Part shown: piece after piece, positions 1-47,902 of the stretch
How the letters are laid out: each line of letters starts with the position of its first letter
Position numbering within the stretch: the stretch's first letter is position 1
Assembly: GCA_009930415.1 (NCBI GenBank)
Contig: RZYG01000002.1
Coordinates: forward strand, 1 to 47,902
Length of the DNA: 47,902 nucleotides
Direction: 5' to 3'
Origin: Spartobacteria bacterium
GTDB lineage: Bacteria > Verrucomicrobiota > Kiritimatiellia > CAIQIC01 > Lenti-01
Notes under the pieces: model-generated
What the model was told of the DNA's origin: nothing
Database searches by the model: none
Seen by the model: the letters and a program-made list of their open reading frames with translations, nothing else
Translations under genes and position numbers: made by a program

Positions 1-2
1 AA

Positions 3-96
3 TGGCGGAGAGAGAGGGATTCGAACCCTCGGTACCGGTTATTACCAGTACGACGGTTTAGCAAACCGTTGCTTTCGGCCACTCAGCCATCTCTCC
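3..96 (-). tRNA. tRNA-Ser (anticodon GCT), long variable arm, CCA encoded
   Basis: Reverse complement folds as a cloverleaf. Acceptor GGAGAGA/TCTCTCC; anticodon stem ACGGT/ACCGT with loop TTGCTAA; 21-nt variable arm; T-arm GAGGG-TTCGAAT-CCCTC; discriminator G; CCA. Confidence 0.9.
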
Positions 97-176
97 GCAC
101 AGAGTGGACGATACCCTAGGCGATGCCTCCCGATTCCGCAAGCGCCTTTTTCCGTCTCCGCGGGCGGATTAACTCG

Positions 177-205
177 TTGCGAAGACCAACCCGCTTGGGT
201 AGAAT
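177..205 (+). promoter_or_regulatory. putative sigma70-type promoter of add
   Basis: TTGCGA at 177-182, 17-nt spacer, TAGAAT at 200-205. AGGAG at 236-240 precedes ATG 247. Confidence 0.35.
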
Positions 206-246
206 CCAGTACGAAATCAGGCATTTGTCCAAGGCAGGAGACCCCC

Positions 247-1473
247 ATGGCCACGAAAATCACCCGCGCATTCCTCGAAAAAATCCCCAAGACCGACTTG
301 CACCTCCATCTGGACGGTTCCCTCCGGCTCCCCACCCTGATCGAGCTGGCCAAGGCCGCCCAGGTGCCGTTGCCGTCCGAAACGGAAGCCGGCTTGCAGG
401 AACTGGTCTTCAAGGAAAAGTACCAGGATCTGCCGGACTATCTGCGCGGCTTCGGCCTGACCTGCGCCGTGCTCCAGAATCCCGAAAACCTCGAACGCGT
501 GGCCTACGAACTCGCCGTGGACAACATCGCCGAAAACGTCCGCTACATCGAAGTCCGCTACGCCCCGCAACTCCACGTGCGGCCCGGCTTCACCGTGGAG
601 GAAGTGATCGAATGCGTGCACCGCGGTCTCGCGCGCGCCCAGCAGGAACACAATTCCTCCCCTGCGGTCCGGGATGGCTCCGACATCCCCTTCCACTACG
701 GCATCATCACCTGCGCCATGCGGTTTTTCAATCGCCACATGTCGGCCTACTACGCCCAGCTCTTCGACGTGATGCCCCACGCGCCCGCCAAGGAAGTCAT
801 GTCCGTCGCTTCCCTCGAAATGGCGCGCTCCGCCGCTGCCCTGGCCCACCAGAAGGGCATTCCCGTCGTCGGCTTCGATCTGGCCGGCGCCGAAGCCGGT
901 TTCCCGGCCCTCGACCACAAGGAAGCCTACCAGTACGCCCATGTCCACTTCCTGAAAAAAACCGTCCATGCCGGCGAGGCGTACGGACCCGAATCCATCT
1001 TCCAGGCCATCACCGAATGCCATGCCGACCGCCTCGGCCACGGCACCTGGCTGTTCGCCGCTGACAAGATCAAGGATCCCGCCATCAAGGATCCGGACTA
1101 TTACGTGAAATGCCTCGTGGACTACGTCGCCACCCGGCGCATCACGCTTGAAGTCTGCCCCACGAGCAACCTGCAAACCATCCCCGCCATCGCGACCGTC
1201 GCCGACCATCCCCTGCGCAAGATGCTCGACGCCAACCTGTCCGTCTCCATCAACACGGACAACCGGCTGGTCTCCCGCACCAGCGTCACGCGCGAACTCG
1301 AGCTCGTGTGCAGCCATCTGCCGGTCACGCCCGCCAAGCTCCGCAACATCATCCTGGCCGGATTCAAGGGCTCGTTCTTCGGCCCCTACGGCGAAAAGCG
1401 CGCGCTCGTCCGCCAGGTCATCAACCGCTACGATGCGCTCGAAAAGCAATATCTGGGCACCGCGACCGCCTAG
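247..1473 (+). CDS. add: adenosine deaminase
   Basis: 408-aa ORF. Metal-binding signature KTDLHLHLDGSL near the N-terminus, later VHAGEAYGPES and SINTDN motifs typical of the adenosine deaminase fold. Has an RBS. Confidence 0.85.
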   Translation: MATKITRAFLEKIPKTDLHLHLDGSLRLPTLIELAKAAQVPLPSETEAGLQELVFKEKYQDLPDYLRGFGLTCAVLQNPENLERVAYELAVDNIAENVRYIEVRYAPQLHVRPGFTVEEVIECVHRGLARAQQEHNSSPAVRDGSDIPFHYGIITCAMRFFNRHMSAYYAQLFDVMPHAPAKEVMSVASLEMARSAAALAHQKGIPVVGFDLAGAEAGFPALDHKEAYQYAHVHFLKKTVHAGEAYGPESIFQAITECHADRLGHGTWLFAADKIKDPAIKDPDYYVKCLVDYVATRRITLEVCPTSNLQTIPAIATVADHPLRKMLDANLSVSINTDNRLVSRTSVTRELELVCSHLPVTPAKLRNIILAGFKGSFFGPYGEKRALVRQVINRYDALEKQYLGTATA

Positions 1474-2248
1474 GCGCGCCTCCCGGCGGCTCCGCTTGCC
1501 GGGCCTGTGCCTGCCGTTGCTGGTCTTGGCGCTGGCCGCCGGGTGCCAGGCCCTGTGGCCGGCATCGTCCGGTGCCTTGCGCATCGGCGTCGCGGAGGAT
1601 TCACCGCCGCTCTTCTTCCGACACGGGATCCACCTGTGCGGACTGGAGGCCGATCTGGGCCGTGAATTCGCGGATTTCCTCGGCCTGCCGCCGGCCTTCG
1701 TCGTCTTGCCCCCGGCGGAACTGGAGGCCGCCTTGCTCGCGGGCAAGGTGGACGTCCTCATGGGCGGCACGACGCTGACCGAGGCTCGCCGCGTCCAAAT
1801 GGACTTCGCGACGCCCTATCTGGTCGTCGGCCAGGCCGCGCTGATCCGCGCCGCCGATCTGCCCCGTTTCAATACCGCCATCAAGATCCGCTCCACCCGG
1901 GCGCGCGTGGGGACGGTCGCCGGCTCGGCCGGCGACGCCCATGTCGCCCGCTATTTTCCGCGAGCGACCCGCATGGCGTTTCCGGATCCGACGGCGGCGA
2001 CCGAAGCCCTCCGCGCCGGCCAGATCGACTTGCTGATCCACGACGGCCCCGCCGCGTGGTGGTTGTCCCTGCGCCATCGGCCCCAGCTGGCGCTGGCTCC
2101 GGCCTTGTTCGATCGCGCGGAACTCGCCTGGGCCTTTCGCCGCGGCAGCGTCGCGCTCCGCGAATCCGCCAACGAAGCGCTGGCCGCGTGGCAAAAAGAC
2201 GGCACGCTCGAATCCATCCTGAAGCGCTGGCTTCCGGTTTCGAAGTAG
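1433..2248 (+). CDS. family-3 solute-binding lipoprotein (polar amino-acid ABC-type substrate-binding protein)
   Basis: Frame of ORF 1148..2248. Signal peptide with lipobox LAAGC, then SBP_bac_3-like sequence (LRIGVAEDSPPLFF, GKVDVLMGGTTLTEARR, DFATPY). Start uncertain: ATG 1433 overlaps add; in-frame TTG 1496 is an alternative. Confidence 0.7.
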   Translation: MRSKSNIWAPRPPRRASRRLRLPGLCLPLLVLALAAGCQALWPASSGALRIGVAEDSPPLFFRHGIHLCGLEADLGREFADFLGLPPAFVVLPPAELEAALLAGKVDVLMGGTTLTEARRVQMDFATPYLVVGQAALIRAADLPRFNTAIKIRSTRARVGTVAGSAGDAHVARYFPRATRMAFPDPTAATEALRAGQIDLLIHDGPAAWWLSLRHRPQLALAPALFDRAELAWAFRRGSVALRESANEALAAWQKDGTLESILKRWLPVSK

Positions 2249-2267
2249 CCGCGGATCGGATCATCCC

Positions 2268-3479
2268 GTGGAGGCCTCCCTGCTCATCATCGGCGCCGGA
2301 CCGGCCGGACTGCTCGCGGCCTGGACCGCTGCCCGCCGGGGATTGCCGCGCGACGTCTGGGTCGTGGATCGCAGGCCGGTTCCCGGTGCCAAGCTGGCCG
2401 TCAGCGGCGGCGGCCGCGGCAACCTCAGTCACGCCGCCACGGAAGAAGAATTCGCGGCCGCCTTTGGACGCTTCGGGCGCTTCGCCGTCCCCGCTTTTCG
2501 CGCGCTTCCGCCGGATGCGCTTCGCCAACGGCTGGCGGAGATCGGCGTGCCGACCGTCGCGGATCCCGCCGGACGCATCTATCCCCGCTCCCAGTCCGCC
2601 GCTCAGGTGCGCGATGCGTTGTTGGCCGCGTGCACCCGCGCCGGCGTGCGCTTCGTTTTCGATCGCGCCGTCCAGAATCTGGCGCCCCCGGAATCGCCGG
2701 ACGCCCCCTGGACGGTCGATTCGTTCTCGGCCCGTTCCGTTGTATTGGCGGCCGGCGGCCAGTCCGCGCCTCATCTGGGCTCCGACGGCTCCGGCTTCGC
2801 CCTCGCCCGCTCCCTGGGCTACGAAATCGTTCCGCCCGTGCCCGCCTTGACCTCCCTGCGCACTGCGGAGACCTGGCCCGCCGCGCACAGCGGCCTTTCG
2901 CTGCCGGACGTGACGATCGCCATCGCCGGACAACGTCGCGTCGCCGAGCGCGGCGAACTGCTCTTCACCCATCGCGGCATTTCCGGTCCGGCCGTCCTCA
3001 ATTTCTCCGGCCGCGTCGCCCGCCGTCTGCGGGACGGCGAGTCCGTCCCGATCGAACTGGATCTCGCCCACGCCAAACTCGATTTCCACGCTCTTCGCCA
3101 AGAAGACGGCTCGCGCCCGATCCTCGCCTGGCTCGCCCGGATTTTGCCGCGCGCCCTCGCCGGCACGATCCTGGACTTGGCGGGCATCCCGGCTGATCTC
3201 ACCTTCTCCCGCCTCTCCGCCGCGCAGGAAACGGAACTGGCGCGCCATCTCGTCGCCTTGCCCTTGACCGTTCAAGGTACCGGCGGATTCAAGGACAGCA
3301 TGGCCACGGCCGGCGGCATTTCCCTCAAACAGGTGAAGCCCGACACCCTCGAAGGCCGCTTGACCCCGCGGCTGCATTTCGCCGGCGAAATCCTCGACCT
3401 CGACGGCCCCACCGGCGGCTGGAATCTCCACTGGGCCTTCTGCTCCGGATTCCTTGCCGGCACCGTCGCCGACGCTTGA
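2268..3479 (+). CDS. HI0933/YhiN/BaiN-like FAD-dependent oxidoreductase
   Basis: GTG start. Dinucleotide-binding motif LIIGAGPAGLLAA, then VSGGGRGNLSH and a C-terminal GGWNLHWAF segment typical of this flavoprotein family. Confidence 0.75.
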   Translation: MEASLLIIGAGPAGLLAAWTAARRGLPRDVWVVDRRPVPGAKLAVSGGGRGNLSHAATEEEFAAAFGRFGRFAVPAFRALPPDALRQRLAEIGVPTVADPAGRIYPRSQSAAQVRDALLAACTRAGVRFVFDRAVQNLAPPESPDAPWTVDSFSARSVVLAAGGQSAPHLGSDGSGFALARSLGYEIVPPVPALTSLRTAETWPAAHSGLSLPDVTIAIAGQRRVAERGELLFTHRGISGPAVLNFSGRVARRLRDGESVPIELDLAHAKLDFHALRQEDGSRPILAWLARILPRALAGTILDLAGIPADLTFSRLSAAQETELARHLVALPLTVQGTGGFKDSMATAGGISLKQVKPDTLEGRLTPRLHFAGEILDLDGPTGGWNLHWAFCSGFLAGTVADA

Positions 3480-3519
3480 TCCCGCACGCCTGTGCCGCGG
3501 TTCATAAGTGAAACGGATT

Positions 3520-4644
3520 TCAGGCCTTCGCCATCATTGCGCGGAAGCGGGCGAAAGCGGAGATGGCGTCGCGGGGGCCGGGAGCGGCTTCGGGGTGGTA
3601 TTGCAAGGAAAACGCGGGAACCTTCTTTGCTTCCAGGCCTTCGACGGTGCCGTCGTTGAGGCTGACGTGAGTGATTTCCGCCACGGCCGGATCGAGACTG
3701 TCGGCCGCGACCACGTAGTTGTGGTTCTGGGAAGTGATTTCGACCGTGCCCGCGCGCAGGTCCTTGACCGGGTGGTTGCAGCCGTGGTGGCCAAACTTGA
3801 GCCGGCAGGTCCGGCCACCGAGCGCGAGCCCCAGCAACTGGTGTCCGAGGCAAATGCCCATGATGGGCACCTTCCCCAGCAGGCCGCGGATGGTTTCGGC
3901 CGCGTACGGCAGGGCCGCGGGATCGGCTGGACCGTTGGAGAGCATCACGCCCGCCGGATTCAGCGCCAGCACGTCGGCGGCGGGGACATGGGCGTTGAGC
4001 ACCCGCACGCGGAAGCCTTCGCGCTCCAGCAGGCGCAGGGTGTTGAACTTGATGCCGCAGTCCAGCACGGCCACGAGCGGCGCATTCGCCAGCAGCTCGC
4101 CCGTCCAGTCGTAGGCGACCGGCGTGGACACCTTGGAGGCGTAGTCCTGCCCGTCGAGCCCTTCCCAGGCGCGCGCCTGGGCGACGGCTTCCTCCGGCGA
4201 AACAGCGCCCGTGGCGCACAAATAGGCCTTCTGCGTGCCGCCCTCGCGCAACCGGAGGGTCAAGGCGCGCGTGTCGATGCCCGCCAGCGCGGGCACCTGC
4301 CAGCGGTTCAGCGCCGCTTCGAGGGTTTCTTCCGACCGCCAGTTGGAGGGCGGATTCCATTCGCGCACGATCAGACCGGACGCATGGATGGCCGCGGACT
4401 CGTGGTCTTCGCGGTTGAAGCCCGTATTGCCGATTTCCGGCATGGTCAGGGTGACGAGCTGCCCGGCGTAGGACGGATCGGTCAGGATTTCCTCGTAGCC
4501 GGTCATGCCGGTGTTGAAGACGACTTCGCCGAGGCGGTCGACGGCCGCGCCGCACGACCAGCCCCGGATCACGGTGCCGTCCGCCAGCGCCAGGAAGGCT
4601 TTCTTCTCCCGCCGCGCGGCCCAGTTGCGCGAAAAACCGCTCAT
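3520..4644 (-). CDS. carA: carbamoyl-phosphate synthase small (glutaminase) subunit
   Basis: Last 374 codons of ORF 3520..7227, starting MSGFSRNW. CPSase small-subunit N-domain ([21 protein letters not shown]) and class-I amidotransferase motif GICLGHQLL. Its ATG overlaps the carB stop (ATGA at 4641-4644). Confidence 0.9.
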
Positions 4645-7600
4645 GATTTCCGGTTCCCCTTCCGGACCGTGGCCCGGTTGTATTCCTGCAGCGACAGCAC
4701 CTCGAATTCCTTGTGGCGGCGCAGGGTTTTCAAGCCGTCGAGGGCGGCGCGCAGGCCGCGGATGGTCGTCGTCATCGGCACGCCCCGGCGCACGGCTTCG
4801 GTGCGCATCTTGACTTCGTCGAGCTGCGGCTGGCAGCCGGAGGGCACGTTGACGATCCAGCCCACGGCGCCGTCGAGCATCAGGTCCACCACGTGCGGCC
4901 GGCCTTCGGAAATCGCGAACGCGGCGCGGGCGGGCACGCCCGACTCGCGCAGCAAGGTGGCCGTGCCGCACGTCGCCCAGATGCCATAGCCCATCGCGAC
5001 GAGTTCCTTGGCGCATTTCACCATTTCCACGCGGTCGGAGGGCCGCTCGCCGGAAACGCTGACGAACACCCCGCCCTCGCCCGGCAGCGGATTTCCCGCC
5101 GCCTGCTGGCTCTTTACGAACGCCATGCCCGGATCGGGGTCCATGCCCATGACTTCGCCGGTGGATTTCATTTCCGGCGTGAGGCGCACGTCGCAGCCCG
5201 GGAACCGCGCGAACGGCAAGACGGCTTCCTTGACCGCCACGTGGCGCAGGACGACTTCCTGCGTGAACCCGATTTTCTTCAGGCTTTCCCCGGCCATGAC
5301 GCGCGCGGCGTAGCCCGCCAGCGGCACGCCGGTGGCCTTGCTGACGAACGGCACGGTCCGCGAGGCGCGCGGATTGACTTCGAGGATGTAGACCTCGCCG
5401 TCCTGCACGGCGTACTGCACGTTCATCAGGCCGCGCACGTTCAGCCCGCGCGCCAAGGCCCGCGTGTGTTCGCGGATGCGCTCGACCACGGCGGGATCGA
5501 GCCCCTGCGGCGGAATCGCGCAGGCGCTGTCGCCGCTGTGGATGCCCGCCTTTTCGATGTGTTCCATCACGGCGCCGATCACTTCGATGTCGCCGTCGGC
5601 GATGCAGTCGACGTCCACTTCGACGGCGTCTTCGAGGAACTTGTCGATGAGGACGGGGCGGCCTTCCGACGCCGCGAAGGCCTCGGCGCAGAACTTCTCG
5701 AAAAACGGCTCCGTGTAGACGATGGCCATGGCCCGGCCGCCCAGCACGAACGACGGCCGCACCAGCACCGGGAATCCCACGCGCCGCGCGATGGCCAGCG
5801 CGCCGTCGAGATCCGTCGCCGTGCCGTTGGCCGGCTGCTTCACGCCGACCTGGTCGGCCAACTGCTTGAAGAATTCGCGGTCTTCGGCCTTTTCGATGTC
5901 TTCGGGGCTCGTGCCGATGACGTTCACGCCGGCGGCTTGCAGATCCAGCGCGAGGTTCAGGGGCGTCTGCCCGCCGAACTGCACGATGGCGCCGTCGCAC
6001 CGCTCGCGGCGATAGACTTCCAGCACGTCTTCCAGCGTCACGGGCTCGAAGTAGAGCCGGTCGCTGGTGTCGTAGTCCGTCGAAACCGTCTCGGGATTGC
6101 TGTTGACCATGACGGTCTCGAAGCCGGCCGCCCGCAGGGCCTGGCAGGCATGCACGCAGCAGTAGTCGAATTCGATCCCCTGCCCGATCCGGTTGGGCCC
6201 GCCGCCGAGGATCATGATCTTCTTCTTGGCCGCCGCCGGCAGCGGCGCTTCGGCCTCGTCGCCGTAGGCCGAATAGAAATACGGCGTGGCGGCGGCGAAT
6301 TCCGCGGCGCAGGTGTCCACGACGCCGTAGGCCGGATGCAGGCCGATCCGGTCCCGCGCCGCGCGGACGTCGCCCTCCGCCGCGCCCAGCAGCGCGGCGA
6401 GCTGCTTGTCCGAAAATCCGAATTCCTTGGCCTGCGCGAAAAGCGCCCGGTCGGCTTCCAGGCCGGCCAAGGTCTTGGCCGAAGCGATTTCGGCCTCGAA
6501 CGCGACGATTTCGGCGATCTGCCGCAGGAACCACGCATCCACGCCCGACAGCTGCGCGACGCGGTCGATTGCCCAACCGCGCGCGAGGGCTTCGCGCAGA
6601 TGGAAGAGTCGCAACGGGCTGGGCCGCGCCACGGCCTTCTCCAGCTCCGCGTCCGTCCAGCTGCCCTCGGCGTCCGCGCGGCCCACGAGGCCCGCGCGGC
6701 CGATTTCCAGCGAGCGCAGAGCCTTCTGCAGCGCCTGCTTGAAATTGCGGCCGATGGCCATCGTCTCGCCCACCGACTTCATCTGCGTCGTCAGCGTGTC
6801 GTCCGCGCCCGAGAATTTCTCGAAGGCGAAGCGCGGGGCCTTCACGACGATATAATCCAGCGACGGCTCGAAGCAGGCCGGCGTCGAGCGCGTGATGTCG
6901 TTGGGCAGCTCGTCGAGCGTGTAGCCGATCGCCAGCTTGGCGGCGATCTTCGCGATGGGAAAGCCGGTGGCCTTCGACGCCAGCGCGGAGCTGCGGCTGA
7001 CGCGCGGATTCATTTCGATGACGACGAGGCGGCCGTCGCGCGGATTCACCGCGAACTGCACGTTGGCGCCGCCGGTTTCCACGCCAATGGCGCGCATGAC
7101 GGCTAGGCTCGCGTCGCGCAGCGCCTGGTATTCGCGGTCCGTCAACGTTTGCGCCGGCGCGACGGTGAGGCTGTCGCCCGTGTGCACGCCCATGGGATCG
7201 AGGTTTTCGATGGAGCAGACGATGCACGCGTTGTCCTTGCGGTCGCGCATGACCTCCATCTCGAATTCCTTCCAGCCGAGCACCGATTCCTCGATCAGCA
7301 CTTCGCTGACCGGGCTAAGCGCGAGCCCGTTGGCGCAGATGGCCTCGAACTCCGCCGCGCTGCGCGCGATGCCCCCGCCCGCGCCGCCGAGCGTGAAGCC
7401 GGGGCGGAGGATGACCGGCCACGCGCCGATTTCCGCCTGCACCTGCCGGGCCTCTTCGATCGTGTGGGCCGAGCCCGAGCGCGGCACGGCCAAGCCGATT
7501 TCGGCCATGGCCTTCTTGAAGAGCCCGCGGTCTTCCGCGCGGCGGATCACGTCGGCCGTGGCGCCGATGAGCTCGACCTGGTAGCGCTTCAGGACGCCGC

Positions 7601-7913
7601 TCTCCTCCAGCTTCACGGCCAGATTCAGCGCCGTTTGGCCACCCATGGTGGGCAGCAGCGCGTCGGGGCGTTCGCGGCGGATGATGGCGGTCAGGGCTTC
7701 TTCGGTGAGCGGCTCGACGTAGGTCCGGTCGGCGAAACCGGGATCAGTCATGATGGTGGCCGGGTTGCTGTTGACCAGCACGACCTCGTAGCCTTCCTCG
7801 CGCAGGGCCTTGCAGGCCTGGGCGCCGGAATAGTCGAACTCGCAGGCCTGCCCGATGACAATGGGGCCGGCCCCGATCAGCAGAATCTTCGAAATGTCGT
7901 CGCGCCGCGGCAT
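4641..7913 (-). CDS. carB: carbamoyl-phosphate synthase large subunit
   Basis: Duplicated ATP-grasp halves ([21 protein letters not shown] and [21 protein letters not shown]) and an MGS-like C-terminal domain. Start taken at MPRRDD (7913); ATG 7919 is also possible. Confidence 0.95.
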
Positions 7914-8000
7914 GTGCAATCCTTGCTAAAGCGTTTTACTCACTAAACCACGTCCCGCCGGTCTTGGCAACAGAATGATGCGCCCCCCCGTCTGGACCGA

Positions 8001-9317
8001 TCAGAAGTCGGTGACGACGCGGACGATGAACTCCGCGGCTTCGACCAGCAACGCCCGGTCCACGAGGTCCACGGTGTCGCGCGGCGTGTGGGACAGCGCC
8101 ATGACGGACTCGCGCAAGGTCGAAGAAGTCAGCGCCAGACATGGCACGCCGCGGAACACGAAAATGGAATGGTCGCTCTCCACCCATTCCGGACCACGCT
8201 CCATCAGCGAATACTGGGCTATTTCCCCATCCAGCCACGCCAACCGCTCGTCGTCCAGATGGTAGGTGGACACGGCGGTCTTGGAGCCTTTGGCGCCGGC
8301 CGCATCGACGTTGATGCCCAGTTTGACCCGGCCCACTTCTTTTCCGTAGCGTTCCAGATAGGCCAGTTGCCCCTTCACCATCGGGGAATCCTCACCGTTG
8401 AACGGGATGAATTCCAGATCGTAGGGCCCAGCATAGTCCTGCAACCGTCCCATGGCCGCCAACAGGATCGCCACGCCGGCCGCGTTGTCCAAGGCGCCGG
8501 GCGTGCCATAGGCCGTATCCATGTGCGCGAAAATCAGGATTTTTCCCTTCGATGCCCCGGCCGCCTTCTTGCGGATGACCAGTTGTTCGCCCGTTTCCGG
8601 GAAGGTCTTCGAATCGATCCGCAGCCGGATCCGGCCTTTTTGCGCCAGCATTCGCTCCAACGCGGCGGCGTCCATATAGGCGGATGGAATCCGGAAATTC
8701 GCGTCGTCGATGAGCGGATACGGCTCCAGTCCGCACGCCGGATGCTTGGCGGTCACCGCCACGACCGCCGCCGGCTGCCGTTCGTCCAGCAGCGCATAGA
8801 TTTCGCGGTGCGCATCAGGAAAATAGAACGGAAAATCCAGCGGCATCAGCGGTTCCTTTGCGATTTCGCCGCGCAGGAACACGATTTTCCCTTTGCAATT
8901 CGTTCGTTTGAGCTGCTGGGTCGTGGAGACCATGACCCCATCGAGCCACTGGTCGATGGCCGGCGAAAACGGCCCCGCGAACACTTCCAGCTGCTCCGCC
9001 CCGCGAAAAATGGCGGACGGCCCTTTTTCCCACCGGACGCACTTGAACGGCAGCCGTTCCACCTCGTAGCCCAGCCGTTCCCCTTCCCTGGCCAGGAACT
9101 CCGTCGCTTGCCGATTCGCCTCCGTTCCCAGCGGGCGCTCCCCGAATTCGAAGATGCCGGCCAGAGCCATCGCGTTCATGATCAACAGGATCGCAAAGAT
9201 GCGCACGGCATGCCATTCCGCGCCGGCACCCGGCGATCGAAACTCCAATTTCCTGCCGTTCAACATGGCGCGAAGATAAGCCATTTCACGGCGATTGAAA
9301 AGCATGCCTTCGCGCAA
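8001..9317 (-). CDS. M28-family metallo-aminopeptidase with N-terminal membrane anchor
   Basis: Hydrophobic segment VRIFAILLIMNAMALAGIF. Metal-ligand motifs FAHMDTAYGTPGALDNAAGVA and FNGEDSPMV. The true start may be an internal Met. Confidence 0.7.
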   Translation of the reverse strand: MREGMLFNRREMAYLRAMLNGRKLEFRSPGAGAEWHAVRIFAILLIMNAMALAGIFEFGERPLGTEANRQATEFLAREGERLGYEVERLPFKCVRWEKGPSAIFRGAEQLEVFAGPFSPAIDQWLDGVMVSTTQQLKRTNCKGKIVFLRGEIAKEPLMPLDFPFYFPDAHREIYALLDERQPAAVVAVTAKHPACGLEPYPLIDDANFRIPSAYMDAAALERMLAQKGRIRLRIDSKTFPETGEQLVIRKKAAGASKGKILIFAHMDTAYGTPGALDNAAGVAILLAAMGRLQDYAGPYDLEFIPFNGEDSPMVKGQLAYLERYGKEVGRVKLGINVDAAGAKGSKTAVSTYHLDDERLAWLDGEIAQYSLMERGPEWVESDHSIFVFRGVPCLALTSSTLRESVMALSHTPRDTVDLVDRALLVEAAEFIVRVVTDF

Positions 9318-9347
9318 TTCCCAATAAGCATCGAATCGCCGCGGAAA

Positions 9348-9593
9348 TCAGATGAACCGTTTGTGCCAGAAGGCATGGCCGGAACCGGACTTGAAGTAAC
9401 GCTCCAGCCCAAGTGCCGTTGGCCGTTCCCGGACGGCCACAAAGGCCAGCAAATTCCAAGGCGCGTAGCGGGCCGTTGAAGGTACGCGTTGCTGGTTGTG
9501 GACGGCCAGGCGCTGGTGGGGGTCCAGCTCGGTGAACCCAACGTAGGTTTTGTCGGGCCGCAACTGGCTGCGGAGAAAATACACGTGATACAT
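9348..9593 (-). CDS. GIY-YIG nuclease-superfamily small protein (UPF0213/YhbQ-like)
   Basis: 81 aa. YHVYFLRS...KTYVGFT core followed by conserved R/H/N positions of the GIY-YIG fold. Confidence 0.75.
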   Translation of the reverse strand: MYHVYFLRSQLRPDKTYVGFTELDPHQRLAVHNQQRVPSTARYAPWNLLAFVAVRERPTALGLERYFKSGSGHAFWHKRFI

Positions 9594-9683
9594 GCTGCCC
9601 TCCTGCGCGCGGTGCCTCCGGCTTGCGCTGCGGAGGGCATTCTTCGCGCGCCTTCATCCTAGATGGCCTGCCATTCGAAGCAC

Positions 9684-9714
9684 AAGGCCTGGTTCCGAAA
9701 AGGAACCAGGCCTT
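9684..9714 (-). terminator. 13-bp perfect hairpin just beyond the displaced tRNA-Met 3' fragment (probable native tRNA terminator)
   Basis: AAGGCCTGGTTCC-GAAAA-GGAACCAGGCCTT. It lies 10 nt downstream (minus sense) of the orphan tRNA 3' end. No clear U-tract. Confidence 0.4.
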
Positions 9715-9719
9715 GCGCG

Positions 9720-9773
9720 AAGAATGGTAGCGGGGCTTGGATTTGAACCAAGGACCTTCAGGTTATGAGCCTG
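9720..9773 (-). repeat. attL: orphan 3' portion of tRNA-Met (54-bp direct repeat)
   Basis: Identical to 21740-21793 (AGAATGGTAGCGGGGCTTGGATTTGAACCAAGGACCTTCAGGTTATGAGCCTGA). Identity stops at 9774/21794 and at 9719/21739. Confidence 0.9.
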
Positions 9774-9828
9774 AACGGAAGCGTTCATTTCTTCTGATTT
9801 ACTGGGGATTTCTTATTTTTCCTGTGCC

Positions 9829-9852
9829 TGTGTGGGTGAATGTGTGGGGTTT
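9829..9852 (+). promoter_or_regulatory. TGTGTGGG(G/T) repeats (candidate arm-type integrase sites, left arm)
   Basis: TGTGTGGGT at 9829-9837 and TGTGTGGGG at 9841-9849. The 23-bp block GTGTGGGTGAATGTGTGGGGTTT (9830-9852) recurs at 21626-21648. Confidence 0.45.
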
Positions 9853-9920
9853 TTTCTTGCGCTTTGTTTCCATCCGGTGCATTGTTTTTCCAGATGATAA
9901 GGAATTGAAAGGGTAAGTCA

Positions 9921-11531
9921 ATGGCGCTGGAATTAAGAAGACAACGGGACGGAACGCTGCGTGATTGTTGGTATGGCCGATTCACCGGCGCAGACGGCAA
10001 ACAGAATGTGATCAACCTGAACGTCATGTGGCAGGGCAATCCGCCGGAGTCCGGCAGCATGCGCGACAAGGGGGATGAAAAGTTTGAGCGCAGCCGGGAA
10101 CGCGCGGAACAGGCGCTGGCCGCGCACGTGGATGAAGCACGACACAAAGGCAGGGCAGAGAACCTGACGGAACGTCTGATCGAATCGAAGACCGGGCGCG
10201 CCGTGGAATATGTCCGGATCGAAGACCTGCCGCAGCGCTGGCGCACGCTGGGCCGAGATGCGCCGGTGTCCGAAACGTACCTGCGCGGGTGCGATGCTCA
10301 ATTCCGGCGGTTCGCGGAATTCATGCGGCAGCGGAATCCAAAAGCGGCGCACCTGTACGAAGTCACGCCGGCGGATGCGGCGGCATTCATTCAGGCATGC
10401 CAAGCTACCCTAGCGCCTAGCACGGCAACCGATGCCCGGAAACTGCTTTCAAAGGCATTCGAGAAATTCCTGCCGGTGGGCACGGTCAACCCGTTTTCCA
10501 CGTTCATCCGCAAGCGCAGCAACGGTGACGACGGCGTGGTTCATCGTGCGCCGTTCACGCCGGTGGAACTGGCGCGGCTGCTGGTAGCGGCACAGACTGA
10601 TCCGTTCATGCACCAGCTGATCGTGTGCGCGGCAATGACCGGGATGCGCCGTGGCGACGTGTGCAACCTGCGATGGGAATCCGTGGATATGGCCGGCAAT
10701 ATGATCACGGTGAAGACAAGCAAGACGGGCGGCAAGGCAGAGATTCCCATATTCCCGCCGCTACGCGCCGTGCTGGAAGCGTCCGGTGGCAAGGGCAAGG
10801 GGTTTGTCTGGCCGGAAGCTGCGGCGATGCTGGCGGCGAATCCTGACGGGCTGACGTGGCGGTTCAAGAAGATCGTGGCGGCAGCATTCACGCAAGACGG
10901 GACCCACCTGCTGCCGAGTCTGACGCCGGCGGCAGACGTGGAATCCGAAGGGCTGGCCGCTATCCATGAGAAGGTCCGGCCGGGGGCGCGGCGGGACCGC
11001 ATGGTGGAAGTGCTGACCCGCTACTGCGCCGGCCAGAGTGTCCGGCAGATTGAACGGGAACTGGGCGTGGCGCGCGCGAACGTGTCAACCGATCTGCACC
11101 ATGTAGAGACATGGACCGGCAAGCGGTTTGTGGGCGCTGGGATCAGGTCTGCGGGGATCAAGTCTGCCGTGGCGCGCCTGACCCGGATCGATCGCGCGAA
11201 CGGCCAGCGCGCAGCATCCGTCCGGGACTGGCACGCACTGCGGACAACGTGGGTGACGATGGCGCTGCGGTCCGGCGTGCCGATGGACGTGCTGCGGCGA
11301 GTGACCGGCCATGCCACGGTTGAAGTGGTGCTGAACAACTACGATCAACGGGACCGGGAAGACTTCCGGGCGGTCCTGAACGGCGCGCTGCCGGCGGTCC
11401 TGACGGGTGGTGCTGGCAAGTCCAAGCCGACTGCCGCCGATGAACTGGCCGGACTGATCGGCAAGGTGCAAGCCGGGACCGCGACGGCCGCCGATCGCAA
11501 ACGGCTGCGGCTGCTGGCGGCGAAAGTGTAG
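9921..11531 (+). CDS. int: tyrosine recombinase / integrase
   Basis: 536 aa. Catalytic residues appear in order: R (MTGMRRGD), K (VKTSKTGG), HxxR (WHALRTT), H (TGHATVEV), Y (LNNYDQR). Adjacent to attL. Confidence 0.85.
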   Translation: MALELRRQRDGTLRDCWYGRFTGADGKQNVINLNVMWQGNPPESGSMRDKGDEKFERSRERAEQALAAHVDEARHKGRAENLTERLIESKTGRAVEYVRIEDLPQRWRTLGRDAPVSETYLRGCDAQFRRFAEFMRQRNPKAAHLYEVTPADAAAFIQACQATLAPSTATDARKLLSKAFEKFLPVGTVNPFSTFIRKRSNGDDGVVHRAPFTPVELARLLVAAQTDPFMHQLIVCAAMTGMRRGDVCNLRWESVDMAGNMITVKTSKTGGKAEIPIFPPLRAVLEASGGKGKGFVWPEAAAMLAANPDGLTWRFKKIVAAAFTQDGTHLLPSLTPAADVESEGLAAIHEKVRPGARRDRMVEVLTRYCAGQSVRQIERELGVARANVSTDLHHVETWTGKRFVGAGIRSAGIKSAVARLTRIDRANGQRAASVRDWHALRTTWVTMALRSGVPMDVLRRVTGHATVEVVLNNYDQRDREDFRAVLNGALPAVLTGGAGKSKPTAADELAGLIGKVQAGTATAADRKRLRLLAAKV

Positions 11532-11535
11532 AGCA

Positions 11536-12090
11536 ATGAAACCGATGCTGGCGAAAATGTACGATGGCCGCGATCCTGCCGGGTGGTGGATCAGTGAAAA
11601 GCTGGACGGCGTGCGCGCTATTTGGACCGGCGCGGAATTGCGCGGCAGATCGGGTCTGCGGTTCAACCCGCCGCAGTGGTTCGCGGCGCAGTTGCCGGCC
11701 GGGGTGGCGCTGGACGGCGAACTGTGGGCCGGACGGAATGCCCTTGGGAAAACCGTTGGTGCCGTGGTGTCGAAACATGGCGCAGACGAAAAGTGGCGCA
11801 GCGTGCGGTTCATGGTCTATGACGCGCCACTGGCAACCGGCGGATTTGAAGACCGGCTGGCCGTCGCCGCAACCGTCGTTGCCGGGTCAACCATTGCCAA
11901 GGTGCTAGAACAGCGCCGCTGTGCTGGCCGTGTCGACTGCGCCGAATTCTTGAACGAGGTGCTGGTGCAGGGTGGTGAAGGCGTGGTGCTGCGCGCGGCT
12001 GGATCGGCCTATGAAGGCAAGCGGTCTGCGGCAATGCTGAAGTTGAAACCGGGCGAAGGCGCAGAGGCACTGCGGAACCGTGCGGAATGA
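11536..12090 (+). CDS. ATP-dependent DNA ligase, nucleotidyltransferase domain only (OB-fold missing; possibly a truncated remnant)
   Basis: 184 aa. Motifs I SEKLDGVRA, III LDGELW, IIIa FMVYDA, IV EGVVLR, V MLKLKP. The stop comes 12 codons after motif V. The gene begins 4 nt after the int stop. Confidence 0.7.
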   Translation: MKPMLAKMYDGRDPAGWWISEKLDGVRAIWTGAELRGRSGLRFNPPQWFAAQLPAGVALDGELWAGRNALGKTVGAVVSKHGADEKWRSVRFMVYDAPLATGGFEDRLAVAATVVAGSTIAKVLEQRRCAGRVDCAEFLNEVLVQGGEGVVLRAAGSAYEGKRSAAMLKLKPGEGAEALRNRAE

Positions 12091-12197
12091 ACAGTGTGTG
12101 GTATATTAAAACAACGCTGCCGGGTAGCTACCGGCGGAAGTCCTGGCGCGTGTCCGCTTACACGGCGCGCGCTGGGCATTCTGTAAGGAATGACGAA

Positions 12198-12989
12198 ATG
12201 AAAAAGACGAAGACAACGAAGCGCACCGAACCGGCCGCAGTCAATCAATCAGCGTGGCCGGAAATATCCAAAGAGCGGGACCGGGAACTGCGGCGGATTG
12301 CGGAACTGAAGGTTCGCGCGACGGATGAAGACTTTGACCCGGTGCTGCATGAACTGGGGCAAGCAATCACAGCAGGCACAGCTACGGCAAAAGATCGGGA
12401 CAAATTCACCCGGCTGCTGAATGCGCGATGGAAAAAACCCACAACCACCTATGTTGCCGAGTTGAATTCCGAGTTTGAAGCGGAACGGGTGCAACGCCAT
12501 GTTGCCGTTATTATTGGCAACCGCAACGCTGAAGCGGCAAGGAAAATTGCAGCCGAACGGGACCGCATGGCCGCAGTGAACATGGATAGCGTGCTATCTG
12601 CGATTAGCGGCAAAAATGTGCCGGTGTATCAGGCAACGCCAAAGCGCAAGACGCCGTGGACCGTCGAAGAAATTGACCGGCTATCAAAAGACCGGCGGCA
12701 ACCGTGGATGAACGTGCTGCTGGCATTCAGCCGGGCAAGCGGAAACGAGGGTGAACGATGGTTGGCGGTTGCCTATCGAATACAGACCTGCCTGATGGAA
12801 ATACCAAAGCAGCGCCAATTAAATCCGCGCGCGCAGCCGGTCTGTGAATATCTGACACGGGCGCAGGTGGACGAATGGTTGGAGAAGATGCGCAGCACTT
12901 CCAGCATTCAATTCACCAGACAGCTTGCCAGCGCACTGCGCCGAAATTTGCAGCGCAAGCCTGCAATTATACCAAAGGCCAGCAGATAA
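12198..12989 (+). CDS. hypothetical protein (263 aa)
   Basis: ATG 12198 preceded by AAGGA. Charged helical sequence with no family recognised. Followed by an intrinsic terminator. Confidence 0.6.
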   Translation: MKKTKTTKRTEPAAVNQSAWPEISKERDRELRRIAELKVRATDEDFDPVLHELGQAITAGTATAKDRDKFTRLLNARWKKPTTTYVAELNSEFEAERVQRHVAVIIGNRNAEAARKIAAERDRMAAVNMDSVLSAISGKNVPVYQATPKRKTPWTVEEIDRLSKDRRQPWMNVLLAFSRASGNEGERWLAVAYRIQTCLMEIPKQRQLNPRAQPVCEYLTRAQVDEWLEKMRSTSSIQFTRQLASALRRNLQRKPAIIPKASR

Positions 12990-12992
12990 TAC

Positions 12993-13152
12993 TGGACCAC
13001 AAGTGGACCAACGGCCGGGTATTTTGCCCGGCCTTTTTCTTTTGCCGGGTGCTGCGATTGTGCCCGTATTTATTGGGCGGAATCAATCCGCTGCCGGTAT
13101 CTGCGCGCGCTGGACAACTTCAATGTCCACAACCCGCCCCGCTTTGTGGACA
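12993..13152 (+). promoter_or_regulatory. array of TGGAC(C)A half-sites around the terminator and upstream of the xis-rep gene block (candidate operator region)
   Basis: TGGACCA at 12993 and 13004. TGGACA at 13111 and 13147, and TGTCCA at 13124. Inverted repeat GTCCACAA-N11-TTGTGGAC (13125-13151). AT-rich TTAATGC x2 at 13158-13173. Confidence 0.35.
13013..13043 (+). terminator. intrinsic terminator
   Basis: GGCCGGG-TATTTTG-CCCGGCC followed by TTTTTCTTTT, 24 nt after the stop at 12989. Confidence 0.75.
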
Positions 13153-13217
13153 TAAATTAATGCGGTTTAATGCCCACATGAAAAACGAGGAACAACTCAC
13201 GAACGCGAGGGCACGCA

Positions 13218-13520
13218 ATGAACGCAAAAACATTTAACACCATGAGCAAGTCAGACCTGCTGGTTCACATTGCCGGACTGCCTGACAGTGACGCGCGCAT
13301 TCCGGCGCTGGCCGCAACCCTGCTGGGCGGTCCGCAGCAATCCGGGCCGGCACCGCTGCGCCTGTTTCCGATGGGCAAGGCAGCCGAGGCGATGGGATGC
13401 AGCCGGCCTACTCTCTGGCGGATGATTCGTGACGGGCAGGTGCGGACGGTTGAATTGAAACCCGGCATGCGGCGGGTGCCCGAATCCGAACTGCGCAGAA
13501 TCGCGGCGGGTGACAAGTGA
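13218..13520 (+). CDS. AlpA/excisionase-type HTH DNA-binding protein
   Basis: 100 aa. C-terminal segment MGKAAEAMGCSRPTLWRMIRDGQVRTVELKPGMRRVPESEL resembles the HTH_17/AlpA-Xis family. Alternative start at ATG 13242. Confidence 0.65.
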   Translation: MNAKTFNTMSKSDLLVHIAGLPDSDARIPALAATLLGGPQQSGPAPLRLFPMGKAAEAMGCSRPTLWRMIRDGQVRTVELKPGMRRVPESELRRIAAGDK

Positions 13521-13605
13521 AGGCGGCGCGCGTGGATTCACTCACCGTTGTGCTGGTGGTCTGCTTCGCGCTGCTGCTGGCTGTTTTGATCGGAAGGGCA
13601 CTGGC

Positions 13606-14622
13606 ATGAACATTCAGAAAATCAACCTGGACCTGCTAACGGACAAAGACGGCAGCGGCAAGTGGGCGCAATTCAATGAAACCGGAGTGCGAGAATGCTG
13701 TGGACCGCTTACAATTTGCGATTATGCCGACGAGATGACCGAAGGCAGTGCCTTCCCGCCGGTGGTGTTGTTCTACGATGGGCAGCGGTACTGGATCGCA
13801 GACGGATTTCACCGGATCGCTGCGGCCGAACAGTGCGGATTCAAAGAGATTGAAGCGGACGTGCGTGAGGGCACCCGGCTGGATGCGGTCTGGTTTGCGC
13901 TAGGCGCGAACCGGCAGCATGGCAGGCGGATGACCCATGATGATCGGATTGCGGCCGTCAAGCGGGGCGTGATCGAATTCCAAGTGCGCAGCAATCGAGA
14001 GATTGCGCGGCAGATCGGCTGCGATGACAAGACCGTGGCGGCAGTCCGGGCCAGTCTGGAATCAACTGCGGAAATTCCGCAGTTGGACAGGACCGTGGGC
14101 GCGGACGGCAAGGCGCGGCCGGCGAAGCGGGAATCCAAGGCACAGACCGTCGAACCGTCGGCGGCCATAGTCACCAGCAAATCGTTCGCGGAATCGTACC
14201 GTGCCGACAATGCCGCTGCCGACGATGAACCCGCTGCGGCCGATCTGGTGTCATTCCTTCCGGCTAACGGTCAGGTGGCAAGTGCGTTTGTGGAAGCAAG
14301 CGCAAGCCCGGACGGGAACACGCACTGGTTTCTGCTTCAGGAGGATTCCCGCAATCCGGGTTTCTTCTTTGCCGTCCATGTCGATTTCGGCGAGGACGAT
14401 ACAGACGGCCGCATTGACTTCAATATGCGCGCATTCCGGGCCGATGCCTTTGCCGACGATCGCCTGTCGCCGATAGCGCGCTGGGCCGCCGGCATTCCGG
14501 GCGTGAAATTGTCGTGGGATGCCACTGACGAATCGCCTGATTGGTTGTGGGCTGGATTCATTGAACCTTTCCTGCCGGACCGGATGGCGCACGTGAAGCG
14601 CACGAAGACAACCGAGGCGTGA
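13606..14622 (+). CDS. ParB/sulfiredoxin-domain protein with HTH and acidic C-terminal domain
   Basis: Starts MNIQKINLD. ParB N-domain core PPVVLFYDGQRYWIADGFHRIAAA, then HTH SNREIARQIGCDDKTVAAVR. The C-terminal half is of unknown family. Confidence 0.7.
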   Translation: MNIQKINLDLLTDKDGSGKWAQFNETGVRECCGPLTICDYADEMTEGSAFPPVVLFYDGQRYWIADGFHRIAAAEQCGFKEIEADVREGTRLDAVWFALGANRQHGRRMTHDDRIAAVKRGVIEFQVRSNREIARQIGCDDKTVAAVRASLESTAEIPQLDRTVGADGKARPAKRESKAQTVEPSAAIVTSKSFAESYRADNAAADDEPAAADLVSFLPANGQVASAFVEASASPDGNTHWFLLQEDSRNPGFFFAVHVDFGEDDTDGRIDFNMRAFRADAFADDRLSPIARWAAGIPGVKLSWDATDESPDWLWAGFIEPFLPDRMAHVKRTKTTEA

Positions 14623-14629
14623 TCCTGCC

Positions 14630-14797
14630 ATGAAGAAAAAGCGCAGCACGTTCATCGATCCAAACGACCGCAGCATTCCGCTGGGCAAGCGCAAGGTGGC
14701 GCTGGTCAAGTTTCTGATGCGCAAGGGGCATTCATTAGACGAGGCAAAGCTGATTTGCAGTCGAAAATTCTACCACGAAGAACGGAGCGCATGGTGA
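14630..14797 (+). CDS. small basic hypothetical protein (55 aa)
   Basis: Not in the supplied ORF track (short). Sequence: MKKKRSTFIDPNDRSIPLGKRKVALVKFLMRKGHSLDEAKLICSRKFYHEERSAW. Starts 7 nt after the parB-like stop; its TGA overlaps the primase ATG (ATGGTGA). Confidence 0.45.
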   Translation: MKKKRSTFIDPNDRSIPLGKRKVALVKFLMRKGHSLDEAKLICSRKFYHEERSAW

Positions 14798-17520
14798 CTG
14801 CCGCAACACTCAAACCTGATGCCGGGATGATCGATCAATTCCTGCGCACGATCGTGCAGCCGGGGAACACGTTTGAAATCCGCGCGCTGCGGGTTCGGCA
14901 GCGGTATGGGAAACCGGCTACCCAAAGCGGGTACTTCACCACCGACAGCATTGATGCCGCCGTGAAATGCATCTACGCACTGGACAGTAGTAGCAGTCCC
15001 GGCGGGATTTATATGACGATCAATCCGCCAGTTGAAGCGGTAGGGGCGCGGAGGCTGGGCCGGATGGACCGGGCAGACACCGGCGAGACAACGAACGACC
15101 ACGAGGTTTTCCGGCGCACTACCCTGCTGATCGATGGCGATCCTGTCCGGCCAGCCGGTATCAGTGCAACCGAAGACGAACACGCTGCCGCACTGGGCCG
15201 GGTTCAGCAAATTAATGCCGACCTATCCGCTGCCGGATGGCCTGATCCGGCGGTGGTGGATTCTGGAAACGGTGGGCAACTCTGGTATCGGATCGACCTG
15301 CCTGCGGATGATGGCGGTCTGGTGCAGCGGTGTCTGGCGGCGCTGGGCGCGCGCTACGATGACGCACAGGTTCACGTCGATCAAACGGTGTTCAACCCTG
15401 CCCGGATCGGCCGCATTCCCGGCACCGTCAACCGCAAGGGCGACAACGTGCCGGACCGTCCGCACCGGCTGGCGCGGCTGCTGTCCATGCCGGAAAAGTT
15501 TGAACCGGTGCCGACTGATCTGCTGGAAGAACTGGCCTGTGCCTGTGCCGGGGATGCCGCTGCGTCTGCAAAACCGAAGAAGACACCGGCGCAACCTGCC
15601 GCGAATTCCGCCAAGTCCGCGCGCGTGAATCTGTTTGGATGGACCCGCGAGCGATTCGACAGCCTGATCATGGATCACCTGCTGGACTACGATCCGGGCG
15701 AACCGAAAGACTATCGGGGCGGGGTTCGGGTCAAGCTGAAGACCTGCCCGTTCGATCCAGCGCACGTCGATTCTGCCGCTGTGTTTTTCAGCGATGACCG
15801 GGGCGCTGCGTTCAAATGTCTGCACAACGGGTGCAAGGACAATAAATGGCGCGATATGCTGGAACAGATAGGGGTGGATGCGGAACCGCAATTTTCGTCA
15901 AAAAACTACTACGGGAACGCACAGGCATTTGTCGGGGAAACCTATCCCGCCGGCCTGATTCATCATGATGCCGGGTTCAGGCACCACGTCGGGACCCACT
16001 ACGCAATGACCGACGAAGCGGCTGCGCGCGCTGCATTGTGGCGATGGCTGGCCGGCCAGAAAATCCAGTTGCAGACGGGCGGAACGGCATCATTCCGACC
16101 GAACAGTAGCACGGTGTCAAACACGCTTGACGCACTGAAGGCGGTTGCCAACGTGCCCACAGAATTGCGGCCGCCGTGCTGGTTGCCGGGGCACGCCGGA
16201 CCCTGCGCTGCGGACCTGCTGGCATTCCGCAATGGGTTGATGCACCTGCCCACCGGAGAGCAGCACGCGCACACACCTGGACTGTTCAACACCTTTGTGC
16301 TGCCGTTCGATTATGACCCGGCAGCGCGCGCGCCGCACTGGGCTGCATTCCTTCAGACGCTGTGGCCGGATGACCCGGAATCCATTTTCACGCTGAAGCT
16401 GATGTTCGGCTATCTGCTGGGCGGCGGGACCTACCTGCAAAAAATCTTCCTGTTGGTTGGTCCGAAGCGGTCAGGCAAGGGCACGATTGCGCGCGTTCTG
16501 GGCGAACTGCTGGGAGAGGATGCCGTGTGCGGTCCGACGCTGGCGGGGCTGGCCGGTCCGTTTGGGTTGCAGACGCTGCTGGACAAGCGGCTGGCAACGA
16601 TCAGTGATGCGCGCCTGTCTTCACGGGCGGATCAGGCGCAGATTGCCGAACGGCTGCTGACAATTTCCGGTGAAGACGTGGTTAGCGTGCCGCGAAAATA
16701 TGAGCGCGACTGGTGCGGGAGACTGCCGACACGGTTTCTGATCCTCACCAACGAACTGCCGAGGCTGGCCGATTCATCCGGCGCACTGGCGTCCCGGTTC
16801 ATCGTGCTGGCCATGCACCGTTCTTTTTTCGGCCGGGAGGATCACGGGCTGGCAGACCGATTGAAGGCCGAACTGCCGGGAGTTGCGAACTGGGCGGTCG
16901 AGGGCTGGCGAGAACTTCAGCGTCTGGGCCGGATCGAGTTGCCAGCATCCGCGCGGGAGTCAATGGAGGAACTCTACGATCTGGGATCACCGGTGGCGGC
17001 ATTCGTTCGCGACCGCTGCACCGTAGGGTCAGGCCAAAGCGCCGAACGCCGTGCCATGTATGCTGAATGGTGTTCATGGTGCTATGACGAAGGGCGGCAG
17101 CATCCCGGCACTGCCGAATCGTTCGGGCGGGACCTGCGCGCCGTTGTTCCAAGTCTGCGAACGAGCCAACACCGCACACCCACCGGCGACCGGGTGCGCT
17201 GCTATGAAGGGATTGCGCTGGGCGTTGACTGGCACAGGCTGGAACAGGATGGCACAGGCGCTGGCACAGGCGCAGCGGTTTCGGAACCTGTTGCAATTCA
17301 GGGGGATATTGCGCTGGCACAGGCTGGCACAGGTGATTTCCATACTCTTTGCAAAAACAGCGACAAGGGAGAGAGAGAGGAAAGAGAGAGAGAAGGAAAA
17401 AGCTGGGGAAACAATAGAGATTTGCCTGTGCCACCCTGTGCCACCTGTGCCGCTGACGGCATGGAAGACGGTGACGCGCTGGACCTGCTGGACACCGTGG
17501 AACGGGGTGCAACGCTGTGA
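14791..17520 (+). CDS. bifunctional primase-polymerase (AEP-like) / D5-P4-type SF3 helicase
   Basis: 909 aa from ATG 14791. AEP-like motifs LLIDGD, SGNGGQLWYR and RIPGTVNRK. Zinc motif CPFDPAHV...CLHNGC. Walker A LVGPKRSGKGT and Walker B-like RFLILTNE. Confidence 0.8.
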   Translation: MVTAATLKPDAGMIDQFLRTIVQPGNTFEIRALRVRQRYGKPATQSGYFTTDSIDAAVKCIYALDSSSSPGGIYMTINPPVEAVGARRLGRMDRADTGETTNDHEVFRRTTLLIDGDPVRPAGISATEDEHAAALGRVQQINADLSAAGWPDPAVVDSGNGGQLWYRIDLPADDGGLVQRCLAALGARYDDAQVHVDQTVFNPARIGRIPGTVNRKGDNVPDRPHRLARLLSMPEKFEPVPTDLLEELACACAGDAAASAKPKKTPAQPAANSAKSARVNLFGWTRERFDSLIMDHLLDYDPGEPKDYRGGVRVKLKTCPFDPAHVDSAAVFFSDDRGAAFKCLHNGCKDNKWRDMLEQIGVDAEPQFSSKNYYGNAQAFVGETYPAGLIHHDAGFRHHVGTHYAMTDEAAARAALWRWLAGQKIQLQTGGTASFRPNSSTVSNTLDALKAVANVPTELRPPCWLPGHAGPCAADLLAFRNGLMHLPTGEQHAHTPGLFNTFVLPFDYDPAARAPHWAAFLQTLWPDDPESIFTLKLMFGYLLGGGTYLQKIFLLVGPKRSGKGTIARVLGELLGEDAVCGPTLAGLAGPFGLQTLLDKRLATISDARLSSRADQAQIAERLLTISGEDVVSVPRKYERDWCGRLPTRFLILTNELPRLADSSGALASRFIVLAMHRSFFGREDHGLADRLKAELPGVANWAVEGWRELQRLGRIELPASARESMEELYDLGSPVAAFVRDRCTVGSGQSAERRAMYAEWCSWCYDEGRQHPGTAESFGRDLRAVVPSLRTSQHRTPTGDRVRCYEGIALGVDWHRLEQDGTGAGTGAAVSEPVAIQGDIALAQAGTGDFHTLCKNSDKGEREEREREGKSWGNNRDLPVPPCATCAADGMEDGDALDLLDTVERGATL
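17229..17452 (+). promoter_or_regulatory. iteron-type candidate origin of replication inside the 3' end of the primase-helicase gene
   Basis: Six direct (C/A)TGG(C/A)ACAGG repeats at 17229, 17239, 17249, 17261, 17314 and 17324. A 38-nt polypurine tract at 17365-17402. Three inverted CCTGTGCC repeats at 17425, 17435 and 17444. Confidence 0.5.
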
Positions 17521-17774
17521 ACACTTCGCCCGCCCAAACCCTGCGCGCGCACGGCGTGGAACTCTACGTTGCGCCGTCTGGCCGGCTACGCTACCGGGCA
17601 CCGGCAGGCGCACTGACTTCAACGCTGCGGGACCTTGTGCTGGAAGTGGCGCTGCAATTCGAGGAACGGGCCGCGATCAGGGAATTCGATGGCGGCATGG
17701 ACCGGGCGACGGCCGAACGTCTGGCCGCTGCCGATCTGCTGGGCGTGCAGGATGAACAAGGGGCGAAAACATGA
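17517..17774 (+). CDS. small protein with TubC_N-like docking motif
   Basis: 85 aa; GTG start overlaps the primase stop (GTGA). LRAHGVELYVAPSGRLRYRAPAGALTSTLRDLV resembles the TubC_N motif. An ERAAIREFDGGMDRATAERLA segment follows. Confidence 0.5.
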   Translation: MNTSPAQTLRAHGVELYVAPSGRLRYRAPAGALTSTLRDLVLEVALQFEERAAIREFDGGMDRATAERLAAADLLGVQDEQGAKT

Positions 17775-17883
17775 GCGCAACCCGTTGCAGTGCAGTTGGA
17801 TACCCTCCCCCGGTAGGTTCTCGGCCGGGGGGCGGCGCGCGGTACCTCCCTCCCCGTAATGCTTGCAGTAGAGTGACTTACGC

Positions 17884-19908
17884 ATGACCACCATAAAGAC
17901 CAAAAAGAAGCCATACAGACAGGCCGCCAAACCCGCACGGAAACCGCCCACCACGGCCGCCGAACGGGTGGCGGCGCAGGTCAACAGGTCCAACTGCGTG
18001 GTGCTGAAACCCTGCGCCGATCCAGAGCGCCGGGCAAGACTGGAAGCGGACCCGGTGGCGTGGTTGCAGTGGTATCTGCACCAGACGTACACACGGCCGT
18101 TTGAGCGTCCGCACCGGGAGATCGTGGCGGGAGTGCTGCGCGCCCATGAGACCGGGGGCCGGTTTGTGGTGGCGGCTGAACGTGGAATCGGCAAGTCCGC
18201 GATTCTGTGGGGCATGGTGCTGCTGCTGGCGTTGACTGGCCGCCGGCGCTTTCCCGTCTGTGTGCCGTGGGCGGATCGTGCTTTGAAACGCGCGTTTCGA
18301 TTCTGGCGCAATGCGCTTTGCTTCAATGAAAGACTGCTGGCGGATTATCCTGAATTCTGCCTGCCGTTCGCGCACGCCAAAGGCACACCGCAAAAGGTCT
18401 GCAACGTCTGGTGGGAGCATAGCGGCCAGAAGACCGGGGCGCAGTTGACTGTCGGGGAAGGTTTGATTGTGCTGCCTGATCAGCGCGGGTGCATGGGCGG
18501 GTCAACGATCAATGCGAACGTGCGCGGCCTGAATCACCCGATGGAAGACGGCACGATTCTGCGGCCGGACATTGTTCTGCTGGATGACGTGCAAGACCGC
18601 AGCGTTGCCAAGTCGCCGGCGCAGGTGGCGGACACGGTTTCCATCATAGATGGCGACGTGGCCGGGTGCGGCGATTCAGGCAAAGACCTGCCGTTGTTGA
18701 TGGCGGCAAACTGCATCGGGCCTGAAGACGTGGCGCAGCACTATCTGAACCACCAAGACTGGCACGCGCTGAAAATTCCCTGCATCGTGCGATGGCCTGC
18801 GGACTGGGATGAACCGGACAGCCGGTCCCGTGCGCTGTGGGCGGAATGGCATGAAGCATTCCAAGCCGGCGGCGACGAACGCGCGCTGGCGTTCTTTGAT
18901 TCACACCGGGCCGAACTGGTCAACGGCATGGAACTATCAGCGCCGGCAGCGTTCGCGGTTTCGGGCAAGTGCGCTGATCCTTTTTATGGAGTGATAAAGA
19001 TGTTTCACCGGATGGGCCGGGAAGCGTTCATGGCCGAACGGCAGCAGGAACCCATTGATCAGATTGCCGAGGCCGGACCCTACCACCTGACTGCGGACGT
19101 AGTGCTGCGGCGGGTTGATGCGCAGCGCAAACCGCTGGAACGTCCGCAATGGGTGACGCGGGTGCTGGCATCCAGTGACGTGAATCCGTCCTACGGGTTC
19201 AGCAGTGTGGTGCTGGGGTTCGGGGAAGATCAATCCGCTGCGGTCCTGTGGTACGGGATTCACAAGCTGGCGATTCCAGGCGATCTGCCGGCGCTGGAAC
19301 TGGGGCGGCGACTGTTCGCGGAACTGACCGCCCACGGCAAGGCGCTGGCCGGGCTGCCCGTGGGCGTGGAACAGTGGGCGATTGACGCAGGCGGCGGGAA
19401 CTTTGACGGGGTGCTGGCGTTCGCGGCGGCAGCGTCGAGGGTGTGCGGAATTCCGGCGCTTGGATTCACGGGGCGCGGCGCGAAAAACTACCGGCAGACT
19501 GGCAAGACCGCTGCGGGTCCGTTTCGGGAACAATGCCACGGGTGCCTTGACCATAAGGACGGCCGGGCAATTCGGTGGGTGGCGTGGAATTCAGACTATT
19601 GGAAAGAGTGCGCGCAGCGCGCATGGCTGGGCGAGATCGGCGCGCCGGGGGCGTTGTCACTGCCTGCCGGGATGCACGGTGAGTTTTCGGCGCAGGTGAC
19701 GAATGAACGGCTGCTGGGCAAGGGTGACGTGGGCGGCCAGACGTTCTGGAACTTCAAGCGGCTGCCGGGGCGCAATGATTTTGGCGATGCACTGGCGCAG
19801 GGCTATGCGCTGGCCGCGTTCGGGTTCGGGATCGGAACAAGCGGCCGGCAGCGGATCGGTCAGGCGCGCAGGCCGAAACCCTCAATCAGGATGGTGAAGA
19901 TGCGCTGA
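17884..19908 (+). CDS. large terminase-like ATPase/nuclease (GpA-like)
   Basis: 674 aa. Walker A VVAAERGIGKS. Arginine-finger/Walker B block GSTINANVRG...RPDIVLLDDVQD. The C-terminal half has acidic motifs (VLASSDVNPS, WAIDAGGGNFDG) compatible with an RNase H-like nuclease. Length is typical of GpA-type TerL. Confidence 0.55.
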   Translation: MTTIKTKKKPYRQAAKPARKPPTTAAERVAAQVNRSNCVVLKPCADPERRARLEADPVAWLQWYLHQTYTRPFERPHREIVAGVLRAHETGGRFVVAAERGIGKSAILWGMVLLLALTGRRRFPVCVPWADRALKRAFRFWRNALCFNERLLADYPEFCLPFAHAKGTPQKVCNVWWEHSGQKTGAQLTVGEGLIVLPDQRGCMGGSTINANVRGLNHPMEDGTILRPDIVLLDDVQDRSVAKSPAQVADTVSIIDGDVAGCGDSGKDLPLLMAANCIGPEDVAQHYLNHQDWHALKIPCIVRWPADWDEPDSRSRALWAEWHEAFQAGGDERALAFFDSHRAELVNGMELSAPAAFAVSGKCADPFYGVIKMFHRMGREAFMAERQQEPIDQIAEAGPYHLTADVVLRRVDAQRKPLERPQWVTRVLASSDVNPSYGFSSVVLGFGEDQSAAVLWYGIHKLAIPGDLPALELGRRLFAELTAHGKALAGLPVGVEQWAIDAGGGNFDGVLAFAAAASRVCGIPALGFTGRGAKNYRQTGKTAAGPFREQCHGCLDHKDGRAIRWVAWNSDYWKECAQRAWLGEIGAPGALSLPAGMHGEFSAQVTNERLLGKGDVGGQTFWNFKRLPGRNDFGDALAQGYALAAFGFGIGTSGRQRIGQARRPKPSIRMVKMR

Positions 19909-19982
19909 AGATTTACCGGCGGCGCGTTTGCCGGCGGGATTGAGAAAACAGAAAGCCGGGAATCCGGCAGAAAGATACGAGC

Positions 19983-20216
19983 ATGAAAAAGACAATGACC
20001 ATACGACGCACGGCGACACTAGCCAAAGCACAGCCGAGCAAGGCGCGGCCGGTCAAGCCGACACCGAGCAAGGCGGAACAAGACTTCAATAAGGCGGCAG
20101 AACTCCGGCGCAAGTTTCCGCTGGTGGCATCCACACCGGCAGCAAAGCGCCGTGCGCTTCAGGCTGCAAAAGCCTATGGCACGGAATTGACCGCGCGGAA
20201 AGCAGGCAAGCGATGA
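19983..20216 (+). CDS. small basic hypothetical protein (77 aa)
   Basis: K/R/A-rich. Its stop overlaps the next start (ATGA at 20213-20216). Confidence 0.5.
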   Translation: MKKTMTIRRTATLAKAQPSKARPVKPTPSKAEQDFNKAAELRRKFPLVASTPAAKRRALQAAKAYGTELTARKAGKR

Positions 20217-20713
20217 AGGACCTTGAAAACAAATCTTCTGCCGAACTGCGGCAGATGCTGGATGACGTGCAGCGGGAAGAAAACCGGACCAGCGTGCAGA
20301 TCACAGAGTGCATGGAAAACCACGACCTGTCTGCAAAGGCAACGGACAAGTTTTCCCGGCTGCAAACGCACAACCATCTGCTGTGGGTTCGCGGCGAGCA
20401 AATCCGCCGGCGGCTGGCGATTGTCGAGCGTGATGAATTCGCGGCAGAGGCGGAACGGCTGCGCGGCGACATTCAGCGGTTGGAAACCGAACACGCTGCT
20501 GCGATTGAAAAAACGTTCGCGGCGGTTTATCCGGTGCTGAAATACCGGGAGCAGGTTGATCACGAATGGCACAAGCGCCGGGAACATGAGGTTCGGCATT
20601 TTTGCCGGACTTCGCACGGTCCCGGCCAAATTGAGGCACAAATCCACGACACGAAAGCGCGACTGGCCGACATTCAGCGCGCGCTGGAAAAAATGGAGGG
20701 CAAGCAAGCGTGA
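20213..20713 (+). CDS. coiled-coil hypothetical protein (166 aa)
   Basis: Heptad-like charged sequence throughout. Translationally coupled to the upstream ORF. Confidence 0.55.
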   Translation: MKDLENKSSAELRQMLDDVQREENRTSVQITECMENHDLSAKATDKFSRLQTHNHLLWVRGEQIRRRLAIVERDEFAAEAERLRGDIQRLETEHAAAIEKTFAAVYPVLKYREQVDHEWHKRREHEVRHFCRTSHGPGQIEAQIHDTKARLADIQRALEKMEGKQA

Positions 20714-20963
20714 AGACTTGGCGCGCCACCGCACTGCCTGCGGAATCCCCCCGTCCCGTCCGGGCAAATGGCGTGCCTGACGGGAAGCGCAAGGCGCAGC
20801 GGATTGTCTGCCGCTGCTACCTTCGACCGGCTGCCGCTGCCGGGCGCGAAAGCGGAAGCGCGAGGGGTTGACGGAGTGTTCACCGGCAATCCTTCCACGG
20901 GCCGCCACCACCTGCGCGACGGTGGCACTATTTGAACCGAGCAACCAAACCAACGAGGACACC

Positions 20964-21386
20964 ATGACAAAGAAAACAAAGACGGATCAGCGGCCGGCAA
21001 CGGTCTGCCAACTATGCGGACGGCGCTGCGGCCGGGATTCGTGCCACTATACGCGCGGCAAGATAATCACCTGCCAAGACTGCGAACGAACCGGAACGGG
21101 GTTTATCCATGCGCCTGAAATCGTGTTCAGCGGGAATCCGATTCACAATGACACGATCGGCAGCCTGCGGGAACAAATCGAATACTGCGCCGGCACCGTA
21201 GACCTGGAGCTGGGCGGCATCGTCAACCGGCTGCGCGGAGAATTCCCGAAAGCGCCGGAACGTCTGCTGTGGATCATTGCCAAGTTTGATCCATACCGGG
21301 GAGATAAAGCGCAGCACAACCTGCGGGAGATTTCACGCCTGCGCCGCCGAATGCGCCGGCTGCGAATGAAGCGCGCGCACAAATAG
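20964..21386 (+). CDS. C4 zinc-finger protein (140 aa)
   Basis: ATG 20964 preceded by GAGGA. CQLC-x18-CQDC near the N-terminus. Basic C-terminal tail RLRRRMRRLRMKRAHK. Confidence 0.6.
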   Translation: MTKKTKTDQRPATVCQLCGRRCGRDSCHYTRGKIITCQDCERTGTGFIHAPEIVFSGNPIHNDTIGSLREQIEYCAGTVDLELGGIVNRLRGEFPKAPERLLWIIAKFDPYRGDKAQHNLREISRLRRRMRRLRMKRAHK

Positions 21387-21545
21387 ACTTTGGCCGGGAT
21401 CGCCGGCACCGCGCGTTTGACTTTCCGGGCGATGCGGTCCGGCGGCACCGGCCGCTTTCCAGTCGCCGGTCAACTGCAAGATAACGCAGTTGGATGATGC
21501 GCCTGCGGTCTGCGGACCGTGGGGCTTTTTTTGTGCCGAAAATAT

Positions 21546-21648
21546 TGTGTGGGGCCTGTGTGGGGATTTTTCGGCGGTCGAACCGGCGGGTCTTCGGGTT
21601 TATTTTGACCGCTATTGTGTGGGGCGTGTGGGTGAATGTGTGGGGTTT
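21546..21648 (+). promoter_or_regulatory. TGTGTGGGG repeats (candidate arm-type integrase sites, right arm)
   Basis: TGTGTGGGG at 21546, 21557, 21616 and 21637, plus the variant GTGTGGGT at 21626. Same orientation as the left-arm copies. Confidence 0.45.
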
Positions 21649-21702
21649 ATCTGTCGATTTCTGGGCATTTCTGGGCGTTTTCGGCCTTGCCAAACGGACA
21701 TT

Positions 21703-21738
21703 AGAAAAACCGCGCAACTCGTTGGAGTCACGCGGTTT
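21703..21738 (-). terminator. element-borne hairpin terminator for the reconstituted tRNA-Met
   Basis: Minus sense: AAACCGCG-16 nt-CGCGGTTT followed by TTCTAA, starting 5 nt after the tRNA 3' end. Its sequence differs from the native hairpin at 9684-9714. Confidence 0.5.
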
Positions 21739-21739
21739 A

Positions 21740-21793
21740 AGAATGGTAGCGGGGCTTGGATTTGAACCAAGGACCTTCAGGTTATGAGCCTGA
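21740..21793 (-). repeat. attR: 54-bp direct repeat forming the 3' part of the intact tRNA-Met
   Basis: Identical to 9720-9773. Confidence 0.9.
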
Positions 21794-21820
21794 CGAGCTG
21801 CCGGGCTGCTCCACCCCGCA
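21744..21820 (-). tRNA. tRNA-Met (anticodon CAT), initiator-like
   Basis: 77 nt: TGCGGGGTGGAGCAGCCCGGCAGCTCGTCAGGCTCATAACCTGAAGGTCCTTGGTTCAAATCCAAGCCCCGCTACCA. Position 1:72 is mismatched (U:U) and there is an A11:U24 pair, as in bacterial initiators. Only two of the three canonical G:C pairs are present at 29-31:39-41. Confidence 0.85.
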
Positions 21821-21925
21821 ATCTGATCAAGAATGCAAGCGCACTATACGTCGCCCGCGTTGAAACGCAAGCCTAAAACGAAAATTCTTTTTCATTTTTC
21901 CGTGCCCTCGGCTAGGCTCGGGCGC

Positions 21926-22540
21926 ATGAAACCCCGCCTGCCCGTCGTGTTGTTCGCGATCTATCTCGTCGAGTTCGCCGTCCTGGCCGTCGCTCCGGTC
22001 TCGCGCGGCACGTGGATTTCCGAAAACGTGACGGTGCTGTGCATCGTGGTTCCGCTGGTTTGGCTGTACGTGAAAGGCATCCGCTTTTCGAACGCGGCCT
22101 ATCTGTTGATGTCGGTGCTGATTTTCCTGCACACGATCGGCGGCCACTACACGTTTTCGCTCGTGCCCTTCGGCTGGGTCACGGACTTGATCGGGGCGCA
22201 GCGCAACCACTTCGACCGGATCGCGCACTTCAGCGTCGGCTTCTACGCCTGGGCGCTGATGGAGTTCGTCGAGACCCGCCGCCTCAGCACGCGCCGCGCG
22301 TTCAGCTTCGTCTTTGCCGTGGCCGCGATCTTCGCCGTGGCGTCCCTGTTCGAGATCGTCGAATGGCTCTACGCCGTCTCCGCCGATCCCGTCGCCGGCG
22401 CGGAATTCCTCGGTTCGCAGGGCGACGTCTGGGACGCCCAGAAAGACATGCTGGCCGACGGTCTCGGCGCGCTGCTCGCCGCAACGGCCTATGGCTTCGT
22501 CCACCGCGGCCGCTTCCCAAACTCCGTCTCGCCGCGGTGA
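21926..22540 (+). CDS. DUF2238/YjdF-like inner-membrane protein
   Basis: Start MKPRLPVV. Multiple TM helices. The LHTIGGHYTFSLVPFG motif recalls the YjdF family. Confidence 0.55.
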   Translation: MKPRLPVVLFAIYLVEFAVLAVAPVSRGTWISENVTVLCIVVPLVWLYVKGIRFSNAAYLLMSVLIFLHTIGGHYTFSLVPFGWVTDLIGAQRNHFDRIAHFSVGFYAWALMEFVETRRLSTRRAFSFVFAVAAIFAVASLFEIVEWLYAVSADPVAGAEFLGSQGDVWDAQKDMLADGLGALLAATAYGFVHRGRFPNSVSPR

Positions 22541-22567
22541 ATCGCGACAGGCTTGGGATCCGAGAAA

Positions 22568-22591
22568 CCAAACGTTTTATAAAACGTTTGG
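22568..22591. repeat. 24-bp perfect AT-rich palindrome between convergent genes
   Basis: CCAAACGTTTTATAAAACGTTTGG, which is two AAACGTTT palindromes separated by TATA. Confidence 0.8.
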
Positions 22592-22664
22592 CGCGGTGAA
22601 AATCGATCCAACTTCCGGGACACGGCTGGGGAGGAAACCGATTATCGTTTCGCGGATGCGTTTA

Positions 22665-23897
22665 TCAGGCGCGCAGGGCGGCCAAGGCGTCTGGAAATGG
22701 CTCCAAAACGCGCGGGAGCACGCCCTTCAGATGGGAAATCGCCACTCCATAGTTGGTCATGGGGACGCCGCGCGCGCCGGCGCTTTGCAGGCGGTGGAGC
22801 ATTTCCCGGCGGTTGATCATGCAGGCACCGCAATGGATCGCCAGGCGGTACTTTTCCAGATCCGCCGGCCAGTCGCGGCCGGCCACGACGTCGATCTGCA
22901 GCGTCTTGCCGGTCTTTTCCCGCAGCCAGCGCGGAATCTTCCGTCGGCCGATGTCGTCCTCGAGCGCGTGGTGCGTGCAGGCCTCGCCGATCAGGATCCG
23001 GTCGCCATCGCGGAGGTCGTCGATGACGCGCGCGGCCTTCACCATTTCCGGCAGATCGCCCTTCAGGCGCGCAAGCAGGATGGAAAACGTCGTGCAGCGG
23101 ACGCCCGGCGGGGTTTCGGCCACCATGCGATCCACCACTTGCGAGTCGCAGACCACGAGATCCGGCGGCCCGGACAGCCTGGTCCGCGCGGCGAGATATT
23201 CGGTTTCGCGCGCGACGACGGCGACGGCGCCGAGATCGAGCGCGGCGCGCACGGCCTGGGCCTGCGGCAGGATCAGGCGGCCCTTCGGCGCTTCCTGGTC
23301 CACGGGGATGATCAATACCACGGTGCCGCCCGGCGGCACCGCGCCGCCGAAGAGGTCGGCCACGTGCAGGACGCCCTCCGGCGCCAACTGCCCCAGCGCG
23401 GCCTTGAAGGCGTTCACCACGCGTTCGCGCTGGCCCGGCGCGGCGGCGGATTCGATCACGTGCGGCGCCGCGGCGCGCAGTTGGTCCAAGAACGCGGCCG
23501 CGGGTTTGTGCAGGTCCGTCTTGCCTACCACGACCAGAAACGGGCGGCGGGCGGCTTTGAACTCGTCCACCAGCCGTTCCTCGTGTTCGGTCCAGACGTC
23601 CGGCTCGACCAACAGCACGGCCACGTCCATGCGGCGCAACGCGGCGAACATCTTTTCGCGGCGCTGGTCGCCCAGCGCGGTCGCGTCGTCCACGCCGCCG
23701 GTGTCCGTGAAGACCACCGGACCGATCGGCAGCAGTTCCATCGGCTTCTCGACGGGGTCCGTCGTCGTGCCGGCTTGCGGCGAGACGATGGCGACGTCCT
23801 GCCCCGCCAGAAGGTTCAGGAAGGTGGATTTGCCGACGTTGGTCCGGCCAAAGAGACCGACGTGCAGGCGCATGGACTTGGGGGTCTGTTCTTTCAT
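22665..23897 (-). CDS. hydF: [FeFe]-hydrogenase maturation GTPase HydF
   Basis: Starts MKEQTPKS. G1 GRTNVGKST, G3 DTGG, G4-like GKTD. The C-terminal cluster-binding signature EACTHH...IHCGAC (CxH...HCxxC) is diagnostic of HydF. Its ATG overlaps the mutL stop. Confidence 0.8.
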   Translation of the reverse strand: MKEQTPKSMRLHVGLFGRTNVGKSTFLNLLAGQDVAIVSPQAGTTTDPVEKPMELLPIGPVVFTDTGGVDDATALGDQRREKMFAALRRMDVAVLLVEPDVWTEHEERLVDEFKAARRPFLVVVGKTDLHKPAAAFLDQLRAAAPHVIESAAAPGQRERVVNAFKAALGQLAPEGVLHVADLFGGAVPPGGTVVLIIPVDQEAPKGRLILPQAQAVRAALDLGAVAVVARETEYLAARTRLSGPPDLVVCDSQVVDRMVAETPPGVRCTTFSILLARLKGDLPEMVKAARVIDDLRDGDRILIGEACTHHALEDDIGRRKIPRWLREKTGKTLQIDVVAGRDWPADLEKYRLAIHCGACMINRREMLHRLQSAGARGVPMTNYGVAISHLKGVLPRVLEPFPDALAALRA

Positions 23898-25681
23898 TCG
23901 CGGCCGAACTTGCGGTTCAGTTCGCGCATCCCGAGCAAAATGACGGTGGGTTTGCCGCGCGGCGAGGTGTAGGGCATCTCGGTTTGCGACAGATCGCGGA
24001 CCAGCGCGTACAGTTCGGCATCGGTCAACTCGCGCTGGAGGCCAACGGCTTGCCGGCCGGCGACGTCCGCGACGAGCGGCAAGGCCCAGTCGCGGGCGGC
24101 GCCCTTGCCGCCCTGCAGCAGGCCATCGGCGACGTCCGACAGCAGCGCTCCGGGCGCGACGCCCGCGATCCACGTCGGCAAGGCATCGACCAGGAACGTG
24201 TCGGCGCCGAAATCAGCCACGCCGAAGCCCAGTTCCTTGAGCAACTCGAGGTGCTTGCGCAGCGCGGCGGCCTGCGTCGGCGAAACCACCACGGTGGCGG
24301 GCGGGAGCAGCCCTTGCGCGGGGACCTGCCGTTTTTCCATCGCGCCCAGCAGGCGTTCGTAGAGGACGCGCTCGTGCGCCGAACGCGGATCCATCAGCAC
24401 GAGGCCGTCGGCGGTCTCCAGCACGACGTACTGCCCTCCCACGCGTCCCAGCAGGCGGTATTCGGCCCACGGCGCGGCCCGCTCCGAGGTGGGCTCGGGG
24501 ACCGGGACCGGCGGCGGGGACCAGTCCAACTTGGGTTGGATCGCGGCGACCGGTGGCGGCACCGAAATCGGCGCCGGTGCCGGCGCCGCCGGCGCGCCGG
24601 TCGTCGCGGAAAAGGCCGGGCGGACCGGTTCGCGGCGGAAATCGTCGCGCTTGCCGCGCGGGAGGTCCCCGCCGGAAATCGCCAGTCGAATGGCTTCGAC
24701 GACGACGTCGCGCACTTCCGTCGGCCGGCGGAAGCGCACTTCCTTCTTGGCCGGGTGCACGTTGACGTCGACCAGATCCGTCGGCAGATCCACGTGCAGG
24801 AACAATGGCGCGAAGCGACCGCCGACCAGCACGTCGCGGTAGGCGTTCTGCACGGCGAAATTGAGGACCGGCGATCCGGCGGGTCGCCCGTTGACGAACG
24901 TGACCTGCCATTCGCGGTCGAGGCGGCTGAACGGCGGCAGCCCGGCATAGCCGCCGATTTCCACGACGCCGTTGCCGAAGCGGATGGGCCGCAGATGGCC
25001 GGCGACTTCCGGACCGTAGAGGTCGCGGATGCGGTCGAGGAGGTTGCCCGCCGCGGGCAGGCGGTAGACGTCGGCGTCGTCGGCGCGCAGGACGAAGGCG
25101 ATGCCGACGTGCGCCAGCGCCTCGAGCAGGAACGCCTGGCGGACGTGCGTGAACTCGGTCGGGGCGGAGCGCAGGAACTTGCGGCGGGCGGGCACGTTGA
25201 AAAACAGGTTGCGCACGGCGATGTCGGTGCCGCGCGGAGCGCCGGCATCGCGCACGTCCTGGATCTTGCCGCCGAAGATCAGGATTTCGGTGCCGGCGGC
25301 CGCGCCTTCCCGGTTGGTGACGAGCGAGAACTGCGAGACGGACGCGATGGCCGCCAGCGCCTCGCCGCGGAAGCCCAGCGTGGCGATGGTATCGAGATCC
25401 TTCAGCTCGCGCAGCTTGCTGGTGGCGTGGCGTTCGATGGACAGCAGCGCATTGTCGCGGTCCATGCCCGAGCCGTCGTCGCGGACGCGGACGAGCCGCC
25501 GGCCGCCATCGACCACCTCGATTTCGACGAGGGTCGCGCCGGCGTCGATGGCGTTCTCGACCAGTTCCTTGAGGGCGGACGCCGGGCGCTCGACGACCTC
25601 CCCCGCGGCGATCTGGTTGATCACCGCGTCGGGCAGGACGCGAATGGGCGTGGGTGCGGACATGGAGGCCGGTTCTAGCAC
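23894..25681 (-). CDS. mutL: DNA mismatch repair protein MutL
   Basis: N-terminal GHKL ATPase motifs VINQIAAGEVVERPASALKELVENAIDAGAT and DDGSGM. Pro-rich linker and C-terminal dimerisation domain. The start may be MSAPTP at 25663. Confidence 0.9.
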   Translation of the reverse strand: MLEPASMSAPTPIRVLPDAVINQIAAGEVVERPASALKELVENAIDAGATLVEIEVVDGGRRLVRVRDDGSGMDRDNALLSIERHATSKLRELKDLDTIATLGFRGEALAAIASVSQFSLVTNREGAAAGTEILIFGGKIQDVRDAGAPRGTDIAVRNLFFNVPARRKFLRSAPTEFTHVRQAFLLEALAHVGIAFVLRADDADVYRLPAAGNLLDRIRDLYGPEVAGHLRPIRFGNGVVEIGGYAGLPPFSRLDREWQVTFVNGRPAGSPVLNFAVQNAYRDVLVGGRFAPLFLHVDLPTDLVDVNVHPAKKEVRFRRPTEVRDVVVEAIRLAISGGDLPRGKRDDFRREPVRPAFSATTGAPAAPAPAPISVPPPVAAIQPKLDWSPPPVPVPEPTSERAAPWAEYRLLGRVGGQYVVLETADGLVLMDPRSAHERVLYERLLGAMEKRQVPAQGLLPPATVVVSPTQAAALRKHLELLKELGFGVADFGADTFLVDALPTWIAGVAPGALLSDVADGLLQGGKGAARDWALPLVADVAGRQAVGLQRELTDAELYALVRDLSQTEMPYTSPRGKPTVILLGMRELNRKFGRE

Positions 25682-25702
25682 GTTCCCGTTCCAAACCAGA
25701 GC

Positions 25703-25736
25703 AAAAAAGAAAGGCGCGCGCCGAAGGGCGCGCGCC
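25703..25736 (-). terminator. intrinsic terminator of the exb operon
   Basis: Minus sense: GGCGCGCGCC-CTTC-GGCGCGCGCC followed by TTTCTTTTTT, 21 nt after the stop at 25757. Confidence 0.75.
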
Positions 25737-25756
25737 GGAAAGTCGCCCGGCGGACC

Positions 25757-27232
25757 CTACATGATTTCGATGGTGACGTCGTCGGCGGACTTCTGGTCGA
25801 TGACTTCCGCCGCGATCGGCTTGTAGGTCGGCAAGAAGCGATAGTAGACTTGGAGGGTCAGGGCCGCCAACGTCGTGGCATAGACTTGGCTGTTGATGCC
25901 GTCGCCGCGGAATTCGCGCGTCACGCCGTCGCCGGTGAGCGCATGGCCCGGCGAGGTCCAGCTGCCGTCGGGGCTTTGGTTCCGGACGAGCGTCGGAGCG
26001 AATTTGTTGTTCCACGACGTCCACGCGGCGCCGCCATGGTGGAACTTGGCTTGGCTGACGTAGTACCAGGAGTAGATGGGCGCCTGTTCGGGATTCGACC
26101 AGCTGCAATCGGCGCTGCGCAGGAAGTTGAGCCCGCTCTTGGTCGCGTTGTGGTCGGCGTAGCCCAGCAATTGCAGGCAGAGCACCGAGACGGCGGTCAT
26201 GTTGGGCTGCCGGCCGGGATTGGCGGCGGAATACGGGAAGCCGCCGTCCTGGCGCTGGCGCTGGATGAGGAATTGGGCGGCTTTTTCCATGGCCTCTTTC
26301 AATCCGGGATTTTCCGCCCCGGCGATATAGGCGGCTTTCAGGGCCTGGATGCAGAAGCCGGACAGCGACACGTCCCAGCGCGTGTTGTCGCCCTTGTCGA
26401 AGGTGTACATGATCCAGCCGCCGTGGTCCTTTTGGCCGGTCAGCAACAACTGGATGGCGCGTTCCATGACGGGCTTCAGCGAAGGAATGCGGGTCATGCC
26501 GTAGGCTTCGCTGATGGCATAGCAGCAAATGGCGTGGCCGTAGACGCCGCGGGAGCCTTCGGTTTTCACGAATTCGCCTTTTTCGTTCTGGCGCGCGATC
26601 AGATAGCGGATGGCCGACATGATGGTCGGGCCGTATTTTTCCGAAGCCGTGGTCTCGCCGTGGGCCAGATAGGTCAGGATGGCCAGACCGGCATAGGCTT
26701 CCTTGTCGTTGGTGCCCCAGGATCCGTCCTTGTTCTGGTTGATGCGCAGCCATTCGAGGGCGCGGAGCACGGCGGCTTCGGTGTATTTGCCCCAGTCGCC
26801 CCCGTATTGGCCAATGGCCGCCGCGCGGCCCGCGCCGCTGCGGTTGGACATCTGGCCGGGCGCCAGGCCGCGCAGGACGATCGGGCTGATGGCGTCGGAG
26901 GCGATGTTCAGTTCGACGGTTTCCTGCACGGGGGCGGCGGCGAAGTCCTGGACGTCGGGCGGCGGAGTCATGTCGATGTCCACGTCGGGCGGCGTGATTT
27001 CCGTCATGTCGGGCAATTCTTCGGGCGGCTTCTCCTCGAGCAGGTCTTCGAGTTCCTTTTGGTCCACGTCGATGACGGTGACTTCGATGCCGGGATCCTT
27101 CTCCTTCGGCTTGATCATGCTGGCGAAAAGGATCAAGGCCACGATCGCGACGATGTGGAGGGTGATGGAGCCGACCGGGCCGGCCGCCCACTCCATGAAG
27201 TTCTTGTGCAAGGCCTTGATAGATGCATCCAT
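25757..27232 (-). CDS. TonB-like membrane-anchored protein with a prenyltransferase/terpene-cyclase-like repeat domain
   Basis: 491 aa. TM helix GSITLHIVAIVALILF carries an SxxxH motif. Pro/Glu-rich spacer (EEKPPEELPDMTEITPPDVDIDMTPPPDV). Then five Q..DG(S/G)W-type repeats: QNKDGSWG, QNEKGEF, GQKDHGGW, QRQDGGFPY, NQSPDGSWTS. Confidence 0.7.
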   Translation of the reverse strand: MDASIKALHKNFMEWAAGPVGSITLHIVAIVALILFASMIKPKEKDPGIEVTVIDVDQKELEDLLEEKPPEELPDMTEITPPDVDIDMTPPPDVQDFAAAPVQETVELNIASDAISPIVLRGLAPGQMSNRSGAGRAAAIGQYGGDWGKYTEAAVLRALEWLRINQNKDGSWGTNDKEAYAGLAILTYLAHGETTASEKYGPTIMSAIRYLIARQNEKGEFVKTEGSRGVYGHAICCYAISEAYGMTRIPSLKPVMERAIQLLLTGQKDHGGWIMYTFDKGDNTRWDVSLSGFCIQALKAAYIAGAENPGLKEAMEKAAQFLIQRQRQDGGFPYSAANPGRQPNMTAVSVLCLQLLGYADHNATKSGLNFLRSADCSWSNPEQAPIYSWYYVSQAKFHHGGAAWTSWNNKFAPTLVRNQSPDGSWTSPGHALTGDGVTREFRGDGINSQVYATTLAALTLQVYYRFLPTYKPIAAEVIDQKSADDVTIEIM

Positions 27233-27262
27233 GGCAAATCTCCGGCTACGTACCCACGTTGA

Positions 27263-27676
27263 TCAATTCGACGCGCTCACCACGGACAGACTTTTCAGCC
27301 CGTTCTTCGCGCACAAGTTCAAGGCCTCCACCAGCTGCCCGTGATCCGACACGGCCGAGACCGTGATCATGATGGTCTGGCCGGCGTCGATCGAAGCGAC
27401 CTTGGCGAGGGCTTCGTCGAGGCGCTCCGGCGTGGCCCGCACGTCGTTGACGGTATAGCCGTCCTGGAAGACGCCGACGCGGACGAGGTTCGGCGGTTTC
27501 TGGTCCTTCGGCGCGTTGGGATCCGGCGCGGGCCGGAAGACGTCGAGGTTGGTGATCACGTCGACCGGCTTGGTCGTCACGATGAAGTAGATCAGCAGCT
27601 GGAAGACGACGTCGATCATCGGCGTCATTTCCAGCTCGGCCGCCGGCGAGTCGGGGCGTTTGCGTGTTCTGGCCAT
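27263..27676 (-). CDS. exbD: ExbD/TolR family biopolymer transport protein
   Basis: 137 aa. LEMTPMIDVVFQLLIYFIVT signature. Confidence 0.85.
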   Translation of the reverse strand: MARTRKRPDSPAAELEMTPMIDVVFQLLIYFIVTTKPVDVITNLDVFRPAPDPNAPKDQKPPNLVRVGVFQDGYTVNDVRATPERLDEALAKVASIDAGQTIMITVSAVSDHGQLVEALNLCAKNGLKSLSVVSASN

Positions 27677-27691
27677 GGGGTCCCTTTCCGG

Positions 27692-28102
27692 CTAGGCCTT
27701 TTCCTTGAGCGCGGCGAAGCGGATCTTCCAGAGGCCCGCCTTGCCGCAGATGTCCATCACCCGTTTGATCGCCTCGTGTTTCGTCACCAGATCGCCGCGG
27801 ATCACGACGGGCGTGCTCTGCCCGGAGGTTTTCCGGGCGTTGTTGAGGATCGTCAGGAGCTGGCCCTCGCTGATGGTCGTCTTCATGATCTGGATCCGGC
27901 CGTCCGCGATCACGTCCACCGTGACCGTGCGCGGATCCTTGACTTCCTCGACGGGGCCGTTGGGGGCCATGGCCATGCGGACGTTGGATTCCATGGCCTT
28001 GCTCTGCATGGCCGCCGTCACGACGAAGAAGATGATGAGCTGGAACACGACGTCGATCATCGGCGTCATGTCCAGCTTGGCATCCGTGTACTGCTTTTTC
28101 AT
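27692..28102 (-). CDS. exbD: ExbD/TolR family biopolymer transport protein (second copy)
   Basis: 136 aa. LDMTPMIDVVFQLIIFFVVT signature. Confidence 0.85.
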   Translation of the reverse strand: MKKQYTDAKLDMTPMIDVVFQLIIFFVVTAAMQSKAMESNVRMAMAPNGPVEEVKDPRTVTVDVIADGRIQIMKTTISEGQLLTILNNARKTSGQSTPVVIRGDLVTKHEAIKRVMDICGKAGLWKIRFAALKEKA

Positions 28103-28129
28103 GGGCGTCTCCCCGGGCGGGGCGGAGGG

Positions 28130-28924
28130 TTATTCCTCCACCACTTCCACGTTGCGCAGGGCCTTGATCAGGTCCATCGTCATGCCTTCCATGGTCAGGA
28201 TGATGCGCGCCAGGCGGTTCTTGAAGTAGGTATAGAGCGAGACGGCCGGAATGGCCACCACCAGGCCGGCGGCGGTCGTCCAGAGGGCCTGGGCGATGTT
28301 CATGGCGAGCATGGACTGCTGGGCGGCGCCGGCCTGGCTGGAACCCAGGTTGCCGAACGCCATGATCATGCCTTGGACGGTGCCGAGCAGGCCGAGCATG
28401 GGGGCGATGGACCCGCACATGTTGAGGTAGGCCACCCGTTGCATCAGCTTTTCGCTTTCGAGATCGGCGGCGGCGCCGACCTGTTCCTGGATGACCTCGA
28501 ACCCTTCCTTCACGTTGCGGAAGCCGGCCTGCAGGATGGAGGGCAGCGGGCCCTGCTCCTTTTCGACGCGCTGGAGGGCTTTCATGACGTCGCCCTGCTC
28601 CATGGCCTCGCGGACTTCGGAGACGAGGTTGTCGGGGATGATCTTCTTGGGATTGATGGTGATGAAGAAGTCGATCGCCAGCCACGCGGCGGCGATGGAG
28701 TCGCCCAGCAGGGCGAGCCACAGCACGATGCCGAGCCAGCCGGAACCGGCGATGATCTGCCACAGATTGGCGCTGCCGCCGGAATCGGCTTCCGTCGCGC
28801 CTTCCATGACGATTTCGCCGGCCGCCGCCGCGGGAGCGGCCGCATCCTGGGCGAGCACGAGCGCGGGAATCAACGCCAGGGCCGCCAGCACCATCCACAC
28901 CATCAACCGGAATTTCTTGGACAT
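28130..28924 (-). CDS. exbB: MotA/TolQ/ExbB proton-channel protein
   Basis: Start MSKKFRL with a signal-like N-terminus. C-terminal channel motifs GSIAPMLGLLGTVQGMI...ALWTTAAGLVVAIP. Confidence 0.85.
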   Translation of the reverse strand: MSKKFRLMVWMVLAALALIPALVLAQDAAAPAAAAGEIVMEGATEADSGGSANLWQIIAGSGWLGIVLWLALLGDSIAAAWLAIDFFITINPKKIIPDNLVSEVREAMEQGDVMKALQRVEKEQGPLPSILQAGFRNVKEGFEVIQEQVGAAADLESEKLMQRVAYLNMCGSIAPMLGLLGTVQGMIMAFGNLGSSQAGAAQQSMLAMNIAQALWTTAAGLVVAIPAVSLYTYFKNRLARIILTMEGMTMDLIKALRNVEVVEE

Positions 28925-28952
28925 GATCGTTCTCCTTCGTTTCCTTTTTAAA

Positions 28953-29741
28953 TCACATCTTGCCGCGGGCCTGCGCCGCATAGGGCGAGCTGCCGAAGTC
29001 CGCGACGACTTTCTTGTACATCTCTTTCGCGCGCGGGTCGCGCAGCTGTTCGAGAACGGCGGCGGCCTTGTAGGTGGCCTCGCCCAGGAGGGCCGGATCC
29101 TTGACGTCGGCGAACAGGATGGCCGTGCGCAGGTAGTCCAGCGCGGCGGGTTCGAGGTGGTTCTGGTCGAGCTCGACGTCGCCGCGCATGATCTGGGCCT
29201 TGGCGGCGTCGAGGCGGTTGCCCGCGGCGGCCGTGGCGTCGAGCTGGCGGAGCAGCGCGGGATATTGCTTGGCTTTGAGCATGGCCCCGCGCATGCCCCA
29301 GACGGCGTCGGCGTTCTGCTTTTGGGCGGGATCCAGCAGGAAGAGCTGTTCGTAGGCCTTGACGGCGCCCTCGGCGTCGCCGGCGCCCAACCGGGCCTGG
29401 GCGAGCAGCTTGGCGGCCTCGACGTCCCAGCCGAGATAGCGGTATTTCGCCACGATGCCTTCCAGCAGCTTGGCGGCCACGTCGTACTTCTGGGCCCTGA
29501 GCGCCGCGGCGGCCTGGTCGTATTCCGCCGGCTTGTCGGCCACGGCCCGGACGTAGCTGCCCTTCGGGAAGGTGCGCATGCCCATGTCCGTCGTCAGGTT
29601 GACGTCGCCGTTGGCCAGCGCGCGGATGGCCTGGCCGGTCACGCGCGAACCGTTGGGAAGCTCCACGTAGGGCGCGGCCGAGGCCGCCGTCGCGGCCAGC
29701 ACCGCGCTCAGGACGAGTCCGCCGATTGTCGTTTTCTTCAT
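28953..29741 (-). CDS. secreted TPR-repeat protein
   Basis: 262 aa. Signal peptide MKKTTIGGLVLSAVLAATAASA, then TPR-like helical repeats. Confidence 0.7.
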   Translation of the reverse strand: MKKTTIGGLVLSAVLAATAASAAPYVELPNGSRVTGQAIRALANGDVNLTTDMGMRTFPKGSYVRAVADKPAEYDQAAAALRAQKYDVAAKLLEGIVAKYRYLGWDVEAAKLLAQARLGAGDAEGAVKAYEQLFLLDPAQKQNADAVWGMRGAMLKAKQYPALLRQLDATAAAGNRLDAAKAQIMRGDVELDQNHLEPAALDYLRTAILFADVKDPALLGEATYKAAAVLEQLRDPRAKEMYKKVVADFGSSPYAAQARGKM

Positions 29742-29769
29742 GGCTTTTCTTCTCCTGTTTCCAAATCGT

Positions 29770-32589
29770 CTACGGGGCGGCGGCGGGCGCGGATTCCGGC
29801 GCGGGCGCGCCGGGCGCTTCCGCGTTGGCCTGGAACGAAGCCGAGGTGCGCTTCTGGCGCACGGCGGCGACGGCGGAACCCGTCGGGTAGAGCCGCAGAT
29901 ACACGTCGCAGCTTTCGACCACGTCGGCGTGCTTGCCCATTTCCGTGCCCAGATCGATGGCGGCGAGGATGGCCTTCTCGACCTGCGCGCGCTCCAATTC
30001 GGTCTTCATGGCCTGGCTGCCGAAATACTCCATGCGCTTGTAGGTCGCCAAGGCGCCTTTCTGGTCCTGTTCCTGCAACAGGATGTCCGCATAGAGCAGG
30101 CTGGCGTCGTTGACCACTTCCGGATCGCGCGCGTACTTGAACACGTCGTTGAGCGCGGTCTTGGCGGCGGAAAGTTCGTTCAGGGCGAGGTTGGCGCGGG
30201 CGATCGTGAACTTGGCCTTGTAGAACAAGGCGGAATTCGGCCAGCGGACCATCAGGTCGTCGAGCGCGGCGACGGCGCCCGCGTGGTCGCCGGTCTCGAA
30301 CTTGGCGGCGCCGGCGCCGTAGAGCGCGCGCTCCAGCAGGGCCCGGTCCATCTGGTCCAACGCATCCGCGGGCTTGCCCGTGATCTGCCCGAAGGCGGAG
30401 GCGGCTTCCGCCCACTGTTCCTTGTCCAGCATGGCTTGCCCGACGCGCGCGAACTCGTCGAGCGAATAGCTGCCGGGATTGGCCAGCATGGCGGCCAGCG
30501 CCTCGCGGGCCTGGTCGAACTGGCCGAGGTCGAGCGCGCCGCTGATGCGGGCGTATTGCGCGTTCTTGCCTTCGTCGGTGTCCGGGTACTCCGCGGCGAG
30601 CCGCGCGAAGGTCTCGTTGGCGCCCGGATCCTTGAGCGCCATCTGGAGCGAGCCCTTCAGGTTGAGGCCTTTGGGCGCGAGCTCGGACTTCGGATAGAAG
30701 CCGAGGAATTCATCCAGCTTGGCGATGGCGGCCTTGCGGGTGGCGTCGTTCGGCAACCGGCTCAGGCTGTAGGCGAAGTTGAAGCGGGCCTGTTCCAGCA
30801 GCTTGGCGTTGCGGTCCTTGTCGGCCTGCGACGTGCCATAGGGATTGTCCGGCGGCGCGATCGCCTTGATGAGGGCATCGAACTGGCGGACGGCCTCGGC
30901 CAGCTGGCCGGTGCGGCGGAGGCAATCGCCGAGGGCGAACATCGCCTGGGCGCGGGTGGGACTGGGCTGCGACTGCTCGATGAAGAGCCGCATGCCTTCG
31001 ACGGCGCCGGCGTAGTCCTTGTCCAGATAGGCCTTCCAGGCGCGCTTGCTGAGCGCCTTGGGATAGTTCTGGTCGTTCTGGTAGTCGGTGATGATCTTGG
31101 CCAGATAGGCGTTGGCCTCTTCGGTTTGCCCCGCCTGCTCGGCCTTGGCCGCCAGATAGAACAGGATCTGGCCCGCGCGCACGTCCGTCGGGCAGTATTC
31201 GAGATAGCGGTCGAACATGTACTTCGACATCGCGGCGTTGCCGGCCTTGTCGTAGAGCTGCGCGGCCGAGATGAGCCCCTTGGCGGGGATGTCGCTCTTG
31301 GCGGCGAAGCGTTCGCCGAGATAGTTCGCCGCCACCTTGGCGTAGAGGTCGTCGTTGAGGTTCAGGTAGCACTGGACCAGGTTGCCCACCGCGCCGATGG
31401 ACAGATCCCCCGCCTCCGGGAACTGCCCCAGCACGCGCACGTACTCCGCCGCCGCATCGGCATGCTTTTTCTGGCGGAACAGGTTGTCGGCCATCATGAA
31501 TTCCGTGCCCGCCGCCTTGTTGGCCAGCGTGTCGGGCAGGTCGATCTTGACCGTCTTGCCGTACTTGGTTTCGAGGATGGTCTTGATGTCCTTGGCGGCC
31601 ATGCCGGCGCTAGGTCCCCACTCGCTGTCGCCGTACTTCACGAACACGTTGTAGTACTCGCCCAGGGCGCCGCTGTACGCCTTGATCGCCTCGTCGGCCT
31701 TGCTCTCGCCGGCCAGCTTGTCGGCCTCTTCCTTCAGCAAACGGCCCAGCAGCGAGCGCGCCCCCGCCATCGGGCTCTCGCGCATCGGCAAGCCCAGCTC
31801 CTGCAGGCTGACGTCGATGGGCTTGATGATGTCCATGTAATCCATCAGCACCTTCCGCGCGCCGGCGGCATTGCCCTTGGCCAGCTCGATGTTGGCCATG
31901 ATGACGATGGAATCCACGAACTGCAGGTCCAGCCCGCCCCACTGGAGGGTCTCGCAGATCTTCTGGGCCTCTTCCAGCAGCTTGTTCTTCTCGTCGCCGC
32001 TCTTCTGCTCGGCGGCCTTGACCAGCGCTTGCGCGCGGGACACCTGCAGCGCGCGCTTCTGCTCGGCGCTCTCGAGCACGTCTTCCACCCGCTGGAAGCT
32101 CGCCGCCGCCGCCAGATGGTCGCCCGCCATCGTCAGGATCTGCGCGTACTTGAACGCCGCATCCCGATACCGCAGCAGCACGTCCGGATCCGTCGGCTTC
32201 TTGCCCTCGTACATCTTGAAGAAGGCGTCGTAGAGTTCCCGCGACTTGGCTTCGTTGCCGACCGCGAAATAGTTGAACGCCAGCACCAGGTTGATCGCCT
32301 GCGCCTTCGGGTTCGCCAGCCCCATCTCGTTGACGATCGCTTCCGCTTCCGCGAACTGCCGCCGCTGGACCAGGATTTCGGCCTGCACGACCTTGCTGCG
32401 GTCTTTCAGGGACGGATCCTTCGCCAGCAGGGCGTCGATGACCTTCTGCGCGAAGTCCGGAAAGGAAGGCGCATGGGAAACCAGCCCCGACGCGAACGCG
32501 AATTCCTCGTCCACCCCCGCCCCCGCCGTCGTTCCGCCCAGCATTAGGCAGCCCGCCAGCATCATCCCGATCCAGTTTCCGCTCTTCAT
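29770..32589 (-). CDS. large TPR-repeat lipoprotein
   Basis: Start taken at MKSGNWIG, with lipobox MLAGC. About 940 aa of TPR-like repeats. First gene of the co-directional exb operon. Confidence 0.7.
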   Translation of the reverse strand: MKSGNWIGMMLAGCLMLGGTTAGAGVDEEFAFASGLVSHAPSFPDFAQKVIDALLAKDPSLKDRSKVVQAEILVQRRQFAEAEAIVNEMGLANPKAQAINLVLAFNYFAVGNEAKSRELYDAFFKMYEGKKPTDPDVLLRYRDAAFKYAQILTMAGDHLAAAASFQRVEDVLESAEQKRALQVSRAQALVKAAEQKSGDEKNKLLEEAQKICETLQWGGLDLQFVDSIVIMANIELAKGNAAGARKVLMDYMDIIKPIDVSLQELGLPMRESPMAGARSLLGRLLKEEADKLAGESKADEAIKAYSGALGEYYNVFVKYGDSEWGPSAGMAAKDIKTILETKYGKTVKIDLPDTLANKAAGTEFMMADNLFRQKKHADAAAEYVRVLGQFPEAGDLSIGAVGNLVQCYLNLNDDLYAKVAANYLGERFAAKSDIPAKGLISAAQLYDKAGNAAMSKYMFDRYLEYCPTDVRAGQILFYLAAKAEQAGQTEEANAYLAKIITDYQNDQNYPKALSKRAWKAYLDKDYAGAVEGMRLFIEQSQPSPTRAQAMFALGDCLRRTGQLAEAVRQFDALIKAIAPPDNPYGTSQADKDRNAKLLEQARFNFAYSLSRLPNDATRKAAIAKLDEFLGFYPKSELAPKGLNLKGSLQMALKDPGANETFARLAAEYPDTDEGKNAQYARISGALDLGQFDQAREALAAMLANPGSYSLDEFARVGQAMLDKEQWAEAASAFGQITGKPADALDQMDRALLERALYGAGAAKFETGDHAGAVAALDDLMVRWPNSALFYKAKFTIARANLALNELSAAKTALNDVFKYARDPEVVNDASLLYADILLQEQDQKGALATYKRMEYFGSQAMKTELERAQVEKAILAAIDLGTEMGKHADVVESCDVYLRLYPTGSAVAAVRQKRTSASFQANAEAPGAPAPESAPAAAP

Positions 32590-32704
32590 GGTTCGATCCA
32601 TCTCCTGCAAAAGTGGATGCCCAGCCGACGAACGTCGTTGCAGATTCATGGCTTGTTTATATTCCTACAACCGCGCTATCGTCAACCCTTAAGGAATCTA
32701 TTTC

Positions 32705-33793
32705 ATGCTCCACAAAGAATACGGCCAGACCGGCAAATCCTTAGGCGCCATCGGTTGCGGGGGCATGCGCCTGCCCAATCCCCGGAATCCCGAGGAGGGA
32801 ATCGCCGTCCTCCATGCCGCCCGGCGCGCTGGAATCACCTATTTCGACACCGCCCCCTTCTACTGCGACGACCGGAGCGAGGACATCTTCGGCGCCGCCC
32901 TCCGCTCCATGCCCCCCTCCCCCCTGCCCCTCTACGTCTCGTCCAAGTGCTCCGCCCCCAAGGCCGCCGACTTCCGCCGCGGCCTCGAACGTTCCCTGGA
33001 GCGCCTCGGCGTGCCCCAAATCGACTTCTTCCATATCTGGTGCGTCATGGACCCCGCCGACTGGCAACGCCGCGTCGCCGGCGGCGCCTGGACCGAAGCC
33101 CTCAAGGCCAAGGAAGAAGGCCTGATCGGCCACGTCTGCGTCTCCACCCACATGACCGGCCCCGAAATCGAGCGGATGCTGTCCGACCATCCCGAAATCG
33201 AAGGCGTCACCCTCGGCTACTGCGCCATCAACTTCCCCTATCGCCGCCAAGGCGTCCAGGCCGCCGGCCGCCTCGGCCGGGGCGTCGTCGCCATGAACCC
33301 CCTCGGCGGCGGCCTCATCCCCCGGCACGCCGACGTCTTCGATTTCATCCGCGGCCCCGGCGATCCCGACGTCGTGGCCGCCGCCCTGCGGTTCCTGGTC
33401 TCCGAACCCGCCGTCACCACGGCCCTCGTCGGCTTCGGGTCCGTCGCCGAAGTCGAAGCCGCCGTCCGCGCCGTGCAAGATTTCAAGCCCTACGCCCCCG
33501 GGCATCTCGAATCCCTCCGGCGGCGCATCGAGCAGGATTTCAACGAAATGTGCACCGGCTGCGGCTACTGCCTGCCCTGCCCCCAGGGCATTCCCATCCC
33601 CCGCTTCATGGACGTCCACAACCTGATGCAGCTCAAAGCCGGCGACGCCGAAATCCGCGGCCGCCTGAAATACCACTGGGATCTCACGCCCGCCCAGGCC
33701 GCCGAATGCGTCGCCTGCGGCCTGTGCGAAAACCGCTGCACCCAGCACTTGCCCATCATCGAGCGCTTGAAAAAAATCGCCGCGCTCGGCTGA
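32705..33793 (+). CDS. aldo/keto reductase with C-terminal Fe-S (ferredoxin-like) Cys clusters
   Basis: 362 aa. AKR N-terminus GCGGMRL...GITYFDTAPFY. C-terminal CTGCGYCLPCP and CVACGLCENRC. Confidence 0.8.
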   Translation: MLHKEYGQTGKSLGAIGCGGMRLPNPRNPEEGIAVLHAARRAGITYFDTAPFYCDDRSEDIFGAALRSMPPSPLPLYVSSKCSAPKAADFRRGLERSLERLGVPQIDFFHIWCVMDPADWQRRVAGGAWTEALKAKEEGLIGHVCVSTHMTGPEIERMLSDHPEIEGVTLGYCAINFPYRRQGVQAAGRLGRGVVAMNPLGGGLIPRHADVFDFIRGPGDPDVVAAALRFLVSEPAVTTALVGFGSVAEVEAAVRAVQDFKPYAPGHLESLRRRIEQDFNEMCTGCGYCLPCPQGIPIPRFMDVHNLMQLKAGDAEIRGRLKYHWDLTPAQAAECVACGLCENRCTQHLPIIERLKKIAALG

Positions 33794-33812
33794 CCGGAGG
33801 GAGGGCCGGCCG

Positions 33813-34424
33813 GTGCGCAGCTTCGCCGCTTTCCTGCTCGAACCGCTGCTGGCGGGTCTGTCCACGGGGCTGTTCTGCTGTTTTTCCTGCGTCCCCGTGC
33901 TTGCGCCCGTGTTCGCGGCCGAGGCGCGCACCACCCGCAGCACCGTGCGGGTCTGGCTGGAATTCCTCGGCGGGCGCCTGACGGGCTATCTGCTCCTCGG
34001 CGCCGCCAGCGGATTTCTCGGCGAACGGTTCGGGGAGGGCGTCCTGCACCGGATTTCCGCCGGCGCGATGGTCGTCCTGGCGCTCGTGCTCATCGCCTAT
34101 GCCCTCGGATTGCGGAAACCGGCGGCCGCCGGCTGCGACGGCGGGACGCCGCACGGCCGGACGACTCCCTTCCTGCTCGGATTGCTGCTGGCGACGAACG
34201 CCTGCCCGCCGCTGTGGCTCTCCGTGGCCTACGTCTTTACCCTCCACGACTGGATCCGCGGCGCGGCCTACTTTCTCATCTTCTTCGCGGCCACCGCCGT
34301 CTATCTCGTGCCGCTGCTGTTCGTCGGCGGTCTCGGCCGCTGGCCCGAATTCCGCCGGGTCGCCCGTTTCGCCGCCTTGGCGGTTGGCGTTTTGTTCTTC
34401 GTCCGTGGTATCCTGAAGTGGTGA
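33813..34424 (+). CDS. polytopic membrane protein with Cys motifs (DsbD_2/TauE-SafE-like; family tentative)
   Basis: 203 aa with a GTG start. About six hydrophobic helices. Cys motifs GLFCCFSCVP and NACPP. Confidence 0.5.
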   Translation: MRSFAAFLLEPLLAGLSTGLFCCFSCVPVLAPVFAAEARTTRSTVRVWLEFLGGRLTGYLLLGAASGFLGERFGEGVLHRISAGAMVVLALVLIAYALGLRKPAAAGCDGGTPHGRTTPFLLGLLLATNACPPLWLSVAYVFTLHDWIRGAAYFLIFFAATAVYLVPLLFVGGLGRWPEFRRVARFAALAVGVLFFVRGILKW

Positions 34425-35548
34425 AAAAGATCCTGGCCAGCCTGTTCGGGATCGCCGTCGTCGGCGCGGCGGCGTGGTGGCTGTTCGCCCGCGGCAATTC
34501 CGCCCCGCCCGGATCCGCCGCCGGCGCGGACGCCGCGGCCGGCCTGCACGAAGCCCGCTGGTACGAGCCGCTCCCAAACGGCCTCGTCCATTGCCGCCTG
34601 TGCCCCAACTCCTGCCGCCTGCCCGAGGGCAAGATCGGCCTGTGCAAGGTCCGCAAAAACGTCGGCGGCAAGCTCTACACCCTCTCCTACGGCCAGTTGG
34701 CCGCCGTCCACGTCGATCCCATCGAAAAAAAGCCGTTCTACCACGTCCTCCCCGGCGCCCAGGCCTTCTCGCTGGCCACCCCCGGCTGCAACATGCGCTG
34801 CCTGTTCTGCCAGAACTGGGAAATCTCCCAGTCCTTCCCCTGGCAAGTCGCCACCCAGGCCGCCACGCCCGAACAAGTCGTCGACGCCGCCCTCCGCAGC
34901 GGCGCCCAGGCCATCGCCTTCACCTACAGCGAACCCACCATCTTCTACGAATACATGCTGGACATCGCCAAGCTCGCGAAGGCCAAAGGCCTCAAGACCC
35001 TCGTCGTCAGCAACGGCTATATCGAACCCGGCCCCCTGCGCGAACTGCTGCCCTTCATCGACGCCTACAAGGTGGACTTCAAGGCCTTCAACCCGCAGTT
35101 CTACGTCGACCTCACCGGCGGCCGCCGCGAACCCATCCTCGAAGCCATGAAGATCATCCGCGCCAGCGGCACCTGGCTCGAGATCGTCACCCTCCTCGTC
35201 CCCGGCCAGAACGACGGCGAAGACGAAATCCGCGAGCTCGCGCGCTGGGTCAAAGACAACCTCGGCCCCGACGTGCCCCTGCACTTCTCTCGGTTCCATC
35301 CCCAGCACAAGCTCGCCAACCTGCCGCCGACGCCGTTCGAGACCATCGTCCGCGCCCGCGAAATCGCCCGCGCCGAAGGCCTGCACTACGTCTACACCGG
35401 CAACGTCCCCTTCCCCGAAGGCGACTCCACCCGCTCGCCCGCCACCGGCGAAATCGTCGTCGAACGCAAAGGCTACTTCGTCGTCCGCAACGCCCTCGTC
35501 GACGGCGTCGCCCCCGACGGCACCCCCATCCCGGGGATCTGGAAGTAG
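34418..35548 (+). CDS. AmmeMemoRadiSam-system-type radical SAM enzyme (PflA-like) with N-terminal TM helix
   Basis: GTG start overlaps the upstream stop. TM helix ILASLFGIAVVGAAAWWLF. CRLCPNSCRL Cys cluster and the radical SAM motif CNMRCLFCQNWE. Confidence 0.75.
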   Translation: MVKKILASLFGIAVVGAAAWWLFARGNSAPPGSAAGADAAAGLHEARWYEPLPNGLVHCRLCPNSCRLPEGKIGLCKVRKNVGGKLYTLSYGQLAAVHVDPIEKKPFYHVLPGAQAFSLATPGCNMRCLFCQNWEISQSFPWQVATQAATPEQVVDAALRSGAQAIAFTYSEPTIFYEYMLDIAKLAKAKGLKTLVVSNGYIEPGPLRELLPFIDAYKVDFKAFNPQFYVDLTGGRREPILEAMKIIRASGTWLEIVTLLVPGQNDGEDEIRELARWVKDNLGPDVPLHFSRFHPQHKLANLPPTPFETIVRAREIARAEGLHYVYTGNVPFPEGDSTRSPATGEIVVERKGYFVVRNALVDGVAPDGTPIPGIWK

Positions 35549-35559
35549 CCCGCGCCAAC

Positions 35560-35631
35560 GGCGGGTTGAGCCAACCCGCCCTACCTTTTGGAAGCGCCGG
35601 TTCTGGGTAGGGCGCGTTGGCCCAACGCGCC
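35560..35631. repeat. REPIN-like doublet A (two inverted GTAG-headed palindromes)
   Basis: GGCGGGTTG-AGC-CAACCCGCC-CTACC, 19-nt spacer, GGGTAG-GGCGCGTTGG-CC-CAACGCGCC. Confidence 0.6.
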
Positions 35632-35648
35632 GCGCACTTTTCAAAGTA

Positions 35649-35697
35649 TTTACGTTCTACGTAAAACTCGCCGAAACTTTTTACGTTCTACGTAAAA
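35649..35697. promoter_or_regulatory. twin 18-bp palindromic boxes
   Basis: TTTACGTTCTACGTAAAA at 35649-35666 and 35680-35697 (31-bp spacing). Each is a 7-3-7 inverted repeat TTTACGT-TCT-ACGTAAA. AT-rich in a GC-rich context, about 85 nt upstream of tRNA-Leu. Confidence 0.5.
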
Positions 35698-35780
35698 GGG
35701 CATTCGCCGGGCGGCGGAAACCCGATTCCGGCCCTTTGCATCCGCCCCGGAATCTGCGATAGTGCGTCCCAAGCCGTGCC

Positions 35781-35863
35781 GCCCGGGTGGCGAAATGGCA
35801 GACGCAAGGGACTTAAAATCCCTTGGCCGAAAGGCCGTGTGGGTTCGACCCCCACCCCGGGCA
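35781..35863 (+). tRNA. tRNA-Leu (anticodon TAA), CCA not encoded
   Basis: Acceptor GCCCGGG/CCCGGGC. Anticodon stem AGGGA/TCCCT with loop CTTAAAA. Variable arm with GGCC-GAAA-GGCC hairpin. T-arm GTGGG-TTCGACC-CCCAC. Discriminator A. Confidence 0.9.
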
Positions 35864-35893
35864 CGTTTGCGCGGCGCAGAGGAGGAAACGACG

Positions 35894-37144
35894 ATGGACT
35901 CGATGACGCCGGGACGGAAACTCGTGTTGGGCATCCAGATGTTGTTCGTGGCGTTCGGCGCGCTGGTGCTCGTGCCGCTGCTGACGGGGCTCGATCCGTC
36001 CATCGCCCTCTTCACCGCCGGCGCCGGCACGCTGCTGTTCCACGCGCTCACCGGCGGCGCCGTGCCGATCTTCCTGGCCAGTTCGTTCGCATTCATCGCG
36101 CCCATCCAGTTCGCGATGAAACAATTCGGCCCCGGCGCCACCGCCGGCGCGCTCTTCTGCGCGGGACTGGTCTATCTGGTCTTCAGCGCCATGGCGCGGG
36201 TCGGAGGACGCGAATTGCTCAACCGCTACCTGCCGCCCATCGTCACCGGCCCCGTCATCATGGTCATCGGCCTCAAGCTCGCGCCCGTCGCCGTCGGCAT
36301 GACGCGCAGCTTCGACGGCGGCACCCCCGACGGCCGGGCCGTTTTCATCGCCGCCTGCGCGCTGCTGACCGCCGTGGCCGCCGTGATGTACGGCAAGAAA
36401 CTCCTCAGTCTCATCCCCGTGCTCTGCGGCATCGTCGTCGGCTACCTCGTCGCGCTCGCCATGGGCGTCGTCGATTTCACCCCGGTCCGGGAAGCCGCCT
36501 GGTTCCAGATTCCGTGGACGGCGGCCCTGGCCAAAGGCACCTTTGCCAAGCCCGTTTTCGACGTGGCCGCCATCCTCTACATGCTGCCCGTCGCCCTCGC
36601 CCCCGCCATCGAGCACGTCGGCGACGTCCTCGCCATCTCGTCGGTGACCGGCAAGGACTACCTCAAGTCGCCCGGCCTGCACCGCACGCTGCTGGGCGAC
36701 GGCCTGGCCACCTCGCTGGCCGGCCTGCTCGGCGGCCCGCCCAACACGACCTATTCCGAAGTCACCGGCGCCGTCGCCCTCACCAAGGCCACCGATCCGG
36801 GCCTGATGCGCATCGCCGCCGTCGCCGCCATGATCCTGGCCTTCGCCGGCAAGCTCGGCGCGGTCCTGCGCACGATCCCCGCGCCCGTCATGGGCGGCAT
36901 CATGCTGCTGCTCTTCGGCATGATCGCGGCCATCGGCGTCAATTCGCTCGTCAAGGCCCGCGTGGACATGTCGCGCTCCCGCAATCTCGTCATCGCTTCC
37001 GTGATCCTCACGGCCGGCATCGGCGACATGACCTTTTCCTGCGGCCGGTTCTGCCTCGGCGGCATCGGGCTCGCCGGCCTCGTCGGCGTGCTGCTGAACC
37101 TGCTGCTGCCCGGGACCAACGAATCCCACGCTGAAGAAAAATAG
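35894..37144 (+). CDS. uraA: NCS2-family uracil/xanthine permease
   Basis: Start MDSMTPGRKLVLGIQMLFVAFGALVLVPLLTG preceded by GGAGGA. About 12 TM helices. NCS2-like motifs throughout. Confidence 0.8.
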   Translation: MDSMTPGRKLVLGIQMLFVAFGALVLVPLLTGLDPSIALFTAGAGTLLFHALTGGAVPIFLASSFAFIAPIQFAMKQFGPGATAGALFCAGLVYLVFSAMARVGGRELLNRYLPPIVTGPVIMVIGLKLAPVAVGMTRSFDGGTPDGRAVFIAACALLTAVAAVMYGKKLLSLIPVLCGIVVGYLVALAMGVVDFTPVREAAWFQIPWTAALAKGTFAKPVFDVAAILYMLPVALAPAIEHVGDVLAISSVTGKDYLKSPGLHRTLLGDGLATSLAGLLGGPPNTTYSEVTGAVALTKATDPGLMRIAAVAAMILAFAGKLGAVLRTIPAPVMGGIMLLLFGMIAAIGVNSLVKARVDMSRSRNLVIASVILTAGIGDMTFSCGRFCLGGIGLAGLVGVLLNLLLPGTNESHAEEK

Positions 37145-37159
37145 AAAGGGAACTCCGCC

Positions 37160-38101
37160 ATGTTGTCCGCCTTCTTGTTCGTCCTAGGCATCGCGTGCCT
37201 CTGGGGCGGGACCGAAACCGTCCTGCGCCGCATCCCGAAACTGGCGGCCTGGCTGCGCGTGTCGCCGCTGGTCGTCACGGTCATGCTCGTGGCCGTCATG
37301 ACCTCCCTGCCCGAGTTCTGCGTGTCGCTGTTCGCCGCCCTGCGCGGCCAACCGGCCGCGGCCGTGGGCAACATCGTCGGCTCGAACTTCGTCACGCTGA
37401 CGTTCGTGGCGGGCCTCTGCGCCCTCTGGCGGCCCATCGTCGTCGGCCCCACCCTGCGCGAACGCGAATCGAGCTGGATGATCCTCTCCGCCGCGCTGCT
37501 GCTCGTGCTGGCCATGGACGGCACGCTCAGCCGTACCGACGGCCTGCTTTTAATGGCCGCCTATTTCCCGTATTTCCGCGCCACGCTCGTCGAAGCCCGC
37601 CAGCAGCGCGCGGCCGCCGAAGCCGTGGCCGCGCCCCATCCTTGGCTGGACATCCTGCTCTTCGCGGTCGGCGTCGGCCTGGTCGTGCTGGGGTCCAACT
37701 GGATCGTCGAACACGGCTCCGCCATGGCGCGGCGGCTGGGCATGAGCGACCTGCTTGTCGGCGTCACGTTCTACGCCTTCGGCACCTCCCTGCCCGAACT
37801 GGCCATCGCCCTCGGCGCGGTGCTCCGCCGCCAGGCCGACGTCACGCTCGGCGAGATCTACGCCTCCAACATCTTCACCGGCCTGGTCGTGGCCGGCGCG
37901 CTGTGCGCCATCCGGCCGCTGCCCGTCGAGCCCCTGATCGTCGGCCGCGACCTGCCCCTGCTGGTGTTCGCCGGCGTCCTGCTCCAGCTGTTCGTGACCT
38001 CGGGCGGCCGGTTCGTGCGCTCCGAAGCCGCCATCATGGTCGCCATCTTCGCCCTGTTCCTGACCGCCCAGTTCATGGGCTTCAGCATCTCCCTGCCCTA
38101 G
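37160..38101 (+). CDS. CaCA-family cation/Ca2+ antiporter (YrbG-like)
   Basis: 313 aa. Two alpha-repeat signatures: GNIVGSNFVTL and GEIYASNIFTGL. Confidence 0.75.
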   Translation: MLSAFLFVLGIACLWGGTETVLRRIPKLAAWLRVSPLVVTVMLVAVMTSLPEFCVSLFAALRGQPAAAVGNIVGSNFVTLTFVAGLCALWRPIVVGPTLRERESSWMILSAALLLVLAMDGTLSRTDGLLLMAAYFPYFRATLVEARQQRAAAEAVAAPHPWLDILLFAVGVGLVVLGSNWIVEHGSAMARRLGMSDLLVGVTFYAFGTSLPELAIALGAVLRRQADVTLGEIYASNIFTGLVVAGALCAIRPLPVEPLIVGRDLPLLVFAGVLLQLFVTSGGRFVRSEAAIMVAIFALFLTAQFMGFSISLP

Positions 38102-38106
38102 ACCCC

Positions 38107-38173
38107 GGCGCGCTGGGCCAGCGCGCCCTACCGCATCTGGATCCATGGGTAGGGCGGCCTGGCCCAGGCCGCC
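38107..38173. repeat. REPIN-like doublet B
   Basis: GGCGCGCTGG-G-CCAGCGCGCC-CTACC, 14-nt spacer, GGGTAG-GGCGGCCTGG-C-CCAGGCCGCC. Confidence 0.6.
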
Positions 38174-38242
38174 GTTGTTCGAAAACCCGCCCCTAAACGC
38201 TTGCCACCGGCCGGTTCCCGGCCTATAAATGCCCGGCTAAAT

Positions 38243-39637
38243 ATGGAACCGATCCGCTACGTCAGTACCCGCGGCGCCCAGGCGCCCCTCGCCTTCAAGG
38301 ATGCCGTCATGACGGGCCTCGCCCGCGACGGCGGCCTGCTCATTCCCGACCGCATTCCCGACGTCTCCGCCCAGCTGGACGAATGGCAGGACCTCGATTA
38401 TCCCGAATTGGCCTTTGAAATCATCCGCCTGTTCACCGACGACCTCCCCGACGCCCGCCTGAAGGAACTGATCGCCGCGGCCTACCGCACCTTCGCCCAT
38501 CCCGACGTCTGCCCCGTGCGCAAGGTGGGCCACCTGCACATTCTCGAGCTGTTCCACGGCCCGACCCTCGCCTTCAAGGACGTCGCCCTCCAGTTCCTCG
38601 GCCGCCTGTTCGAGGAAATTCTCGAAGAGCGGGGCGGCCGCTTGAACATTCTGGCCGCCACCAGCGGCGACACCGGTTCCGCCGCCATCTGCGGCGTGCG
38701 CGGCCAAGAGCGCATCCATATTTTCGTCATGCATCCGCACGGCCGCGTCAGCGCCCTGCAGGAACGCCAGATGACGTCCGTTCTCGACGCCAACGTGTTC
38801 AACCTGGCGGTCAAGGGCAGCTTCGACGACTGCCAGCTCATCATGAAGACCCTGTTCAGCGACCTGCCGTTCAAGGACGCGCACGCGCTGGGCACGGTCA
38901 ATTCTGTCAACTGGGCGCGCGTCCTGAGCCAGATCGTGTACTACTTCTACGCCGCCTTCCGGGTGCGCGAGGAAACCGGCGCGGCGCAGGTGCAGTTCGC
39001 CGTGCCCACCGGCAATTTCGGCGACATCCTCGCCGGCTGGTATGCCAAGCAAATGGGCCTGCCCATCCGCCGGCTGATCCTCGCCACGAACGAGAACGAC
39101 ATCCTCGCCCGGTTCTTCAACACCGGCGTCTACGCCAAGGGCCAGGTCGTCCCCACCGTCAATCCCTCCATGGACATCCAAGTCGCCAGCAACTTCGAGC
39201 GCTGGCTCTACTACAAGGTCGGCCAGGACCCCAAGGAAGTCGCCCGCCTGATGACCCGGTTCGCGCTGGAAGGCCGCATGCAGATTCCGCGCGATGCCGA
39301 TGGCCGGGTGGATCTCGAAATCGTCGCCGGCGCCTCCGACACCCAGCGCACGCTCTCCGCCATCAAGCGCTACCACGAAAAGCACGGCTACCTGCTCGAT
39401 CCGCACAGCGCGGCCGGCGTCTACGTGGCCGAGCAGTACAACGAGCTCGACGAGCCGATGATCTGCCTGTCCACCGCTCACCCCGCCAAGTTTCCCGACG
39501 CCATTCGCGACGCCACGGACCAGGACCTCGCGCGCCACCCGGCGCTCGACGCCCTGAAAAAAGCCCCCACCCGTTGCGAAACCCTCGAAAACAACGCCGA
39601 GGCCGTCAAGGCCTACCTCGCCGCCCGCGCGCGCTGA
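38243..39637 (+). CDS. thrC: threonine synthase (long form)
   Basis: Start MEPIRYVSTRG. PLP-lysine motif HGPTLAFKDVALQFLG. Length about 464 aa. Confidence 0.9.
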   Translation: MEPIRYVSTRGAQAPLAFKDAVMTGLARDGGLLIPDRIPDVSAQLDEWQDLDYPELAFEIIRLFTDDLPDARLKELIAAAYRTFAHPDVCPVRKVGHLHILELFHGPTLAFKDVALQFLGRLFEEILEERGGRLNILAATSGDTGSAAICGVRGQERIHIFVMHPHGRVSALQERQMTSVLDANVFNLAVKGSFDDCQLIMKTLFSDLPFKDAHALGTVNSVNWARVLSQIVYYFYAAFRVREETGAAQVQFAVPTGNFGDILAGWYAKQMGLPIRRLILATNENDILARFFNTGVYAKGQVVPTVNPSMDIQVASNFERWLYYKVGQDPKEVARLMTRFALEGRMQIPRDADGRVDLEIVAGASDTQRTLSAIKRYHEKHGYLLDPHSAAGVYVAEQYNELDEPMICLSTAHPAKFPDAIRDATDQDLARHPALDALKKAPTRCETLENNAEAVKAYLAARAR

Positions 39638-39643
39638 TGAATC

Positions 39644-39720
39644 GGACGCCTCGGAGAGGCGTCCCTACCTTTTCGATTTGCGCCTTGCGGCTGCGGTAGG
39701 AACCGCTCTCCGAGCGGTCC
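39644..39720. repeat. REPIN-like doublet C
   Basis: GGACGCCTC-GGA-GAGGCGTCC-CTACC, 25-nt spacer, GGTAG-GAACCGCTC-TCC-GAGCGGTCC. Confidence 0.6.
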
Positions 39721-39807
39721 GAAATCCACACTGTGCTGCCAGCCCCGCCTTCTCGCTTTCATTTCCTTGGCCCGAAAGCTATATTGGGGGTGCGGGAGAA
39801 GGCCATC

Positions 39808-42474
39808 ATGGAACCCCCAGCCGCCAACCCAACTTCGGCCGCGCCCGACCTGCCGGGCGACCTGCAGTCGCCGCCCCACGCCACCCTTCGCGGCCCGCCG
39901 ACGGGCTACCTGCTCTACGACATCGACCCCAACCGGATTCCGACGGAAACCATCGCCCAAGGCGGGCGGCGCCTCGTCGTGGATGCCGCCGGCGGTCCCG
40001 CCGAACCTTCGCCCGACGATCGCACGCACTACGAAGTCATCGACAAAATCAGCGAAGGCGGCGCCGGCATCGTGTTCAGCGTCGAGGACAAAACCCTGCG
40101 GCGCGAAGTCGCCCTGAAGATCTGCCGCGCGGGAATCACGACCGATCCGGCCACCACGCAAGTGGCCGGCGAATTCACCAACGAAGCCTACATGACGGCC
40201 CGCCTCGACCATCCCGGCGTCGTGCCTATCTACGCGCTCGCCAAGGACGCCGACGGCCGGCCGTTCTTCGCCATGAAGAAGGTGACCGGCACGAACTGGA
40301 AGGAACTGCTTCATCCGAAAACCGTCGCGGATCCCGCGCGCCGCGCGGCGCTCGCCGCGCGCGCCGCCCAAACGACGTGGAAAGACCATCTCCTCATCTT
40401 GCTGAAAGTCTGCGACGCCGTGGCCTATGCCCACAGCAAGTCCATCCTGCACCGCGACCTCAAGCCGGAAAACGTCATGCTCGGCGACTTCGGCGAGGTC
40501 TACGTCATGGACTGGGGCCTCGCGCTGTATTTCGACGAGCGCAACGAATACCGGCGTTTCCCGCAGCTCCGGCCGCAGCTGGCCGGCACGCCTTGCTACA
40601 TCGCCCCGGAAATGGTCCGCGGCGAACTCGCCGGCTTGGGACCCGCCAGCGACGTCTATCTCCTCGGAGGCATCCTCTACGAAATCCTGACCGGTCGGCC
40701 GCCCCACGACGGCGGCACCATCCTGGACATTCTCAAACAGGTCGCCGCCGGCCACGTGCCGCCGTTCGAGGCCATCGAGCGATCGACCGTCAGCCCGCCG
40801 GCGTTCGCGAACGTCGTGCGCAAGGCCCTCGCCCCGCGCGCCGCGGACCGCTATTCCACCGTGCTCGCGTTCCAGCAGGACTTGCGCGACGTGCTCGCCC
40901 ATTCCGAATCCATGGCCGTCGACCGGCGCGCGGCGGAACTCCTCGCCGACCTCCGGCGCGACCTGCTGGCCGGCGCGGAGACCGCCGCCCCCCTGAAGAC
41001 GCTGGACAAGGAAACCGCGGCCGGTGTCTACGGCCGGCTTTCCGAATGCATCGGCGGTTTCCGGCAGGCCCTCGGACTTTGGATCGGCAACGCCGCCGCC
41101 CGCCGCGGCCTGGTGGACGCCGTGGTGCTGCAAATCCGCTTGGCCGTTTGCCAAGACGACCTTCTGCTGGCGCGGGCCCAGCTTCGCGTGCTGGCGGAAC
41201 TGGCAACGGCCCGCGACGATTCCCCGCCGACGGACGAGGCCCGCGCGCAGGCCCAGGAGCTCGCCGGCCGCATCGAACGCCGCCAAGGGGAACTCGACCG
41301 CGCGGCGCGCCGCGCGCGGGGATGGAAAATCGCGGCGGGCGGACTGTTCCTGCTCGCGTTGGCCGGACTGGCCGGCATCGCCGTCCTGAGCGTCCGGCAG
41401 CGCGCCCTCGCCGTCCGCAACGAACAGGACATGTTCGCGGCCTCCGTCGCCGGACGCGCCCAGATGCTCGAACAGTTCCTCGTCGGCATCGAACAGATCG
41501 CCGCCCTCTATCGCCGGACCGCCGTCGAACTGATGACCGCCCCCGCCGATCGCCTGCCCCATCGCGACCCCACCCCCGCCGGCCGCGATGGTTTCTACAC
41601 CGACGAAGATTTCGCCGCGCCGGCCACCCGCCCACCGCGGCTCGAAACGTTGCCGCGCTATCCCGTTCCGCTTTCGCTGGAATATCCCACGGTCGTCCAT
41701 TCACCGTGGGCGCGGCAAGAGGCGAACCGCGCCGCGGCCGACCGCGCCGCCGCCCGGCTGAGCCGCCTCGGTTCCCTGTTCGGGCATTTCCACCGCATGC
41801 GCGACGACCTCCGCTGGTCGCTGGCCGGGTCCGAATCGGGTCTGCTCGTCGGCTTCCCCGGATTCGCCCGCTATCGCGACAAGCCGGATTACGACGCCAC
41901 GAAGCGCGCGTGGTATCGCGCGGCCATCGATGCCGCCGACGACCGCCCCGTCTGGGGCCATCCCTACGCCGACGCCTCCACCCGGATGATCCTGATGAGT
42001 TGCATGTGCCGCATCCACGTGGACGGACAGAACGTCGGCGTCGTCGGCGTGGAAATCACCATGGCCTCGCTGCAGCGGATGCTGGTGGATTTTTCCAACG
42101 TCCTCGGCGGCAAACGCCGCGCGCTGCTTGTCCGGCCCTTTGCGGAAACGGACCCGCAAACCGGCGAACCTCGCACCGTCTATCGCGCCGTCGTGGACAC
42201 CCAATACCGCGAATCCGCCGCGGACTGGCAGACGCAACTGGAAATGGTCGACATCGAGCAAATGGATTCCGAATTGGCCGCCTACGTCCGCGGCATCCGC
42301 TCCGGCCGACATGCCCCCGGCCGCTGCCTCGAAATCGGTTCGCGATGGCTGGCCCACGCGCCCCTCCCCGACCGCGACTGGATTCTCGTGGCGATTCTCG
42401 ACCGCTCCGCCGCGCCCGCCCCAAAAGGGGTCAGTCCCGAAAAGGGGTCAGTCCCGTATTTTAGTATTTTTTAA
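39808..42474 (+). CDS. Hanks-type Ser/Thr protein kinase with TM helix and extracytoplasmic Cache-like sensor domain
   Basis: Start MEPPAANP. Kinase motifs GGAGIVF...VALK, HRDLKPENVM, DWGLA and GTPCYIAPE. TM helix IAAGGLFLLALAGLAGIAVL. The last 18 codons lie inside the inverted-repeat element at 42421. Confidence 0.85.
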   Translation: MEPPAANPTSAAPDLPGDLQSPPHATLRGPPTGYLLYDIDPNRIPTETIAQGGRRLVVDAAGGPAEPSPDDRTHYEVIDKISEGGAGIVFSVEDKTLRREVALKICRAGITTDPATTQVAGEFTNEAYMTARLDHPGVVPIYALAKDADGRPFFAMKKVTGTNWKELLHPKTVADPARRAALAARAAQTTWKDHLLILLKVCDAVAYAHSKSILHRDLKPENVMLGDFGEVYVMDWGLALYFDERNEYRRFPQLRPQLAGTPCYIAPEMVRGELAGLGPASDVYLLGGILYEILTGRPPHDGGTILDILKQVAAGHVPPFEAIERSTVSPPAFANVVRKALAPRAADRYSTVLAFQQDLRDVLAHSESMAVDRRAAELLADLRRDLLAGAETAAPLKTLDKETAAGVYGRLSECIGGFRQALGLWIGNAAARRGLVDAVVLQIRLAVCQDDLLLARAQLRVLAELATARDDSPPTDEARAQAQELAGRIERRQGELDRAARRARGWKIAAGGLFLLALAGLAGIAVLSVRQRALAVRNEQDMFAASVAGRAQMLEQFLVGIEQIAALYRRTAVELMTAPADRLPHRDPTPAGRDGFYTDEDFAAPATRPPRLETLPRYPVPLSLEYPTVVHSPWARQEANRAAADRAAARLSRLGSLFGHFHRMRDDLRWSLAGSESGLLVGFPGFARYRDKPDYDATKRAWYRAAIDAADDRPVWGHPYADASTRMILMSCMCRIHVDGQNVGVVGVEITMASLQRMLVDFSNVLGGKRRALLVRPFAETDPQTGEPRTVYRAVVDTQYRESAADWQTQLEMVDIEQMDSELAAYVRGIRSGRHAPGRCLEIGSRWLAHAPLPDRDWILVAILDRSAAPAPKGVSPEKGSVPYFSIF

Positions 42475-42589
42475 GGCGATACCCTGGTTTTGGGCGTGCC
42501 CGGCCGTCCATTCATCCAGCGGTTCCAGCTTCGCGGCTCGCCAATAATCACTAGAATACAGGACTGACCCCTTTTCTGACCCCTTTTGG
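42421..42589. repeat. MITE-like element with ~35-40 bp composite terminal inverted repeats
   Basis: Left end: CCAAAAGGGGTCAGTCCCGAAAAGGGGTCAGTCCCGTATT. The right end reverse-complements to CCAAAAGGGGTCAGAAAAGGGGTCAGTCCTGTATT. About 90-bp AT-richer core. The flanking GCCCGCC/GGCGGGC extends the symmetry to 42414-42599. Confidence 0.55.
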
Positions 42590-42601
42590 GTGGGCGGGCA
42601 T

Positions 42602-42627
42602 AAAAAAGCGCGGGATCGCGCCCGCGC
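42602..42627 (-). terminator. intrinsic terminator of the rpoD / ATP-cone kinase unit
   Basis: Minus sense: GCGCGGG-CGCGAT-CCCGCGC followed by TTTTTT, 23 nt after the stop at 42650. Confidence 0.7.
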
Positions 42628-42649
42628 CTCGTTCGGCCTTGCGGCCGGC

Positions 42650-43987
42650 TCAGTACTTGTACTGGCTACCGCCGATGAATTCGCGCAGGAGCGACTTCTT
42701 CGGCACGGGGCTGTCGTCCTCGACGGGCGTCAGGTCCTTCAAGGTGTCGTACACGCGCTTGGCGCGGACGTAGGCGTCCTGGCGCTTGGCGTCGTTCTTG
42801 AACTTCTCCATCGCCTCGGGGAAATACTTGAACAGCCGCGCCTTGAGGATCGGCAGTTCGAAGGGCATCGCGCTGTTGACCAGGTAGTCCACCGTCCCGA
42901 TGAACGGGATGATGTTGCGCAGCTCGCTGCGGCGCACGTAGTGCCAGTGGGTCAGCGTCTGCTCGGGCTGGAGGTTGCGGTGCCAGCTGTCGCGGATCAT
43001 GCGGCGCAGCAGGCGGTTGTCCGCCCAGCGCATGAACAGGCCCTCGTGGTTGCGCACCTGGCCGAGCGTCTCGATGTAGAGCTTGAACTTCTTTTCGTTC
43101 GGGGTGCTCTGGGTCATCTCGCCGTACAGGCCGTGCAGGGAGTCGATCAGCAGAATCTGGTTCGGCGCCAGCTTCATGTCGTAGACGCCGAGCTGCCGCT
43201 TGCCGGTCTTGAAGTCGTAGTGCGGCGTCTTGATCGTCTTGCCCGCCAGCAGGTCGGCGACGTGCTCGTCGATCAGCTTCAGGTCCAGGGCGTGCGGCGT
43301 CTCGTAGTCGTAGTCGCCGAATTCATCCCGGGGATGCTGTTCCAGGTTGAAAAAGTAGTGGTCGACGTTCAGCGCCAGGAACTCCTTGCCCGCCTCGGCC
43401 AGCTTTTCGCTGACCTTGATCGTGGTGGTGGTCTTGCTCGACGAGCTGGGCCCGGCGATGAAGAACACCCGGGCTTCCGGCAGACGTTCGATGAACTTCT
43501 CGGCGCCGGCGCGGACTTCCACGTCGTAGCGCTCTTCGCAGGCCGCGATCAGCTCGGGGAACTGGCCGGAGGCGATGATGTCGTTGAGGCCTTCCACGGT
43601 TTCGCAGCCGTGGTCCATGTTCCAGCGCAGCACCTCGTAGATCTTCTTGTACGGGATGTTGTCGGTGGCTTCGAACTTGTAGGCCCGCTGGGCGCGCGCC
43701 ATCTGCCGCTCGTGGCGGTAGAGAATGTAGGCCCGCGCCGTTTTGGCGTGGCCTTCCTTGATCAGGACTTCCTCGACGATGTCCTGGGTTTCCTCCACCG
43801 ACGGAATGCCGCCGGAGCCGTAGGTGCCTTCCAGTTTCTGCTCGACCAGCAAAGCCAGCCGGTCGGCCTCGGCGCGGTTGCTGCCGCCCACGGCCGCCGC
43901 CGCCTTGAAGATGGCCGTGCCGATGCGGTCGCGGTCGTAGGCCACGGTGGTGCCGTCGCGTTTCACGATCTGCTTGATGATGCTCAT
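42650..43987 (-). CDS. ATP-cone domain fused to a uridine-kinase/PRK-like P-loop kinase
   Basis: 445 aa. ATP-cone at the N-terminus (IVKRDGTTVAYDRDRIGTAI...ARAYILYRHER). P-loop FFIAGPSSSSKTTT. Walker B-like ILLIDSLHGLY. Confidence 0.7.
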   Translation of the reverse strand: MSIIKQIVKRDGTTVAYDRDRIGTAIFKAAAAVGGSNRAEADRLALLVEQKLEGTYGSGGIPSVEETQDIVEEVLIKEGHAKTARAYILYRHERQMARAQRAYKFEATDNIPYKKIYEVLRWNMDHGCETVEGLNDIIASGQFPELIAACEERYDVEVRAGAEKFIERLPEARVFFIAGPSSSSKTTTTIKVSEKLAEAGKEFLALNVDHYFFNLEQHPRDEFGDYDYETPHALDLKLIDEHVADLLAGKTIKTPHYDFKTGKRQLGVYDMKLAPNQILLIDSLHGLYGEMTQSTPNEKKFKLYIETLGQVRNHEGLFMRWADNRLLRRMIRDSWHRNLQPEQTLTHWHYVRRSELRNIIPFIGTVDYLVNSAMPFELPILKARLFKYFPEAMEKFKNDAKRQDAYVRAKRVYDTLKDLTPVEDDSPVPKKSLLREFIGGSQYKY

Positions 43988-44015
43988 GCGTCCTCCTGCG
44001 GGTCCGGTTCGTTTC

Positions 44016-45950
<1,935 letters not shown>

Positions 45951-45993
45951 AAGTAATGGTGGTGTGCCCCAGTGCTGGTGTTTTCAGCGGACA

Positions 45994-46060
45994 ATTTTAC
46001 AATATGTGTAAAATCCGAATGGCTGTCAAGCCAACTAGATGCGATTTTTCGCGATTTTTC
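45994..46060. promoter_or_regulatory. AT-rich inverted repeat plus tandem 10-mers in the rpoD/malE divergent region
   Basis: ATTTTACA-ATATG-TGTAAAAT (45994-46014). GCGATTTTTC x2 (46041-46060). Confidence 0.35.
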
Positions 46061-46117
46061 AGGGCCGGAACCGCTTTCCCGTTGCCTCTGCGCCCCCCCC
46101 GCCGCTATTCTGCCGCC

Positions 46118-47308
46118 GTGACCCGTTTCCGTCATGGCCTGCTGGGACTGCTACTCGCGGCCGCGCCCCTCCCGGCTCCGGCCTGGGAGCCCGGCGCGCT
46201 GCTGATCTGGATCAACGGCGACAAGGGCTACGCCGGCATCGCCGAAATCGGCCTCGTTTTCGAGAAAAACCTCGGCGTTCCCGTCGTCGTCGAACATCCC
46301 GAAGGCGCCACCGACAAGTTTTTCCACGCCGCCAAGAGCGGCAAAGGCCCCGACATCATGATCTGGGCCCACGACCGCCTCGGCGAATGGGCCGACACCG
46401 GCCTGCTCCTGCCCGTGGATCCCGATCCCGCCTTCGCCAACCGCATCTTCCCCAAGGCCCTCGCCGCCTTCACCCACCGCGGCCGCCTCTGGGGCTATCC
46501 CCTCGCCATGGAGTCCACCGGCCTCCTCTACAACAAAGACCTGATTTCCGAGGACGAAATTCCGGCGAATCTGGCCGATTGCGCGGCGCTCGTTCCCCGC
46601 TTGAGCCCCCGCGGCGCCGTGCCCATCCTCTGGGACTACAACAACGCCTATTTCACCTTCGGCCTGCTCGCCGCCGACGGCGGCTACATCTTCGGCCAGC
46701 GCCCCGACGGCGCCTACGACGTCGCCGACGTCGGCGTGGCCCACCCCGCGGCCGTCGCCGCCATGGAGGCCGTCGTCGGCCTCATCCAGGCCCAGGTCCT
46801 GCCCTCCAGCCTCTCCTACTCCGTCGCCGAAGCGCGGATGAACCAAGGCCAGCTCGCGATGTTCATCTCCGGGCCCTTCGCCTGGGAAAACCTCAGGAAA
46901 AGCGGCATCGATTTCGGCGTGACGACGATCCCCGGCGTGAACGGCCGGCCCGCCCGCCCGTTCGTCGGCGTGGTCGGCGCCGTCTTCAACCGCTCCAGCC
47001 CCAACCTCGATCTCGCCCAGGAATTCCTCGAACACTATCTCATCACCCCGCAAGGCCTCGACGCCATGGACCGGCACGTGCCCCTCGGCGTGCCCGCGCT
47101 CATCGACGCCTACCGCGCCAAAGCCGACGATCCGCTCATCGCCGGCTCGATGAAGAACATCGAGGTCGGCACGCTCATGCCCAACATCCCCCGGATGGGC
47201 GTCTTCTGGAGCGCCATGGAATCCGCCCTCGCCACCATCACCTCCGGCCGCGCCACCCCGCGCGCCGCCCTCGAAAACGCCCGGCAGCGCATGCTGCGGA
47301 AGCCCTGA
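46118..47308 (+). CDS. malE: maltose/maltodextrin-binding periplasmic protein
   Basis: Signal peptide from GTG 46118 (VTRFRHGLLGLLLAAAPLPAPA). MalE-like LLIWINGDKGY...GPDIMIWAHDRLGEWA...YPLAMESTGLLYNKDL. The start is uncertain. Confidence 0.8.
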   Translation: MTRFRHGLLGLLLAAAPLPAPAWEPGALLIWINGDKGYAGIAEIGLVFEKNLGVPVVVEHPEGATDKFFHAAKSGKGPDIMIWAHDRLGEWADTGLLLPVDPDPAFANRIFPKALAAFTHRGRLWGYPLAMESTGLLYNKDLISEDEIPANLADCAALVPRLSPRGAVPILWDYNNAYFTFGLLAADGGYIFGQRPDGAYDVADVGVAHPAAVAAMEAVVGLIQAQVLPSSLSYSVAEARMNQGQLAMFISGPFAWENLRKSGIDFGVTTIPGVNGRPARPFVGVVGAVFNRSSPNLDLAQEFLEHYLITPQGLDAMDRHVPLGVPALIDAYRAKADDPLIAGSMKNIEVGTLMPNIPRMGVFWSAMESALATITSGRATPRAALENARQRMLRKP

Positions 47309-47309
47309 G

Positions 47310-47902
47310 ATGGTCGCGCGGACGTTCAGCCGGATCCTGTGGGCGCTGCTGGTGGCCGGCGCGGCGCTGCTCGCCGCGCGGATGGCCTGGGCCGGCGCGC
47401 CGATTCTCGGCGCGGTCCTGTTCGCCGCCGCGGCGTTCGCGGCCTGGGTCTATACCTCCGCGCGCGCCCACGCCCCGCGCTACCTGTTGCCCGGTCTCGC
47501 CACCTTCGCCGTCTTCGTGCTGATGCCGCTGCTTTACACCGTCTACATCGCCTTCACCAATTTCAGCGGCGAACACCTCCTCTCGCAGGACCGCGTCCGC
47601 GCCTGGTTCGCGCAGGACGCCTACGCCCCCGACGAAGCCCGCTACGCCTTCCGGCTCCATCCCGCCGCCCGGCCCGGCCAATACCAGATCGTCGTGCCGA
47701 TGGGCAACGGCGACCTCGGGCCGAACCTCCTGATTTCCCGCCCGTTCACGCCGGCGGAAGCCGCGGCCGGCCAGCCCGTCGTCCTCGCGCTCAACATCGC
47801 CGCGCCCACCGCCAAGGCGCTGCCCCTGCGCGACGTCGTCGCCGCCCGCCCCTGGCTGAACGCGGCGCGCTTCTCGTTCCCCGGATCGCCCGTCCCGTTG
47901 CG
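47310..47902 (+). CDS. malF: maltose ABC transporter permease MalF-like (5' partial, continues beyond the window)
   Basis: ATG is 1 nt after the malE stop. MVARTFSRILWALLVAGAALL...PGLATFAVFVLMPLLYTVYIAFTNFSGEHLL resembles the MalF N-terminus. Open to the window end, so absent from the ORF track. Confidence 0.7.
   Translation, partial: MVARTFSRILWALLVAGAALLAARMAWAGAPILGAVLFAAAAFAAWVYTSARAHAPRYLLPGLATFAVFVLMPLLYTVYIAFTNFSGEHLLSQDRVRAWFAQDAYAPDEARYAFRLHPAARPGQYQIVVPMGNGDLGPNLLISRPFTPAEAAAGQPVVLALNIAAPTAKALPLRDVVAARPWLNAARFSFPGSPVPL

Follow-up and report, generated by a model that had tools for sequence, protein, structure and literature searches.

Organisation of the island

The window, by which we mean the whole stretch of 47,902 nucleotides that was analysed, contains a 12.0-kb island bounded by a perfect 55-bp direct repeat (9720-9774 and 21739-21793), the right copy of which overlaps an intact tRNA-Met(cat) gene. 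ARAGORN places this gene, with its CCA encoded, at 21744-21820 on the minus strand and the Rfam tRNA model RF00005 scores it at 59.8 bits; by these coordinates the repeat therefore consists of nucleotides 28-77 of the tRNA and 5 trailer nucleotides. The initial annotation had recognised that the repeat is perfect, though it gave 54 bp (9720-9773 and 21740-21793), one base off in length and register, and assigned it to tRNA nucleotides 28-76 and 4 trailer nucleotides. Its 12 plus-strand ORFs between the repeats, with coupled overlaps (ATGGTGA at 14791, GTGA at 17517 and ATGA at 20213), were recovered. The features are listed below, where L numbers denote other loci and contigs used in the comparison.

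9680..9718, minus strand: host terminator-like hairpin downstream of the displaced tRNA-Met 3' fragment (17-bp stem, -35.8 kcal/mol, z -9.4)
9720..9774: attL core, an orphan tRNA-Met 3' end of 50 nt with 5 nt beyond it (perfect 55-bp direct repeat)
9836..9852, plus strand: left arm-type repeat GTGAATGTGTGGGGTTT, probable integrase arm site (same 17-mer at 21632-21648)
9921..11531, plus strand: tyrosine integrase, 536 aa (PF00589, 4e-13; phrog_1, 2e-34)
11536..12090, plus strand: ATP-dependent DNA-ligase adenylation domain only, 184 aa (NF006592 positions 31-208 of 283, 1.3e-51)
12198..12989, plus strand: orf3, 263 aa from the homologue-supported start (300 aa from 12087), variable accessory slot (no family match)
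13013..13033, plus strand: terminator-like hairpin between int-lig-orf3 and the xis-to-o140 string (9-bp stem, 7 GC pairs, T-rich tail)
13218..13520, plus strand: Xis/AlpA-like HTH_17 protein, 100 aa (PF12728, 7e-7; TIGR01764 excisionase; phrog_66)
13606..14622, plus strand: ParB/Srx-like protein, 338 aa with the L033 start, the ORF opening at 13510 (phrog_1033, 1e-14; PDB ParB 7o0n, 2e-5)
14630..14797, plus strand: 55-aa ORF, stop overlapping the primase start (ATGGTGA); conserved in L033, L044 and L122
14791..17520, plus strand: P4-family primase/SF3 helicase, 909 aa (TIGR01613, 153.8 bits, cutoff 108.7; D5_N; DUF5906; phrog_6088, 3e-69)
17229..17444: iteron array inside the primase gene, 6 direct and 2 inverted CTGGCACAGG-like 10-mers
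17517..17774, plus strand: s85, 85-aa ORF coupled to the primase stop (weak TubC_N match)
17775..17883, plus strand: non-coding TerL leader (conserved blocks, islands and phage contigs)
17884..19908, plus strand: GpA-type large terminase TerL, 674 aa, intact (PF20454; phrog_38)
19983..20216, plus strand: s77, very basic 77-aa ORF (91-100% at the amino-acid level in clade-A islands; no family match)
20213..20713, plus strand: o166, 166 aa, all-helical, core to clade-A islands (8 homologues, 54-93%)
20964..21386, plus strand: o140, CxxC...CxxC zinc-ribbon protein by sequence, 140 aa counted from the ATG that homologues support (172 aa from TTG 20868; no family match)
21502..21523, plus strand: terminator-like hairpin closing the long gene string (hairpin search)
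21543..21665, plus strand: right arm-type repeats, GTGTGGGG family, including the 17-mer at 21632-21648 (repeat search)
21707..21738, minus strand: element-supplied terminator hairpin of the reconstituted tRNA-Met (14-bp stem, -22.4 kcal/mol, z -5.8)
21739..21793: attR core, within the functional tRNA-Met (perfect 55-bp direct repeat)
21744..21820, minus strand: intact tRNA-Met(cat), of which the host gives the 5' 27 nt and the repeat holds the 3' 50 nt (ARAGORN, Rfam RF00005)

The two tRNA-associated hairpins, already distinguished as host and element-supplied, both fold strongly. That of the element is followed by U5 on the tRNA strand and has right-end homologues in L044, L116 and L122; on integration the island rebuilds tRNA-Met and brings it a new terminator. 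All five occurrences of GTGTGGGG in the window lie at the island ends, and the repeat at 9836-9852 is probably an arm site of the integrase. The GC3 of the island (0.60-0.75, against 0.77-0.90 in the flanking genes) bears out the bias towards A/T-ending codons that had been remarked upon.

Pfam, PHROGs and TIGR profiles and a PDB ParB match the integrase, AlpA/Xis-like HTH and ParB-like proteins as they were first called, and the SF3-helicase primase is confirmed by D5_N, DUF5906 and an above-cutoff match to TIGR01613, the P4-family primase C-terminal domain; its N-terminal 380 aa, the part in which the AEP fold of the initial annotation would lie, found no match by HMM or in the PDB. What the initial annotation termed a ligase remnant is indeed a ligase domain, with the KxDG motif and without the OB domain, but it is no remnant, being kept at 181-184 aa in all variants with a dN/dS of 0.23-0.31. 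The internal iteron array also stands: 8 of the 17 copies of CTGGCACAGG in the whole window (at most 1 mismatch; 3.2 expected) cluster in 17229-17444, the array recurs at the same position in L044, L034, L116 and L122, and we predict that it is probably the replication origin. Among the smaller genes, s85 always lies directly upstream of TerL, with homologues in all clade-A islands and in L006. The AF2 model of o166 (pLDDT 86.5) includes one 69-residue helix and gave no significant match in a fold search, and just 4 o140 proteins were found, counting that of the window, the readable contexts all being island contigs.

With Pfam, PHROGs, NCBIfam and PADLOC, the window ORFs matched no capsid, portal, tail, lysis, relaxase or T4SS family, in agreement with the initial annotation. 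The hypothetical ORFs, where it had suggested looking for capsid or portal genes, gave no signal, portal and capsid HMMs built from the proteins of related phages match nothing in the window, and the relaxase that it associated with a mobilisable element was not found. PADLOC gave no defence system, its single marginal match being on the Xis ORF; we could recognise neither a TerS nor a capsid-size or interference function in the island, and no prophage lies within the window, which spans 36 kb of flanking genome.

The large terminase and its phage relatives

The ORF at 17884-19908, on whose identity the initial proposal depended, is a genuine GpA-type large terminase. It scores 24.3 bits against PF20454 (cutoff 22.5) and 3e-14 against phrog_38, the top Foldseek matches of its AF2 model (pLDDT 87) are all solved large terminases (E 2.5e-12 to 1e-9), and in about 40 related loci its homologues lie directly upstream of portal (Phage_portal_2) and capsid (GP7/SU10) genes. 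All family-invariant residues are kept, including Walker A G101/G103/K104 and DD234-235. The dN/dS of TerL is 0.11-0.19 among the variants of the window island and 0.06-0.21 in clade B, and its dS is the lowest of all island genes in every pairwise comparison but one.

In the TerL tree islands are interleaved with phages and, on these sequences, the island TerLs nest among those of PVC-associated phages with the order TerL-portal-capsid; relatives from cultured phages reach an identity of only about 24%. Contigs of the related phages measure 33-37 kb, from which we estimate the island at about one third of their size. The island-like contig L006 (orf3, 55% identical to that of the window, xis, primase, an s85 homologue and TerL) has in common with phage contigs L003-L005 a 2.03-kb TerL cassette of 99.75-99.95% nucleotide identity, the homology stopping at most about 50 bp from the TerL ORF on either side. 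Because its contig ends 556 bp past TerL, L006 may still prove to be a phage whose early region differs. For the window-type clade no helper phage was identified, the closest TerL in a phage context being 82% identical. The leader at 17775-17883 contains blocks common to islands and phages L003/L005, in which GAGTGACTTACG is invariant (alignment A2), and this segment of about 110 bp is a candidate cos or regulatory site.

Related islands and mobility

At least four distinct islands end just past TerL beside a tRNA gene (Met, Leu, Gly-gcc and Gly-ccc). In L010, an island of 8.2 kb with int, HTH_17, a Toprim/AAA_25 replication protein and TerL lies between perfect 44-bp tRNA-Leu repeats with host genes on its flanks, and TerL adjoins tRNA-Gly(gcc) in L052 and tRNA-Gly(ccc) in L055. 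The window-type variants L044, L117 and L122 have no structural genes and have diversified through module exchange at a constant 12.0-12.5 kb: in L034/L117 the orf3 slot holds an unrelated ORF of 427-433 aa and the ParB-like gene is replaced by an HTH_31 gene with a 97-aa ORF on the opposite strand. The comparisons speak against an isolated case of prophage decay.

The island of L044 is also at tRNA-Met, in a genomic arrangement other than that of the window, and its right part is 93.6% identical in nucleotides to the window island, against 83% for the flanking carB. A junction of the attP type, such as the initial annotation proposed to look for, occurs in one metagenome contig, L116. There the hairpin of the right end is followed by just one core and then by the left end with int, arm sites lying on both sides; the contig spans about 99% of a 12.5-kb circle and could represent a circle or a tandem array, or have been joined across the repeat by the assembler. 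The 12,024-bp Logan contig L033 stops 30 nt inside each repeat, which reflects only a break of the k=31 graph. No island-type sequences were found in IMG/VR. Every ORF of the window island is intact and under purifying selection and, with variants in another host background and an attP-type junction in a close relative, the island is neither fixed nor degraded, outcomes which had been named as contrary to a satellite.

A proposed satellite with its own large terminase

We think it somewhat more probable than otherwise that the island represents an undescribed type of phage satellite, integrative and helper-dependent, with the large terminase as its sole morphogenetic gene. This is the most likely reading because genes for integration, excision and replication are combined with TerL in the absence of a capsid, and because relatives of the same design exist; the P4/PICI-type logic first proposed is supported, and the contrary findings that were looked for did not appear. 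Helper dependence and packaging, and with them the step from having a TerL to packaging itself, are what we infer, since TerS, capsid-size and interference functions are unrecognisable. On helper infection or induction, Int and Xis would excise the element, which its own primase/helicase would replicate from the iteron origin, while TerL would be expressed from the same long gene string. The island TerL would then dock on procapsids made by the helper, cutting and packaging satellite DNA, perhaps starting at the conserved leader common to related phages and possibly assisted by s85, s77, o166 and the zinc-ribbon o140; capsid, tails and lysis would come from the helper. As TerL must fit the helper portal, we propose that cassette exchange keeps it matched to circulating phages.

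That the island is instead a defective prophage, a phage of the order int-xis-rep-TerL-portal-capsid-tail which lost everything past TerL by internal deletion and is now vertically inherited and slowly decaying, seems to us improbable. One deletion, between TerL and attR, would be enough to give its map, related elements have their genes in the same order as far as TerL, other members of the TerL family are carried by phages and the nearest contexts, cultured and uncultured, are phages; yet the same end point, after TerL and by the att site, is found in those four or more independent islands, which differ in integrases, replication genes and tRNA targets. Nor does decay fit with the intact, selected ORFs and complete TerL catalytic residues, with variants that swap modules at constant size, with an island more alike between two hosts than their carB genes, with the presence of both att cores, arm sites and an attP-type junction, or with s77, o166 and o140, which are island-specific and not fragments of portal or capsid genes. 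To a virus or capsid-forming element complete in itself, its capsid and portal hidden in orf3, the C-terminal half of the ParB-like protein, o166, o140, s77 and s85, we give very little credence. Capsid proteins can evade HMM searches and 5-6 ORFs have no family assignment, but the unassigned coding sequence amounts to only about 3 kb, orf3 is not core because unrelated genes take its place in sister variants, o166 (the one orphan ORF modelled) is all-helical without a fold match, the HMMs of the related phages' portals and capsids are silent and the 8.2-kb clade-B islands offer still less room.

Many tRNA-borne islands are mobilised in trans and an oriT is possible from the sequence, so that the island might be an integrative mobilisable element, conjugated through a helper relaxase and an unrecognised oriT with TerL as incidental phage-derived cargo. 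We regard this as highly improbable: the island has no relaxase, coupling protein or T4SS genes, and TerL, its most conserved gene and the common denominator of islands otherwise sharing almost nothing, does not show the pattern of incidental cargo. A self-replicating, plasmid-like integrative element that forms no virions, having co-opted TerL for its own concatemer processing or for anti-phage interference (for example by poisoning or competing with the packaging motor of an invading phage), is rather unlikely. It would account for the full integration and replication set with its ParB-like, iteron and primase/helicase functions, no TerS was recognised, no helper was identified and the cos site is only a candidate, IMG/VR gave no virome match, and packaging-interference genes are common on satellites and islands (PMC11417361). 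A full-length TerL with ATPase and nuclease motifs under strong purifying selection nevertheless exceeds the needs of a decoy; it tracks phage TerLs closely, with a near-identical cassette and an upstream leader common to phages, there is no relaxase or T4SS to account for spread between hosts, and the marginal PADLOC match offers little to a defence role. Interference and satellite transfer can coexist.

If the satellite reading is true, this is a new kind of phage satellite, which brings its own packaging enzyme. By their published descriptions, P4, PICIs, PLE and VEIMEs depend on the TerL of a helper. Like P4, the island is about 12 kb and roughly one third of related phage genomes, integrates in a tRNA gene by a tyrosine integrase, and encodes a small HTH protein for excision or regulation along with a P4-family primase/helicase (TIGR01613), but no capsid, tail or lysis genes; it differs in that Sid, Psu, Delta and Epsilon homologues were undetected in profile searches and in its Verrucomicrobiota-like host, that of P4 being Enterobacteria, and whereas P4 combines a cos site with the terminase of P2 (PMC10690885), the island encodes a TerL. 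With PICIs (SaPI, EcCICFT073-type) it shares a terminal integrase, att direct repeats, an AlpA/Xis-type HTH, a size of 10-15 kb, a pri-rep gene next to an iteron origin and the logic of packaging redirection. PICIs, however, redirect packaging with TerS, Rpp, Ppi or Cpm and depend on the helper TerL, while the island has no recognisable TerS-like gene, carries the large subunit itself and, in the window variant, lacks a divergently transcribed repressor.

In the satellite literature searched, an own large terminase is reported only in cf-PICIs and in the Streptomyces satellites MulchRoom/MiniFlayer, where it belongs to an entire set of head genes (major capsid protein, portal, protease or scaffold, head-tail connectors, TerS and HNH), so that the type was rightly called undescribed: the island has TerL only. 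The claim that satellites are undescribed in PVC hosts does not wholly hold, as VEIMEs have been found integrated in marine Verrucomicrobia (PMC9618062). VEIMEs and tycheposons resemble the island in that they are small, integrate in tRNA genes and have a tyrosine recombinase, a primase/helicase and in some cases a ligase gene, the listed tycheposon gene sets including lig, pri and xis. Their reported packaging genes are small terminase subunits, 'motor-like ATPases' and major capsid protein, not TerL, which by their descriptions sets the island apart; they are also marine, whereas the island apparently comes from anaerobic, non-marine samples. The terminase itself resembles the lambda gpA-type large terminases of temperate tailed phages in its GpA nuclease domain, its N-terminal ATPase with Walker A and B and its terminase fold, and in related phages it lies directly upstream of a lambda-type portal; in the island, by contrast, it is detached from the portal/capsid module and embedded among genes for integration and replication.

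Gene content and boundaries of the island

The island is bounded by a perfect 55-bp direct repeat (9720-9774 and 21739-21793), located both by a repeat search and by direct reading of the sequence. A tRNA-Met(cat) gene with an encoded CCA occupies 21744-21820 on the minus strand (ARAGORN; Rfam, 59.8 bits) and the repeat therefore consists of the 3' 50 nt of this tRNA together with 5 trailer nt, its left copy being an orphan tRNA-Met fragment. The initial annotation had described a perfect 54-bp repeat in tRNA-Met, which stands, but had placed it one base out of register and short of its true length of 55 bp. The tRNA was the sole RNA family matched in the Rfam scan. The host hairpin at 9680-9718 folds far better than shuffled controls (-35.8 kcal/mol, z -9.4), and the hairpin supplied by the element at 21707-21738 (-22.4 kcal/mol, z -5.8 against shuffled controls) has U5 after it on the tRNA strand. 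Two copies of a 17-mer, GTGAATGTGTGGGGTTT, lie at 9836-9852 and 21632-21648, and the five copies of GTGTGGGG in the whole window all lie at the island ends; this layout is the one expected of putative integrase arm-type sites. GC3 is 0.60-0.75 in the island versus 0.77-0.90 in the flanking genes.

The gene calls give twelve ORFs, all on the + strand and with coupled overlaps, as had been listed from the first reading.

Open reading frames of the island (window coordinates, strand, assignment)
9921-11531, +, tyrosine integrase (PF00589; phrog_1, 2e-34)
11536-12090, +, ligase-like (NF006592 positions 31-208 of 283; KxDG present, without OB domain)
12198-12989, +, orf3, no family match
13218-13520, +, Xis/HTH_17 (PF12728; TIGR01764)
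13606-14622, +, ParB-like (phrog_1033; PDB ParB, 2e-5)
14630-14797, +, s55, no family match
14791-17520, +, P4-family primase/SF3 helicase (TIGR01613, 153.8 bits; D5_N; DUF5906)
17517-17774, +, s85, only a weak TubC_N match
17884-19908, +, TerL, the large terminase (PF20454, phrog_38, fold)
19983-20216, +, s77, no family match
20213-20713, +, o166, no family match
20964-21386, +, o140, zinc ribbon, no family match

The absence of capsid, portal, protease, tail, lysis, relaxase and T4SS genes, as originally proposed, was borne out: none was matched in the island ORFs by Pfam, PHROGs or NCBIfam, and portal and capsid HMMs derived from related phages gave no match in the window. The only PADLOC match was a marginal one, to the Xis ORF, and a PDB sequence search with the primase found nothing. 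The o166 protein has a confident, all-helical model with no significant match in BFVD or the PDB, whilst the o140 family comprises only four proteins including the window copy, those with a readable context sitting on island contigs.

The ligase-like ORF had been taken for a remnant, a view contradicted by its intact KxDG motif, by its retention as an adenylation domain only, of 181-184 aa and beside the integrase, in every island variant, and by a dN/dS of 0.23-0.31; from these comparisons it looks like a selected function and not debris. The iteron array proposed within the primase gene was recovered as eight clustered 10-mers of the CTGGCACAGG type at 17229-17444 (17 copies in the whole window versus 3.2 expected), and since the position of the array is kept in four relatives, it is a probable replication origin. 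Terminator-like hairpins at 13013-13033 and 21502-21523 suggest two transcription units, of which the second would run from xis through the primase and TerL to o140.

The large terminase and the contexts of its homologues

The ORF at 17884-19908, initially read as a GpA-like terminase, is a real GpA-type large terminase with a two-domain fold. It passes the Pfam cutoff for GpA_nuclease (PF20454; 24.3 bits, cutoff 22.5), matches PHROG 38, 'terminase large subunit', over residues 45-396 (3e-14) and retains all residues that are invariant in an alignment of 43 family sequences, among them G101, G103 and K104 of Walker A and DD234-235 of Walker B. Searching PDB sequences with the TerL profile found nothing, and the identity was settled by fold comparison, in which the top Foldseek matches of the AF2 model (pLDDT 87) are large terminases, 8dgc_E (PhiV-1), Sf6 gp2, T4 gp17 and HK97 TerL, with E values of 2.5e-12 to 1e-9. 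Its cultured-phage relatives are only ~24% identical and the phage family of this TerL is therefore essentially uncultured. Two homologues (P0025 and P0084, ~1,090 aa each) contain intein/homing-endonuclease domains (PF05204, PF14528); inteins are frequent in phage terminases.

More than 150 homologues were found in metagenomes. Contexts were taken from the encoding contigs, GTDB genomes, IMG/VR and JGI metagenomes and sorted with portal and capsid HMMs; the scan of genome contigs gave only four loci, the genome of the window not being among the species representatives scanned. In some 40 loci whose sequence extends at least 3 kb past TerL, a Phage_portal_2 portal is present, nearly always 0.3-2 kb after TerL, and a GP7/SU10-type capsid and tail-sized ORFs then follow where the capsid HMM or precomputed Pfam data reach. 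These loci are ordinary tailed phages. More than 20 independent phage contigs start 0-310 bp upstream of TerL (e.g. L002, L004, L008, L014-L016, L018, L025, L048-L051), and these contig starts suggest that in this uncultured group of phages a packaged genome terminus, cos or terminal repeat, lies immediately ahead of TerL. In a 39.4-kb IMG/VR contig (L028) with a TerL 42% identical, the portal HMM is silent within 9.9 kb downstream, reflecting either a divergent portal or some other atypical context. A small CxxC...CxxC zinc-ribbon ORF lies between TerL and portal in several phages (L003, 3729-3962; homologues in L018, L022, L076, L081 and L001). When this 77-aa ORF was considered as the counterpart of o140 or s77, no sequence similarity was detectable; it and o140, which also opens with a zinc ribbon, may be functional analogues.

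Other homologues lie in islands. An 8.2-kb island (L010, the same as L053 and L054) between perfect 44-bp tRNA-Leu(taa) repeats was found in a Verrucomicrobiota MAG, flanked by NadA and by a permease and threonine synthase; its gene order is integrase, a 154-aa ORF, HTH_17, a Toprim/AAA_25 replication protein, two ORFs of ~200 aa, TerL and the tRNA. TerL lies ~0.4 kb from tRNA-Gly(gcc) in L052, an 8.2-kb contig that starts 70 bp ahead of the integrase, and equally far from tRNA-Gly(ccc) in L055. A pair of ORFs of ~200 and ~190 aa just upstream of TerL is common to these three loci and was not seen in the phage loci. The TerL of the window falls in a cluster of 36 members at 90% identity in which the contexts are all island-like, the window-type islands being L044 (12.04 kb, at tRNA-Met in another genome), L117 (12.3 kb), L122 (12.46 kb) and L034. 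Variants carry a 427-433-aa ORF in place of orf3 and an HTH_31 gene and an opposite-strand 97-aa ORF in place of the ParB-like gene, and the region after o166 is also swapped; no structural genes were found in these four islands. A search of IMG/VR with the attachment core, o166 and primase returned no island-type contig. Many assemblies (L034-L043, L047) break exactly 215 bp past TerL and 100-300 bp ahead of the primase (~14500-20123 of the window), so that a 5.4-kb primase-s85-TerL core seems to be common to several island variants that co-occur and differ in their arms.

Neighbour joining splits the island TerLs into two clades, both nested among the phage TerLs: clade A, of the window type, is sister to phage L003, and clade B (L010, L052 and L055) is sister to phages L014 and L048-L050. 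The closest link is a 7-kb contig, L006, which carries homologues of orf3 (55%), Xis (67%) and s85 (51%) and a D5_N primase, all of them upstream of TerL. With only 556 bp of sequence beyond TerL, it is a probable island. It has in common with phage contigs L003-L005, from other samples, a segment of 2,030-2,043 bp at 99.75-99.95% nucleotide identity, which consists of the TerL ORF, ~49 bp upstream and 10-24 bp downstream and nothing else. A leader of ~110 bp before TerL, in which GAGTGACTTACG is invariant, is conserved between the islands and these phages and is a candidate cos or regulatory element. An identical 656-aa TerL occurs in two unrelated gene contexts across samples, in phage contigs L003, L004, L005 and L029 and in the island-like L006; L006 and L029 have neighbouring ENA accessions (ERZ27239183 and ERZ27239154) and may stem from one study.

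Selection, mobility and excision

Between the window and its relatives, TerL has a dN/dS of 0.11-0.19 and a dS of 0.06-0.11, the lowest dS of the island genes in all but one pairwise comparison. The corresponding dN/dS is 0.14-0.19 for the primase (dS about 0.16), 0.18-0.35 for the integrase and, in the more diverged comparisons, about 0.28 for o166 and o140; it is 0.06-0.21 for the clade-B TerLs. The right part of the island in L044 is 93.6% identical to the window at the nucleotide level, whereas for the neighbouring carB, which is inverted and has changed sides relative to the tRNA, the figure is only 83%; the difference in identity implies that the element moved, or exchanged sequence, after the hosts diverged.

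Of the circular junctions whose search was suggested at the outset, one candidate was found, in a relative. The relative is L116, a 12,375-bp JGI contig that is 94% identical to the window at the nucleotide level from the primase through to o166. The contig runs from a right-end hairpin (1488-1520), homologous to 21707-21738 of the window, through a single core (1521-1580) into the left end and integrase (from 1581), and the arm-type repeat of this variant flanks the junction at 1411-1433 and 1631-1653. The sister contigs L117, L118 and L034 have the same left end, but joined to a host hairpin. On this arrangement L116, which spans all but ~143 bp of a 12.5-kb circle, carries an attP-type junction, to be read as a circle, as a replicating concatemer or tandem array, or as an assembler join through the 60-bp repeat. 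Two other contigs were rejected as evidence of excision. The Logan contig L033 (12,024 bp) is identical to 9745-21768 of the window and ends 30 nt into each repeat; a k=31 graph break at a 55-bp repeat would give exactly that length (11,964 + 60). L122, with a 14-nt terminal overlap, shows the same graph-break behaviour.

Candidate satellite status, known systems and host background

Two hallmarks of phage satellites are found in the island: it has integration, excision and replication functions of its own (Int, Xis-type HTH, arm sites, primase/helicase and iterons, with the attP-type junction in L116), and it is without virion structural genes of its own across four HMM libraries and the local portal and capsid HMMs. 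The initial proposal of a capsid-less candidate phage satellite, here with its own Int, Xis, primase/helicase and TerL, is supported at candidate level, and we put at somewhat better than even the chance that the island is a new variant (family) of phage satellite. Islands of 12.0-12.5 kb have about one third of the length of the 33-37-kb contigs of related phages; one third is the usual satellite-to-helper ratio, a likeness that is only suggestive.

From the apparatus documented here, and its conservation, we infer a life cycle in which Int and Xis would integrate and excise the element at the tRNA-Met core with the arm sites, replication would proceed from the iteron origin by the element's own primase/helicase, and TerL would be co-expressed from the same gene string as the replication genes. 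The satellite's own TerL would then package satellite DNA into procapsids made by a helper, possibly starting at the leader it has in common with phages and possibly assisted by s85, s77, o166 or o140. The chances are evenly balanced that these islands form an undescribed class of satellite with a helper-type TerL, probably accompanied by its cos or leader, as the sole morphogenetic gene, the motor and nuclease docking on helper procapsids and TerL being matched to circulating helpers by cassette exchange with them; two or more origins would then be required (clade A at tRNA-Met, clade B at tRNA-Leu/Gly), and its members have so far come from Verrucomicrobiota and Lentisphaerales-associated sequences.

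The same genes could be those of an integrative replicon that is not packaged, its TerL being co-opted or interfering, which we consider unlikely. A prophage remnant is distinctly improbable, since the marks of a defective prophage were not found: there are no structural-gene fragments, dN/dS is 0.11-0.35 for the main genes, and four independent islands all stop at the same point after TerL. Nor is the island degraded, and a variant of it occurs also in another genome (L044). Movement by conjugation as a mobilisable element is highly improbable, as Pfam and NCBIfam gave no relaxase, T4SS or coupling-protein match in the island ORFs scanned, and only the very faintest credence can be given to a cryptic capsid-encoding element.

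Set against known systems, the candidate satellite resembles P4-like satellites in its tyrosine integrase (PF00589), its tRNA site (tRNA-Met) and its P4 alpha-type primase/helicase (TIGR01613, 153.8 bits), whereas their Sid, Psu, Delta and Epsilon were not found in any island ORF (Pfam, PHROGs; E <= 0.01-0.1), the o140 zinc ribbon giving no Ogr/Delta match. P4-like satellites use the helper terminase via cos and have no terminase gene; the island encodes an intact TerL. It is like the PICIs in its end integrase, att repeats, size range (10-18 kb) and pri-rep gene with adjacent origin, but their packaging module (TerS, Ppi, Cpm, Rpp type) is without a match, and s85, s77, o166 and o140 are orphans. 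By gene content, the logic of the element is that of P4 or a PICI, yet their defining features of packaging and capsid redirection are missing from it; the first reading, that no TerS, Sid, Psu or Cpm analogue is recognisable, agrees with the family searches of the island ORFs. The cf-PICIs have their own major capsid protein, portal, protease, head-tail connectors, TerS, TerL and HNH and, like Streptomyces-type satellites, carry TerL inside a full head module, unlike the island, which has TerL only. Resemblance to VEIMEs and tycheposons rests on the published descriptions of those elements; published tycheposon gene sets list a ligase gene, to be compared with the ligase-like ORF of the island.

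Papers on PLE, PICI, VEIME and tycheposon elements describe reliance on the helper TerL, or carriage of only TerS or a capsid protein. Capsid-less satellites in the literature searched take the helper TerL as given and redirect packaging via small subunits, adaptors, inhibitors and cos/pac mimicry, and our non-exhaustive search found no description of one with its own TerL. Within that literature, the gene set matches no satellite family, as the first reading had it. If the proposal is true, a satellite that swaps in its own motor-nuclease would be a new answer to the packaging-specificity problem, and co-evolution of TerL and portal between satellite and helper would be predicted. It would also account for the 'orphan terminase' islands that prophage finders throw out as debris and for which satellite finders have no model, more of which could be sought as an integrase, a replication gene and a terminal TerL beside a tRNA, without a portal. 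Satellite biology would further reach uncultured PVC bacteria of anaerobic habitats; the view that satellites were undescribed in PVC hosts was too strong, since VEIMEs have been reported in marine Verrucomicrobia (PMC9618062).

The flanks of the island encode carAB, an M28 peptidase, DUF2238, HydF, a radical-SAM protein and TPR proteins, and no phage genes or portal or capsid HMM matches were found in these 36 kb. Positions 35781-47302 are 75-80% identical at the nucleotide level to the right flank of L010 in the Verrucomicrobiota MAG, the left flanks not being syntenic, and together with the flank genes this makes the PVC-type anaerobe first suggested a fair description of the host. The tRNA-Leu(taa) gene at 35781-35864, unoccupied in the window, is the attachment site of the different 8.2-kb TerL island in L010. 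In one host background, that of the window-type island L034, an AbiEii toxin gene and a 213-aa partner (44-868) lie directly outside attL. A tRNA-Ser(gct) gene lies at the very start of the window (3-96, minus strand).
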